Shown here: positions 1 to 64,000 of the stretch, one piece after another
How positions within the stretch are numbered: the stretch's first letter is position 1
Layout of the letters: each line of letters begins with the position of its first letter
NCBI GenBank assembly: GCA_000146045.2
Contig: BK006938.2
Span: 1 to 64,000, forward strand
Reading direction: 5' to 3'
Length of the DNA stretch: 64,000 bases
Origin: TPA_inf: Saccharomyces
Taxonomy: Eukaryota
The notes under the pieces: generated by a model
Database searches by the model: none
The model's input: the letters and a program-made list of their open reading frames with translations, nothing else
Told to the model about the DNA's origin: nothing
Made by a program: the position numbers and the translations under genes

Positions 1-155
1 ACACCACACCCACACCACACCCACACACACCACACCCACACACCACACCCACACCCACACACCCACACCCACACACCACACACCACACCACACCACACCC
101 ACACCCACACCACACCCACACCCACACACCACACCCACACCCACACACCACACAC
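1..155. repeat. TEL04L: Terminal telomeric repeat tract, (C1-3A)n on the + strand, i.e. a left-arm chromosome end
   Basis: Seen directly: irregular CACACCCACACACCACACCC units from base 1, degenerating at about 155 into TACCCCTAACACTACCC. C-rich strand written 5' to 3' at the start means a left telomere. Confidence 0.9.
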
Positions 156-904
156 TACCCCTAACACTACCCTATTCTAACCCTGATTTTACCTGTCTCC
201 AAACCTACCCTCACATTACCCTACCTCCCCACTCGTTACCCTGCCCCACTCAACCATCCACTCCCAACCACCATCCATCTCTCTACTTACCACTAACCAC
301 CGTCCACCATAACCGTTACCCTCCAATTACCCATATCCAACTCCACTACCACTTACCCTACTATTACCCTACCATCCACCATGTCCTACTCACTGTACTG
401 TTGTTCTACCCTCCATATTGAAACGTTAACAAATGATCGTAAATAATACATACATACTTACCCTACCACTCTATACCACCACTACCACCACCGCCACTTG
501 CCACACTCACCTTCACTTCTACTGATATGTCATACGCACACGGATGCTACAGTATATACCATCTCAAACTTACCCTACTTTCATATTCCACACCATGGCC
601 CCATTCTCACTAAATCAGTACCAAATGCACTCACATCATTATTCACGGCACTTGCCTCAGCGGTCTATACCCTGTGCCATTTACGCATAACTCCCACGAT
701 TATCCACATTTTATTACCTATATCTCATTCGGCGGCCCCAAATATTGTATAACTGCTCTTAATACATACGTTATACCACTTTTACACCGTATACTAACCA
801 CTCAATTTATATACACTTATGCCAATATTACAAAAAAATCACCACTAAAATCACCTAAACATAAAAATATTCTATTCTTCAACCATAATACATAAACACA
901 CTTA
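156..904. repeat. Subtelomeric X element (combinatorial repeats then core X); no Y' element follows. Boundaries are approximate.
   Basis: Degenerate CCCTAA-like and other short repeats directly after the telomere tract, then an AT-rich core ending with an ARS consensus match. Composition and position fit an X-only chromosome end; the proximal boundary near 900 is from memory of TEL04L, not measured. Confidence 0.55.
856..866 (-). promoter_or_regulatory. ARS consensus sequence (WTTTAYRTTTW) match at the proximal edge of the X core
   Basis: Plus strand taaacataaaa; reverse complement TTTTATGTTTA fits WTTTAYRTTTW exactly. X cores characteristically carry an ACS. No Abf1 site could be assigned confidently. 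Confidence 0.45.
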
Positions 905-1801
905 ATTGCGTCTTAATACTATCATGGTATCATTAACTTAAAGTTCCTTAATATCGTCATACCACTATGCTCTATTCCATATATTGTAATATAACTGTAC
1001 TCTATAGTCATACAGACGCTTTTACTTCACCCCATCTTCTCATACTATTGTCATAGAATCTCACACTGACGCATGATTAAAACGAATAATTTTTACTGTA
1101 AGGGCTGCCATCCGCGCTCTATCCTTTTGTTTGCAATATTTATATACAGAATCTCAAAACAAGCGGGAGAAGTGCTAATTACCCAGAGGTCATGCATGAT
1201 CTGAGTACCACCGTACCTCTAGGTTTTGCTTTGATCCGTTTTACAGTGACACCGAACATAAGGGGAAGCTATTGACATGGTATCGAAAGGTTGTCCACAT
1301 TGGGAAGTAACTTGGTTCTATGAATCTTCATGTCAGATACGTAGGACAGACTCTTTCCTGTGTAAATATTTGTGACAGCTACGTCTATTTTCTACTAGAT
1401 GTTTACACAGTTTTGTCACAGGAAATCTACGCTTAAAATATGTATTTCATTCAAGCGGTAACCGCTGTACGAGCAGTGACATTGCTGGTCGCACCTTAAA
1501 TGTAAACCAACGTTACGGCACACCGTGATGTACCCGCATTAAAGTTTTGTAAATTCGTTATTACGATTATTGAATTGGCTAGATAGAAAACAGGAAATGA
1601 AATGGATACCCTTTTCGAATAGCTGAGTTTCTTTGCCTAAAATAGCCCAACATTGTTGCCCTTTTTCTATCACGAGGTTACTGAGCCATTGCATGAACGC
1701 GCGCGCCTCGGCGGCTTTTTTTTCCTGCTGTATAAAAGCGAAAAGCCAGAAGTTACTATCTCGAATAAAAAACCCCTCGAACTGCCATCTCACTACCGAA
1801 A

Positions 1802-2953
1802 ATGAAAGAGAATGAAGTCAAAGATGAGAAAAGCGTAGATGTGTTATCCTTCAAACAGCTCGAATCCCAAAAGATTGTTCTACCTCAAGATCTTTTCAGA
1901 AGCAGCTTTACCTGGTTTTGTTATGAAATTTACAAGTCCTTAGCGTTTCGCATCTGGATGCTATTATGGCTACCACTTAGCGTCTGGTGGAAACTTTCCA
2001 ACAATTGTATTTACCCACTTATAGTTTCACTTCTGGTCCTGTTTCTGGGACCAATATTTGTCCTTGTTATTTGTGGACTTTCTCGTAAGCGTTCCTTATC
2101 GAAACAACTCATTCAGTTTTGCAAAGAGATTACTGAAAACACACCAAGTTCTGATCCTCATGATTGGGAAGTCGTTGTAGCAAATCTAAATTCGTACTTA
2201 TATGAAAATAAGGCTTGGAATACTAAGAATTTCTTTTTCAATGCTACGGATTGTGAGAAAATGTTCAGAACAACTGTTCTTGAACCATTTTCTTTGAAAA
2301 AAGATAAAGCTGCCAAGGTTAAGTCATTTAAGGATTCTGTCCCTTATATCGAAGAGGCTTTGCAAGTGTATGCTACAGGATTTGACAAACAGTGGAAGTT
2401 GTTTATTACTGAAAAATCATGGAGCCCTGTTGGCCTGGAAGACGTTCAGCTTCCCAAGGATATTCATCGGTCCAAGCTTACTTGGTTTTTAAAGCGGATT
2501 TTCACTATTTACTCTCTACCATTATGGCTTGCTTTTTTGAACTGTATCTGCGTGTCACAGCATTTTTGCCTTGCATTTCGTATCTTGTGTCCTGGATTGT
2601 TTTTCCTCATGATGGTGTGGCTTTTCCAAAATATGAGGACGACTGCTTTACTCGTGAAAATGGAACACAAGATGCAATTCTTGTTGACTATTATAAATGA
2701 GCAAGAAAGTGGTGCGAATGGATGGGACGAAATTGCAAGGAAAATGAATAGGTACTTGTTTGAGAAAAAAGCCTGGAAGAATGAAGAGTTTTTCTTCGAC
2801 GGGATTGACTGTGAATGGTTTTTTAGCCACTTCTTCTACCGCCTTCTATCTGCAAAGAAATCTATGTGGCTTTTACCATTGAATGTGGAACTATGGCCAT
2901 ATATTAAAGAAGCGCAATTGTCCCGCAATGAAGAGTCTTTAATGAAGAAATGA
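1802..2953 (+). CDS. COS7: COS/DUP380 family subtelomeric membrane protein, 383 aa
   Basis: ATG at 1802; 383 aa with hydrophobic N-terminal half and conserved COS C-terminal half; first gene inside the telomere, as for COS genes; length and position match YDL248W. Confidence 0.9.
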   Translation: MKENEVKDEKSVDVLSFKQLESQKIVLPQDLFRSSFTWFCYEIYKSLAFRIWMLLWLPLSVWWKLSNNCIYPLIVSLLVLFLGPIFVLVICGLSRKRSLSKQLIQFCKEITENTPSSDPHDWEVVVANLNSYLYENKAWNTKNFFFNATDCEKMFRTTVLEPFSLKKDKAAKVKSFKDSVPYIEEALQVYATGFDKQWKLFITEKSWSPVGLEDVQLPKDIHRSKLTWFLKRIFTIYSLPLWLAFLNCICVSQHFCLAFRILCPGLFFLMMVWLFQNMRTTALLVKMEHKMQFLLTIINEQESGANGWDEIARKMNRYLFEKKAWKNEEFFFDGIDCEWFFSHFFYRLLSAKKSMWLLPLNVELWPYIKEAQLSRNEESLMKK

Positions 2954-3761
2954 GAACGCCCTTCTGGACTTAAAAATTCATACTTTTGCATTCTGTTAGA
3001 TATGAATACTACACTCTATTGAGTGACTTTAAAAGGCGAGTGGACACTTTTATCAAGCGATTTATCATGCAGTAATACTAATATTACTAATTAATCACTA
3101 CTACCTCTCTTAAACAGGAAATATGCTATTCATCAGTAAGAAGCTGCACAAATGTTATATATCATACCAGGAATACACATAAGAGCAAAAATGCTATTCT
3201 ACAATATCCTCATCTTACCAGCTCACTCACAAAATATTCTTACTCCGAGTACGACCATAAAGCAATGCTAACGAATAGTCATACTAAAGTACTATAAAAT
3301 CTTTCCGTGCGCTCAAACGGAGGCCATGCCATAAAGTTAAATGTGATAACTTAAAAGCATCATAAGAGTGATTTTCCAGTATTGTTTCAGTAATGTAAGG
3401 CCTAAAGAAGAACGCATATTGGTAAACCTCCAACCTACTAGTAATTAAAAAGCTTTAGTTTAACCCGTAGTTCGGGATACACTTCGGGCATAACGTACGT
3501 TTATTATAAATTTTTATATCTCTTGCGTACCATGTATATTCCAGAACAGTGAATACACTTTTCTAGTTCATTTATGCTACTTTCATATCCTCCATTAAAG
3601 CGGGAGCTACCGTTGAAAAGGCATAATAATTGAAGTTTCGAGTGGGTTAGTTACACTAGGTGAAGGATCGTTTGCCTCCATATGGTCAAGCCATTCACGG
3701 ACATTGATAATAGCTGGGACAATTCTGGTTTCATAAAAGGTTTCATTCATCCAGATTACAG

Positions 3762-3836
3762 ATGCATTCAAATAATAGTCGCCAAATACTGATACCTCAT
3801 CAAAATGAAAATATGTTTCTAACGGAACTGTATTAG
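3762..3836 (+). CDS. Tiny 24-aa ORF ([24 protein letters not shown]), matching the coordinates I recall for the SGD putative ORF YDL247W-A
   Basis: ATG at 3762 and TAG at 3834-3836 verified by hand translation. Too short to judge coding potential; it overlaps a longer antisense open frame (see findings). Confidence 0.2.
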
Positions 3837-5984
3837 ACCATGCGCTCAGTTAGCTGGAGTCGCGTTGGTTAACAAATTAGCTAAATTCACCATTACTTTA
3901 CTTAAAGACCTATCACCACAAAGGAAATGGCGATTCTACAACAGGACCAGCTTCACTGTTTTTACCGTTGATTTAAAGATCACCTTTTGACTATTTTATA
4001 TGCCAATTCAGAAACCGTTATAATAGAAGTTTTCTACTACAAAATTTACAGGATGTTGTAGCTTGATTGCATAATATTTTTTTAAAACGGATAACCACCA
4101 ACCCTCGTCAGTGACTTCCCATTATGAAATTTTTCTCTTCTTATCCTTTTTGGTACCCTTTTTCCTATCATGCGCCTCGAAACAACTTCCATAGTACGTG
4201 CCTGCTACTGTGAGTAGTTTACTGCCGCAGTGAAACACTATACTGATTCAGCATCCATCAGTAAGTGCGCGCTAAAACGACAACTTTTTCGTACCTTTAC
4301 AAGTAAGGAGTGGTTAAGGTGTATAGCTCATACTAGATATTAAACTTCGGAGAAAAGTCCCTGTTTCAATGACAAATATGAGTTGCACAATAGAATTTTT
4401 ATATCTATGATTACGCTTGGTAGGATGAAACTCTTAAATTCCGTTATAAGTTTTATAAATCGCCGTAATTGCAAAAATACAGGGTGATGCGTATAAGTCT
4501 CATAAAAATCAAATCATTCCCTCTATTGCAACCATATCAAATTTTGATGATGATTATTTTACAATTTTCATTGCCATGGATGAAAATAAACGCTGATATC
4601 TTTATAATTAACCCGGAATGGAAATTGTGCACAGTACATCAATGGCGTTTCGAGTATTAAGACCTGTGATTTAGAGCCAATTAGCCAAGTAAAGCGACAT
4701 TTCCTTTCTATGTTTGGCATCTTTTTTTTTTGGCCTTAAAACAGTGTTTCTGTAAAATTAAGGGCCAACTCTTACAATAGTAATGAGATTAATAAGGCCC
4801 AAAGAATATTTTGGCCATTTCTTTTTCGTACAACCATATAGTTTTCTCAAGTAGCGACGAAAGAGAGATAACTGAAACAAAATGTCATGGAAGAAGTGCT
4901 TATATTAAAAAATCTATGTCGGAAATATTTCTATAGGGAAAAGTATACTAAAATCTTACTCGAGCTTTGAAATGAACAAGCCTAAACCGCCCAATTCCAA
5001 GATCTTTAATATACTATAACTTGAAAGTCATACCTGTTATATCACTCCAGAGGTTATTGTGGGAGCATATTTAATGCTTTGTGGGTAAGCTTGATAAACT
5101 GTAGTTCTACCACTTTTCCCAGGATACTGATTATGGTAAAAGTTCTTATTTGTCTTACGACTTAGATTTAGCACTCACATTTGTCATCATATGTTGAAAA
5201 ATCAAGCTGGAATTTATTGGTGGATCTTTCATCTCCATTTATACTTTTTACTTGTTTTTCTCCAAGCAAAAAGATTTCACGTTGTTCGGGAGGTAAATAT
5301 GAAGTAGAAGAGCAGTCAGGTAGAGTGGTTATCCCATCAGCCAGAACCTGTCCGTAAACAGGTTGTGGACTACAGTATGTGTGTTTTTTTCTTTCTAGTT
5401 ACTCAATATGGATATTTTGGTGACTATAAAGACCTCTCGTAAATTTCTGAAAATATGCTTCGGTTCGAATCTGTGGTCTGCAGTGCAGCGTGTTGGTATT
5501 TTACCGACAGTTTTAGCGAAATATGTATAGATCTGTCACGCTTGCAACATCGCGACAGGTCGGTATACTAAAATTACAGCATGAATTTCTGATCTATAAT
5601 CACACTGTTGCAGTTTCCAGAGAGTCAATCATATTAAGTCCTCTGTTTGAATCAATGTTGGCTTTGTTCTTCTGGAGAGGAATCAGCTCGTTATATGTTT
5701 GTCTTTTTCTCTGCTCGAGAGTCATCGCGACATTCCACACCCCGCGTTTTACGTGCACAGAATCTTTCGTAGAAGGGAGCATTTGACATCCTGTCAGCCA
5801 TATGCAATGAGTATGCCACAAGTTCATGATAGTGTTGACTATAGAATATAAAAAAAAGGTGGGGTCATCTGTAATCGTTGTTTGTAATTCTTAGAGGCCT
5901 GTTCTTGGAATTATTATGCAAAGATTACCATCACAAAATCTAACACAAATAGAGATACAGGTCTTGTAAAGCCATTACCTAGCT

Positions 5985-7814
5985 ATGAAAAACTTATCTT
6001 TTCTCATAAACAGAAGAAAGGAAAATACAAGTGACTCGAATGTATACCCAGGAAAGGCTAAGTCGCATGAACCCAGCTGGATAGAAATGGATGATCAAAC
6101 TAAGAAGGACGGCTTAGATATTGTTCATGTTGAGTTCAGTCCGGATACAAGAGCGCCAAGCGATAGCAATAAAGTAATAACAGAGATATTTGACGCTACT
6201 GAGGATGCCAAGGAGGCAGACGAAAGTGAAAGAGGAATGCCACTTGCGACAGCATTGAATACATATCCCAAGGCAGCAGCTTGGTCACTATTGGTCTCTA
6301 CAACTTTAATCATGGAAGGGTACGACACAGCTATTCTTGGAGCTTTCTACGCCTTGCCTATTTTTCAGAGAAAGTTTGGCTCACAAAATGACAAAACTGG
6401 AGAATGGGAAATTTCAGCGTCATGGCAAATCGGGCTGACCTTATGTTATATGGCAGGTGAAATTGTGGGGCTACAGCTAACGGGGCCCTCCGTGGATCTT
6501 GTTGGAAATCGTTACACATTGATTATTGCATTGTTTTTTTTAGCTGCCTTCACTTTTATACTGTACTTTTGCAATAGTTTAGGCATGATTGCTGTGGGAC
6601 AAGCATTGTGCGGGATGCCATGGGGTTGTTTTCAGTGTTTGACGGTGTCTTACGCTTCTGAAATATGCCCATTGGCTCTGAGATATTACCTTACAACCTA
6701 TTCAAACTTGTGCTGGTTATTTGGACAACTTTTTGCAGCTGGAATCATGAAAAATTCTCAAAAAAAATATGCGGATTCAGAATTAGGATATAAACTACCA
6801 TTTGCCCTACAGTGGATTTTGCCAGTTCCTTTAGCACTGGGAATTTTTTTTGCACCTGAATCTCCATGGTGGCTAGTTAAAAAAGGAAGGTTTGATGAGG
6901 CAAGGAGATCACTTAGAAGAACTTTAAGCGGCAAGGGACCTGAAAAAGAAATACTAGTAACTCTGGAGGTGGACAAAATAAAAGTGACTATAGATAAGGA
7001 AAAGAGACTCACAAGTAAAGAAGGCTCCTATAGTGATTGTTTTGAAGACAAGATTAATCGAAGAAGAACGAGAATTACTTGTCTCTGCTGGGCTGGTCAA
7101 GCCACTTGTGGTTCAATACTAATAGGTTATTCAACTTACTTTTACGAAAAGGCTGGCGTTAGTACTGAAATGTCCTTCACTTTTAGTATTATTCAATACT
7201 GTCTCGGTATTTGTGCTACATTTCTATCTTGGTGGGCGTCAAAGTATTTTGGTAGATATGACCTTTACGCTTTTGGACTAGCCTTCCAAACCATTGTTTT
7301 TTTCATTATTGGCGGTTTGGGGTGCTCAAGTACGCACGGTTCCAAAATGGGAAGTGGTTCTCTTTTAATGGCTGTAGCATTTTTTTACAATTTAGGAATT
7401 GCCCCGGTCGTTTTTTGCCTAGTCTCTGAAATGCCATCTTCAAGACTAAGAACGAAAACAATCATTCTAGCACGTAACACTTATAATGTGGTCAGTATCA
7501 TATGTAGCGTTCTCATCTTATACCAACTGAACTCTAAGAAGTGGAACTGGGGCGCTAAGTCAGGCTTTTTCTGGGGTGTCTTATGCTTTTGTACTTTAAT
7601 CTGGGCTGTGGTTGACCTACCAGAAACTGCCGGAAAGACTTTCGTGGAAATAAATGAGTTATTTAAACTTGGAGTTTCTGCAAGAAAGTTCAAATCGACG
7701 AAAGTAGATCCGTTTGTTGTCAAAACCCCCCTAAAGACGTCTCTCATAACGACCCCAAGGGAGATATCGAAGCTTCCATTGCAGAGGAATAGCAATGTAT
7801 CCCATCACCTATGA
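5985..7814 (+). CDS. MPH2: Alpha-glucoside (maltose) permease of the MAL31/AGT1-like MFS family, 609 aa
   Basis: ATG at 5985; 609 aa; 12-TM sugar porter with [12 protein letters not shown] motif; identical paralog MPH3 sits on chrX-R, so assignment to MPH2 is by flanking chrIV genes. Confidence 0.9.
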
Positions 7815-8682
7815 GCTAATGAACATTTATCGACACAGGTAAATAGGTAACTATGGTATTTACTCTACATGTTACGGAGTATAATACACGTAGATTTGTT
7901 TCTTCCTCATATTCCCATGACATGTCTCAGTAATTGAACTCAAAGTAACATTTAGCTTTCTTCTTGATCATTGCGTTTGGAAATGTATAGTTAGAGAAAA
8001 GATTCTTTCTCATCCGAGTATGGCGCGTGAAGAAAATGAAGATGGAGTTGTCGAAACAAATGGTCATCGACATTAGTTTAATTGTCATAGTAACAGTCTG
8101 GGCACTCACTTCGTACATCCCTTATACATTTAAGTGCAATTTTACCTATTCTAAAAATAGAAAAAATCTCGAATGAGCAGTTCTGGCAGTACTGAAACTG
8201 AGTTAAAAATCTATCAACTGGAAGTAATGCGGTAGTTTTATATATGAGCAATATATGCCGTCAAATTATATGTACAGTAGCTACCAGAGCGGTTATTATA
8301 TTGTTCTTAATCAATAATAAACAAATCAGAGTATATTTCATAATTTCCTCTTACATTTTTAAGAAAAAAGGGTAACATTTATTCCTCATTGATCCTATCT
8401 TTCAATCCTAATAAGCGACAATATTCTTAGCATATACGGGAGAGTTGCTCTCACTCATATCATATAGCTCTCTATATGTGTCAGCGCTCTGATTTGTAAA
8501 ATAACATATTCTTAAGCTTTTTCCGCCCATTTTACAATATTAGATATGAAAAAGTTAGTTTTTAAGTCATTAAACGTGTCTACTATTTAAATTTTTATTT
8601 TTCGGTGTTATTTTCAAGTATTACTGCTTTTGAATTGGTCTATATATATGGACATGAACCAGTGCCGAAAAGTATTCACTTT

Positions 8683-9756
8683 TCATTCAGGACCAAAGAT
8701 AATAGTCTTGACTACCTCTCCACCATGGGCAATGTTGTAGTCGTAAGCCTTGGCTGCATCTTCAAATTTAAATTTGTGGGTTATCAATGGCTTGACATTG
8801 ACTTTTCCTGTGGCAACCAAGTTCACAGCGTCACGATAATCACCGAATGAATAACGGAAACATCCAATCAATTTCATTTCCTTTCCACTAACTTCAGCAA
8901 TTGGAAAATTAGTGTAGTTTTTACCCATACCGACTTGCACCATGGTACCTCCAACCTTAGTTGTTTTGACAGCGGCATCAATGCAAACATCAGCACCTGA
9001 ACACTCAAACACCACATCTGCGTGATTTCCGCCCAAAAGCTTTTGGACCCCATCGGCCAAGTCTTGGGCTTTATCGGTGGAAAACTGGGAAGAATTGAAA
9101 GTGTTTGTGGCTCCGAAATCTTTTGCTCTCTGTAGCTTGTTGTCGAATACATCGACGAAAATGACGTCGGTGGCACCAAAAGCGCGGGCGACTGCGCCAG
9201 TTAAAAGCCCCACAGGACCTGCACCAAATACAACAACTTTGGTACCAAAGCGGACCCCAGCCAATTTATTAGAGTGTACACCGACTGATAAGGGTTCGAC
9301 ACAAGCGCCCTCTTCATAACTGACGCCTTCTGGCAATTTCACAAGGAAATCTTCTGGAGATAAATAGTACTTCACAAGAGTACCATCAATTGGAGGAGTT
9401 GCAGCAAATGCCATATGTGGGCAAAGGTTATAGCTCCCTTCTTTGGTCTCATCAGAGTAACGGCTAGGAACACCAGGTTCAATAGCAACACGGTCACCAA
9501 CTTTGACCCTTGTGACGGCATCACCAACTTCCACAACCTGTCCGCTTGATTCATGACCTAAAACCATTGGCGCCTTCAATATGTACTTACCAATACCACC
9601 GCTTCTATAATAATGAATATCAGAGCCGCAGATACCAGTGGCTTTAATAGCTAACTTGACATAATGGGGGTCCTTAATGGTAGGGATTGGTCTTTGCTCG
9701 ATGGCAATATCGCCGACTTTCTCTAGAACTACTGCAGGGTTACTATTTTGAGACAT
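8683..9756 (-). CDS. SOR2: Sorbitol dehydrogenase, zinc-containing medium-chain dehydrogenase, 357 aa
   Basis: Start ATG (plus-strand cat at 9754-9756) gives MSQNSNPAVV; the 360-aa track ORF starts at a TTG (9763-9765), rejected. GHESSG zinc-ADH motif and GAGPVG Rossmann motif present. SOR1 on chrX is near-identical; named SOR2 by synteny. Confidence 0.9.
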   Translation of the reverse strand: MSQNSNPAVVLEKVGDIAIEQRPIPTIKDPHYVKLAIKATGICGSDIHYYRSGGIGKYILKAPMVLGHESSGQVVEVGDAVTRVKVGDRVAIEPGVPSRYSDETKEGSYNLCPHMAFAATPPIDGTLVKYYLSPEDFLVKLPEGVSYEEGACVEPLSVGVHSNKLAGVRFGTKVVVFGAGPVGLLTGAVARAFGATDVIFVDVFDNKLQRAKDFGATNTFNSSQFSTDKAQDLADGVQKLLGGNHADVVFECSGADVCIDAAVKTTKVGGTMVQVGMGKNYTNFPIAEVSGKEMKLIGCFRYSFGDYRDAVNLVATGKVNVKPLITHKFKFEDAAKAYDYNIAHGGEVVKTIIFGPE

Positions 9757-11656
9757 ATTTTTCAATTTTTTTTTTTAGTATTTTTTCTTGTTGATTGTTT
9801 GATGTTTCTTTTTTCCACTTATACTATATCTCTTCATAAAGATGAACGGTAAGACATTGAGCCTTTTATATGTCGAATTTTTTTCTATATATTAAAGAGA
9901 GAGTAAGCAACTTATGGCAATGAACATACTTTAGATGGAAGAAATGCGGTTAGCAAGGTGATACAGAGGCTTCATGTGACCGGAGAAAGGAGATACGAGA
10001 CCGGAGATAATAGAATATGATGAACCTTAACTGTTGAAGAGGAAGAAAGCATTAAAGTGCTTGGTAAAGACAACAGTTTTCTGAACGAAGTTCCTTCATT
10101 ATTCACCCCAACCAAGCCCGATGGTTCCTGAAGCTAGGCGTAACTTTCCAACTTCAACATAGATTTTGCCACTCGGCAGTAGCTGTCCGCGAAAACTTTA
10201 TTTTCTGCACCTATATGTGCCTAAAACTTACTCTCCTGCAGGGAGCTCGAGAAAATAAGGGATTGTGGGGTAATCTTTAGTGGGGGTATCTCCTGTGCCT
10301 TCCCCCGTAATTTGTTTGCCTTCATGCCTGCCTCTCCTTGTCTCAGGTCACACCATTCACGATTCCTTCATGCCTGCTACCGATTTAGTAGTAAGAAAAG
10401 CCGTGGCAAACAGTCAGGTTTACACCAGCTTTTTTCCTTGGAATTGTTAGCCCGCCTTTTGGTCGTAATGCACACCACAATAATACGTCATTAGTCAAAG
10501 TTTTCACAAAAAATTGATAAACTAAGCTTTCGTACTAATTGTAGAGATGTTGATTCGACAGATGAACGGTTCTATAGTTTCAGTGGACGTAGCGCTTTGA
10601 TATTAAAAAATTATGTACAATATCATGTTAATTAGTTGAAAAATCATAATGTCAATTATCGCAAAATGAAAAGAAGAATTGGTACTCATCCAGAGTTTCA
10701 ATTTAGCAAATAAAGTAATAGACAATTCATCAAGCTTTGAACTTTGTCGTAAGACCTTTCAAAAAGGAAATAAGTAAAAAGATAAAGAAACTCAATAGAC
10801 TTGGAAAAAGGATAGAAATGGACATATGCCGACTTAAATGCTAAAACCCTCGACTGTTTTGAACCCATTGTTTCAATACCGTGTCTTTAACGGTTACTAC
10901 CACAGTTAGGTCACAAATCTTTTAGTGGCAGATGCTCCTTGAACTACTAATGACCCAGGTCACCCAGAGAGGTCAGAGACTTTGTACGGGTACCTATATG
11001 AGGTCTTTTTACTGTATTACAAAAAAAATCTTACTCCATTCGCTATTATGTTGTGTGGAAACATGCCTCAAAATGTTTTCACCGCAAAAAGTATGCTTGT
11101 TGTATTTGCCAAGTTAACGAAGCATGAGAAAGTTTGCCCCCCCGAGTTGAAACAAAGTTATCTCTTCTAATATGATGGTTGTTTGTGCGGCCACGCTAAT
11201 AACGAGCTCAAATATTCCCTTTATAGTAACAACTGAATATTTGGGAAGAATCTATATTTCTATATTATTGTATACACTTTATTTAGAGGAATGGTACAGT
11301 GTTACGTTCCTGGAAATGCATTTTTAAGGATCTTCCATAAGCACTCAAGTGGACCTATGTTGACTTCCCCATCTTCATCACCACTCCGTTTTCACTCCAT
11401 AAGCATCCTACTTTTTATACTCTGCTTTGCCTTAAAGAAACAGAACTTCGTACAATGTTGCCTTAACCAAACGCTTTCTTTCACTAAATAACTCGTTATT
11501 TTATATAGTACTAGTAGTCCGAAAAAGGGAGTTTGCAAAGAAACTCGTAGTTTTTTGTTGATTAAATTTGAAATTACGTGTCACTTCGTTTTACAGTAGG
11601 CCCTATTTTTTTTCAAGAATTTATCTCTTAGCATGTTTATCAAGCGCGCATATTGA

Positions 11657-13360
11657 TCAATTAAAACTCTTTGGGAACTTCAAAACTTCTTTCCAGCTTT
11701 TCTTCTTAGCCTCAGTTTCCCTGGAAGAAGCTCCTCTCCTTGAGGGTGGTACCCAAGATGCAGATTTCCATGGTTTTATACCTTCTTCATATAGTAACTG
11801 GATTTCCTCCAAAGATAGACCAATTGTTTCTGGTAAAAAGAAGAAAACGTACAAAAACATAGCAACCAAACAACCTACGAACACATAACCATAATAGAAG
11901 TGGATAGACCCAGTAATGAATGGTGTGAAAAAACCAATCAAGAATTGCCATAACCAGTTGAATGCAGTCGAAATTGACATTGCTTTAGATTTGACCTTCG
12001 AAGGGAATGACTCGGCAACCACAATATAAGCAACAGGGGCCCATGTCGTTGCAAAGCAGAATATATAGAAGCATGTGAACACAATCATGGCATTACCTGC
12101 ACCTTTCGAGGATGGACCATCCTGGCCATGAGGGTAAAGACATTTTACCCCGATACTTGCAAATATGACCATACAAGCCATCATTGAAGCCGCTCCGAAT
12201 AACAGACATTTACGACGGCCTATTTTGTCTACGACCATAACAGCAATAATAGTGGAGAAGAAATTCACTGTACCTAGGACGATCGAAGTCTCAAACCCAT
12301 CAGTAAGCCCAACTGATTTGAAAATGGTAGTTCCGTAGAAGAAGAAGTAGTTTTCACCAGTAAGTTGCAAAAAGGTTTGCACAAGAATACCTGTGATCAA
12401 ACGTTGAAGGACTTTTGTTTTGACGGAGAAAAGTTCTTTCCATGAGGCTTCCCCTAGTTCTCTTTGGGCAAGGACACCGGCGTTGATTTCATCAGCCTGT
12501 TTGAGTACCCATGGATCCTCTGGTGAAACCTTGTTGATCTTGGCGATGGAGACACAGGCCTCTTCATGTCTCTCACATTCAATCAGATATCTTGGGGACT
12601 CTGGAACTAATAACATGCCAACGATGATAATTAGAGCCCACAGAAAGCATAGTCCCACAGGAATCCTCCATTGCGCAGTATTACTATACTTCCTTGTTCC
12701 ATAAACGCTACAATAACCCAAGAAAATACCGAAGGTCATGTTAAGTTGGTACAATGAGACAAGTCCACCTCTCAAATCTGTGGGGGCTATTTCAGATAAA
12801 AGCATTGGACACAACACCGAACAGCCACCAGCACCAAGACCGTAGATGATCTTACCGACAAAGTATTGGTACCATTTGTGATTCGAACTGATCTGAATAA
12901 TTGCACCAACCATATATACCAAAACCACGATTACAATTGCTAGCCTTCTACCTAAAGTATCAGCAAGTCTCGCAAAAGCAACACCGCCAATGGAACATCC
13001 TACACTGAACATGGCCACGAGAAGACCCATACGCACGTTGCTCAAATAATACTCACCAGTACTGTGCTTGTAAGAACCAAAATTCATTTTAAAGTTATCC
13101 ATATTGATGAAGCCTGCAGTAATACCACTATCCCAACCAGGTAAAAAACCGCCAAAGGATACAGGATAGCATAGTAAGTAGATAATAAGGTAACCTAAAA
13201 AGCCTCTCTTCGGTGCGTCTGGCGTATTTCCATTAATGACTTCTTTGTCATAAAACCCGTCTGACCATTCTTTCTCTCCGGGTGGCTGTACATGAACGTC
13301 AGCTGCACTACTGTTTAGATTATCTGCATTAATTTCTGGTGAGGACTGTTCGCTTGCCAT
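11657..13360 (-). CDS. HXT15: Hexose transporter family member, 567 aa
   Basis: ATG at 13360 (minus); 567 aa; sugar-porter signatures PESPRYL and DTLGRR, and PETIGLSLEEI near the C-terminus; HXT16 on chrX is the paralog; named by synteny. Confidence 0.9.
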   Translation of the reverse strand: MASEQSSPEINADNLNSSAADVHVQPPGEKEWSDGFYDKEVINGNTPDAPKRGFLGYLIIYLLCYPVSFGGFLPGWDSGITAGFINMDNFKMNFGSYKHSTGEYYLSNVRMGLLVAMFSVGCSIGGVAFARLADTLGRRLAIVIVVLVYMVGAIIQISSNHKWYQYFVGKIIYGLGAGGCSVLCPMLLSEIAPTDLRGGLVSLYQLNMTFGIFLGYCSVYGTRKYSNTAQWRIPVGLCFLWALIIIVGMLLVPESPRYLIECERHEEACVSIAKINKVSPEDPWVLKQADEINAGVLAQRELGEASWKELFSVKTKVLQRLITGILVQTFLQLTGENYFFFYGTTIFKSVGLTDGFETSIVLGTVNFFSTIIAVMVVDKIGRRKCLLFGAASMMACMVIFASIGVKCLYPHGQDGPSSKGAGNAMIVFTCFYIFCFATTWAPVAYIVVAESFPSKVKSKAMSISTAFNWLWQFLIGFFTPFITGSIHFYYGYVFVGCLVAMFLYVFFFLPETIGLSLEEIQLLYEEGIKPWKSASWVPPSRRGASSRETEAKKKSWKEVLKFPKSFN

Positions 13361-16203
13361 TTTTTTCCTTTAGTTTCCTTTCCTCCTTTTCTGTCAATAA
13401 TATCAATAGTTTTACTTCTATGGATAGTAATAAGACTAAACCTGAAGCAAACAATGAATTACTTACTTTCTTTATACGTTTGAAAGTTGGTGATTACAGG
13501 CCAACACTGGAGTTATCATACTTGAGTTATATAACCATGTTTAACTTTTTTGCAGAGCATTCGGAAAATCAAACCTTTAGCTGATTGCACTTATGATATT
13601 GAAAGGTTCAAGATGCGCAGTACAAGTCCTCGTTTGTTTACATCATCTACCTTGCCTGACTTCTTTGCTAAATTGTGCCTCTGCGCAGTGCACGTTCAAA
13701 AGAAAAGCATACCCCGCACTCTACTGTTTTTGCATTTTAGCTTTTAAGTTTTAAGTTACTACCACTGTAGCGCACAAAGCTAAAAATAATTTTGCCTGCA
13801 GCAGGCTAGCTGCATATTCATAGGCACATCATGAATTTACTGTAATACGAGACGGAGTTAAGCAAAACGGAGTTAACACAGGCGGAGACATGAAACAAGT
13901 TCAACTTCAGTAATAGTAATTGTCACGCAATATCTTGTGGAAATTTGCGTACAAGATTTTTTAAGCGCCAAAGGAGCCAAATACGGAAATAATTACCTAG
14001 TCCTTACCAAAGAAATAAAGAAAAAGAAAAAGAAAAACTGCAAACGTATAAGATATTTGGTACATTTTAAGAAGGGGATATTCACTTTAATGATCATATC
14101 GCTGATTTAGTAACCCAGATCAAGGACAAAGTTACTATTGTCGTCTTTTAAGGTGGAATCTGTGGTTAGGATCTTTACGAGTACCTAGATGATGTCATCT
14201 TTATGCCTAAGAGGTCTAGTGTCATAATTTGTTCAACGTTGCTTTTACCTCTGGCAATACTCCACAATATTTCAGGATTTGCTGCCAAAGTCCATTTTGT
14301 GCAAGAGAATGTTTATTACTGTTTTGATCGATTATGTTATCGAGGATTCTGAAAAAATGGTTTATGTCATCCGTCTGAGAAATTATGACGGAAGAATGTA
14401 AGCTGCCGGTTACAGGTAAGCAAAATATTTGCAAAGGAATTTTGAGAATTTATGGCTCGACGGCGAGATTTGAACTGTAAACGGATATGGTGAAATGAAG
14501 TAAGGGCATAATATTATCCAGCAGCTGTTCTCCCATATAGTGCGCCAAAATTGTAAACATTTTTTATATATTACGCTTTCTCCATGTGCAGGTCAATTTT
14601 ATTCTTCTTTTCGTTGAAGTGATGTTACCTCATACAATGATTCAACTATAGCACCGTTTCATGCTAAGTTATTTGCACATTCTCCTTACCACAATTCCGT
14701 ACAATTTAAAAATTTGAATAAAGCAGTATTGCAACAAGGCGTTACAGTCTTTGTTACCCTAAGCATGTCTCAAGAATCTATTCATGTGTGTTCATGGCTC
14801 TTCTTAAGATAATATTTCATACCTGGGGTGGCCGTTTCATATTTCTGTTTCTCTAACTTTATACCAGGAGAATTCCTTGTCTAATTTGCTACAAGTACCT
14901 TTTCAATATAAATAATTTTCAGTTAATTAACAGAGTAGGAAGAGGAAGGAACAAAAACTATCGCTTATCTTCTTGCATAGGGGTAGTGGAGTAAAGATAC
15001 AAGTATTCGAGAAATAGATATACATTAAAATAGCATTACTATCCCGGGAATCTTGTTGCCATAAGGTGCTTTTATGATATCAAACCAGGGGGGAGAATAT
15101 TTGGGAAGTAATTGGGAAGTAATTGTATGTATTTCTAAAATTTTTGGATACTCAACTTTTAAATTCAAAATAGTTATATTTGTTATCGAAATGTAGTAGA
15201 AATATTCTAAGTAACCAATTTCAAAACTGCATCTATCTTTGGATAAACTGGTGTGATAAGATATACATTGAATGCTGATGTCCATCACACATATGTTTAC
15301 ACTGGCGTCGCTCTGTACCTATTTCAGAATAGATTAATGACAAAGTAAAAGTTCAATAGGCGGGCGGAAAAAATTAGAGATTCATTGAATCTCTAATTTA
15401 TTTAAAGTTTATAAGTCGTTACATATTTTTCTATGGTAAGTTCCTGGATGTTCTGGTACATCGAGCGTATTTAATATGTCCATTTGGCATGTCCTTTATA
15501 TGCCCATCTTGTATAAGGTAGTTTTAAATTCTAAGTTATTCAATACTACTGACTAATCATTGTTAATAGCAATTTCGCAGTCATGTTGGGCTCAAAATAC
15601 TATAGTCATTTTTGTGATTTTTTTTTTTTATTATTTTGATTGAAGAAGGAACAATTCGAAATATGGAGAAAACGTAAAAAATGTTAGAGTTATAATCGAA
15701 ATTATCCTAGTTCAGATACTGAAACTTAGGCATAGGTGTAGTCACAAGGTATTTCCCTTTACATATATATTTGTATATGTGCATTCTCTTTCGGGCCAAC
15801 TGGGATATGCGATTAAGCGTTTTGCCGGCGTAATGTTTTAAGGGAATAAGATTGGCGCGTTAATGCATAAAGACAGCAATCACCTGGAGGTAACAGCGTT
15901 AATGCATTTATCGATTTTTGGCTATGATGCAATGAGCTCAATTCGAATTGGATGGCTTATGAACTATGAAATATACGAATTATTCAACTAGCAGAAGGCT
16001 TGAAATATTACTTATCCAGGTTATGTAAAATGGTGCTGTTATAGCAAAATAAGCAACATCAATCTCTTGTGACGACAGCAAACAAAACATATAAAAACCT
16101 CGTATTATCATCTTCATGAACAATATTCTTGTCCATTCTTTCGTTCTTTTACCTTTTCAATTATATAAAAATACCACAACAACAATACACATACTTCCAA
16201 GCT

Positions 16204-17226
16204 ATGTCTACAGACAAGATCACATTTTTGTTGAACTGGCAACCAACCCCATACCATATTCCAATTTTCTTGGCTCAAACCAAAGGTTACTTCAAGGAGC
16301 AAGGTCTAGACATTGCCATCCTAGAACCAACCAATCCTTCGGATGTCACTGAGTTAATTGGATCTGGTAAGGTCGACATGGGTTTGAAAGCCATGATCCA
16401 CACCTTGGCTGCCAAGGCCCGTGGTTTCCCAGTGACCTCTGTTGCCTCTTTGTTGGACGAACCATTCACCGGTGTCTTGTACTTAAAGGGCAGTGGTATC
16501 ACTGAAGACTTCCAGTCCCTAAAGGGCAAGAAGATCGGTTACGTTGGTGAATTTGGTAAGATCCAAATCGATGAATTGACCAAGCACTACGGTATGAAGC
16601 CAGAAGACTACACCGCTGTCAGATGTGGTATGAATGTCGCCAAGTACATCATTGAAGGTAAGATCGATGCCGGTATCGGTATCGAATGTATGCAACAAGT
16701 TGAATTGGAAGAATACTTGGCTAAGCAAGGTAGACCAGCTTCTGATGCTAAAATGTTGAGAATTGACAAGTTGGCTTGCTTGGGTTGCTGTTGTTTCTGT
16801 ACCGTTCTTTACATCTGCAACGATGAATTTTTGAAGAAGAACCCTGAAAAGGTCAGAAAGTTCTTGAAAGCCATCAAGAAGGCAACCGACTACGTTCTAG
16901 CCGACCCTGTGAAGGCTTGGAAAGAATACATCGACTTCAAGCCTCAATTGAACAACGATCTATCCTACAAGCAATATCAAAGATGTTACGCTTACTTCTC
17001 TTCATCTTTGTACAATGTTCACCGTGACTGGAAGAAGGTTACCGGTTACGGTAAGAGATTAGCCATTCTGCCACCAGACTATGTCTCGAACTACACTAAT
17101 GAATACCTGTCCTGGCCAGAACCAGAAGAGGTTTCTGATCCTTTGGAAGCCCAAAGATTGATGGCTATTCATCAAGAAAAATGCAGACAGGAAGGTACTT
17201 TCAAGAGATTGGCTCTTCCAGCTTAA
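16204..17226 (+). CDS. THI13: HMP-P synthase of the THI5/NMT1 family (thiamine pyrimidine moiety biosynthesis), 340 aa
   Basis: First ATG in frame at 16204 ([18 protein letters not shown]); the track's 16129 start is non-ATG. THI5/11/12/13 are near-identical, so THI13 is assigned by chrIV position next to AAD4 and HXT15. Confidence 0.85.
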
Positions 17227-17576
17227 ACGCACTTCGTCACTCCTCGAGCGTAGCCTTCCTCTACGACTTGTTTATGATTTCCCATTAGGTTTTTTTTCCT
17301 CCCTGATATTTAGATATTTACTATTAAGATATTATTTATGAGCCTTTTATTACAGCTTCTTTTCCCTTGTAATTATCGTACTTGCCTCCAAGTATCGAAA
17401 GTCTTGTGTTGCCTCGATTTACCACTTCAAATGCTGTAACCTGCACAATTTACGCCTGAATTAGGTGAGGGATAAAGACTGTTTTTAGGTGCGGCTTATT
17501 CAAAAGTATAAAAGTAGATAGCGTGGAATATATAAGGACATATTTCTTACACAAACGCACCAAAAAAGAAATCTGA

Positions 17577-18566
17577 TTAATCGAAGGAAATCTGCGCAGA
17601 CATTGCCGTGAGAAGTGAAGCCTTCTTGGTAACAGCCGGATCATCACCGATAAAATTAGTAGGAAAACCAACATCAAAAGGAATAATACTTTCTAAGTAT
17701 TCTATCTGTTCTGGTGTCAGTTTGATACTTAAAGCCTCAATGTTCTGTTTGAGGTGTTCAATTTTCCTTCCACCAACCAATGGGAAAACATTTTTCGCCT
17801 TAGAGCGAACATAGGCAATAGCAATAGCAGTAACAGACTCAGTGCCATGTTCCTCAGCAACCTTGGCCAATGCTTCACTGATCTTAACCTCTTTATCCGT
17901 CTGTTTAGAAGTACCCGAAACAGTACGCAGACCCTCTCCATTCTTCTTCCGTTCCTCCATTGCTTTTTTACTCTGAAATCTTCCACCTCCCATAACATCC
18001 CATGGGGCTAGAGCCATACCAAAATGTCTGGCCATTGGAATGATATCGCGCTCAAAGTCCCTGTTCAACACATTCCATTTACCTTGATAGATACTAAAAG
18101 GAGTTTTCCCATGAGATGTGGCGTAGTAGTTTGCCGCAGAAACAACCCAAGCAGGTGTATCAGACACACCCAAATAGAGGACTTTGCCCTGCTGAACTAA
18201 AATATGCAAACTATCCATAACTTCTTCGATTGAACTCATATAATCCCACCAGTGAACGTAAAGTATATCAATCCAATCAGTTTGCAATTTGCGGAGAGAA
18301 TCCCTCACACTCACATGTAAACTATGCTTGTGATTACCACAATAGTTGGCACTTTTACCGCCACCTACTTCATACTTCTTATAATCTCCGGTAAACTTGG
18401 TGGCAATTACAATTTGGTCACGCAACTTTCTTGATTTCATCCATTCACCTATCCAAATCTCTGACTCTTCATTTTGGTAACTGTTTGCAGTATCAATGCA
18501 ATTACCTCCTGCTTCATAAAAAGCATCAAGAAGTTCAAAAGCCTGTTCCTTATTCATAGAGCCCAT
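17577..18566 (-). CDS. AAD4: Aryl-alcohol dehydrogenase-like aldo-keto reductase, N-terminally truncated relative to full-length AADs, 329 aa from the first ATG
   Basis: First ATG in frame is [30 protein letters not shown] (plus-strand cat at 18564-18566). The frame stays open a further 68 codons upstream to 18770 and encodes [34 protein letters not shown], homologous to AAD N-termini, but the first codon there is TTG, not ATG. Confidence 0.8.
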
Positions 18567-18958
18567 AAAGCCTGACCATGCATCGCCGATTGAAGCTCCT
18601 CCCAGAATTAGCGGTGAAACTCTTATGCCGGCAGTTTTAGAAAGAACCCTGAGACGTCCCAACTCGGTAGGTGGTTCAGGTAGAGGTTTAAATAATTCAC
18701 TAATATTATTGAATAATATTTTGTAGCTATAGGAAGTGTATTCTAGTGAAATACAAAGCCGCTCAGTCAATTCGTCAGCTGGCCGATGAAAGGAAGAACT
18801 GCAACTGTCCTTGATCTGGAAATATTGTCATGACTTTTATATGGTTCAAAAATCTGCCCCCAATTTGTTCGAGGATATTTAGTGCAACTTAGTTGGGTCT
18901 TGGAACGAGGTCTGCTTACTAATTTTATGTTGACGGTTGAAAGCGGATTTTAAAACGT

Positions 18959-19312
18959 ATGAATTTAGAAGAGAGCCAATCAAATAGGGGTACGCTTAAT
19001 ATTAAAAAAATATTAGTAATTGTTTGTATGACGAATAAAATTTGTAAGCACCTGATCCAATCCTTATTATTGAGCAAGAGACGTCTTGTTTCTGTACTCT
19101 TTGATAACTATCAAGGCGACATGAAACTAAGGTCATCTCCATCTGCCATTCCTCTAGTTCCGTCAACGAAAATTCTTCAAGCTATGGAGGCCCGGAACGA
19201 CATTGTTGACAGTCTGATCATCAATAGTCACGCAACGGAAAGTGATCGCCGGACTTTAGGAGACCATGAGGTTAGACAATGTGAGGATACCAACTTCGGC
19301 TTCAAAATTTGA
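18959..19312 (+). CDS. Small ORF of unknown function, 117 aa, at the position of YDL242W; weak coding evidence
   Basis: ATG at 18959, 117 aa; no recognisable domain; lies just inside the subtelomeric block. Confidence 0.3.
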   Translation: MNLEESQSNRGTLNIKKILVIVCMTNKICKHLIQSLLLSKRRLVSVLFDNYQGDMKLRSSPSAIPLVPSTKILQAMEARNDIVDSLIINSHATESDRRTLGDHEVRQCEDTNFGFKI

Positions 19313-20523
19313 TACAGGTTAATTTTGAAGGCAACATTTAGGTTCGGCCTTATTTAAAAAAACCTTCAGGTACGCGTTCAAGATCCCATTTTAAAGGTAT
19401 AGGCAGATTGCACTATTTTACCGGCAAATGTGCGAATATCGAAACTGGAAGATGTTTTCAAGAAAATTGATTTAAGATCCATTTGTCGTGTTTAGAGTTC
19501 TCATTGTTCTGGTCAATGATTTCAAACTCAAAAGGCACAAGAAACTTACAAAATTTGTTTCTTATGAACATTACGCCATGTTCTTTGCGAGCATGTGCTA
19601 TACAGTCTTGCTAGAAAATGGCCCTATAATTAGAAAGCTCAAAAAATAACCCAATGCTGCATCGATTTTTGGAGAAAGGGGGTCAATCATCATCTATCTT
19701 CATAAATAACGAGTTGCAGAAAAATTGGAAACTGGTTGATTTTGAAAAGTTTTCATTTTTCTGGCAACAAATTATAGCTACAAAAAAAGAAGTTATGGCG
19801 CATAAGATGCATCAATATATGGTGTGACCAGATTGGACGTAACTAGTACTCATGTTATTATTCATATCCTTCATTTTTCCTTCTTTTCTTCTCCTTCTCG
19901 AACAGTAACTTCAGATTGAAAGACGTGAGGATGCTTTAGAATGCACATTAAAATTAATATACTACTGGCCTCTTGTGTTTGTCATTGGCTTCTATTTTCA
20001 ATAAAACATCCAGACAACCCTGCTGTTAATTTTGGAAAAAAAATTTCGCCGATTCTAATCATGTGACTCCTTTTCCCCAGGCAATACCGGAGAAAGCGTT
20101 CTATCTCAAACTATATAATTTGCGCTGCTCGTCTCCAAGCCCATGCTAGTGTTTACTTTCGGTTGTAAAAGGTAACTAGAAGTTTTAACGCAAGCATTGT
20201 ATTATATTTTCCCACAATTGCTCTTAAGGACCTTTTTTTTTCTTGCGTGATCCTGCACTATTGAAAAGTCTTTATCAAAAATAGATGAAACTTTTTCAGG
20301 GTTCAACATTTAGAGGCTTTTCTCATATTCTTTACTCAGTTGCCTGCGAAGACCCTTCTGCCCGCTGCGCATTTTCTTAGAAAATCAAAAAAATTGCCTT
20401 TTCATCTTTTACCTTCCGAGTTGAATATGTTGACTATTTGCAAACAGGCGTATGATTGTCGTATATAACAGGGCACTTTCGGCAGTGAATCAATAGGAGG
20501 CGTATAAGAAAAGCCAATTAGTA

Positions 20524-20525
<2 letters not shown>

Positions 20526-20562
<37 letters not shown>
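20526..20562. repeat. (AT)18 dinucleotide microsatellite
   Basis: Seen directly: uninterrupted atatat... run about 75 bp upstream of the YDL241W ATG. Confidence 0.95.
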
Positions 20563-20564
<2 letters not shown>

Positions 20565-20634
20565 CTTTATTATAATTCCTATCAGCGATTTTTGCATCAC
20601 ACCCAAGAAAAATCTATAATAGAGACACAAAAAA

Positions 20635-21006
20635 ATGAACGTAACTGAAAATGCTCTATTGTTTAAGTGCGGTAGCAAGGGCTATATTAATCAAACCTAT
20701 ACGCCGACAGAAATTTATAATTGTGGGGTAGCTGAAGGAAAGAAAACTGCTAAAGAAAAGAACCCAACTTATTCAATTTTTTATGATACATTTCTCACTG
20801 GGCAGCCTGCTGAAAGTCCTGAAACGTTTACGTGTGGTTCGCATGGCTTCACAAATGCGAGTTATGTGGCAAGCGACTTTTATGCATGTGGTTTTCTGCA
20901 AGGGAAAGGTACAGAAACCAATGCGGGAATACATAATACAAGGCCTTCTCATTCTCTCGCCAAATTTACCATACTGTTCATGCTAGTGTTGTATACAATT
21001 GTCTAA
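20635..21006 (+). CDS. Uncharacterised 123-aa protein with an internally duplicated Cys-containing module and a hydrophobic C-terminal tail, at the position of YDL241W
   Basis: ATG at 20635. Two tandem about-28-aa modules (KCGSKGYINQTYTPTEIYNCGVAEGKKT and TCGSHGFTNASYVASDFYACGFLQGKGT) then FTILFMLVLYTIV. The internal repeat argues against a random ORF. Confidence 0.5.
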   Translation: MNVTENALLFKCGSKGYINQTYTPTEIYNCGVAEGKKTAKEKNPTYSIFYDTFLTGQPAESPETFTCGSHGFTNASYVASDFYACGFLQGKGTETNAGIHNTRPSHSLAKFTILFMLVLYTIV

Positions 21007-22822
21007 TTCTCAAGGTATGACACTTTGGATTGGTGGTCGCAGTAGCCACCATATAATTTTTTATCGTTTCTACATATAATACGAGACAGTCAGACAGAAC
21101 TTTGGGTCGCCTGAGAAGAAAGACTATAAAAATGTAACCCGTCAGTAGGACTCATCTTAAAACAGTGGGTAATTTACTAAGGAGGCTGGAAAAACTGCGA
21201 TAATCGGCTTATAGTACATATATATAGAATAATCATTAATCGAGCCTTTACCGCGAAATTCATGGATTTCTCAAAAACAAAGGTGCAATTACATGTTAAG
21301 CACCGAATTTCTATGCGAAACAGGTCCGTCTCATCAGTCATAGCTTTCCAAGTATATAAAACTTGAACGCAAAAGTGCGTCATCGACGCCTTTTTTTGCG
21401 CAAGGATTGTTACTATTCATTTAATGAACTCTGATGTCTTAATAAGCCAATGGTATCCATAAGTGAAGGTGAAGTCTACTGTGTTACATTAGCAAGTCAG
21501 AACTCCTATACGATACAGTATACTGCATTATGGGCACTAAAATAATTTAGATTATAGAAAATATCGATACTATGCTTCCACTTCTCACGAAGCGGCCATG
21601 TTTTAAATGAAGTACGTTAACGCTAACACAAGGCTTGACAACTTTCATGAGCGTCAAATAGTCTACGTGTGGGCTCACTTTTTCAGATTTCTTCTTGGCT
21701 TTTGTGAGATGTATAATTAACAATAATCATAAAATCGCTACATAAAACAAAGCATAAAAAATTACAGATTTCCTGTTCAAAAATCAAATCGGTCCAGTTC
21801 AGCTATTGTTCTGCCGTTGTTCATGCTCAGAAAATTGGACCATGGTGTCATCTAACTTTAGTTGGTCCCATTAAGCTCTCTTCTGTATATCATGTTTGCC
21901 ATATTGTCATATCATCTGCTTAGTATTAAACCGTTGTGGAAAACAAGAAAATTGCGAATTACTAGTATAGAAAATGCATTCTAAGTCGCCTGTGATTCCA
22001 ATAGCAAAGAAATTGATCTTAATGGAAGTAGGAAATAGCTGTGGCAAAGAGACAGGATACTAAGATTGGTTTAAGGCGAGGTCATACTTAGCTATTTCCT
22101 TCACCAACATTGGTTTTCGAACAGTCAAGAGATGAAAACGCAAAAAAGTGCACTATAAAGTAAATACTCAAACGTTCCCAAAACAAAACGAGAAGAAGCG
22201 ATAGGCACCTCAAAACTGAAATTATGGGCAAACAATATAACCCGTAAAAGATCACTTTACGACCAGAACATAATCAACATGGGTGGCCCCCATGTTGTAC
22301 TCAGTTAGCTTTTTGAGCTAGCAAATATATCAAGAAGCCCGCATGTGCTACTTACGTTTGAATTACTTCTCGTTGTAACGCACTTTTCTACAACGTACCT
22401 CACTAGTAAATATAACTTAATGCTTGCAGGTTAGCCCATCGCTACAACACCTCCCCACAAAGTATTTACTTCAAGAAATCGATCTTGGCGAGTATATCCT
22501 TATCTTTATGTAAGTATCTTTTTCGTCTTCAAAGTATGCCGGGTATTGATGGGCACGGAAGATGTAAACAAAATGGAAAACAAATAAGAACAGAATCTGA
22601 AACGTCATTTGAGAATTTAAAATATGTAAATCATTCCTCTCGAGCCAACCAAGGCTGTTCTTGCTAGAAACCAGCAATTGGGCTTCTCATTCAAAACAGT
22701 ATCCGTCTTTGCCTTAACATTGTTATTTGGCCTTTATCCCAGATATACGCAACCGTATTTATTCAAATCCAAAGAAAAAAAGAGCAGACAAATTATCAAA
22801 CAACAAGTACCGGAGGTGAGCA

Positions 22823-25800
22823 ATGATTCAAAATTCTGCTGGTTATCGATCGCTGAATACTGCATCTCCGATGACCGTGCAGGTGAAGAATCAGAAGAAA
22901 ATATGCGCCCGTTGTAACAAGTTAGTTATACCCGATAGCCAACGAACTAAAACAACTTTAAAGGCTCTCGGTAAATATTATCATGAAAGTTGTTTTACCT
23001 GCCAAGACTGTCAGAAACCTTTAAAACCGAAGTACTTCCCATATCAAGTAGACAAGACAAGTGAATCTATATTGTTATGCCAATACGATTATTTTAGAAG
23101 ACATAATTTGTTATGTCATGTATGTGATACCCCATTGCGTGGATTATATTATACCGCATTCGGTTACAGATACGACGAAGAGCATTTTTCTTGTACAATA
23201 TGTGCTACTCCTTGTGGGGTTAAAAAATGCTTCATGTACGGAAACCAATTGTATTGCAAGTACCACTTTCTCAAGTATTTTTCGAAACGTTGCAAAGGGT
23301 GCGAGTTCCCAATATCGGATCAATATATCGAGTTTCCTAAAGGTGAAGAAATACATTGTTGGCATCCGGAATGTTATGGAATTCATAAATATTGGCATGT
23401 AAATTTAGCAGCAGAAACTGTTGGTTTGCAGTACCTTCCCAAGCTGGAATATAACCCAAATTCCGGAGACAAAGATATAAACCCAACTGCCTACGAGTTA
23501 GATAAACAAATGCAGGCGTTTAACTTTATTCTATCTAAAACGTGGTCGGTTTTATATCGTTTTGAGGAAGAGGCAGCTTCTTGCATTTCTGATATGTTTC
23601 AATATTTGACAAGCAATGATCAGTTAAAGGGCATAGAGTCTACGGGTCTGTTGGTACTAAAAATCGACTGTCTTTTCCGGGGACTGGATACTTTAAACCT
23701 CTCGACGAACAAAAGTATGCCAGTTAACAGTGATCAAGAATGCATTGAAAACAACGCAATGGCGGCCAGTAAATACAGCAAGTTTCCCAAAAATCTGTCC
23801 ACAAAAATTATGATATATTTACAACTCTTAAGAAAGTTAGGGACAGAAAACAAAAACGAAACTATCACAATTTCATCTTTTATGTCTGTTATTACTGGAT
23901 TAGCCCATTTTCTAAAACTGTTAACAAGATTTGGGCTATATACGGCTCTAGAAAACAATAAGTTGACTCATTCTGTTAATCCATTGTTGAGGTTTTTAAG
24001 AGAAGTAGAGAAAAATGAGCTTTTTGAAAATAACCCGTTTCAGTATATAAAGACTCCTGTTAACGCCACAGATAGTTGCGCTGGATGCAATAAATACATA
24101 CAGGAGGAATGCATTCAATTTTATGAGCACCGGTGGCATATTGCTTGTTTTACTTGTTCTTCATGCCATAAGAATATAAATCCGAGGAGTTTGACGGATC
24201 CCACCTTTAATAAAGAGAAAAAAAAGATACTATGTTCTCACTGCTCAATTGATGATCCGGCCTCTGTGCCGGGTTTCAAATTTGTTACTAAGCTAGCACA
24301 ACTAATTTTTCTTCTAAAAATTGCCCTAGTCAAATCAAGAACTGTAATGTTGAAATCGAAAGCATCTAACAAGGTAGGCAGAAACTCTTTACAGAGTACT
24401 ATGCTAAAGGAACAAACTTACATTAGGACACTGAATGATATTAAAAGATTGAGATCTAGAAGAGAAAGTGTTCGGGTCACTCATAACAAACAACAAGCTA
24501 GAAAATCAGTGATACTGGAAACTGCAGAGACAGATTTAAATGACCCGACAAAACAAGGAGATAGTAAAAATCTTGTGATTCAAACAGATGACCCATCATC
24601 GAGCCAACAAGTGAGCACACGTGAAAATGTTTTCAGTAATACTAAGACGTTGACACTAGATGATATTTCACGTATTGTTGCCGCTGAACAAGCAAGGGAG
24701 CTAAGACCTAACGCTTTTGCACACTTTAAAAAACTAAAAGAAACCGATGACGAAACTTCGAATGTTGTTCCCAAGAAAAGCGGAGTTTATTACTCTGAAT
24801 TAAGTACGATGGAACTCTCGATGATAAGGGCTATCAGTTTGTCACTGCTAGCTGGTAAACAACTGATATCGAAGACTGATCCTAACTATACTAGCTTAGT
24901 CTCAATGGTCTTCTCGAATGAAAAGCAAGTCACAGGTAGCTTTTGGAACAGAATGAAAATCATGATGAGCATGGAGCCTAAAAAGCCCATCACTAAGACT
25001 GTTTTTGGTGCTCCTTTAGATGTGTTGTGCGAGAAATGGGGTGTTGATTCCGATTTAGGTGTGGGGCCAGTGAAGATTAGGATCCCCATAATTATTGACG
25101 AGCTAATATCATCTTTGAGGCAAATGGATATGTCAGTAGAAGGTATTTTCAGGAAAAATGGAAATATCAGAAGACTGAGAGAACTAACTGCTAACATCGA
25201 CAGTAATCCAACAGAAGCTCCAGACTTCTCGAAAGAAAATGCAATCCAATTATCTGCTCTTTTGAAGAAATTTATCAGAGAGCTTCCCCAACCGATTTTA
25301 TCGACAGACTTATATGAACTATGGATTAAGGCCGCGAAAATTGATTTAGAGGATGAGAAACAGCGTGTTATATTGCTAATATATTCCTTATTACCCACTT
25401 ACAATCGCAATTTACTGGAGGCACTTTTGTCATTTTTGCATTGGACGTCCTCATTCTCTTACATTGAGAATGAAATGGGATCAAAAATGGACATTCACAA
25501 TTTATCCACAGTCATAACACCTAATATTTTATATTTGCGACATAAAGAAATTTCCAATGATAACGTCCCTGACGAACCAGAATCAGGTTTAGTTGATTCA
25601 TTCGCTCAAAACAAGGGAGAAAATTACTTTTTGGCTATTGAGATAGTTGATTACCTGATTACTCACAATGAAGAAATGGCAATGGTTCCGAAATTTTTAA
25701 TGAATCTTTTAAAAGATGTGCAGTTACAAAAATTAGATAACTACGAATCAATCAACCATTTTATTTCCACCGTTATGCAAAGTAAAACAATCGATTATTC

Positions 25801-25876
25801 CGAATGTGACATAAAAACTCCTGTCACAGTCAAAGATTCGACCACAACGGTCATACAAGGTGAAATAAACAAATAA
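22823..25876 (+). CDS. LRG1: LIM-domain Rho GTPase-activating protein, 1017 aa
   Basis: ATG at 22823; three N-terminal LIM-type Cys/His zinc fingers (CARCNKLV...HESCFTCQDC etc.); C-terminal RhoGAP domain with arginine-finger motif GIFRKNGN; length matches YDL240W. Confidence 0.95.
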   Translation: MIQNSAGYRSLNTASPMTVQVKNQKKICARCNKLVIPDSQRTKTTLKALGKYYHESCFTCQDCQKPLKPKYFPYQVDKTSESILLCQYDYFRRHNLLCHVCDTPLRGLYYTAFGYRYDEEHFSCTICATPCGVKKCFMYGNQLYCKYHFLKYFSKRCKGCEFPISDQYIEFPKGEEIHCWHPECYGIHKYWHVNLAAETVGLQYLPKLEYNPNSGDKDINPTAYELDKQMQAFNFILSKTWSVLYRFEEEAASCISDMFQYLTSNDQLKGIESTGLLVLKIDCLFRGLDTLNLSTNKSMPVNSDQECIENNAMAASKYSKFPKNLSTKIMIYLQLLRKLGTENKNETITISSFMSVITGLAHFLKLLTRFGLYTALENNKLTHSVNPLLRFLREVEKNELFENNPFQYIKTPVNATDSCAGCNKYIQEECIQFYEHRWHIACFTCSSCHKNINPRSLTDPTFNKEKKKILCSHCSIDDPASVPGFKFVTKLAQLIFLLKIALVKSRTVMLKSKASNKVGRNSLQSTMLKEQTYIRTLNDIKRLRSRRESVRVTHNKQQARKSVILETAETDLNDPTKQGDSKNLVIQTDDPSSSQQVSTRENVFSNTKTLTLDDISRIVAAEQARELRPNAFAHFKKLKETDDETSNVVPKKSGVYYSELSTMELSMIRAISLSLLAGKQLISKTDPNYTSLVSMVFSNEKQVTGSFWNRMKIMMSMEPKKPITKTVFGAPLDVLCEKWGVDSDLGVGPVKIRIPIIIDELISSLRQMDMSVEGIFRKNGNIRRLRELTANIDSNPTEAPDFSKENAIQLSALLKKFIRELPQPILSTDLYELWIKAAKIDLEDEKQRVILLIYSLLPTYNRNLLEALLSFLHWTSSFSYIENEMGSKMDIHNLSTVITPNILYLRHKEISNDNVPDEPESGLVDSFAQNKGENYFLAIEIVDYLITHNEEMAMVPKFLMNLLKDVQLQKLDNYESINHFISTVMQSKTIDYSECDIKTPVTVKDSTTTVIQGEINK

Positions 25877-26402
25877 TAGGCAGAAACTGTAAGTTTCCCC
25901 TCATTTTCCTTTTTTTCTTCTCCTTCCCCTCAGATTTCGAGGTTTGTCGTTCTTATTAGAGTTCTTTGCTTTTTTCTTTGCCTATTTCAATAAAATCTTA
26001 CCAGTATGCTATGGAAATGGACATTATTTTATTATTATACAACATAGTATATTCTGACTAAAATGGAATTAGAAATTGTAACATTAGTATGTACTTATAA
26101 TCATTTGTATCATTGTATTACTCGCCTTTTGATGTAAATTTTGTTTATATCTCAGAACATCTCCAACAGCAGATCAGAAGTTACATTGTTCTTGTAAGTG
26201 CTTAAGAAGTCTGTTAGCAAATTGAAATCTTTCAGAAGAATATTCCACCAAAATTTCGGAAAAGCAATACCAGCGGTAAAATATCTGCCATGCTCTATAT
26301 TATGTGACTTTATTTTAGGTGCACCCCCCACCAGTAACTTATTCTCTAAATAATAATTAATGACACCATTGAATATATTAGTTCTAAATAAAAAAAAAAA
26401 AG

Positions 26403-28775
26403 CTAAGAAAAGAAATATTTAAACAACGCTTGCAAATCATACTCAAGAGGATGCTTTACTTCAGCAATATCATGATTGTTCAAAAACTCATTCATTGCGA
26501 CCTTTCTTCTACTTTTGAAATCTAACTGTTTACCAAAAACCTTAAGGTTCAAATCATTAGCAAATTTTGTGAGAAGTGTAAGCTCACATCTAAGTTGAAT
26601 GACAATTGTTGGTACAATTTTTAAGAAGGTTTTTAATGGGATATCCAACACAATTAATAAATTTTTGATTAGATTTTGCGATTGCACATAGGTAAGGTCT
26701 GTCAGAATATCAAGACCCAAGGAGTCGTACTTTTCCTTCGTTATATGTGGAAAAGATTTTCCAACAGTTTCAAAATTAAGTTCGGTAGAAGGATCACCAT
26801 ATAGTTTTTTTAAATTCAGCTTCTCTTGGAATACATCTTCTTTTAGTGATAGAATTGTTTCTTCGAGTTTTAATATTTCACTTTGTTTTCCAGCTAACTC
26901 GTCAGTAATTTTCTTATGTGTGTTTTCTGACTCTTGAATTTGAGTGCTCCATCTTGAAGCAATCAAAGCCTGATTCTGAAGTTTCTCAACAATTTCCTGG
27001 TGTTCATTCATGTAATCGTTCAATTTATCTTCGGCATTTTTCTGAATTTTTTCACTTAGTATTAATTTTTCTTTTAACTCGCTCTTCAGTTTTTGAAAGT
27101 TTTCTTCCTTGAGGTTCAGGATATCATGCCATCTCCTTTTTTCCAAACGAAATTGTTGTTCTTTTGTTAACGCCTCTTTTTGAAGATATTTTATTTTGTG
27201 ACTGTGCTGCTGTTGCATAAAATGTAATCTTTCATTAATCAATTTAAAGACAGAAATGATTTTTTCAAGACGTATACGGTCATTCTTTTCCAAAAGTTCT
27301 ATCTTTCCTTTTAATTGTTTGTATTGCTCCATATTTTCAAGATTTTTGATATCTTGAAAATCCGGATAAAGCTTGGCAAAACCGTTTTGAAACATCGAAG
27401 GGGAATGGCCACATTTCATTTCTTCTAGTATGAATTTACCAAGGTCTTTCTCAAAAAGAGAAAGATTTTGCATATAGCTGTAAACATCATTTAACCTTTT
27501 CTCGTAAAACGAACCATTATCATGTAATTTTTTATTTTCATCTTGAGAAAGTTGCAAATTGCTTTTCAGTATTTCAACTTCAGATCTTAATTTTACTATA
27601 GAGTTATTCGATTCGTTAATATCTTTTAGAAATTTATCATTTTCTTGCTGCAAGTTTAGGATTTGTTTTTGCTTCCTGTATAGTTCCGAAACTAAAATAT
27701 TTCTTTGAGAAAAAGCTTTACATTTAGTTTTGGCACTAGTCACTTCATTCTTCTCCTTCTTGCTAGCGTTTTTGTTTTGAAAGTCTGTAATTTTTTCTTC
27801 TCTAATTTTTTTAATTTCTTTGCGAAACCGGTCCTGAACAATGTTGAGCCTTTTTGATGCAGCTTTTCTTTCGTTGTGGAATTCCTTCTGCAAGTCTTCT
27901 ATTCTTTGAAGTTTAGCATCATTCATGCTATTAAGTTCTTCTAGTTCTTGAATCCTGTCATCCTTCTCTTCTAGTTTTTGTCTTAGTGCTTTGATCTCTT
28001 CATTTTGGGACTGGAGCTCATCTAATACCTTGGGTAAACTATTTTCTTTAGAAATACTTCCTCCATATGATGAAGAAGATAGCCTAATTTCTCCTAATTT
28101 CATATATTCGGACTGTTCTTCATCTGGAGTTTTAGATGAGCGAAATACGTTCTCTAGATGCGCAACCTCTATATTCTCCTCCAGACTCTCATTGCTTACA
28201 ACATAATGCTCATCATTTGAGATTGCTGCGACTTTGTGGGGATTCGTGAGGAGCTTTGTAGGTGTAGAAGAAAATCTATTCACTTCAATACTATTGTGTA
28301 CTTTGTATGTGGTAAATTTACCAGGGCTTACATTTCCTAATGTACTGGGCTTTCCTGCAGGTGACAGAGCCTGCGAGCCTATTCCTACAGTTGGTAAACC
28401 ACCCCTTTGTAGAAATTTATTAGGCGATTTTAAAGTATTTTTTTCCGTAGCATTTTCCAATGTACTAATGTTACCAGAAGGTGAAGAGGCTTCTGAACCT
28501 GCCCAACTCTCTGAGCGGTTTCTTCGGGAACGCCTATTCGACAGTTTTGATATAATATCAGAAGAAATACTTTCCTGCACATTAGATTTTTCAGTGGACG
28601 TAGGTACTTCAGAGTCTATCCAAGTTTGTGAACGCCGCTCTCGAAAAGGTTTACTTTCTGGAGACTTAGTTAAAGTGCCATCAGTAACATGTCTCATCTC
28701 CCCCTGCTGGTCGCAATCCGAGTTTTGTTCCTTTAGGGATTCAGGCTTATTCAAAAATGCTAACCAATGATTCAT
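26403..28775 (-). CDS. ADY3: Sporulation-specific coiled-coil protein of the meiotic outer plaque / leading-edge complex, 790 aa
   Basis: ATG at 28775 (minus); Ser-rich N-terminus then long heptad-rich E/K/L coiled-coil region; length and position match YDL239C. Confidence 0.85.
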   Translation of the reverse strand: MNHWLAFLNKPESLKEQNSDCDQQGEMRHVTDGTLTKSPESKPFRERRSQTWIDSEVPTSTEKSNVQESISSDIISKLSNRRSRRNRSESWAGSEASSPSGNISTLENATEKNTLKSPNKFLQRGGLPTVGIGSQALSPAGKPSTLGNVSPGKFTTYKVHNSIEVNRFSSTPTKLLTNPHKVAAISNDEHYVVSNESLEENIEVAHLENVFRSSKTPDEEQSEYMKLGEIRLSSSSYGGSISKENSLPKVLDELQSQNEEIKALRQKLEEKDDRIQELEELNSMNDAKLQRIEDLQKEFHNERKAASKRLNIVQDRFRKEIKKIREEKITDFQNKNASKKEKNEVTSAKTKCKAFSQRNILVSELYRKQKQILNLQQENDKFLKDINESNNSIVKLRSEVEILKSNLQLSQDENKKLHDNGSFYEKRLNDVYSYMQNLSLFEKDLGKFILEEMKCGHSPSMFQNGFAKLYPDFQDIKNLENMEQYKQLKGKIELLEKNDRIRLEKIISVFKLINERLHFMQQQHSHKIKYLQKEALTKEQQFRLEKRRWHDILNLKEENFQKLKSELKEKLILSEKIQKNAEDKLNDYMNEHQEIVEKLQNQALIASRWSTQIQESENTHKKITDELAGKQSEILKLEETILSLKEDVFQEKLNLKKLYGDPSTELNFETVGKSFPHITKEKYDSLGLDILTDLTYVQSQNLIKNLLIVLDIPLKTFLKIVPTIVIQLRCELTLLTKFANDLNLKVFGKQLDFKSRRKVAMNEFLNNHDIAEVKHPLEYDLQALFKYFFS

Positions 28776-28984
28776 ATTCGGAGAAGTTTGTTGTATTCAA
28801 CTATCCCATTCAAAATCCCAAACCGAGTTTTGCAATTCTTTCACTGGCAAATCTCTTTGTGTTCCTAATCTTAATATTGTACAATGGGCGGCTAAAGCGC
28901 GATACGCAAAAGAAATTTGTACATATACTCAAATTACTCATTAATACTTGGAACAAGATATAGTAGCCCTCTAAACATATACAA

Positions 28985-30478
<1,494 letters not shown>

Positions 30479-30656
30479 TCATATATTCATTCAATAAAAT
30501 GTTGTTCTTTTGCCAATGGCCTGTTTTAAAATCCTTATCTTGTCTCCTTTTATAATCCGAAACTATCCAAACTTCCGAGTGATAAATCGCCGGATAGGCA
30601 TAAAATATGACTCGAGATAAGACCAACAAAGATAAGTACCTCGGTTTAGTTAAGCG

Positions 30657-31829
30657 ATGTTAGGACTGAAAGGGTGTCTAACTATTCTTATTGGATACGT
30701 TATTGCTGTCTGTGCTTTGTTTTCCAGTAGGGGAAGAAATCCTTCATTAACTGATTGGGAAAAGTTAAAGGACCAGAAAATATCGAATATTGATAACTTT
30801 GGGTTGACCGGTCAACATCTTTTAGAATTTTTCCAGGAAAACTTGCCATTTCTAAGTTTTTCAGAGGAAAAGTATCGTCACAAACACGTTTCTTTATATT
30901 ATGATGTATTCAAAGAATATATCTTACGTCGTGCCAGTTCAAAAAAGTGTTTACCAGTAGACTCTGCTATCGCAAAGTTGAACAAAGATGTTAACCCAAT
31001 GCCAGTTCACTCCCATAATGACTACTGGAGGAAACTTCCGCTTTTTGAAGGTCTGGCCTATGGTGCTAGTAGTACTGAAGCCGACGTGTGGAATATAGAT
31101 GAAAAGATCCTAGCTGTGGGTCATAATGAAGCGTATTTGGACCCAGTTGAATTGACATTAGACAAGCTATACACTGGCCCCCTCTTGGAGATTTTAGACG
31201 AGGTGAATTGCCAAGATTCAGACGCCGATCGCAAAAATGGTGTATTTTTCAACTCTCCAGAAACTTCACTCTTCTTTTATATTGATTTCAAGTCGGATGA
31301 TAACGAACTAACTTATAAACTGCTGATGGAGCAATATTTCAAATCTCTGATTGATTCTGGATATTTGACATATTACGATATGAAGAAGGATGAAATTATT
31401 TGGAGACCTGTTACTGTGATACTAACGGGCAACTACCCGACGTCATTGGATATTTTAGACAATGGAAATGATAACGGCTATTTTGAGTCAAGTCAAAGGT
31501 TTGCATTTCTAGATGCGCCGTTGTTAAGTTTGGAGCCCAAATACTCAAAGCTATCTGTAGCTGCGACGGTTTCGTTCAGCCAATTAATGAAACATTGTGG
31601 TTCTGATCATTGGAAAGTATCGCTAAGAGGTCGTATGGATTCGAATGAGATCAGTTGTGCTAAAAGCATAATTGATGGTGCTCACGCATTGAAACTTAAA
31701 ACAAGAATTTGGGGAGCCCCAACCTGGCCAGCTAACCTGGTGGAAACTATTTCTCGCCAAATTATTCATGACTTGGGTTCCGATTTACTTAACCTGGACA
31801 ATTTATTCATGGCATCGTCATTGATATAA
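30657..31829 (+). CDS. AIM6: PI-PLC X-domain-like phosphodiesterase family protein with N-terminal signal/TM segment (altered inheritance of mitochondria 6), 390 aa
   Basis: ATG at 30657; hydrophobic N-terminus; HSHNDYW motif typical of PLC-like phosphodiesterases; length and position match YDL237W. Confidence 0.85.
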
Positions 31830-32295
31830 GTGGCTTGAGCTGTGGATAAGAAAAGCCATATATTTATATAAACATTTAGATATGAATAGGAAGTAGATTG
31901 TTCGACGCAACTACCCGTTCAAGAAGTATAATGGGGAATGGTCTCATCTTCCCTCACAGGATATAGTTCTCTGAAGAGATACATACGTTTGTGTATACTA
32001 TGCTTCTTTATCAACTCAAGTTTTGTAGAGGAAGACGTTGAAGATGGTGATGTGACATCTTTACTATTCTCCAGCACGTTTTCAGTATTTACTTAATCGT
32101 ATATTAATGACGTCCCTTATCTATTAACTTTCCGGTTTTTCTTTTTTTCGGTGAATGTTCTTTCCGTTTTAGTGAATTTTTCAATTGTAATTGACGCAAT
32201 CGGTTTATAACAAGCAGACATAAATATCAAGCTCGAGCCAAATCACAAAAAAAGCCTTATAGCTTGCCCTGACAAAGAATATACAACTCGGGAAA

Positions 32296-33234
32296 ATGAC
32301 TGCTCAACAAGGTGTACCAATAAAGATAACCAATAAGGAGATTGCTCAAGAATTCTTGGACAAATATGACACGTTTCTGTTCGATTGTGATGGTGTATTA
32401 TGGTTAGGTTCTCAAGCATTACCATACACCCTGGAAATTCTAAACCTTTTGAAGCAATTGGGCAAACAACTGATCTTCGTTACGAATAACTCTACCAAGT
32501 CCCGTTTAGCATACACGAAAAAGTTTGCTTCGTTTGGTATTGATGTCAAAGAAGAACAGATTTTCACCTCTGGTTATGCGTCAGCTGTTTATATTCGTGA
32601 CTTTCTGAAATTGCAGCCTGGCAAAGATAAGGTATGGGTATTTGGAGAAAGCGGTATTGGTGAAGAATTGAAACTAATGGGGTACGAATCTCTAGGAGGT
32701 GCCGATTCCAGATTGGATACGCCGTTCGATGCAGCTAAATCACCATTTTTGGTGAACGGCCTTGATAAGGATGTTAGTTGTGTTATTGCTGGGTTAGACA
32801 CGAAGGTAAATTACCACCGTTTGGCTGTTACACTGCAGTATTTGCAGAAGGATTCTGTTCACTTTGTTGGTACAAATGTTGATTCTACTTTCCCGCAAAA
32901 GGGTTATACATTTCCCGGTGCAGGCTCCATGATTGAATCATTGGCATTCTCATCTAATAGGAGGCCATCGTACTGTGGTAAGCCAAATCAAAATATGCTA
33001 AACAGCATTATATCGGCATTCAACCTGGATAGATCAAAGTGCTGTATGGTTGGTGACAGATTAAACACCGATATGAAATTCGGTGTTGAAGGTGGGTTAG
33101 GTGGCACACTACTCGTTTTGAGTGGTATTGAAACCGAAGAGAGAGCCTTGAAGATTTCGCACGATTATCCAAGACCTAAATTTTACATTGATAAACTTGG
33201 TGACATCTACACCTTAACCAATAATGAGTTATAG
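32296..33234 (+). CDS. PHO13: HAD-superfamily p-nitrophenyl phosphatase / phosphoglycolate phosphatase-type enzyme, 312 aa
   Basis: ATG at 32296; HAD motif I FDCDGVLW and motif [10 protein letters not shown] present; length matches YDL236W. Confidence 0.95.
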
Positions 33235-33414
33235 AGGAGCAATGCAAAATCTAGGGGTAGAATTACTTTTTGAAAAGGAAAAATATTCAGGTTTGTTGTT
33301 TTTATGTAAGTTGTATGATTTGATATACATATATATATATATATAATATATATTGTACATGTGTTTTTCCGGGGAAGAATGGATTATCCGGAGGTGTGAA
33401 TAAAATGATGACGA

Positions 33415-33918
33415 TTATAGGTTTGTGTTGTAATATTTAGATAACTCAATTCTCGCCAGTTTGAACTCCAACCTAGACTGGTTCAAAGCTTTTGCTATCA
33501 AGATGAGATATATGGAATTTTCGTCTTTATCGTCCACTTGTATCTTTATTTCCTCGTCATCTTCATCAATATTGATTCCATTAATAATCGATTTATCGCT
33601 CAGAGTGTTGACCAATTCGGTCTTGTTGGGGAAGAAATGTTCCATTTTTCTTCCCAAGTTTTGAATTCTTTCACAAACCCAGGCAATTCTTTGTAAGCCT
33701 AATGCAGCAGAAGAACCCTTTAAAAAATGGCCCAGATTGTCTAATTCGGTAAGATTTTTTTCACCGTCCAGCTGTCGTTGCATTTGAGCAAAAGTTGTTT
33801 GTGCCTGGTCGATAAATTGAATAATTAGACCTTTAGAAAAATCGGAATCATCGTCATCCATAGATATAATTTCATTTAAGATGGTCCAATTGATGATTTC
33901 TGAGGGAATAGTAGACAT
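33415..33918 (-). CDS. YPD1: Histidine-containing phosphotransfer (HPt) protein of the Sln1-Ypd1-Ssk1 osmosensing phosphorelay, 167 aa
   Basis: ATG (plus-strand cat at 33916-33918) gives MSTIPSEIINW; the track's longer 187-aa ORF starts on a TTG, rejected. HPt motif around the phospho-His (GHFLKGSSAALG) present. Confidence 0.95.
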   Translation of the reverse strand: MSTIPSEIINWTILNEIISMDDDDSDFSKGLIIQFIDQAQTTFAQMQRQLDGEKNLTELDNLGHFLKGSSAALGLQRIAWVCERIQNLGRKMEHFFPNKTELVNTLSDKSIINGINIDEDDEEIKIQVDDKDENSIYLILIAKALNQSRLEFKLARIELSKYYNTNL

Positions 33919-34236
33919 TATTGTGTGTATTTTCTTGTTTCCGAGAACGAGTGTTGTTATTTCTTTTGAATTTTTCAAAGAAATAAAACTATTACACGTC
34001 AGTGGTTATCAATGATCCAGAGCACAACTATCGACCAACCCAACCGGTTTAGAAATTAAAAACAATAATGTTCCTAAATATAGGTTCAATTAAATTTGAT
34101 AAAAATATTAAACTTTTTATGTAATTTTTCTTCAGTTTTTCCGTTTCGGGCGGGTTACGGATGTATTGATGATTATGTGGCATAAACGAATTATATCTCC
34201 GGTATTCAATATGTAAAGTTCCGTTTCTATTTACCA

Positions 34237-36477
34237 CTATTTAACGGAATTTTTGCTCCTTTGCCCTTCATGTCTTATGATAGGTTTTTTAGAAAGAAGC
34301 AGGGTCAACCTCTCGCTCTGACAAGGCAATACGCCGGTAGAGGATGAGGATGAAGAGGAGGATACGTTTTGTAAATCTCTTTCCATGACGTGCATCATTT
34401 TCTCAAACTTCTTGAACAAAAGCTCTGCTCTAACCATTAGGTCATTCCAATCCAACTTCCCGTTAAGTTCATTAAAAAATTTTAATATTTGGTCGAACTG
34501 ATTTAGATGTTGTAAAATAGCTTGTGAGTTTTTCTGTAGAATGGCCAACATGAAGAATAATTGGAATTGTGAACTGTAGTAGAAAGTCCAGAAATTCTCC
34601 CAAATGTGCATAATATCTTCCATTTCAAATTCTCTCTTGAACCATACTAGAAGCATTCGAAAGCAAAAGAACAAGTTTCCTGAATCACACTTGTTTAAAT
34701 GTTCGCTCAATTCGGGTAGCATTAATTGTACCAATTCCACGAGAGTTAACATTTGTTCATGGATGCCACTCTGGTCTCTTAGAAAATTTCTTTCCATAAT
34801 GTCCATGAAGTGCGTAAAACACCAAAACGTTTTCCATTCTTCCTTCATGATGACATAAATAGGCGATAAAAGATCGGTCATCCCCTGCACGTAGCCTAAG
34901 TTTGTGTTGTAGACATTATAAGTGATAAGAATGTTTTGTAAATGTATCAAATGTGGGTTCCTGACTCCATCGTCTGCATCATCGCTCTCGTCATTAGCGG
35001 ATTCGGGGCTGGTACTGTTATTTTCATTTGCTGGGAGTTGTTGTGGCGGTGGTGGTAATCCATCGATGGTATTGTATTGAAATATCTCCAAGTTTCTATC
35101 ACAGCGTCTCACATCTTTAGATATTCTGAATAATTGATCGTTCCAATATTCCTCTTCATCTTCATCGTCAAATTGTAAAAAATCTTTTGACCAGGTTAGT
35201 TTCAATTGATCGTATTCCGCGGCTAAAGTTTGATCGATTTGTACCCTCTCGTCTTGAGAAGAATCCCACGGATATATTTCTAAGAGAAAACCCCAAACTT
35301 TCCCTCGCAAACTGTCATTTTCTAACCCACCATGAAATATGAAATCCTTAACTTCGTTTACCGTGACCCTCAGCCTCCCATCGTTCTCATCCCATAGCGA
35401 ATTCCATTTCGCTTCCGTTAAAGGAAATTGTCTTTGCAGAGCATTATTTATTTCAGTATCACTTAATTCATCAGTTAGATTCAGGTCGTTGAAAATGTTA
35501 TTCCTATACGAATCAAAGAGTTTGTTCTGCTTTTGATACCTCTCAGCTTCCTGTTTTACTCCTAATGACCAGTTTGCCAAATACACTCTTGCAGAGTCAT
35601 AATCCTGTTCAATTTGTTTAACCTTCTCATTGTTCAGAAGCTTTTGCAAGTATTCATTGTCGATTTGTGATTTTTGTATGGGTGAGTTGTTAGTCAGCCA
35701 ACTATCGATAAAATTGGTAGACTTGGTAGTCACGTCTGCTATCTTGCTCATTACGTTCCATTTCCATTCTTGGAATTTCTCGTTTAGTTTCACACCGGCG
35801 GTAGCGAGTTCAGTTGTATCTTTCTTCGAATTGTTATAACTTTCCAATAGATCCTTGGAAACGAAATTTCTCAAATCATTCAAAGAGGGATTTACTAACC
35901 AAAACTCTGGCTCTAAGTTTGATTTCTTGAGTTCCATCAGTTCGTTGATTTTGTTTCTCAAATCTACGCCACCCCAATACAATTCGTCCGAGTCATCAAA
36001 TGGGTTCATGGATTTGCGTAGTCTTTTTAACTTGTCCGTAGTTGATGGGCAGAGTTGGTCATGAAAGAACAAGACAGGAGGTTGAAAGCCCGTAAACTGT
36101 TCTGTCAAGGGATATATTACCAGAGATCCGACATACCAACCATTTGGACTAGGAGGCCTAAATTGGATGCAGTATATTTGTGAGAGAGAAATTTCGAAAG
36201 CTTGACCTAAAGAAGTATTGACCAGGTTACTAAAGTTTATTGAATTTTCAATAACAAATGGTGTAGAAGTTGGACATGTGCCCACTTTAGCTTCATGTTT
36301 TAGTAGTTTTGATATCTCTAATGTGGATAAGCCAGATTCTGGGATATATTGGAGAATTGCTTGGTGGGATAGCTTATTCGCTTCCAATGTGAGTAGCAGG
36401 AAACCAGCAATATTATCTCTAGCATCGCTTGTTGGGTGTAAGAACACTTTAGATTTGCAGAATAGTATCTTACTCAT
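34237..36477 (-). CDS. GYP7: TBC-domain Rab GTPase-activating protein (Ypt7 GAP), 746 aa
   Basis: ATG at 36477 (minus); TBC catalytic arginine-finger motif IxxDxxR (ISKDVRRCDRN) and glutamine-finger YVQGMTDL present; length matches YDL234C. Confidence 0.9.
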   Translation of the reverse strand: MSKILFCKSKVFLHPTSDARDNIAGFLLLTLEANKLSHQAILQYIPESGLSTLEISKLLKHEAKVGTCPTSTPFVIENSINFSNLVNTSLGQAFEISLSQIYCIQFRPPSPNGWYVGSLVIYPLTEQFTGFQPPVLFFHDQLCPSTTDKLKRLRKSMNPFDDSDELYWGGVDLRNKINELMELKKSNLEPEFWLVNPSLNDLRNFVSKDLLESYNNSKKDTTELATAGVKLNEKFQEWKWNVMSKIADVTTKSTNFIDSWLTNNSPIQKSQIDNEYLQKLLNNEKVKQIEQDYDSARVYLANWSLGVKQEAERYQKQNKLFDSYRNNIFNDLNLTDELSDTEINNALQRQFPLTEAKWNSLWDENDGRLRVTVNEVKDFIFHGGLENDSLRGKVWGFLLEIYPWDSSQDERVQIDQTLAAEYDQLKLTWSKDFLQFDDEDEEEYWNDQLFRISKDVRRCDRNLEIFQYNTIDGLPPPPQQLPANENNSTSPESANDESDDADDGVRNPHLIHLQNILITYNVYNTNLGYVQGMTDLLSPIYVIMKEEWKTFWCFTHFMDIMERNFLRDQSGIHEQMLTLVELVQLMLPELSEHLNKCDSGNLFFCFRMLLVWFKREFEMEDIMHIWENFWTFYYSSQFQLFFMLAILQKNSQAILQHLNQFDQILKFFNELNGKLDWNDLMVRAELLFKKFEKMMHVMERDLQNVSSSSSSSSTGVLPCQSERLTLLLSKKPIIRHEGQRSKNSVK

Positions 36478-36796
36478 CAGGGGATGTATGAATGACTCTT
36501 GTAGAACTTTGCCAATTTGTGCAACCTATATCTGAGAAACTGAATAGTATATTTGAGCACGATAAATTGATTTATATCTGACCAATTTATGGAAAGTTCT
36601 TAACTATTTCTTGCAAATGCGCCTCTCTTTATATAGAGCAGAACTTTGCCCCATATAGTATTGTTTAAGCCTCTCGGATTTCTTTTCTCATCTTGTGGGG
36701 CTTCCCGCCTGAACTAAAAATATTAACTATGGAGCAATAAAGACAACACTTGACACTGTTCATGGGGCAGAAGGAAAAGCAAAGATTATCTGCAAT

Positions 36797-38173
36797 ATGT
36801 ACCAAGGCCCACCGCAACCGCCTCCTCAAGCTGTGCCGATGCCTTACATTGTGAATAATAACACACCACCGTACCCAAATGGTAATATTAACTTTCCTCC
36901 CACCGCGCAGCAGAATATACCGCCCACGGTTTATCCACAACAAGTGCCATTTCCAGGTCAACCACAGGGGGGTCAATTTCCACAGCCTTCATCAGAACAG
37001 CAGGTGTTTAACCAGCTTCCACAAGTGACTCAAACTTTTCACAACTCTGCGCAGAATACGAATGCAACTGGGGGCCCTGGCAGCGGGTCTATGCCAATGT
37101 TTACGCCGGTAGCATCCTTTCCCCATCCCATGGCTACAGCAGCAACGGCAGCTGCTCCGTTACCACGGTCTGCATCCCAGGCATCTTTATCTATGTTACG
37201 GGTGCCGTATCATGTAAGAAAATACTTATCTAATTTGGCGATGTTGAAATTGTACGAAATAATAAATGAGGTGAATACGGCAATGGGTAAGATTGGCCTG
37301 CTTTCATTCTGGACAGAATTAATATCAGATATTTTTACACCTGATGCAGTTATAAGGTATAGTAAAAAGTCTATGACAGATTATAGAGAATTCGAATTTA
37401 TCATCCCAGTGTTCCCAGTTATTTGCTCTACATTAGGCAGATTTGGCATCGTTAGAATGGAAGTTAAGGTTTTACAATTGAAAACACAAGTTCTAAGTAA
37501 TTCTACGATTTTTTTCAACTGTCCTCGTGTCACATTTGTCTATTATTATCCTGATGGTTCATATATTACACATTTTTCCCAAATGAAAGGTGCTTTCGAT
37601 TTGGACTTGAAAATTAATTGGCTGGACGTATCTATGCATAGTTTTGTCCCTGATATTGAATGGAATGCAGTGGAACGGCTTTTGAGTGATGACACAAAGT
37701 CTACAGAAATTGAACAAATATTCCGTAAATTGAAACAAGAAGATGTCAAAGAGCAAGGGAATTCTTTTGCAGAAAATAATGCTACGAATGTTCCTCCGAA
37801 TTTTGAGGCCATCACTCAGCTGAGATCATATTTTGACGTATTCAGAAACGTCTCTGTGTTTGGCACTCAAGAAGGGTTGATGAGAGTCATGCAAATAAGT
37901 ACCGTTATGTCTACTTTGAAAAACCTTCGAAAGTTTCAAATTGAAAAGAACATTGATAGTCCCGTGACCGCCCTAAGTGCGTACATTGACGCCGACAAGA
38001 AGGACAGTGGAAGCGAGCCCTTGCACGCAAAGAGGCGACGCAACAGCGGTATCTCTCCTCGCACCACGACGTTGGGGCCAAACGGCAACTCCAATACAAG
38101 CAATGAAGAGCTTCCAACAAGTGATGTGAATGATATTAACAAAGACATGACAAAAAAGAAGATGAAGTTTTAA
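36797..38173 (+). CDS. MFG1: Q/P-rich nuclear regulator of filamentous growth, 458 aa
   Basis: ATG at 36797; low-complexity P/Q-rich N-terminal third, conserved middle domain, basic C-terminus with KRRR-like NLS; length and position match YDL233W. Confidence 0.8.
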   Translation: MYQGPPQPPPQAVPMPYIVNNNTPPYPNGNINFPPTAQQNIPPTVYPQQVPFPGQPQGGQFPQPSSEQQVFNQLPQVTQTFHNSAQNTNATGGPGSGSMPMFTPVASFPHPMATAATAAAPLPRSASQASLSMLRVPYHVRKYLSNLAMLKLYEIINEVNTAMGKIGLLSFWTELISDIFTPDAVIRYSKKSMTDYREFEFIIPVFPVICSTLGRFGIVRMEVKVLQLKTQVLSNSTIFFNCPRVTFVYYYPDGSYITHFSQMKGAFDLDLKINWLDVSMHSFVPDIEWNAVERLLSDDTKSTEIEQIFRKLKQEDVKEQGNSFAENNATNVPPNFEAITQLRSYFDVFRNVSVFGTQEGLMRVMQISTVMSTLKNLRKFQIEKNIDSPVTALSAYIDADKKDSGSEPLHAKRRRNSGISPRTTTLGPNGNSNTSNEELPTSDVNDINKDMTKKKMKF

Positions 38174-38486
38174 AGAAGGTAATTACCTAACGTCACCCAC
38201 TGAAATATTAAGAGAATTGCATGAATCTAGCAGAATGGGAATGTGACATGGTAGCAGCAACCGCAAGGTGTGGCATAGATTATAGTAGTGACAAAACTGT
38301 ACAATTACTATATAGTGAGATATAATACAATGGTTTATTCAAGATATATTAACCCCCGGGTAATGGACCAAATTTGGAAAAGTCTCGGATTCTCATAAAA
38401 GCTTAATAAATAAAGAGTATTTCGAAACAAACACGACAATTACACTTGCAAGTCAGTAGAGAAACCCAGTACAGAGCAAGCAAAAG

Positions 38487-38597
38487 ATGATCTCTGATGA
38501 ACAGCTGAACTCCTTGGCCATCACCTTCGGTATTGTGATGATGACTTTAATTGTCATTTACCATGCTGTTGACTCCACCATGTCTCCTAAGAACTAA
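38487..38597 (+). CDS. OST4: Oligosaccharyltransferase subunit 4, a 36-aa single-TM mini-protein
   Basis: Hand-translated: atg at 38487 gives MISDEQLNSLAITFGIVMMTLIVIYHAVDSTMSPKN then taa at 38595-38597. Absent from the ORF track because under 60 aa; sits where YDL232W is expected between MFG1 and BRE4. Confidence 0.9.
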   Translation: MISDEQLNSLAITFGIVMMTLIVIYHAVDSTMSPKN

Positions 38598-38866
38598 AGT
38601 GGTTACATTTGGATAGCGAACTTCAGTTTTTATTATACGTCGCTTTGTGTTTCTGCAAAACAAAACAAAACTACAACTACAAAGTACTGCGTTGGATTTC
38701 AATCAGTGCTACATTAATTTTTCTCCCTTTTTACTTCGTTTTACGCACAAAAATATACAGATAAATACACTCGAGATAAACAAGACATCTCCTTCCGCTA
38801 TTTTTTGTATAATTTAATATCATTATTAATAAAAAGAATTCCTATACATATATTCAAAAACAAATG

Positions 38867-41800
38867 TTAAAAGTTTTCTTCGCCCAGTATATCTTTTGCA
38901 CAACTCTCTACCTGGAACAAGGCTTCAGAAATATCCGTAAAAGCTCTCGCAAATGCAATGCCGTGAACCTCTGTCCAATGCATTTTTTCACTGTCTATTT
39001 CAGAGCTGTTCGCCACTGAAGGCAAGGGTAATTGTTGCTGCCCTGAACTTGATGCCTTCTGTTGGTATATTTTCTTGAATAGGTTCTTCTCCATAGAATT
39101 GCCTCCTGAATTTAAATTCGAATGTGATTGGTCCTTCATTTCACTAAATTTCTTGATGAAGTGGTAAAGTTTTTTACGTGACATAATTGGATTTGGCAAG
39201 TATCGCGGTATCTTGTTTTTTGATCTGAAACAATTGGATAAAATGTAAAAAACGAAAATCACTGATGAGACACTATCTCTTCGTAGCGATAGTAAGGCTC
39301 TCGTGGTTTCAATATCAAAATCCTGATCCCAAATTTCAAAAAATGCACCTGAAATTCTCGCTTCAATGATCTTAGATAACAAAAATTGGCATGAATTGAT
39401 TAGACTTGCGTACTTCTCAGGATTGAAGTTGGAAATAATGATTGGCTCATGACGGGCTTTCTTCAAAAGTTCCCTGATTGCTTCAAGACTTTGAGTCAGT
39501 CTAACTTCACGAATGTGGGAAAATGCGAAAGTTAAATCAGTAGGTGCGTCGTCGGCATCCCTGTATAAATACCGGTCCGCCACGGTTTGGTAGGACTGGC
39601 CCAAGTGTGCCAGTAATGATGACATACTATCTCTTAGTTCTGTCCTAGCTCTAAAGGGCCACACTATCCAGTTGATGGGAATCGAAACCAAAATACCGAT
39701 AATAAGTGCCAAGCCTGTAACCCACGTAGATTTCCATATTCCAGCGGTGGTTAAGTTATAATGTCTATTAGGTTTGCTGTATGGTTCAAGAGCAATTATG
39801 GTAAAGCACATTAATGCAGTGAAGCTCGATTTGGTGTTTCTATAGACAAGAAAGTTGATGCTAAATGGGACCACGATCAGACCAGCAAACGTGCAAACCA
39901 CGTATGGACTACCAAAATGTCTCGATTGGTTGGCAGCCCACCCCCAAAAGATACCTACTATACCACAGATTAATCTCCTCATTACCAACGCCCAGTTACC
40001 AGAGTATCTTCTATGTGCTAATAAGTAAAACGTGAGTGGGGCCCACCAACAATGAAATTCTTGGTACCAGTGATAGGATTCAGGTAGCCAAGTTGGTAGA
40101 CACAAAAATATCATACAAAAAGTAATCTTTAGTGTCCACTTACATTCATCACCAGATAAAATTCTACTCAATTTCCATAGTTTAAATCTCCAAGGATTTT
40201 GAGTTGTATGAAAATTGAAGTCGTTGTGATCAATTGCTCTGATGGAAATAGTGTGGTTTTTGCGATTCTGTGACTTTTCGTCACCACCTTGTGAATCAAG
40301 TCTCAGCGCTTCTTCTTCGCCTTTGTTATACTTGTGTCTTGACGTGTAGGTGTTATAAACTCTTTCAAAAATTTCATCGACATCACGTTTGGCCTCAAAA
40401 TAATGAAGAACATTTCCTGCACCTTCATCGAGAACACATTGTTTGGGCAATCTTGTCAACGCACGAGACAGTGGATATGATGGCAGAGCAATTCTCCAGT
40501 GAATATTCTCACCCAAAACTTGGCAATCGTGGATAACAGTAACTAGCTGCCTTGCGGAGTTTCTCAAATATCTTAGAAAAAGGAAAATATCGACAGACTC
40601 TTCGTCATTCAACAGTTCCTGTGAAAAAAAACTAGAATTCACAAAATCCCTGTAACAAACATCTAGTTTGTAAATTTTCCTCTTTAATTTAGAATGCGAG
40701 TGACTTAATATTTTGACACACTCATCTAAGTTGTTTTTTTGATTTGGAGACTCGTATTTCTTTAGTACTCTTGATAGATTTTCCAAAACGAAGATCATTT
40801 CCAGTATTAAGTTGAAGATGCTTTTCGAGAAGGACGCCTTTAATGCATTAATGTAGATTTCATTTTTTAAAAGCCCCGGACCGATAGGCTTAAAGGCACT
40901 GGGCGTGTTTTCTCTTGTTGGAATTCCTGAAGATTGAGGGCTAGCGCTTGCTTCTTTGCTCAGGGTCGCAGAATCCGATCTATACTTCTCCAATTCTTCA
41001 TACATCTTTTTCAATTCATCATCATTAAAAATTTTGGGTGCAATGGGTAATACTCTCAGAGAAGTTTCCATGGCAGTTAAAGAATTTCTTAAACTCTTCA
41101 ACGATTGAAGGTCAAACCTGGAAATTGTCAACTGATTTACAAAATCTCTAAAACCTTGAGATAAATCAATGTTTAGTGTTTTCACCATTTTTACTTGGGC
41201 TAGGTAAATTTGTTCTTTGGACTTTATTAATTCAGTATCTACTAGTGCCATTAAAAAGGTCTTTGTGGTCTGTAGACACTTGTTATAATGTTCCATTAAC
41301 TCTGCATTGCCACTATGTGGTGATACACATACACAAACCAAGAGAGATAGCAAAAGGCCGAAGAGATATGAGATTCCAAAATCCCAAAAAATTTGCCACT
41401 TCAAATCAAACTTGGATGAGGCCAACCGAACTGTATGAGTGAATATAATCGATATCGAAAACGAAGTTGTGAAATAGAAGAACCGACGGTAAACAGACCT
41501 TAGCCAGATGGCAAATAAGAGGGCCATAGTCAGACTCTGAAATAAAATTCCTCCCTGGTAGTTTGCGGTCGGCTTTGTCGCTGTGGAAATGTACCATGCC
41601 AAAGCCGACCATCCCAGGCCAAAACTTGCGCCGATAATGGAGCTTATAGTCATTTCCAGTTGAACACCAATATTTCTGACCGGATGATGTATAAGTACTG
41701 CGATGGGTAGAAAATACCTGAACTCATGGCCAATCCACCTACCAGAAGGCCTGATAACGCAAATCACGATAGCAATGAAATAAGCAATAAAAAACTTGAA

Positions 41801-42244
41801 TATGGATACCCCATTTTTTCTAATATCTCTAGGGAAATGAATAATGGGCCTGTAGATAGCAGTCCAAACATATTCGGAAAGCTTGGTAAAACCAGATTGC
41901 AGTTTTTTCCTTGCAGCGCCATTGTCGTCATCGATGTCGCTGTTAGGAGACCTAGCTTTGCTGTCCGGCTTGGTAAAAGCAGCATCAAAAAACCCATCTC
42001 TCAGCTCTTCCAGCCCAAAGTCCTCTACTTCCTCCCAGTGTTTGTCCTTAACCAAATTTTCCAGCCGCATTTGCGATAAGGATGCCACGGATTGTTGTGG
42101 GCTTCCTGCAAAGCTAAGCCCGCTTATACCGGCAGGATTCTTATAGTTAAGTTCATGTAGTGACCTGAGTGATGTTTGAGAGTATGAACCTTTCACAATA
42201 TCAGGATCAGGAGTGGGACTTCGATCTCGCTCATATCTTTTCAT
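38867..42244 (-). CDS. BRE4: Large polytopic membrane protein (brefeldin A sensitivity 4), 1125 aa
   Basis: ATG at 42244 (minus); 1125 aa with two clusters of predicted TM helices separated by a soluble region; length and position match YDL231C. Confidence 0.9.
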
Positions 42245-42699
42245 GAGGACCTGTTACAATTCCAGCACTATACTGTACATGCTTTCCTTAGTGGAGCACA
42301 AAGCAAGTTAAAAATGAACTTTAAATTGATTAAAGTGTTAGTGACGCTTAAACTCGTTTTCCTGCGCGTATTTCACGCAATCTATACATAATCATCTTTG
42401 ATAATGTTATATCGCCTTTCATTTCCAGATTTTGTTCACTGAAAAGTCTTATCGGAAACCTAACTTTGGGCGACAGGGTTATTGTTTATAATTTGTAGGT
42501 GTTCCATTTTTTTCTTTGTACTTTTTTAGGTTAACGTAATATTTAATTAGGTCATTTTTAGGGCGTTTAGTATTAGAAAAATTCATTTGTACACACTATT
42601 AAGAGGAAGGCAAACTATATTTACATTTTATTGAGGAAAAGGGTTCATCGAGGAGTTATCAAGAAAAGCGTTTGTTAGTAGTAGTTTGCGACAGTGGAG

Positions 42700-43707
42700 A
42701 TGGCAGCTGCACCATGGTATATTAGACAGCGTGACACGGATTTATTGGGTAAATTCAAGTTCATACAGAATCAAGAAGACGGCAGATTAAGGGAAGCTAC
42801 AAACGGAACGGTGAATTCACGATGGTCGTTGGGGGTCAGCATAGAACCTCGTAACGATGCTAGAAACAGATACGTTAACATTATGCCGTATGAGAGGAAC
42901 CGCGTTCATTTGAAGACTCTATCCGGGAATGATTACATTAATGCCTCGTATGTCAAAGTGAACGTGCCAGGGCAGAGCATCGAACCGGGCTACTATATTG
43001 CTACTCAAGGTCCCACGCGTAAAACTTGGGATCAGTTTTGGCAAATGTGCTATCACAATTGTCCTTTAGACAATATTGTCATTGTGATGGTCACGCCTCT
43101 GGTAGAATACAATAGGGAGAAGTGCTACCAGTACTGGCCTCGCGGTGGTGTAGACGATACGGTTAGAATAGCATCAAAATGGGAAAGTCCGGGCGGCGCC
43201 AATGATATGACTCAATTTCCCTCTGATTTGAAAATAGAGTTTGTTAACGTACATAAGGTGAAGGACTATTATACGGTCACCGATATCAAACTCACACCCA
43301 CGGACCCTCTTGTAGGACCTGTCAAAACTGTTCACCACTTTTACTTCGACCTTTGGAAAGATATGAACAAGCCAGAGGAAGTAGTACCCATAATGGAATT
43401 ATGCGCTCACTCCCACAGCTTGAATTCCCGCGGGAACCCCATTATCGTACACTGTTCCGCAGGCGTGGGCAGAACGGGGACGTTCATTGCCCTAGATCAT
43501 CTCATGCATGATACCTTGGATTTTAAAAATATTACAGAACGGTCAAGGCATTCAGACAGGGCTACAGAGGAGTACACACGGGACTTGATCGAACAGATCG
43601 TGTTACAGTTGCGCTCGCAAAGAATGAAAATGGTTCAGACAAAGGATCAGTTCCTATTTATCTACCATGCTGCCAAGTATCTTAACAGTCTTTCCGTGAA
43701 CCAATAG
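42700..43707 (+). CDS. PTP1: Protein tyrosine phosphatase, 335 aa
   Basis: ATG at 42700 (MAAAPWYIRQ); the track ORF begins on GTG 6 nt upstream, rejected. Catalytic CX5R signature VHCSAGVGRTG and WPD-loop-like YWPRGG present. Confidence 0.95.
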   Translation: MAAAPWYIRQRDTDLLGKFKFIQNQEDGRLREATNGTVNSRWSLGVSIEPRNDARNRYVNIMPYERNRVHLKTLSGNDYINASYVKVNVPGQSIEPGYYIATQGPTRKTWDQFWQMCYHNCPLDNIVIVMVTPLVEYNREKCYQYWPRGGVDDTVRIASKWESPGGANDMTQFPSDLKIEFVNVHKVKDYYTVTDIKLTPTDPLVGPVKTVHHFYFDLWKDMNKPEEVVPIMELCAHSHSLNSRGNPIIVHCSAGVGRTGTFIALDHLMHDTLDFKNITERSRHSDRATEEYTRDLIEQIVLQLRSQRMKMVQTKDQFLFIYHAAKYLNSLSVNQ

Positions 43708-43800
43708 ACAGCTATATAAAAGTTCCTAATTGTGCATTTTTTCAATAACAATACTTATTCATCCTTATAATTATATTCTAGCTTCGTTGTCATGGGAACA

Positions 43801-43910
43801 TAGCCCATACACCGCAGTTATTTATGATCATTTCGAACGGGAAGTATGGATGAATCTTTTTTTTTTTTTTTTTATAGCACGCAACTGAAAAAAAAAAAAA
43901 GAAAAATTTT
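43801..43910 (+). promoter_or_regulatory. SSB1 promoter elements: Rap1-like site followed by dT and dA tracts
   Basis: cccatacacc at 43804-43813 resembles the Rap1 core ACCCATACA; T17 tract at 43857-43873; A13 tract about 43888-43900; this architecture about 150-260 bp upstream of a highly expressed ribosome-associated chaperone gene is typical of RP-coregulated promoters. Confidence 0.4.
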
Positions 43911-44064
43911 TCATCTTCGCTCGACGTTTCTTTTGTAGTACTCATCTCTTTTTATATAAAGATTAATTAGTTATTGTCGCTTTGCTTTTCCTTCTTTAAA
44001 AAATGTTTCTTGCTTTTGGATTTTCAGATGTCCCAAGATCATTACAGTATTTTAATTGAACAAA

Positions 44065-45906
44065 ATGGCTGAAGGTGTTTTCCAAGGTGCTATCGGTATC
44101 GATTTAGGTACAACCTACTCTTGTGTTGCTACTTACGAATCCTCCGTTGAAATTATTGCCAACGAACAAGGTAACAGAGTCACCCCATCTTTCGTTGCTT
44201 TCACTCCAGAAGAAAGATTGATTGGTGATGCTGCCAAGAACCAAGCTGCTTTGAACCCAAGAAACACTGTCTTCGATGCTAAGCGTTTGATTGGTAGAAG
44301 ATTCGACGACGAATCTGTTCAAAAGGACATGAAGACCTGGCCTTTCAAGGTTATCGACGTCGATGGTAACCCAGTCATCGAAGTCCAATACTTGGAAGAA
44401 ACCAAGACTTTCTCCCCACAAGAAATTTCCGCTATGGTTTTGACCAAGATGAAGGAAATTGCTGAAGCTAAGATTGGTAAGAAGGTTGAAAAGGCCGTCA
44501 TTACTGTCCCAGCTTACTTTAACGACGCTCAAAGACAAGCTACCAAGGATGCCGGTGCCATTTCTGGTTTGAACGTTTTGCGTATCATCAACGAACCTAC
44601 TGCCGCTGCTATTGCTTACGGTCTAGGTGCTGGTAAGTCCGAAAAGGAAAGACATGTTTTGATTTTCGATTTGGGTGGTGGTACTTTCGATGTTTCCTTG
44701 TTGCACATTGCTGGTGGTGTTTACACTGTTAAATCTACTTCCGGTAACACTCACTTGGGTGGTCAAGATTTCGACACCAACTTGTTGGAACACTTCAAGG
44801 CTGAATTCAAGAAGAAGACTGGTTTGGACATCTCCGACGATGCCAGAGCTTTGAGAAGATTGAGAACTGCTGCTGAAAGAGCTAAGAGAACCTTATCTTC
44901 TGTCACTCAAACTACCGTTGAAGTTGACTCTTTGTTTGACGGTGAAGATTTCGAATCCTCTTTGACTAGAGCTAGATTTGAAGACTTGAACGCCGCATTG
45001 TTCAAGTCTACTTTGGAACCTGTTGAACAAGTTTTGAAGGATGCTAAGATCTCTAAGTCTCAAATCGACGAAGTTGTCTTGGTTGGTGGTTCCACCAGAA
45101 TTCCAAAGGTCCAAAAGTTGTTGTCTGACTTCTTTGACGGTAAGCAATTGGAAAAATCTATTAACCCAGATGAAGCTGTTGCTTACGGTGCTGCTGTTCA
45201 AGGTGCTATCTTGACCGGCCAATCCACATCTGACGAAACCAAGGACTTGTTGTTGTTAGATGTTGCTCCATTATCTCTAGGTGTTGGTATGCAAGGTGAC
45301 ATGTTCGGTATCGTTGTTCCAAGAAACACTACTGTTCCAACCATCAAGAGAAGAACCTTTACTACATGTGCTGACAACCAAACCACCGTTCAATTCCCAG
45401 TCTACCAAGGTGAACGTGTTAACTGTAAAGAAAACACTTTGTTGGGTGAATTCGACTTGAAGAACATCCCAATGATGCCAGCTGGTGAACCAGTCTTGGA
45501 AGCTATCTTCGAAGTTGATGCTAACGGTATCTTGAAGGTTACTGCCGTCGAAAAGTCTACCGGTAAGTCTTCTAACATCACTATCTCTAACGCTGTTGGT
45601 AGATTGTCTTCTGAAGAAATTGAAAAGATGGTTAACCAAGCTGAAGAGTTCAAGGCTGCCGATGAAGCTTTTGCCAAGAAGCACGAAGCTAGACAAAGAT
45701 TGGAATCCTACGTTGCCTCCATCGAACAAACTGTCACTGACCCAGTCTTGTCTTCTAAATTGAAGAGAGGTTCCAAGTCCAAGATTGAAGCTGCTTTGTC
45801 CGATGCTTTGGCTGCTTTGCAAATCGAAGACCCATCTGCTGATGAATTGAGAAAGGCTGAAGTTGGTTTGAAGAGAGTTGTCACCAAGGCCATGTCTTCT
45901 CGTTAA
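44065..45906 (+). CDS. SSB1: Ribosome-associated Hsp70 chaperone, 613 aa
   Basis: ATG at 44065 ([21 protein letters not shown]); track ORF starts at a TTG, rejected. Hsp70 signatures IDLGTTYS and DLGGGTFD present; very strong codon bias; SSB2 is on chrXIV, so SSB1 is assigned by position between PTP1 and HO. Confidence 0.95.
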
Positions 45907-46270
45907 GACTGCATTCATCACATATATATGAATATTACTTATATTGTATATAAATTTTGTTTTCTCTTAACTTTGTATCCTTAATAAAATAAAATTCACA
46001 AGTATCACAATTAAAATATTTGTTTTTCTTTCGCGTAAATATTTAGCTTGATAACTGTTACTGATATGTCTGAGGAAAGTTGATCAAGACCCAATAATAA
46101 TCTATATACTGGTTGAAACAAATCAGTGCCGGTAACGCTTTTTGTATCTTGAGATGGCGTATTTCTACTCCAGCATTCTAGTTAAGAAAAAGTCTAAAAA
46201 TGGTTTTTTTCATCCAAAATATTAAATTTTACTTTTATTACATACAACTTTTTAAACTAATATACACATT

Positions 46271-48031
46271 TTAGCAGATGCGCGCACCTGCGTTGTTACC
46301 ACAACTCTTATGAGGCCCGCGGACAGCATCAAACTGTAAGATTCCGCCACATTTTATACACTCTGGTCCTTTAACTGGCAAACCTTCGGGCGTAATGCCC
46401 AATTTTTCGCCTTTGTCTTTTGCCTTTTTCACTTCACGTGCTTCTGGTACATACTTGCAATTTATACAGTGATGACCGCTGAATTTGTATCTTCCATAGC
46501 ATCTAGCACATACTCGATTTTTACCACTCCAATCTTTATAAAAATACTTGATTCCCTTTCTGGGACAAGCAACACAGTGTTTTAGATTCTTTTTTTGTGA
46601 TATTTTAAGCTGTTCTCCCACACAGCAGCCTCGACATGATTTCACTTCTATTTTGTTGCCAAGCAAGAAATTTTTATGGCCTTCTATCGTAAGCCCATAT
46701 ACAGTACTCTCACCCTGGAAATCATCCGTGAAGCTGAAATATACGGGTTCCCTTTTTATAATTGGCGGAACTTCTCTTGTTTTGTGACCACTTCGACAAT
46801 ATGACAAAACATTCTGTGAAGTTGTTCCCCCAGCAACATTACAGTCGTATGTAAATTGACATTGGACTTTTCTTCCTTCAATGATTTCCTCCCTAGCTGA
46901 CCTGGTCGTCACAGTAGCTGACATACCAAGAGATCTTGAAATATGGACAATTCCGTCCATAATGGATGAATAAACAGTTTGAATTGCTATTTTATAAGAT
47001 TCAGGGCCTTCGCCCTTTTTCACAACGTACCCATCTGAGTCGATCAAGCCGGCTAAGAATGCTTCACGAACTTCTATATGCTCGCCGTACATAAATTCAG
47101 GGATTTGCTTCTCTCCATCAAGATCCCTTTTAAACTTTAAAATTGTGACAGCTTTCCAGAATGGATTATTTTTCCTCAAATTCCTTGTCTTCCTGTTTTC
47201 ATCTGGACCATCTCCATAATGAAGCCTTACATGTTTGGCACGTAGCGGAACGTGATCGTCACAAACCGTAAGGTAGAGACCCCAGATTTTCGCATTTTCT
47301 CTTAAACTCTCCATTAGCTTAGGATCCAAGCTATCTACTGAGATTTCTGGCTCTTTTGTTGTACTGTCACCTAACCACAGACCAAGCATCCAAGCCATAC
47401 TTTTTACAGCAGGAGTTACAAGGTCACTACGTCCAGTGAGAAATTTAGATAAAACACCATTTCCTGCGAGTACTGGACCAAATCTTATGCAGCTAGAAAT
47501 TCTCAATTGAGCATCAAGATAATCCAAATCTCTAACTTCAATGTCAAAGTTGAAATATTCTCCTTTAGAGCGCTCCATTTCTTCTATGAAGCGTTTTGCG
47601 GCAAACTCACCTTCAACTGTCATTGGGAATGTCTTATGATGGTTTTTTGGAATTATTATTATCCTACCATCAAGCGTCTGACATTGCTGCAGATTTCTCC
47701 ATCTCACTTTATATTTGGTGGCATTTCTACCACTTTTTTCCAACAGTGGTTTGGTAGGGACCCTGACTGACAATTTATGACCTGCAGTACATTGTAATGC
47801 AAGACGCTGATAAACTGTTCTACGCCTGGGATCTAACCTACCAGGTTCACCTTCAAAAGCTCTGTGTTTGGTTTTTTGCTGTATATTATAGATTTTCTGA
47901 TAGCCCTGTGTGACATTTATGACGCGGGCAGCGGAGCCATCTGCGCACATAACGTAAGAGTTAGCCGTGACGTTTGCGATGTCTTTAATTTCACCGTTAG
48001 CCATCAGAATAGTCGTGTTTTCAGAAAGCAT
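46271..48031 (-). CDS. HO: Mating-type switching homing endonuclease, LAGLIDADG family, intein (Hint)-derived, with C-terminal zinc finger, 586 aa; sequence corresponds to the inactive ho allele
   Basis: ATG at 48031 (minus); LAGLIDSDG motif at residues 327-335; Cys-rich C-terminal zinc-finger region (CRGCC...CVACP...CARC...CINC...CIKCGG); residues A189, S223, S405, L475 match the four substitutions I recall for the ho allele. Confidence 0.95.
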   Translation of the reverse strand: MLSENTTILMANGEIKDIANVTANSYVMCADGSAARVINVTQGYQKIYNIQQKTKHRAFEGEPGRLDPRRRTVYQRLALQCTAGHKLSVRVPTKPLLEKSGRNATKYKVRWRNLQQCQTLDGRIIIIPKNHHKTFPMTVEGEFAAKRFIEEMERSKGEYFNFDIEVRDLDYLDAQLRISSCIRFGPVLAGNGVLSKFLTGRSDLVTPAVKSMAWMLGLWLGDSTTKEPEISVDSLDPKLMESLRENAKIWGLYLTVCDDHVPLRAKHVRLHYGDGPDENRKTRNLRKNNPFWKAVTILKFKRDLDGEKQIPEFMYGEHIEVREAFLAGLIDSDGYVVKKGEGPESYKIAIQTVYSSIMDGIVHISRSLGMSATVTTRSAREEIIEGRKVQCQFTYDCNVAGGTTSQNVLSYCRSGHKTREVPPIIKREPVYFSFTDDFQGESTVYGLTIEGHKNFLLGNKIEVKSCRGCCVGEQLKISQKKNLKHCVACPRKGIKYFYKDWSGKNRVCARCYGRYKFSGHHCINCKYVPEAREVKKAKDKGEKLGITPEGLPVKGPECIKCGGILQFDAVRGPHKSCGNNAGARIC

Positions 48032-48269
48032 TTTAAAGTATAGATAGAATTGATTGCTGCTTATGAGGATATGGATTTAGAGCTAATAGTTGTAATAGAA
48101 ATAAAAGCCATTTAGAATAGGAATTGAATACAATTTTATGAGCTTTAAATATTTAATGATGAATAGTGCGTTTAGAACGCTTCATCATGCTTCAACAAGC
48201 TTCTGCAAACCTCATTTGAGTAGCAATAGCTGTTTACTTTTTTCCGCGACTTTATTCGAAGTTATGGTG

Positions 48270-48895
48270 AACTTTTCGTGGTTTCACACCTAATAACGCC
48301 CAGCGGTAGTACAATTCAAAGTAGTAGGTACCAATGGTAGTACTAGTGGGTGATAGTAGCAAATTTCTCTATGAAAATGAATTGTTGCTCTGCAATGATG
48401 TTAATGTGGACATGACATGAATTTTCGCGATATGTTGATGTAAATAATAACATGATTTTCGTGGATCATTTCGTAAACCATAGGTTTATTTCGTGAATTA
48501 CTAAGAGAAAGGCATAGAAACAGGACTTGCGAACCCTTTCTGTAATATGTCATAATATTTCAATACACGCACAAAAAAGGTACGTTAATTTCCATGGTAA
48601 TCGTGTATTTAGTTACATCACTTTTCGTGACACACATGAATACATTTGCCCTTAAGCCCTGTGTAGGATTGATTTCTTTTTTCGTGACGCACATGTCTTC
48701 AACTGCATCAATTTCCATGAGACACACACGTCTACCATGTTGTCAGATCTCATGAATCTTTCATGTATTCATTCACATCATTTTCGTGGATCCTCTAATT
48801 GTATCGAGATCACTTTTCGTGATCCGCTAATCAGCGACGGTCACATTAGGTTTGCCAAGTCAGGGTATGAACCATACGATCAGTTTTCGTGAACC
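48270..48895 (-). promoter_or_regulatory. HO upstream regulatory region URS2: array of about nine SCB elements (CACGAAA, seen as TTTCGTG on the + strand) plus a1-alpha2 operator-like sites
   Basis: TTTCGTG at about 48273, 48456, 48488, 48623, 48679, 48781, 48815, 48885, plus TTTCGCG at 48422 and TTTCGTAAA at 48469; a1-alpha2-like TCGTGTATTTAGTTACATCA at 48601-48620 and TCATGTATTCATTCACATCA at 48761-48780. The array lies about 240-860 bp upstream of the HO ATG, as for URS2. Confidence 0.85.
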
Positions 48896-49315
48896 TGGTA
48901 CGTATATTGTGGCGTTTGTGTATATTTTCATTCTTTGACAACAATCAATACCAACCTCAAATAGGAAAAGTAATAAGTTTGGCGTTACACCCCAAAAGAC
49001 GCCAAACGGATCGAACTTACTCAATAGCAATTAGCGAGACAAAACCTACGTTAAGACCTGTAACCGATTTATCAAAGCACTCTGCGGTTCTTTCTTGGGA
49101 ATATTACCTGGACATTTTGTGCCCTCAAGAAACGAGGCTCTACGAGCCTGTTGGAGCCCCTCAGACATTAGCCGCCACGAATCAAACTTTTTACGCGATT
49201 CGGCCCAAATCAGTTTCTCACAGATCATTCGTAGAGTGAAAAAGCACATCGATTATTTGATACCCCTTTGGGTTAATTACTGTTGAGGTCTTTTCTATTT
49301 CTGATTGAAATTTTT

Positions 49316-49340
49316 GCTCCAGCATTATAGCATGCTGGTT
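49316..49340. promoter_or_regulatory. Palindromic CCAGCAT..ATGCTGG element about 1.3 kb upstream of HO, candidate Swi5 site of URS1
   Basis: ccagcattatagcatgctgg is a perfect 7-bp inverted repeat carrying two CCAGC half-sites; a further CCAGCA lies at about 49437; the distance from the HO ATG matches the upstream Swi5-binding region. Confidence 0.5.
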
Positions 49341-51114
49341 TTTTTTTTAAATTGATGTATCTCATCGCAGGCACGGGCAGTACAGTGCCCTGAGCGTAGG
49401 GAAAAATGAAAAAAAGGATGTAACTTTTAACATAATTCCAGCACGCAGCGATTGGGTATAATGAAGATTGTTAAGTTCAACAACATGTGAAATTCTTAGC
49501 TCCGCAACTTGCTTGAATTATGAGCTCTAAGATTCAAGAAGTAAATAGGTCATATAATGGAATGATAGTAGTACTTGATAAAGGAACCATGTGATCTTAC
49601 GTTGATATGAAAATAATTCTCTCACAGAAGTCAGTTTGTATGACTAACATAGAGAGTAATTGCTTTTCGGATAAAATCGCACCTAACAAAGATTACCTTT
49701 TGTAAAGCCTCCAGAACAGCTATGAATGTTCGTTATTCTACGCACTTTCTTTCATACATCTTGATCCGCCTTTTTTGATGTAGGTTTTAACGCGGCAAAA
49801 CATATTAATTTTTCTGATTTGGAAAAATAAAGAGTTAGTTCTGCCACGCCATTTTAAGTCCAAAGGCACAATTTTACGTTGGAACTAAACGGTAAAGATC
49901 AAATATCACCTTTATTCTTTTTTGGTATGCATCGATTTCTTTGCCAGTAAGAACTACGTGCAACTCTACATTAGATCAAAATATAACGGATCATAAATGC
50001 AAACAACATTTGTCCAAAAGAAACAAAAATGTTGGCGTTTGTCTCGAACATGACACAATACTCCTTGATCGAGGGACATTGCCCGATTAACTATGATTTA
50101 TACTTTTTACTACAGGTACTCGTTCTCCCTACTATTTCACCAGTATACGGTCGTTTTATGATTCATTTATTGCCTATAATGGTAAAAAGGGACATCTTAA
50201 CCTTACGTGTTGCAATGAGACCATTCTTTTCGATTCATCAACTGTGAAATTTCTGAAATCCAGTACAATGCGAAACGCTACCGATAATGGCACCGTCTTT
50301 TGAATTATGAGGCCCAGATATGGCGTTCAATCTTCAACAAAAAAATGAATATCAAAACTAAATTCTATCTGGATAACAATCTTTCTTTGGTTTGCAGAAA
50401 TATCATTAAAAAACAATCCATAACTACTAAGGAAGGGTATAAATGGTTTGGTTTACTAATTTTATATTTTGATTTGATTAGCAATTATAATCTCTAATAT
50501 ACTATTTCTGTAGCCAAAAATCTGCAATGTCAATAAGTAGCAAGTGCCGCTTACTCGTGAGAATATCAACCTTATAGCATATGTTTTCTATTTTTTTTTT
50601 TTGCTTATGGAGATAATGAACATTGTACACATGAACAAAGTGGTAGTTCTCTCTCCTTGATTTTTTGTGCTTGCGATATATATAATTGTTACATTCAATG
50701 GCCATGCTAAATAAAGGTTTTAGCTTTGTTTCACTCGTGCCCAGGATAATTTTAAGGCGCAAACATCCAAATAATGAAGAAAAGGATAACGATTGTCCCA
50801 GGTCTAAAACATTTTTTAATAATAGCCGTCATTAGCCTTGCAACAGTACAACAACGCCGATGGGAAAGGATTGCAATTCTATTTGTAATTAATAGGTTGT
50901 ATAATAATTTACGATATGGCCTTGTGGTAACTATTTATGAATACTGGTGTAGACTTATTTATAATCCTAGAGAGTAAACCTCTTCTTGTCAAGATATGAA
51001 AAATACAAATTTAGAGACAGAAGTATTACGTGTAAACTTTACAGAACCACTTCTCCATTATAGCTACAATGTGAATTGAACTTTCCTTGAATGTTGAGAA
51101 AAACTATATTAAAA

Positions 51115-52173
51115 TTAGAAATCGTCCCATTTGTCCTCGTCCTGTTCATTCTTCTTATCGTTATTATCAATCTTTTGATATTCTGTATGGGTTGTATTCC
51201 CTGCTGTAGAGCTATCCTCTGCATTACCATTGAAATTTTTAGTGAAGTTACTAAATGCTTGGAATCCATAACTACTCGTTTCTTGAAACTTTTGGCCAAA
51301 CTGGGCAGCTGCTCTCTTCGTTTCTTCTGACAACTCTCCGGATTGCCATTGCTGGACGTGAGGCTTAATAACCGTTTCGTTTACGTCCTCGAACGATTTG
51401 GTTACAGCGCTGGAGAAGAGGCCCCATCCTCTGCTCAATGTTCCCAAAGGATCAGCTTGAAAATTTTCCAGGCTCAAAGTATTGCTGGACCCTGCAGACC
51501 GTTCTTGTGGAGGTTTTGCGGGTGTACTTCCAAAGCCCTGATATTTACCACCTTGAGAAGGGGGCAAATGATCTGGTCTAGATTGGTTCTTCTTGCCCAG
51601 CTCAGCAAAATAAGCTTCGTTCTTCTCCTTTTGAAAATTGGCACCATTACTAGAGTTTGCTGGTGTTGCAGATCGACGGTTCTCCAGTGGTGTCCCTTCT
51701 CGACTTTGAGCAACACCAGGCGTAGCGGATGCAGCGGTTTGAGAGGTTGCTGATAACTTGGAAGCATCAAAATCCAAATGCTCACGCTCTTCAAATACTC
51801 TATCTTCGCAAAGACATGTTAACTTTTCTTTATAATCCTCTGCGACGGGGTTATCGTATTTCACTTTTTGTGGTAAACTCAGGTCAATATTATGCGACTT
51901 GAACCATTCAGTCAAAGGTTCGTTACCACCTTTTTCCATACGAAGAAGTTCCTCCGGTTTAAACTGATCCATAGTGATAGATCTTACAAAAGATATATGC
52001 ACACCAAGCCCTCTATGGATACCGGCACATTCAAGGCAAATGAAAGCTCCAAACTTAGGCGTGGCCCATTGTGGATTTGGCGCACCACAATCCATACATT
52101 TCTTATTTGCACCAATCTTTTGCAATTGCAAAAGACGCCTGCGGGTATCTGGGTCCACTTTCCAATCTGACAT
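51115..52173 (-). CDS. GCS1: ADP-ribosylation factor GTPase-activating protein, 352 aa
   Basis: ATG at 52173 (minus); ArfGAP C4 zinc finger CMDCGAPNPQWATPKFGAFICLECAGIHRGLG; length matches YDL226C. Confidence 0.95.
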   Translation of the reverse strand: MSDWKVDPDTRRRLLQLQKIGANKKCMDCGAPNPQWATPKFGAFICLECAGIHRGLGVHISFVRSITMDQFKPEELLRMEKGGNEPLTEWFKSHNIDLSLPQKVKYDNPVAEDYKEKLTCLCEDRVFEEREHLDFDASKLSATSQTAASATPGVAQSREGTPLENRRSATPANSSNGANFQKEKNEAYFAELGKKNQSRPDHLPPSQGGKYQGFGSTPAKPPQERSAGSSNTLSLENFQADPLGTLSRGWGLFSSAVTKSFEDVNETVIKPHVQQWQSGELSEETKRAAAQFGQKFQETSSYGFQAFSNFTKNFNGNAEDSSTAGNTTHTEYQKIDNNDKKNEQDEDKWDDF

Positions 52174-52444
52174 GCTCTATAATCCGCGATAAAATTGCTC
52201 AATTGGCACCATTTAAACTCAGAATCACGTCCATATTTCTGCTTTCATTCTTGATATAGTTGTGCAATTTGGTTCTTGACAAAAACTGGCGTTGCTTGCG
52301 GGTAACCGCGCGATTTTTAAAGTGCCAAACTGCGAAAAGAATATAACAAGCTTTCGAGCAAGATCAATGTACCCAGCAAGTGAAATAATAAAACAAGAGC
52401 CCCAAAGATCTGCTTATAATTGCTAGAAAAATATATTATTAATC

Positions 52445-54100
52445 ATGAGCACTGCTTCAACACCGCCAATTAACTTATTTCGTAGAAAGAAAGAACATAA
52501 ACGTGGGATCACATACACAATGTTACTATGTGGGCCAGCAGGTACAGGAAAGACCGCCTTTGCTAACAATCTATTGGAAACTAAGATCTTTCCGCATAAG
52601 TATCAATACGGTAAATCAAATGCTAGTATTAGCTCTAACCCAGAAGTAAAAGTTATTGCTCCGACAAAAGTTGTTTCATTTAATTCGAAAAATGGGATTC
52701 CATCTTATGTTTCTGAATTCGATCCAATGAGAGCCAATTTGGAACCAGGTATTACCATCACCTCCACTTCATTAGAACTTGGGGGCAACAAAGATCAAGG
52801 AAAGCCAGAAATGAACGAGGATGATACCGTGTTTTTCAACTTGATTATGACGCATGGTATAGGCGAAAACTTGGACGATTCGTTGTGTTCTGAGGAAGTT
52901 ATGTCGTATTTAGAACAACAATTTGACATTGTTTTAGCTGAGGAAACCAGAATTAAAAGGAATCCGAGGTTTGAGGACACCAGGGTTCACGTAGCATTAT
53001 ATTTTATTGAACCCACTGGACACGGTCTGAGAGAAGTCGATGTAGAGCTCATGAAAAGCATCTCCAAATACACAAATGTACTGCCAATAATAACAAGAGC
53101 TGACTCATTCACCAAGGAGGAGCTAACTCAATTCAGGAAAAATATTATGTTTGATGTGGAAAGATACAACGTCCCAATTTACAAATTTGAGGTTGACCCT
53201 GAAGATGATGATTTGGAATCCATGGAAGAGAATCAAGCCTTGGCATCCTTGCAACCATTTGCTATTATAACTTCAGATACCAGAGATAGTGAAGGTAGAT
53301 ACGTTAGGGAGTATCCGTGGGGGATAATATCAATCGACGACGACAAAATTTCGGATTTGAAAGTTTTAAAAAACGTCCTGTTTGGTTCTCACTTACAAGA
53401 ATTCAAAGACACCACGCAAAATTTGCTTTACGAGAATTACCGTTCCGAAAAACTATCGTCCGTGGCCAACGCTGAAGAAATTGGTCCTAATTCTACAAAG
53501 AGACAGTCAAATGCTCCAAGTTTAAGCAACTTTGCCTCTTTGATAAGCACTGGTCAATTCAATTCTTCTCAAACTCTTGCAAACAATTTGAGAGCGGACA
53601 CACCAAGAAACCAAGTAAGTGGAAACTTTAAGGAAAACGAATACGAAGACAATGGCGAACATGATTCAGCAGAAAATGAACAGGAAATGTCTCCCGTGAG
53701 ACAGTTGGGTAGAGAAATAAAACAAGAAAATGAAAATTTGATAAGATCTATCAAAACAGAATCTTCACCAAAATTCTTGAACTCTCCGGACTTACCAGAG
53801 CGTACCAAGTTAAGAAATATTTCAGAAACCGTTCCATATGTCTTGAGACATGAAAGAATTTTAGCAAGACAACAAAAACTGGAAGAGTTAGAGGCCCAGT
53901 CAGCTAAAGAATTACAAAAAAGAATTCAAGAATTAGAAAGAAAAGCACACGAATTGAAATTGAGGGAAAAACTAATAAATCAGAATAAACTAAACGGTTC
54001 ATCATCTTCAATCAATTCTCTACAACAGAGCACAAGGAGCCAAATTAAAAAAAATGACACGTATACTGATTTAGCCTCTATTGCATCGGGTAGAGATTGA
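52445..54100 (+). CDS. SHS1: Septin (non-essential seventh-septin type) with long C-terminal coiled-coil extension, 551 aa
   Basis: ATG at 52445; P-loop GPAGTGKT, septin G4-like IITRAD; C-terminal coiled coil (ELEAQSAKELQKRIQELERKAHELKLRE); length matches YDL225W. Confidence 0.95.
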   Translation: MSTASTPPINLFRRKKEHKRGITYTMLLCGPAGTGKTAFANNLLETKIFPHKYQYGKSNASISSNPEVKVIAPTKVVSFNSKNGIPSYVSEFDPMRANLEPGITITSTSLELGGNKDQGKPEMNEDDTVFFNLIMTHGIGENLDDSLCSEEVMSYLEQQFDIVLAEETRIKRNPRFEDTRVHVALYFIEPTGHGLREVDVELMKSISKYTNVLPIITRADSFTKEELTQFRKNIMFDVERYNVPIYKFEVDPEDDDLESMEENQALASLQPFAIITSDTRDSEGRYVREYPWGIISIDDDKISDLKVLKNVLFGSHLQEFKDTTQNLLYENYRSEKLSSVANAEEIGPNSTKRQSNAPSLSNFASLISTGQFNSSQTLANNLRADTPRNQVSGNFKENEYEDNGEHDSAENEQEMSPVRQLGREIKQENENLIRSIKTESSPKFLNSPDLPERTKLRNISETVPYVLRHERILARQQKLEELEAQSAKELQKRIQELERKAHELKLREKLINQNKLNGSSSSINSLQQSTRSQIKKNDTYTDLASIASGRD

Positions 54101-54396
54101 GTTGTATCTGTACAAAATCCAAAGCTGAGCAAATAAATAAATAAATAAATGTATAAGTTACCGAACGGGGGTATTTTTACTTTTGATCAAAAATTTATGT
54201 ACCAACTACAAAGTTTCCTCAGCACAGCCTTCAAGAAGGGAACACACATACAAACAGTGTCAAATAATTGTAGGGATAAATTTAAATATGGCATAAACTA
54301 AATAAGTAGAGCATGAAAAAACTGCAAAATCCAAAAAGTAAAAACGAAGGTCAGAAAGTAAAGCAAAAGAAAATTAATAAAGCAATACTAAATCTA

Positions 54397-56346
54397 TCAT
54401 GATTTCCCGTAACTTCCATTAAAGCTGTAACCAGATTTACTCCTACTGTTTGAGCCTCTAACGCCTAATGGATTTTTAGAGAAGCTCAACCTGATACCTC
54501 CTTTGTTGTTGAGGGAAGGGCGGGGGTGAGGTAGTTGACTACCATATAATTCTGCCAATGCTCTAGTGGCAAAGCTAACATCCTCAAATTCTACAAAACA
54601 AATTGGACCATGGCCATGACCGTTGCCATGACCGTGAGAGTTCATTTTATTCCTGAAGGATAATCTACGAAAACCTTGCTGATTAGAAAACAATTGCCTT
54701 AATTCTTGTTCCGTGGCATCCGGAGGTAGATTACCCACATAAAGAGTATTACAAGGAGGATTTTGGTCCGCGGGATTGGCTGGTGGTGGCACCTTGGCTA
54801 GTAGTGATAGGTCAGCCTGTGAAATAGTTGTGGAACCTGCCACATTTGTTTCGTTATTTTTCGAAAATGCAGAGGCAGAAGCTGTAGAAGAACATTCTTT
54901 CTGTCGTGATATTGTACTGGTGTCTTGTTCACTCACTAAAAAGCCTTGATTCACCTTTTGGTTGTTGAATATTGAAGACCCGTTAGGAGCAGAAGATTGT
55001 GGGTGGCCATTTTCCGTTTGGAGATTCAGGTCCAAATTGGAAGGAACATTCGAAACGCTCTGCTGAATACTTTGTGTCTTAGTTGAAGCATTAATTTGGT
55101 TCAATAAGTGATAATGCGGTAGAGAAGTCGCGGAATGTATTACTCCTGAATTGTTCAGATTAGGTTGTGATTGAATATGTGGAACATCCTGGCTAATTGA
55201 ATGGTGGGATGGAGGCAACAGATTAGACTGATGATTTTCTTGGCTAGATAATTGAAAAAGAGGAATATTAGCAGTTGAGGAAGCATTCCACTCCATCACA
55301 GGCGTAGATGACATCGGAGGCTCTTGTAAAGATGCACCAAATGAAGAATTACCAACATCATTAACTAATTCATCACCATTCCAAATACTTTCATTTATTT
55401 CATCCTTTTCTAGTAGCAAAAGTGACTTGCCAGCGTCCTTCTGAGGTGGCATTCCTGCTGGAACTGGTGTGGTGGTTACGTTTGATAAATCATGTTGTGA
55501 GATGCTATTTCGTAGAAAGGGTACGGATTCTTTTCTTTGAGAGATTGTTTCCAATCCGAATGGGTCATTGAATGAGAAACGGAGGGATCTCTCTGAAAGT
55601 AATGAAGGCCTTGGCTTGGCCGCTGAAGGCCCTAATGGAGAGGAACTAGTTTTTCCATATGATATAGTATTAAAACTTTGATTTTGAATTTCATTTTGCG
55701 CACTGGACGACAATTGGTAATTCTTTGGAGAACTATTTGTAGTGCCAGATGAAACATGTTCTTGAAAACTCACTGGAAGCTGCGTTTGTTCATTTACTAC
55801 GTCAATGTGAGACCTAAAGGGGAAACTAGGCCCAAAAATCTCAGACTTCGAGTTTAATATATTAGCATAATGGGTTACTAAAGAAAGGGATCCAAATTTG
55901 ACCACAACGACTTTTTCATTGTCATTAAAGGGTTCTCTATCATCCCTTTTTAGTTCTATACTTGACACCCCAGTTGCTAGTGAAAATATACAATAACACT
56001 CTCTTAGTGTAATGTCTTTTGGCAAATTCCTCAGCAAAAGACAGTAGGGGCCAACATCCACATCATGTGGGGCTAAAGAATTGACGTCATTCCCGTTCCC
56101 TTTCCCCGTGGACATGGTCAAATTATGAAGCATAGAAGTCATAATAGGTTCTTTTGCAAAACCTTGCGGGTTCTCTCTTTTAATGTTAGTCTCGCTGTTG
56201 CTCCTAACTGCGGAAAAACTATATGCAGTTGGCATGGGATATGTTGCCTCCTTTGATAATGGAACGGTTTCTGAACTAGAACTAAATGCCCTTTCTATAA
56301 GAAATTTGGATTCGTTTAAATTCGTCTGATTATGCACTAATGACAT
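54397..56346 (-). CDS. WHI4: RRM-containing RNA-binding protein, Whi3 paralog, 649 aa
   Basis: ATG at 56346 (minus); C-terminal RRM with RNP1-like [10 protein letters not shown]; His/Gly repeat [10 protein letters not shown]; length and position match YDL224C. Confidence 0.85.
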
Positions 56347-57264
56347 TGTTAATTGAGAAACCTTAAGCGTTATTTTTCAGCGTAGATGTGGCAACTAAGG
56401 TTCCTGTTTTCAAAAACCCTGCTTTTTTGAAAAATGCTCGAAAAATAAAGAAAGAAGTCAGTCCCTTGTTTTAGCAAAGTGATAATTTGTGAAATATGAC
56501 ACAAGTAGAAGATAAACCTTTACACGCAGAAATAACAGCGGATTATATTTTGATTCTTAGATTTCCTAATTTCGTGAACTTTTAACTAAGAAGGAAAAAA
56601 CAATTGAGATGAGATCCAAATGGGAGGAGTTTTGAAACAATTGTTTGCTATTATTTCAATGATTTAGTGTTGCCACCAGATGGGTCTATTTTCTGTAAAA
56701 CTACCGGTTCGAGGCTCCTGCCGTAACCTTAATTGTACTTTTCTATGATTTAATCCAAATAACCATTCCATTCCTCTTTAAGTCTAAGAAACATTAAAAA
56801 ACAAAAAACACCACGTCCGGGTAATGAAAATATAACGCTGGGTAATGCACGTGTTGATAATTACATCGTTTTTCACTAATATCGTACCAAACGAGATGTT
56901 TGCAGAAAGAACAAACCAATATTTTAAATAATCAAAAATCAAATTAGCTATTATTTCTCATTTGGTGATAATAATATATACATACATATATATATATATA
57001 TATAAATATATAGGTATATATATAAATAACCTAAGACAAGTTAAATGAGTATAAAAAACCTTGAACGTAAATGAAAAAAAAAAAAATACTAGTAAATTGA
57101 CAACATAAAAGACAAAAATAAATGAAAGAGGAAAGTGGTAATAAAGTGGTTAAAATTTGTTGTAGTTGTAGATAGGAGGAGTCCGCGTAGACAGTTATTC
57201 AAATTCAATTGAGGAAGAAAAATAGATTTCAAAGAATACTGGGAATTTGTTAATCGAGAAGTGT

Positions 57265-60200
57265 TTAAATTTCACTCCTAAATCCAAAAGTACCGCCAGA
57301 AATACTTTTTCTCACTCTACCCATGAAACTTTGTTTACCAGCCTGTTCCTCACCTTGCTCGTCGTCATGGTAATCTTGCTCACCCTCATCGGAACCGTAC
57401 TGATGATGTCTTGGAGTGTGCTCGGCTGAATGAGTAGAATTATTATAGTCGTAGTCAGACCCTTTTGAAGAATTCTGTCTGCTGTGACGGTGATGATTGT
57501 GATGATGTTTTGATTTTCCGGAACCCATTGAACCCACCGACACTTTCCTTCCCTGAGAAGTTGTTTCATTATGAATTGAATAGGAAGTGGTTTCTGGGTA
57601 GGTGCCCTCAGATGGCTTTTGAGAACTAGAGGTGTTGGTGTCTTTAAATCCGTATGTTGGGACATGTGGGTCAATCAAACTAGGGAAATTACCAACTTCG
57701 GCAGCATAAGCGTTTGAGGCGTCGGCACCACCAAGGTCGGTTCTACGTTTGTTCTTCAAATCTACTTCACGCTTGTAGCCCGGTGCGTCTTCCTCTAAAA
57801 CTTTCGCATTCTTATTGACATCAATATTATCGTCGCTAGAATATTCTTGATTTTGGGAATTGCCGCCAGAACCGTAACTGGCCTTTTGTTCTGATGATGG
57901 TTCCTGATCGTGAGTCATTCCAGTAATATCTTGTGATTTGGCATATGTAGGGTCCGCATTTTTAATATTATCGTAAGCAGCTGTTTCAGCATCCCCTGAT
58001 TTGGAGTATGTAGTGTCTCCAGATCTGGAATTATCAAAGGCAGCAACATTAGCGTTTTCGAGATGAGTGTCTGTATTTTTACTATCATCAAAAGGGTTCG
58101 AGCTGAAGGTCTTGGATTTTGCACCCATCCTTCCGGTTGTATCTACGTTTCCAGTAGTACCTGTTTCCGGATTATTGGTGAAATCCTTGGCATCGGATGC
58201 AATATCCTGTGTTGTTTTTGCTCTTCTTGGCTCAATTTGGTCAATAAAATTAGAACGCGTTGGAGTTGGGCCTGATTTATTTTTGCTTAAATCAGATAAT
58301 TTTTTGTTACCAGAAGTATTCGAGTATTCGTAATTGCCAAGACTCTCATCTCTTGCAGTCTCCATACCAGCACGGTTAGTGGTTTGCCTTGGAGACAACG
58401 GGTCTTCATCTTGTTTTTGCACTGATTTTGACAACGTATCAGGTTCAAAAGTACCTGGGATTTTCTCTCTCTGCTCATAATTGTAATCCGATGGTTTTCC
58501 CTGGTACGCTTTCTTAGAATACAAGTCGTTTTTCTTTGCATTTGAGTAGTCGTCAATATCATTCTCGTGGTAGTCTTCAACATCATCCAAATAATCCAAC
58601 CCATATTGATGAGGTTTAGTAGAATCTTCATTCATATCTTCGTCCTTCATAGCAGGTGATACAACATTGTTTCGGGTGGTGGCATCATTAGAAAGCCCGG
58701 ACCATTCTGCTTCATGACGGGGTGACATGTCAATATTGTTGTTCGTATTTTGAGAACCAGCTTGTGAACCGGCAACATATTGCAAGTTATCCCTACCATT
58801 ATCATTATACTTCATATGTCCTAATTCGGTTCCCGCTTTAGGCATATTCTGAGATCCAGATGTACCGCTGTCGAATTTCTCCTTCATACTAGAAGGTATA
58901 ACAACATCCTGCAGATTCTTATTTTTACCAGCGCTGGAACTATATTCAATTGGACCCCAATTAGAATCCGTCTTGGATTTAATGTTTTTCTGTTGATAAT
59001 CATCGGCGGATTCCAGAATGTCATCTCTTTCAATGTTAAATTTTTCAGCCGCTCTTTCTGATATATTTTTATTATCAACCTTATTCTTTTCTGGGTGTTG
59101 AATGTTTTTATTGCTATCATGATAAGAAGGTTGCTGGCTTACAAAACCACTTGTCCCGACTGCTGCTTTGGGTTCAGGTTCCATAGTTTGCTGTTGGATT
59201 GCATCAGAACCAGAAACTTGGTCATTTTTCAATCCAGTTTGTTCGCTCTCATCCATCTTCACGTTCTGTGCAATTTCTTTAATTGTATCTTGAGGAGGAC
59301 CAGTCGCAGTGTTGCCAGAGTACTTTCTACGATCTGCAGACTTCGAACTTGTGTCCGTGTAGACACTAGGGTCGACAGCGTTCATACCGGAACTAACATT
59401 ACTCTTTGGGCCTGTACTTGTGTAAACACTAGGATCAACAGGGTTCACATCAGTACCAGTCATGCCCCGGAAACTACCAGGTATGACATCTCGATCTGAG
59501 TTGGAATCAGTGTTCGAATAACCCTTCGTAGCTGAGGAGTTATCTTTAACACTTGTATGTCCATGAGTAACTGAAGGGTTAGTTTTAGTACTGGAATGAT
59601 CCTGTGCAGCAGCGGTGGATTTAGGACCAGTGCTTGAACCAGAGTGACCATGGCTAACAGGGTGGGTAGTTTTGACGTTGATATGTCCATGTGTAGTTGC
59701 AGTGGCTGATGGACCAGTATTCGCTTTAGAATGCTCATGAGTATTGGTAGGAGATGTGGTTTTCACACTGGCATGACCATGTGTGTGAGTGACAGGGGAA
59801 GTGGTAGCACTGGAATGACCATGCGTGTGAGTAACAGGAGAAGTGGCAGCTTTGGAAGTGCTGTGGTTATGAGTGGTTGCAATACTTGGATGCCCTGCAT
59901 CACCTTTGGAATGTCTATGCGCAGTGGGGGACGCCTTTATATTTGAATGTTCATGGCTAGTGGGAGGTGACGTTTTCACTTTGGATTGCTCACTTGTAGC
60001 AGCGGGTGTCGTTGTTTTGACATAAGAGTATCCATGGGTAGTAATAGTAGCATTAGGGCCAGAACTTGACTTGGTGTCGGCAGAAACAGGGTTCACATCA
60101 GAAGTTACGTTGGCACGGCGGTTAGCGTCCGCCTCAGTGTCTTCGTGTGGAGTTTCCGAGTCTTTATTATGCTTCTTCCTCCAAGGTAACAGAATGTTTT

Positions 60201-60405
60201 TAGCCTTGGTTTCCAAATTCTTGGACGTTGATTCGGGCTGTTCTTTTGGTAAGTTATATTCGGTCGGCTTTGTAGTACTGAAAGACTTTTTGCGTTGAGC
60301 AGAATCTGAATTGGAATCATAGGAACCGGGCTTACCACCAAACGAAAAATTATTTTGTTCTTCTTCGCCTTGACCATCTTTGGAAATGGACTCGTTCATA
60401 TTCAT
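57265..60405 (-). CDS. HBT1: Low-complexity Ser/Thr/Asn-rich shmoo-tip protein (Hub1 target), 1046 aa
   Basis: First ATG (plus-strand cat at 60403-60405) gives MNMNESISKDG; track ORF adds 12 codons from a GTG, rejected. Contains a T/H/G-rich tandem repeat region (TSPVTHTHGHS units); length matches YDL223C. Confidence 0.85.
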   Translation of the reverse strand: MNMNESISKDGQGEEEQNNFSFGGKPGSYDSNSDSAQRKKSFSTTKPTEYNLPKEQPESTSKNLETKAKNILLPWRKKHNKDSETPHEDTEADANRRANVTSDVNPVSADTKSSSGPNATITTHGYSYVKTTTPAATSEQSKVKTSPPTSHEHSNIKASPTAHRHSKGDAGHPSIATTHNHSTSKAATSPVTHTHGHSSATTSPVTHTHGHASVKTTSPTNTHEHSKANTGPSATATTHGHINVKTTHPVSHGHSGSSTGPKSTAAAQDHSSTKTNPSVTHGHTSVKDNSSATKGYSNTDSNSDRDVIPGSFRGMTGTDVNPVDPSVYTSTGPKSNVSSGMNAVDPSVYTDTSSKSADRRKYSGNTATGPPQDTIKEIAQNVKMDESEQTGLKNDQVSGSDAIQQQTMEPEPKAAVGTSGFVSQQPSYHDSNKNIQHPEKNKVDNKNISERAAEKFNIERDDILESADDYQQKNIKSKTDSNWGPIEYSSSAGKNKNLQDVVIPSSMKEKFDSGTSGSQNMPKAGTELGHMKYNDNGRDNLQYVAGSQAGSQNTNNNIDMSPRHEAEWSGLSNDATTRNNVVSPAMKDEDMNEDSTKPHQYGLDYLDDVEDYHENDIDDYSNAKKNDLYSKKAYQGKPSDYNYEQREKIPGTFEPDTLSKSVQKQDEDPLSPRQTTNRAGMETARDESLGNYEYSNTSGNKKLSDLSKNKSGPTPTRSNFIDQIEPRRAKTTQDIASDAKDFTNNPETGTTGNVDTTGRMGAKSKTFSSNPFDDSKNTDTHLENANVAAFDNSRSGDTTYSKSGDAETAAYDNIKNADPTYAKSQDITGMTHDQEPSSEQKASYGSGGNSQNQEYSSDDNIDVNKNAKVLEEDAPGYKREVDLKNKRRTDLGGADASNAYAAEVGNFPSLIDPHVPTYGFKDTNTSSSQKPSEGTYPETTSYSIHNETTSQGRKVSVGSMGSGKSKHHHNHHRHSRQNSSKGSDYDYNNSTHSAEHTPRHHQYGSDEGEQDYHDDEQGEEQAGKQSFMGRVRKSISGGTFGFRSEI
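59773..59856 (-). repeat. Two perfect-register 42-bp tandem units inside HBT1, within a larger diverged repeat region of about 59500-60060
   Basis: atgaccatgtgtgtgagtgacaggggaagtggtagcactgga followed directly by atgaccatgcgtgtgagtaacaggagaagtggcagctttgga; on the coding strand these give 14-aa S(A)TTSPVTHTHGH(S/A) units; further diverged copies flank. Confidence 0.8.
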
Positions 60406-60871
60406 ATCTTGGGTTGGGTGATATTCTTGATAGCTCTCCACTGGGAAATCTTCACGGTGTTCGGTATTATTCTTATCTCTACAGTTACATATAAAAAAAG
60501 GTGTTTTTGAGTTAGTTAGTATTATATATTAATTTTCTTGAGGGGGTGGTATTATTAAAGAATTAAATTCAATATTATTACTATTAATTACACTAAGGTG
60601 CCGGGTATTATTGACGTTTTTTTTTTCTTAGTCTCTTTAATGAAGAAGGAAAAAGAACTAAGTTATTATTAGAAGGAAAAGGAGGAGGGGAGGCGAGAAA
60701 GAATGGTGGAGAATAAATGAAAATCTCCAAGAAAAAATTTCAGCACGATACATATGGATTATACCATGTCACAAAAAAATATTTCGGTTGGAGGTAGATG
60801 CAGAGTTATGGTACTGCGAATGTAGGAAGAAAAAAAAAATTAGGAAGTATTTTATGGTGATTATTTCCTTC

Positions 60872-61801
60872 CTAGTCGCGTACCGTCACTGGCCCGGCAA
60901 GACCACCATCCCCAGCTGGTTCTAACTCAGCTGATGGCACCTGCTTTCTTGTTTTCAGTTTTTGAAAGAACTTGCCATTGCCAGCCGGAGTAGTGGTGGT
61001 TGTAGGTTGAGGCTGTCCAACCACAGGTGCGGCTGTGATAGGGCCCGCGCCGTCCGTCGCCCCACTATTGTAAGTGGATTTCTCCATTTGAGCACCGGTG
61101 TCAACAGAAGGGCTTTCATATTGGGCATACATGTCGTGGTCCGAGTAGGTAGAGTGGGCCTTGTGGGTAGCACTGAATATAGTGGACCAAATGGCGTTCA
61201 CGAGCATCAAGAAGACCGAAGTCCAGATGAACGCAAAGTTTTTGGGTCCCAGCCTTGCAGACCTCCCGCTGTTGCGGAAGGTCTTTCTGGCCTTCACATA
61301 GCAACCTGTGTACAAGCATGCAGCCAATATAATGAAGAAAAAGGCCAACCAGGACAACACACAGTACAGGACTGGCACTGCCTTGAAAGGAAGGAAGGTA
61401 GCCAGAAAGCCGGGTACCAGCGCCAGTACGATGAAAAATAGGGAAATCAGCAGCATGGCCCATCCAACCCTGGATAGATAATAGTAGGTATCCCGGTTGT
61501 TTCTGAACGACGATGGTAAATTGACAGAGTTACCAAAATTGTCTCTGGGAGAGAAAGGCTTGGCGGGCGCCCTGCTAGAGCAATTAGCTAGCTGGCCGTC
61601 TTCGTAGCCGCACCAATTGTAATTGTACCATCTCGTGGTCGATGGAGCGCTGTTAAAGCCGTTTGTATCAGCCTGTAACCAATAAAAATTTTTCAGCGTT
61701 CCAGATTCTCTGCCTCCTGACAGAATAAGAAAAAACGTCAATAAGCCAGCACCGAGTAGGAATAAAAACACAAGCAAATTAACGAACCTTTTGAAAATCA
61801 T
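60872..61801 (-). CDS. FMP45: SUR7/PalI-family four-TM plasma-membrane (eisosome-associated) protein, 309 aa
   Basis: ATG at 61801 (minus); N-terminal TM, large Cys-containing extracellular loop (NYNWCGYEDGQLANC), three further TMs, Pro/Thr-rich tail; length matches YDL222C. Confidence 0.85.
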   Translation of the reverse strand: MIFKRFVNLLVFLFLLGAGLLTFFLILSGGRESGTLKNFYWLQADTNGFNSAPSTTRWYNYNWCGYEDGQLANCSSRAPAKPFSPRDNFGNSVNLPSSFRNNRDTYYYLSRVGWAMLLISLFFIVLALVPGFLATFLPFKAVPVLYCVLSWLAFFFIILAACLYTGCYVKARKTFRNSGRSARLGPKNFAFIWTSVFLMLVNAIWSTIFSATHKAHSTYSDHDMYAQYESPSVDTGAQMEKSTYNSGATDGAGPITAAPVVGQPQPTTTTTPAGNGKFFQKLKTRKQVPSAELEPAGDGGLAGPVTVRD

Positions 61802-62243
61802 AGCGGTAGATTATAGTGATTAGTGTTACTTGTTACTTGGATAAAAAGGAAAGTATAAGCGTTAAACGTAAATACCTCTTTCTTTTTAATTCACTTCAAA
61901 ATTACTGTACTTAAAGTTTGCATCTAACGGATAACTAATCAAGAGAACAAAGCAAGATCAAGTAACTGTTGCAAAGCAACCATCCTTTTATATGTCGGCA
62001 TCTGCGCCGAATGCTCCTCCCCATTCCAGACTATCCTTGTTTTAGCATCAAGAAGGAAGGAAGACCTTTCATTGACTCTTGCTTCTTACCACTCCCCTCT
62101 TTCCCTTTTCCTTCGTGTGAAAACGTTCCACTCCCTTATATTCAGAGCACCCTTAAATTTGGTTATTTGGTCTTTTTTTTTTATATTACTCCGAGACGTC
62201 ACTGCAATTTGGCACCGCCGCGTTGGGCTGCGCGGATCATGTC

Positions 62244-64000
62244 TTACGAGGTGGGAACGGCTCCGGCGTCATCGTCATTATCCTCCTCCTTTTTCACGGT
62301 GACGCCATTTTGCGCGGCAAGAAGTCGCAGAGGATTGACGGTAGCATTAATTGCGCAATCAAGACTCCCTGAATCAGGAGCCGCTGCAACCTTCGGATGG
62401 GCCAGCTGTTGTTGCAATTCCCGAAAGGTGCATTCAATTGGGCACCAGATCTGGAGTGCCACGGTAGTGTCAGGGAACAGCGTGAGCGAGGAGGTTATAT
62501 TGAATTTAAATGAATGGCCGAGAAATTGTGCCAATTGCGTATATTTTTCCTCAAGAGGCTGACGCTGTAAGTAGGCGCTTGAGCGGTTGAAAAAATAAGC
62601 AAAGTTCTTGGAGGTAATGATGTGTAGTTGCAACACTCGCTCCGGGGCCAAGCCGCGGGTTTGTAAAAGTGGGAGCTCATTCGTGATATGGAAGCAGAGA
62701 TCAGATGCGTGGTACTCGATGGCGATGATACGGCCCTCGCAACTGTATAATGTGTTGCTCTTGTGTGTTTGCTGTGGGCGCGGGAGGCGAGCCGAGGAGT
62801 CCAAGAGAGAAGATATATCTGTGAACTTTACATCGAAGGAGGACACGTCTGCATTCAGGTCGGGTATGTGTTCTGCGAGAGCTGGTGTAGTGGGTGATTT
62901 TTTTGGTTCATGCTTTACTTCATCGAACCTCAGTTTCGCGAGATGAGAACCGTTTCTATGTATGGGGAAAAACCTCCGGTACTCTTCGAAATAGCGTGAA
63001 ATTGCGGATTCGCCAATTCTCTTGAACGCTCGTTGGTAGAACAATCTTAAATGTTCGCACTGTGAAGGCGAGGCGATGCTGCTTATTTGGGAATGCGGGA
63101 CCGGCTCACATTCGCGCACAATGGCATTCAATTTGCCGTTGTACATTTTCACTTTTATATTCATCTTACAAACTATGCCGTATTGCGAAAGGTTTTCATC
63201 GCGGCCGTTCTGTAGATCTCTTAGCCCGTTGTTGAATATTTTTCTGAGCTTAGAGTCAAACGTTTCGAATTGGTTTTTGTACATGATGGCTTTGAAGCCC
63301 TCGTTCAGCTCTAACTTGTTCTCGTAATCTATTAGATATCTGTCGTAAAGATAGTTTTGGACGATATCGTTCTTGGTAAAATCGCTAAAGACAAAAGATA
63401 TAAAGGCAGGTTTATCAAACGAGCAGGAGACTAGCATGCCAAACATTGTTATGTATTTGGTCTCAAAAGTGTCGAGTCCCAACTGACAGAATTCGATGGT
63501 GGGGTCTTTCCTTGCCATTTTGCTCATCCTTGTGCGAGACGGATCGATTGACGCCGACGATTGCGCAGGCACCTGCACCTGCGCCTGCGCCTGCGTGTCG
63601 GTGCTAATGTTCTTCAAACTCCATACTGCCATACCTGGGCTGGCGGTCTTGTCATTGTCCCACAGGATCCTTTCAACTTCGACGGAAATTCGATCAGGCT
63701 TTTCCAGTAGTAAAATATCCGATATCTTGTCGCTTTGACAGTTTAAAACACCGAAGAGCTCACAGATTCGCTCTCTCGTCGGGATAACGATCTCAATGCA
63801 ATTGACGCCTGGCACCAGGACCTTGTCTGGGACATTTGGTAAGAGCTGCGTAAAATATAATTTCAATGTGCAATATTTGAACTCATTTATACTGGCGAAT
63901 TGAGGTGGATTCATGCCAACAATTTTGCCCTCTAACCTTTCAACTGAGCCTACACTAGCTAGGGAAAGTTGCTCATAACTGATGGCTTTGCGGATTGAGG
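62244..64000 (-). CDS. CDC13: Telomere-capping ssDNA-binding protein, 3' (C-terminal) portion only; the CDS continues past the window end
   Basis: Stop at 62244-62246 (minus); the frame is open on the minus strand through the end of the window; contains MNPPQFASINEFKYCTLKLYFTQLLPNVPDKVLVPGVNCIEIV, which I recognise as the Cdc13 OB-fold DNA-binding domain region; full gene is 924 aa, so about 340 N-terminal codons lie beyond base 64000. Confidence 0.85.
   Translation of the reverse strand, partial: SIRKAISYEQLSLASVGSVERLEGKIVGMNPPQFASINEFKYCTLKLYFTQLLPNVPDKVLVPGVNCIEIVIPTRERICELFGVLNCQSDKISDILLLEKPDRISVEVERILWDNDKTASPGMAVWSLKNISTDTQAQAQVQVPAQSSASIDPSRTRMSKMARKDPTIEFCQLGLDTFETKYITMFGMLVSCSFDKPAFISFVFSDFTKNDIVQNYLYDRYLIDYENKLELNEGFKAIMYKNQFETFDSKLRKIFNNGLRDLQNGRDENLSQYGIVCKMNIKVKMYNGKLNAIVRECEPVPHSQISSIASPSQCEHLRLFYQRAFKRIGESAISRYFEEYRRFFPIHRNGSHLAKLRFDEVKHEPKKSPTTPALAEHIPDLNADVSSFDVKFTDISSLLDSSARLPRPQQTHKSNTLYSCEGRIIAIEYHASDLCFHITNELPLLQTRGLAPERVLQLHIITSKNFAYFFNRSSAYLQRQPLEEKYTQLAQFLGHSFKFNITSSLTLFPDTTVALQIWCPIECTFRELQQQLAHPKVAAAPDSGSLDCAINATVNPLRLLAAQNGVTVKKEEDNDDDAGAVPTS

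What the first reader, a model, noticed from the sequence alone, without database searches (positions are those of the whole stretch)
46271..48031. HO is a domesticated intein-type homing endonuclease, and this copy carries the ho loss-of-function substitutions
The 586-aa protein has a Hint/LAGLIDADG core (LAGLIDSDG at 327-335) fused to a C-terminal Cys-rich zinc-finger DNA-binding tail. This is the architecture expected for a VMA1-intein-derived endonuclease captured by the host for mating-type switching. By direct residue counting it has Ala189, Ser223, Ser405 and Leu475. I recall the inactive ho allele of heterothallic laboratory strains as T189A, G223S, L405S and H475L relative to functional HO; H475L falls in the zinc finger. 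If that recall is right, the window comes from an ho strain (S288C background), and the whole downstream promoter machinery below regulates a dead gene.
Basis: partly seen in the sequence, partly recalled or inferred. Interest (0 to 1): 0.6.

Follow-up and report, generated by a model that had tools for sequence, protein, structure and literature searches.

The report
Lab-strain inactive ho mating-switch gene

Summary
A 586-aa ORF lies on the minus strand at 46271-48031 and has Ala189, Ser223, Ser405 and Leu475. The LAGLIDSDG motif is at 326-334, not 327-335. The intein-like part matches the Pfam families Hom_end_hint and Hom_end (E about 1e-45) and solved PI-SceI structures (E = 1e-62; model TM about 0.9). 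The splice-junction residues are gone (Met1; Lys464-Ser465), and a Cys-rich tail with five invariant Cys pairs follows. The protein is identical to S288C Hop.

Published work names the same four substitutions as the laboratory ho allele. It calls 667G>A (G223S) the inactivating change and the other three neutral.

My comparisons agree. Gly223 is invariant in 31 orthologues. It is the only one of 95 invariant columns at which this allele differs. Position 475 is variable and is not a zinc ligand. A syntenic sister-species HO under purifying selection has Leu475 (CTT), so Leu is ancestral there. Leu405 is conserved as Leu or Met, so L405S may weaken the enzyme.

The long cell-cycle promoter upstream is intact. 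HO's origin is now traced to WHO homing elements rather than direct capture of the VMA1 intein.

This is textbook biology and already known.

The parts
46271..48031 (-). Complete ho ORF: 586 codons plus the stop codon at 46271-46273.
   Evidence: The protein is identical to S288C Hop.
47477..48031 (-). N-terminal part of the Hint (protein-splicing-like) domain, about residues 1-185. Met1 stands where the intein nucleophile Cys1 would be. The block-B residues T82 and H85 are retained.
   Evidence: Pfam Hom_end_hint spans residues 3-461. PI-SceI domain I (1gpp) aligns to residues 3-189. T/S82 is found in 30 of 31 orthologues and H85 in 31 of 31.
46787..47476 (-). LAGLIDADG endonuclease domain, about residues 186-415. 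The boundaries are approximate.
   Evidence: Pfam Hom_end matches residues 309-421 and LAGLIDADG_3 matches 321-377. The model matches PI-SceI at TM 0.85-0.92.
47360..47386 (-). First LAGLIDADG-type motif, LGLWLGDST (residues 216-224), with catalytic-position Asp222 followed by the mutant Ser223.
   Evidence: All 31 orthologues read [LI]GLW[LIM]GDGT. The motif lies at the end of model helix 207-221.
47363..47365 (-). Codon 223, AGT (Ser). This is 667G>A, or G223S, the best-supported inactivating change.
   Evidence: Gly is invariant in 31 of 31 orthologues, and this is the only one of 95 invariant columns at which the allele departs. Literature.
47030..47056 (-). Second LAGLIDADG motif, LAGLIDSDG (residues 326-334), with Asp333.
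   Evidence: D333 and G334 are invariant. The motif lies at the end of model helix 319-333.
47465..47467 (-). Codon 189, GCA (Ala). This is T189A, at a variable linker position.
   Evidence: The orthologues have T, S, K, N, E, V and others here. Described as having no apparent effect (PMC11708222).
46817..46819 (-). Codon 405, TCA (Ser). This is L405S, at a position that is Leu or Met in all orthologues. It may weaken the enzyme.
   Evidence: Leu in 27 and Met in 4 of 31 orthologues. It lies in model helix 403-410, where pLDDT is above 90. The literature lists it as neutral.
46607..46609 (-). Codon 475, CTT (Leu), the so-called H475L. By the outgroup this is the ancestral state, and the residue is not a conserved zinc ligand.
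   Evidence: The sister-species locus L001 also has CTT. The orthologues have P, K, N, R, V, A and others here.
46637..46786 (-). C-terminal part of the Hint domain, about residues 416-465. It ends in Lys464-Ser465 where an intein has His-Asn.
   Evidence: The PI-SceI alignment pairs 'fllgnkievksc' with 'FLLANQVVVHAC'.
46274..46636 (-). Cys-rich zinc-finger tail, residues 466-586. The invariant pairs are C466/C470, C486/C489, C508/C511, C522/C525 and C558/C561.
   Evidence: No Pfam family covers this part at E <= 1.
48274..48891 (-). Cluster of eight CACGAAA elements (SCB-type cell-cycle boxes), all in the HO orientation, at -249 to -860 from the ATG. This is the URS2 part of the HO promoter.
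   Evidence: Eight of the window's 11 matches fall in these 618 bp. Nine are conserved in the sister-species promoter at similar offsets.
48397..49434 (.). Six a1/alpha2-operator-like sites (CATGT-N8-ACATC, at most one mismatch).
   Evidence: Six of the 13 window matches lie here, against 4.3 expected for the whole window.
49319..49338 (-). Palindrome CCAGCATGCTATAATGCTGG at -1307. This is where the Swi5 site of URS1 is expected; that assignment rests on my own knowledge.
   Evidence: It is conserved with two changes at -1289 in L001.
48032..51114 (-). The 3,083-bp intergenic region between ho and the upstream ArfGAP gene (GCS1-like). This is the unusually long HO regulatory region.

Best explanation
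Window 46271-48031 (minus strand) is the S288C-type ho allele of Saccharomyces cerevisiae HO. HO encodes the site-specific endonuclease that cuts MAT to start mating-type switching.

The protein is a non-splicing, intein-derived Hint plus double-LAGLIDADG endonuclease, about 30% identical to PI-SceI/VDE. It is fused to a C-terminal tail with five conserved Cys pairs. It has no exteins and has lost the splice-junction residues, so it acts as a free-standing host enzyme.

In this allele the enzyme is inactive mainly because of G223S (667G>A). That change replaces the invariant Gly that follows the catalytic-position Asp222 at the end of the first LAGLIDADG helix. T189A is a neutral polymorphism. 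'H475L' is in fact retention of the ancestral Leu. L405S may reduce activity further.

The 3-kb promoter is intact, with its SCB boxes, a1/alpha2 operators and Swi5-type site, so an inactive protein is still expressed under normal mother-cell, G1 and haploid-specific control.

Shown here: the sequence, the domains, the conservation and the allele identity. Taken from the literature: that G223S abolishes activity. Inferred: how it does so, by disturbing the active-site and helix-packing geometry.
For: The ORF and the four residues are confirmed. Pfam matches Hom_end_hint, Hom_end and LAGLIDADG_3 above their cut-offs. PI-SceI matches at E = 1.3e-62 over residues 3-466, with Met1 for Cys1 and Lys-Ser for His-Asn.

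The AlphaFold2 model has mean pLDDT 87.3. It matches PI-SceI structures at E = 5.5e-40 with target-normalised TM 0.85-0.92.

The exact sequence equals S288C Hop. The flanking genes are an Hsp70 (SSB1-like), an ArfGAP (GCS1-like), a septin (SHS1-like) and Cdc13, and the window starts with a 155-base C/A-only run (telomeric, by my reading). This fits the left end of chromosome IV.

Gly223 is invariant in 31 orthologues of 43-96% identity, and it is the only one of 95 invariant columns at which this allele differs.

Literature: the four changes define the laboratory ho allele and G223S abolishes function (PMC11754353). Ser223 is sufficient to inactivate, and an A189/G223/S405/L475 allele still switches (PMC11708222). 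667G>A is classed as loss of function and the other three as neutral (PMC12799175).

The sister-species syntenic HO is 90.7% identical in nucleotides, with 134 synonymous against 21 non-synonymous codon differences. It carries ACA/GGT/TTA/CTT, that is T, G, L, L.

Promoter elements are clustered and conserved.
Against: The older literature attributed the defect to H475L (cited in PMC3223075). The species and phenotype of the outgroup locus L001 are not named; its function is inferred only from purifying selection and synteny. Only 15 of the 283 cluster members were listed, so the allele survey is a small sample.
Confidence: 0.95

Rival explanations
1. The zinc-finger change H475L is the inactivating lesion, because it destroys a zinc ligand or DNA contact. 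G223S would then be incidental.
For: Meiron et al. 1995 first proposed this, as cited in PMC3223075 and PMC11708222. Residue 475 lies between the invariant Cys470 and Cys486 of the tail.
Against: Position 475 is Pro in 15 of 31 orthologues and otherwise K, N, R, V, A and others. His occurs only in some S. cerevisiae alleles, so it is not a conserved ligand. The sister-species HO, which is under purifying selection, has Leu475 with the same CTT codon. Several S. cerevisiae alleles combine Leu475 with Gly223. An allele with Leu475 and Gly223 still switches, and 1424A>T is classed as neutral.
Confidence: 0.04
2. ho is a double hit. G223S is the null change, and L405S is an independent hypomorphic change, so S223G reversion alone would give only weak or delayed switching.
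For: Position 405 is Leu (27) or Met (4) in all 31 orthologues, and Ser405 was seen only in this allele among those sampled. It sits in a confidently modelled helix, 403-410. The A189/G223/S405/L475 allele is described as having only 'some' activity. Since Leu475 is ancestral, Ser405 is the more likely cause of that reduction.
Against: PMC12799175 lists 1214T>C as neutral. PMC11708222 places residue 405 outside the conserved motifs. No quantitative data were available here.
Confidence: 0.3
3. The allele is still a working or partly working HO, and the strain's heterothallism, if any, lies elsewhere, for example in HML/HMR or MAT.
For: The ORF is intact, with no frameshift or stop codon. Both catalytic-position Asp residues and all ten invariant Cys are present.
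Against: Ser223 replaces an invariant Gly. The literature reports that Ser223 is sufficient to inactivate an otherwise active allele. The sequence is identical to that of the heterothallic reference strain.
Confidence: 0.02
4. On evolutionary route: HO arose by direct host capture of the VMA1 intein (VDE), and not through a mobile WHO-type element.
For: PI-SceI is the closest solved relative and scores higher against HO (215 bits) than the Torulaspora and Lachancea HO-like proteins found here (112-167 bits, 26-31% identity).
Against: HO shares with WHO proteins, and not with VDE, the zinc-finger tail, the absence of exteins and the loss of motif G. Coughlan et al. 2020 show that WHO elements are active homing elements and propose the route VDE to zinc-finger fusion to WHO to HO (PMC7282813). 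Similarity scores are not a phylogeny, and WHO genes evolve fast.
Confidence: 0.15

Closest known systems
S. cerevisiae HO (YDL227C), S288C ho allele
   Same: The 586-aa protein sequence is identical. It has the same four diagnostic residues, A189/S223/S405/L475, and the same neighbours and telomere-proximal position.
   Different: Nothing detected. This is that allele.
PI-SceI / VDE, the VMA1 intein homing endonuclease (PDB 1VDE, 1LWS, 1EF0)
   Same: Both have a Hint splicing-type domain split around a double-LAGLIDADG endonuclease domain. Identity is about 30-32%, E = 1e-62, TM about 0.9. The catalytic-position Asp residues and the block-B His are conserved.
   Different: HO has no exteins and does not splice: it has Met1 instead of Cys1 and Lys464-Ser465 instead of His-Asn. 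It carries a 121-residue Cys-rich tail that VDE lacks. It cuts MAT rather than VMA1, and it does not copy itself.
WHO ('weird HO') homing elements of Torulaspora and Lachancea (Coughlan et al. 2020, PMC7282813)
   Same: Both have the intein-like region plus zinc-finger tail, with no exteins and no motif G. Relatives from T. globosa and Lachancea were found at 26-31% identity.
   Different: WHO genes are mobile and sit next to FBA1, which they target. HO is fixed at a syntenic locus between SSB1 and GCS1 and has a dedicated 3-kb promoter.
Other natural ho alleles (G223D, G217R, the 36-residue deletion of 524-559, frameshifts)
   Same: They lose switching through lesions in the same first LAGLIDADG motif or in the zinc-finger tail. 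A G223D allele was seen here (P0043).
   Different: This allele has G223S and keeps residues 524-559. The 8-nt repeat TGTATAAA that flanks the deletion-prone segment is present in two copies, at codons 522 and 558.

Membership tests
LAGLIDADG homing endonucleases, PI-SceI-like (Pfam Hom_end PF05204) | A profile match above the curated threshold. | tested here: met
   Hom_end scores 153.1 bits against a cut-off of 21.1, and LAGLIDADG_3 scores 29.8 against 22.5.
LAGLIDADG homing endonucleases, PI-SceI-like (Pfam Hom_end PF05204) | Two LAGLIDADG helices, each ending in an acidic catalytic residue. | tested here: met
   LGLWLGD222 and LAGLIDSD333 are present, and both Asp residues are invariant in 31 orthologues. 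They lie at the ends of model helices 207-221 and 319-333.
LAGLIDADG homing endonucleases, PI-SceI-like (Pfam Hom_end PF05204) | The conserved Gly that follows the catalytic Asp of motif 1 (the final ...DG of the motif). | tested here: not met
   This allele has Ser223, against Gly in 31 of 31 orthologues and in PI-SceI (LGLWIGDG). This defect belongs to the allele, not to the gene family.
LAGLIDADG homing endonucleases, PI-SceI-like (Pfam Hom_end PF05204) | Site-specific DNA cleavage. | not testable with these tools
   This needs a MAT-cleavage assay. The literature reports that the S288C allele is inactive.
Inteins (self-splicing Hint-domain elements) | The Hint fold and profile, including the block-B T/S-x-x-H. 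| tested here: met
   Hom_end_hint scores 157.6 bits. T82 and H85 are conserved. The fold matches PI-SceI.
Inteins (self-splicing Hint-domain elements) | An N-terminal nucleophile (Cys or Ser) at intein position 1. | tested here: not met
   HO residues 3-13 align to PI-SceI residues 3-13 (1dfa_A, query 3-463 on chain 3-452), so the initiator Met1 falls at the position of Cys1.
Inteins (self-splicing Hint-domain elements) | A C-terminal His-Asn followed by a +1 Cys, Ser or Thr. | tested here: not met
   Lys464-Ser465 replace His-Asn. Only Cys466, at the +1 position, is kept, and it is invariant.
Inteins (self-splicing Hint-domain elements) | An in-frame position inside a host protein, with exteins on both sides. 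| tested here: not met
   The ORF starts at Hint residue 1, and what follows is a zinc-finger tail rather than a host protein.
HO/WHO intein-zinc-finger fusion proteins | [quoted passage not shown] | tested here: met
   There are five invariant Cys pairs in residues 466-561. The definition comes from PMC7282813.
HO/WHO intein-zinc-finger fusion proteins | For HO proper: a fixed syntenic locus, not adjacent to FBA1. | tested here: met
   The ArfGAP and septin genes lie upstream of HO both in the window and in sister-species locus L001, and the Hsp70 gene lies downstream in the window. No aldolase gene is adjacent.
S288C-type ho allele | A189, S223, S405 and L475 together. | tested here: met
   The set is defined in PMC11754353. 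The nucleotide changes 565A>G, 667G>A, 1214T>C and 1424A>T match the codons GCA, AGT, TCA and CTT.
S288C-type ho allele | Heterothallic phenotype, meaning no mating-type switching. | not testable with these tools
   This is a phenotype of the strain and is taken from the literature only.

The most novel reading that the evidence does not exclude
The S288C ho allele may be a double mutant. Besides the null G223S, L405S rather than H475L would be a genuine hypomorphic change. Position 405 is Leu or Met in all 31 orthologues and lies in a well-modelled helix, whereas Leu475 is the ancestral state. This would explain why the A189/G223/S405/L475 'delayed homothallism' allele has only partial activity. 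It would also mean that the current classification of 1214T>C as neutral in population surveys is wrong.
Probability: 0.3. Interest if true: 0.15.

Novelty: already known. Interest (0 to 1): 0.08.

Why it matters
It matters little as a discovery. HO is one of the best-studied yeast genes, and the ho allele of S288C is the reason laboratory yeast are stable haploids.

The check has three uses. First, it identifies the window as the left end of chromosome IV in an S288C-type strain. Second, it corrects a common mis-attribution: the causal change is G223S in the first LAGLIDADG motif, not H475L in the zinc finger. An outgroup comparison shows that Leu475 is ancestral, so 'H475L' is polarised the wrong way round. 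Third, it flags L405S as a candidate hypomorph. That is relevant to surveys that classify HO alleles as functional or not from sequence alone.

Tried and rejected
I considered His475 as a zinc ligand and rejected it. The position is variable in orthologues, and His is seen only in some S. cerevisiae alleles.

I looked for a Pfam family covering the Cys-rich tail. None appeared at E <= 1 on the whole protein.

The tRNA scan of the window found nothing.

The window-wide count of CACGAAA is not enriched (11 against 9.1 expected). Only the clustering is significant: eight sites in 618 bp, all in one orientation.

One literature search failed because a term had fewer than three characters.

I did not use genome contigs, which holds only bacterial and archaeal genomes, or the metagenome scans. 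They cannot add to a yeast nuclear gene.

The primary papers (Meiron et al. 1995; Ekino et al. 1999) are not in the searchable library, so their results are cited through later papers.

The 556-aa ORF listed at 62244-63914 looked like a truncated CDC13. Translation shows the frame stays open to the window edge, so the apparent truncation comes from the ORF lister.

The fold search listed an I-DmoI G20S variant. I did not use it as an analogue, because that Gly precedes the catalytic Asp whereas Gly223 follows it (residue numbering of I-DmoI from my own knowledge).
Full report
**Observation.** A single 586-codon ORF lies on the minus strand at 46271-48031, from ATG to stop. Counting from Met1 gives four residues:
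- Ala189, codon GCA, window 47467-47465
- Ser223, codon AGT, window 47365-47363
- Ser405, codon TCA, window 46819-46817
- Leu475, codon CTT, window 46609-46607

A first, degenerate LAGLIDADG-type motif, LGLWLGDS, lies at 216-223 and contains Ser223.

**What the protein is.** Pfam gives three matches above their curated cut-offs:
- Hom_end_hint, E = 6.6e-46, residues 3-461
- Hom_end, E = 3.5e-45
- LAGLIDADG_3, E = 7.5e-07

The closest solved structures are all PI-SceI/VDE, the VMA1 intein, at E = 1.3e-62 over residues 3-466. An AlphaFold2 model built on 35 homologues has mean pLDDT 87.3 and pTM 0.84. It superposes on PI-SceI crystal structures at Foldseek E = 5.5e-40, with target-normalised TM 0.85-0.92 and 30-32% identity. 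Other intein endonucleases and I-DmoI-type LAGLIDADG enzymes follow far behind.

The alignment to PI-SceI shows that the splicing chemistry is gone:
- The best PI-SceI alignments run from HO residue 3 to PI-SceI residue 3, so the initiator Met falls where the intein's Cys1 would be.
- Lys464-Ser465 replace the terminal His-Asn ('fllgnkievksC' against 'FLLANQVVVHAC').
- Only the +1 Cys (Cys466) is retained. It becomes the first Cys of the tail.

The block-B residues T82 and H85 remain conserved. Residues 466-586 match no Pfam family. They contain ten Cys that are invariant in 31 orthologues, forming five pairs: 466/470, 486/489, 508/511, 522/525 and 558/561. The protein is therefore intein-derived but fails three defining features of an intein: it has no N-terminal nucleophile, no His-Asn and no exteins.

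**Which gene and which allele.** An exact-sequence look-up finds this protein on 31 contigs. The names given include 'Hop [Saccharomyces cerevisiae S288C]' and 'Homothallic switching endonuclease'.

The window begins with a 155-base C/A-only run, which I read as telomeric repeat. It then carries, in order, a DUP/COS gene, two sugar transporters, a tyrosine phosphatase, an Hsp70, this ORF, an ArfGAP, a septin, an RRM protein and Cdc13. This is the left arm of chromosome IV. From my own memory, the coordinates equal the SGD coordinates of YDL227C.

PMC11708222 adds several points, citing Ekino et al. 1999:
- Residue 189 is an unconserved linker position with no apparent effect.
- Ser223 is sufficient to inactivate an otherwise active allele.
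- An allele with Ala189, Gly223, Ser405 and Leu475 retains some switching.

PMC12799175 classifies 565A>G, 1214T>C and 1424A>T as neutral, and 667G>A as the loss-of-function variant of S288C. These four nucleotide changes correspond exactly to the window codons. An older attribution to H475L (Meiron et al. 1995) is still repeated, for example in PMC3223075.

**Independent test by comparison.** I aligned the window protein with 31 orthologues of 43-96% identity and with other S. cerevisiae alleles. The results at each position were:
- **Position 223.** Gly is invariant in all 31 orthologues. Of the 95 columns invariant among the orthologues, this is the only one at which the window protein departs.
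- **Position 405.** It is Leu in 27 orthologues and Met in 4. Ser405 was seen only in this allele.
- **Position 475.** It is Pro in 15 of 31 and otherwise K, N, R, V, A and others. His occurs only in some S. cerevisiae alleles, so it cannot be a conserved zinc ligand.
- **Position 189.** It is freely variable.

Among the S. cerevisiae alleles, Leu475 occurs with Gly223 in several (P0044, P0046, P0049), and Ala189 occurs with Gly223 in P0046. Position 223 is Ser in P0045 and P0050 and Asp in P0043.

A 96%-identical protein (P0001) comes from a syntenic locus, L001, with the septin and ArfGAP genes upstream. Its HO coding sequence is 90.7% identical in nucleotides, and the upstream intergenic DNA about 83%. 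That is divergence at the level of a sister species. There are 134 synonymous against 21 non-synonymous codon differences, which indicates purifying selection. Its codons at the four sites are ACA, GGT, TTA and CTT. Three of the S288C states are therefore derived, but Leu475 is ancestral. The classical 'H475L' is really an L475H change in the lineage of the reference HO clone.

**Mechanism.** The model places Asp222 and Ser223 at the C-terminal end of helix 207-221, and Asp333 at the end of helix 319-333. These are the two LAGLIDADG helices, whose ends carry the metal-binding acidic residues; that role is established knowledge of the family. I infer that the Ser side chain, where Gly is invariant, disturbs the tight turn and helix packing at the active centre and so abolishes cleavage of MAT. 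This inference is consistent with other natural null alleles in the same motif, G223D and G217R. Residue 405 lies in a confident helix, 403-410. Because Leu475 is ancestral, L405S is the better candidate for the reduced activity of the G223/S405/L475 allele. That is a modest, untested suggestion.

**Promoter.** The 3,083 bp between the ATG and the next gene are intact. Three kinds of element stand out:
- Eight of the window's eleven CACGAAA elements lie within 618 bp, at -249 to -860, all in the HO orientation. About 0.09 would be expected there by chance. Nine lie at similar offsets in the sister species.
- Six a1/alpha2-operator-like sites lie at 48397-49434.
- A CCAGC...GCTGG palindrome sits at -1307 and is conserved in L001. 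From my own knowledge, this is where the Swi5 site is expected.

**Origin.** 'Domesticated intein-type endonuclease' is correct. However, the current model (Coughlan et al. 2020, PMC7282813) is that VDE fused to a zinc-finger gene. That fusion gave rise to mobile WHO elements, which target FBA1, and one of them was domesticated as HO. Candidate WHO-type relatives from Torulaspora and Lachancea appeared in my search at 26-31% identity.

**Verdict.** The feature is real and correctly identified, and it is entirely known. The corrections are minor: the motif coordinates, which substitution matters, the polarity of the change at 475, and the route of domestication.

Noticed in passing
window 1-155: The window starts with a 155-base C/A-only run (CCACAC-type repeats), which I read as telomeric C1-3A repeat. 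The window would then begin at a chromosome end, and window coordinates would equal chromosome coordinates.
   Followed up: partly
window 46360-46367 and 46468-46475 (codons 558 and 522 of ho): An 8-nt direct repeat, TGTATAAA, occurs exactly 108 nt apart, at the CINC and CIKC motifs. It flanks the 36-residue segment (524-559) that is deleted in other natural ho alleles such as K7 and JAY291. This looks like a built-in deletion hotspot that removes one zinc-binding module.
   Followed up: partly
window 45277-45921 (-): A 214-aa ORF lies antisense inside the Hsp70 (SSB1-like) gene. It is very probably a spurious ORF kept open by the codon bias of the sense strand.
   Followed up: no
window 62244-64000 (-): The ORF lister reports a 556-aa ORF, but the frame stays open to the window edge. 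The gene (Cdc13 OB-fold domains) is cut by the end of the window and is not truncated.
   Followed up: yes
L001 7076-7212 compared with window about 45900-46036: The DNA just beyond the 3' end of HO, at the end of the convergent Hsp70 gene, is 98.5% identical between the two species. The HO coding sequence is 90.7% identical and the promoter about 83%. This is unusually strong conservation. It might reflect SSB1/SSB2 gene conversion or heavy codon constraint.
   Followed up: no
window 48889-49239 (+): A 116-aa ORF lies inside the HO upstream regulatory region on the opposite strand. There is no evidence that it is a gene. The same region in L001 and L002 carries a called 53-aa ORF about 220 bp upstream of HO with no Pfam hit.
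   Followed up: no
window 1802-13360: This stretch has a typical subtelomeric gene set: a DUP/COS family protein and two MFS sugar transporters. The GC skew is strongly negative in the first 2 kb (-0.415) because of the C-rich telomeric strand.
   Followed up: partly
P0031 and P0052 (S. cerevisiae YJM789): In YJM789 the HO region is annotated as two pieces. One is a 366-aa C-terminal fragment. The other is a 572-aa protein that joins a Hint segment to HisG (ATP phosphoribosyltransferase) domains. This suggests a disrupted or engineered ho locus, or a mis-annotation, in that assembly.
   Followed up: no

Follow-up and report, generated by a model that had tools for sequence, protein, structure and literature searches.

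An array of SCB motifs with interleaved a1-alpha2 operators marks URS2 of the HO promoter

The interval at positions 48270-48895 of the window (the whole 64-kb stretch of DNA analysed here) is almost certainly URS2 of the HO promoter, with nine SCBs and interleaved a1-alpha2 operators. This identity follows from the exact S288C Ho protein encoded downstream, from a position within the published range of URS2, which is -900 to -200 of HO (PMC7806131), and from the number of sites, as nine SBF sites have been reported in URS2 together with a possible SBF site at -1166 (PMC7641740). The SCB cluster is real and far above chance, yet it is textbook knowledge already and adds no new biology. The confirmed call does mean that a real cluster of transcription-factor sites was recognisable from raw sequence, in a promoter that serves as a classic model of ordered, chromatin-dependent activation and of the combination of cell-cycle, lineage and cell-type signals.

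The gene controlled by the SCB cluster is HO (Ho endonuclease), whose coding sequence at 46271-48031 on the minus strand specifies a protein of 586 aa. This product has the same sequence as 'Hop [Saccharomyces cerevisiae S288C] / Homothallic switching endonuclease' and contains the Pfam families Hom_end_hint, Hom_end and LAGLIDADG_3, that is, Hint and LAGLIDADG homing-endonuclease domains. As the ORF is identical to S288C Ho, the initial annotation was correct to name the promoter as that of HO. Measured from the HO ATG, the nine CRCGAAA sites occupy -860 to -249, all of them on the gene strand, and the motif scan combined with the published position of URS2 places the cluster at 48274-48891 (minus strand). 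The nine sites at the published position also agree with the proposal that URS2 limits HO to late G1, as does the report that, once URS2 is deleted, HO is expressed in anaphase instead of late G1 and loses its mother-cell specificity (PMC5864024). Outside the URS2 cluster, CGCGTAAA at 49190-49197 (minus strand, -1166 from HO) fits the published 'possible SBF site at -1166' (PMC7641740).

A coding reading of the interval was rejected, since no ORF of at least 80 aa lies within it and the one at 48889-49239 merely begins at its far edge. The latter is a mechanical 116-aa ORF with a GTG start on the plus strand, situated between URS2 and URS1 of the HO promoter, and nothing indicates that it is a gene. 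An RNA gene was also rejected, as no tRNA and no Rfam family was found anywhere in the 64-kb window. Elsewhere, a C1-3A/TG1-3 telomeric repeat at 1-155 marks the start of the window as a chromosome end, and the long ORF 57265-60441 (minus strand) contains, at 59766-59857, a tandem repeat with a 42-nt unit (2.2 copies, 86% matches).

On the plus strand of the interval there are eight exact copies of the heptamer TTTCGTG, at 48274, 48457, 48489, 48623, 48680, 48782, 48815 and 48885, while the rest of the 64-kb window holds only three copies on either strand. Two variants are found on the same strand, TTTCGCG at 48423 and TTTCGTAAA (TTTCGTA) at 48469. The orientation is the same for 10 of the 10 TTTCG cores in the interval, and CACGAAA, CRCGAAA and even CGAAA are absent from the plus strand inside 48270-48895. 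The recount reproduces what had been described from the sequence, namely eight exact TTTCGTG copies with TTTCGCG and a further variant in some 620 bp, every one in its place, and it bears out the description of the heptamers as co-oriented and irregularly spaced: the exact copies are 32-183 bp apart, and the distances become 12-149 bp when the variants are included (149, 34, 12, 20, 134, 57, 102, 33 and 70 bp between the ten successive motifs). A longer shared context had been suggested for many of the heptamers, and TTTTCGTG is indeed present in seven of the eight exact copies, with A or G as the next base in all eight. Read on the gene strand, the extended context PuNNPyCRCGAAA is found at 9/9 sites and is followed by a further A at eight of them; the core takes the CACGAAA form in eight sites and the CGCGAAA form in one.

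A search with the Ho protein found a 96%-identical protein (P0001) on L001, a contig from Logan SRR10997049 that contains the whole GCS1-HO intergenic region. The same search gave no match between 61% and 96% identity, and the members named for the 90% cluster were S. cerevisiae only. Nucleotide identity between L001 and the window is 91% in the CDS and 80% in the promoter, and judged by the former value the contig probably comes from a sister Saccharomyces species that is S. paradoxus-like. In this footprint, drawn from one relative, 63 of the 63 bases of the nine heptamers are unchanged; identity is 92.5% over the four best operators, as against 73% over the other 491 columns of the interval. 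At 73% identity the probability of 63/63 matches is approximately 3e-9. Heptamers no better conserved than their flanks were looked for in L001 and not found, and the difference between the heptamers (100%) and the rest of URS2 (73%) in this one related species indicates purifying selection on the SCBs. A tenth CRCGAAA, absent from S. cerevisiae, occurs in L001 at about -557 relative to the HO ATG and is likewise on the gene strand.

The a1-alpha2 operators were located by counting mismatches across the 64-kb window to the 20-bp consensus TCRTGTNNWNANNTACATCA, attributed to Miller et al. 1985. In the 64 kb, four sites depart from the consensus at one position or none, and all four are in the interval, against an expectation of 0.02; two have no mismatches and two have one, and a fifth site in the URS2 interval has two. 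The initial annotation had reported a pair of 20-bp operators, and both are real: TCGTGTATTTAGTTACATCA at 48601-48620 (plus strand, no mismatches) keeps 19 of its 20 bases in L001, and TCATGTATTCATTCACATCA at 48761-48780 (plus strand, one mismatch) keeps 20 of 20. The count of two was nevertheless too low, as there are at least four good operators. The two that had been overlooked, TCATGTTATTATTTACATCA at 48436-48455 (minus strand, no mismatches, 19/20 bases kept in L001) and TCATGTCCACATTAACATCA at 48396-48415 (minus strand, one mismatch), are equal to or better than the two reported. In L001 the operator at 48396-48415 again matches the consensus with no more than one mismatch, its aligned segment being identical in 16 of 21 columns. 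The fifth site, a weak a1-alpha2-like sequence with two mismatches at 48691-48710 (plus strand), is of doubtful function and may be non-functional, because it is mostly deleted in L001.

Three weaker a1-alpha2-like sites with two to three mismatches each are found in URS1 on the minus strand (49353-49372, 49416-49435 and 49776-49795), and each keeps 19-20 of its 20 bases in L001. Counting all candidates with 0-4 mismatches, ten distinct candidate operators are spread from -137 to -1764 of HO (48168-49795). The ten HO a1-alpha2 sites are reportedly mapped by Mathias et al. 2004 (NAR 32:6469). Our total equals the published number, an agreement in number and not site by site; the published ten are of varying affinity, HO(10) being strong and HO(8) weak in EMSA (PMC517709). 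The claim that the operators impose diploid repression finds support in the literature, through these ten sites (PMC517709) and through the repression of HO by a1/alpha2 in MATa/MATalpha diploids (10.1101/606780).

The nine SCBs given by the motif scan are all on the minus strand and all unchanged in L001. The two farthest from the gene, at -860 (ttCACGAAAa, 48885-48891) and -790 (atCACGAAAa, 48815-48821), are followed by the site at -757 (tcCACGAAAa, 48782-48788), which lies 1 bp from the operator at 48761-48780. The SCB at -655 (gtCACGAAAa, 48680-48686) is 4 bp from the weak operator at 48691-48710, and that at -598 (gtCACGAAAa, 48623-48629) is 2 bp from the operator at 48601-48620. Nearer to HO are the sites at -464 (ttCACGAAAt, 48489-48495), at -432 (tcCACGAAAa, 48457-48463), 1 bp from the operator at 48436-48455, and at -398, which has the CGCGAAA form (48423-48429) and is 7 bp from the operator at 48396-48415; the SCB at -249 (acCACGAAAa, 48274-48280) is the closest to the gene. 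The TACGAAA variant at 48469-48475 (minus strand) falls outside the CRCGAAA consensus and is probably not among the nine functional sites, because it is changed, to TACGAAG, in L001.

The gaps between the five URS2 operators and their SCBs are thus 7, 1, 2, 4 and 1 bp, a closeness that has a probability of approximately 0.001-0.005 when the operators are placed at random, and the four operators retained in L001 have gaps of 8, 1, 2 and 1 bp. As every URS2 operator is within 1-7 bp of an SCB, the anatomy suggests that bound a1-alpha2 may hinder SBF at the adjacent SCB, besides recruiting corepressor. The proximity of the URS2 operators to SBF sites is a mildly new architectural point, which may already be in the literature. 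The longest internal repeat is itself a 33-nt operator-plus-SCB unit, present at 48435-48467 and 48760-48792 with 79% identity, and this repeat raises the prospect that composite operator-plus-SCB units may have been duplicated.

The motif cluster might have arisen by chance in AT-rich intergenic DNA, and the number of TTTCGTG copies in the window as a whole (11, with a shuffle mean of 8.3 expected) is as unexceptional as such a reading would have it. It is the clustering that is exceptional, with eight of those 11 copies inside 626 bp. In a null model of 300 dinucleotide-preserving shuffles of the 64-kb window, in which the maximum count per 626-bp span was taken, TTTCGTG/CACGAAA averaged 1.49 and never exceeded 3, compared with 8 observed, and CRCGAAA also reached a maximum of 3, compared with 9 observed. 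A comparison of motif counts with shuffled sequence had been put forward in the initial annotation as a check, and it comes out clearly in favour of the cluster, at 8-9 motifs against no more than 3. Shuffling of the interval only gave a mean of 0.15 motifs, and the Poisson P for at least eight in the interval is around 4e-14. The GC content of the interval (0.38) is close to that of the window (0.39), so base composition is not the explanation. With 63 of 63 motif bases kept in L001 over a background identity of 73%, we consider the likelihood of a chance origin to be practically nil.

It is also highly improbable that the heptamers are relics of a local duplication, i.e. a decayed dispersed or tandem repeat that has no sequence-specific function and owes its orientation to its origin. 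All copies do have one orientation, and for some the similarity extends into the flanks (two pairs at 79%, of 33 nt and 28 nt, and a family of 18 nt), but tandem structure and a regular period are absent and the longer similarities are fully explained by adjacent operator and SCB motifs, the direct-repeat families being all centred on the TTTTCGTG core or on the operator-plus-SCB pair. Relics of this kind are also at odds with the complete conservation of the 7-mers next to flanks at 73% in L001, and with the published mutagenesis of the nine sites, which abolished SBF binding (PMC7641740). A duplication origin can be compatible with function and is no substitute for it. Tandem Repeats Finder reported no array in the interval, and in the rest of the promoter nothing beyond two trivial 10-bp duplications, which upholds the earlier dismissal of a CRISPR or minisatellite; a tandem repeat, minisatellite or CRISPR-like array was rejected here too, given the irregular spacings of 12-149 bp and a conserved unit of just 7-9 bp. 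The specificities of SBF and MBF overlap, and the CGCGAAA at 48423 looks like a hybrid of MCB and SCB, as might be expected of sites bound mainly by MBF (Mbp1-Swi6) and not by SBF. We regard this as very unlikely, considering that ACGCGT, the MCB core, is absent from the 3083-bp HO upstream region, that eight of the nine sites have the CACGAAA form, and that the published ChIP used Swi4, the SBF-specific subunit (PMC7641740).

The preferred reading, which no observation contradicted, is that of a URS2 cluster bound by SBF, and the SBF occupancy of the interval that had been predicted for it accords with published Swi4-V5 ChIP, in which the signal at URS2 is lost once the SBF sites are mutated (9x/10xSBF mutant; PMC7641740; 10.1101/606780). 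Occupancy of these putative sites by Swi4-Swi6 and the need for it in late G1 rest on published work (PMC7641740; PMC5864024); here the sites are known from their sequence. According to the literature, activation would start in mother cells with the binding of Swi5 at URS1 and the recruitment of SWI/SNF, SAGA, Mediator and FACT, after which the eviction of nucleosomes would spread from URS1 into URS2. The SBF sites of URS2 are reported to be nucleosome-occluded until this eviction arrives (PMC7806131), and the recruitment of SWI/SNF, SAGA and Mediator by Swi5 at URS1, with eviction reaching URS2, has been described (PMC7806131; PMC7641740). SBF (Swi4-Swi6) would next bind the exposed SCBs and in late G1 would drive eviction to the TATA box, whereupon HO would fire; binding is reported to be stronger on the left half of URS2, with eviction propagated to the TATA box (PMC7806131; PMC7641740). 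In a/alpha diploids a1-alpha2 on the operators would, as described, shut the promoter off, and from the arrangement of the sites we infer that a1-alpha2 on an operator could sterically hinder SBF at the neighbouring SCB. A GCTGGT at 49334-49339 (-1303) falls where a nucleosome-depleted region bound by Swi5 has been described, at -1300 (PMC7806131).

Nine distant HO loci (L003 and L005-L012) were compared with the two Saccharomyces loci; they include six named species, Naumovozyma dairenensis, Nakaseomyces bracarensis, Vanderwaltozyma polyspora, Zygotorulaspora mrakii, Huiozyma naganishii and Tetrapisispora phaffii, and three further assemblies. In the proximal 1 kb these nine have between 0 and 3 CRCGAAA, of mixed orientation, and the background in their flanking 7-10 kb is 0-0.3 per kb. 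A CRCGAAA pair at about -100 to -330 is present in five of the nine and none is present in the other four. Among the eleven HO loci, the window included, an array of 9-10 co-oriented sites is found only in the two from Saccharomyces, and this restriction of the large co-oriented array to Saccharomyces, among the loci sampled, is a mildly new evolutionary point. One tentative explanation, which we consider possible but on balance not probable, is that the array expanded in the Saccharomyces lineage from a simpler SCB pair (in one orientation or the other, at about -100 to -330) by multiplication of a composite SCB and a1-alpha2 operator unit, the tight 1-7 bp spacing putting the diploid repressor in direct competition with SBF. 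Some elements of this lineage-expansion reading may have been published already.

The interval corresponds to the published URS2, with its SCB or CACGA4 repeats, in gene, position, number of sites (nine) and context (PuNNPyCACGAAAA). No difference was seen, the extra TACGAAA at 48469 being uncounted among the nine published sites. The URS2 SCB or CACGA4 repeats are said to go back to Nasmyth 1985 and to papers from the Stillman laboratory. The SCB cluster of CLN2 shares the CRCGAAA motif and the activator with HO but consists of three SBF sites (PMC7641740), whereas the HO sites are three times as many, extend over about 600 bp and are all co-oriented. The SCBs of HO, unlike those of CLN2, are nucleosome-occluded and dependent on an upstream remodelling cascade (PMC7806131). 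The operators resemble the a1-alpha2 operators of haploid-specific genes (HO, STE5, GPA1, FUS3, RME1 and MATalpha1), which are 20 bp long with half-sites TCRTGT ... TACATCA, and the URS2 matches, like other a1-alpha2 operators, sit upstream of a haploid-specific gene. HO differs in having ten operators of graded quality where most target promoters have one or two, and the operators of URS2, unlike other a1-alpha2 operators, each lie 1-7 bp from an activator site.
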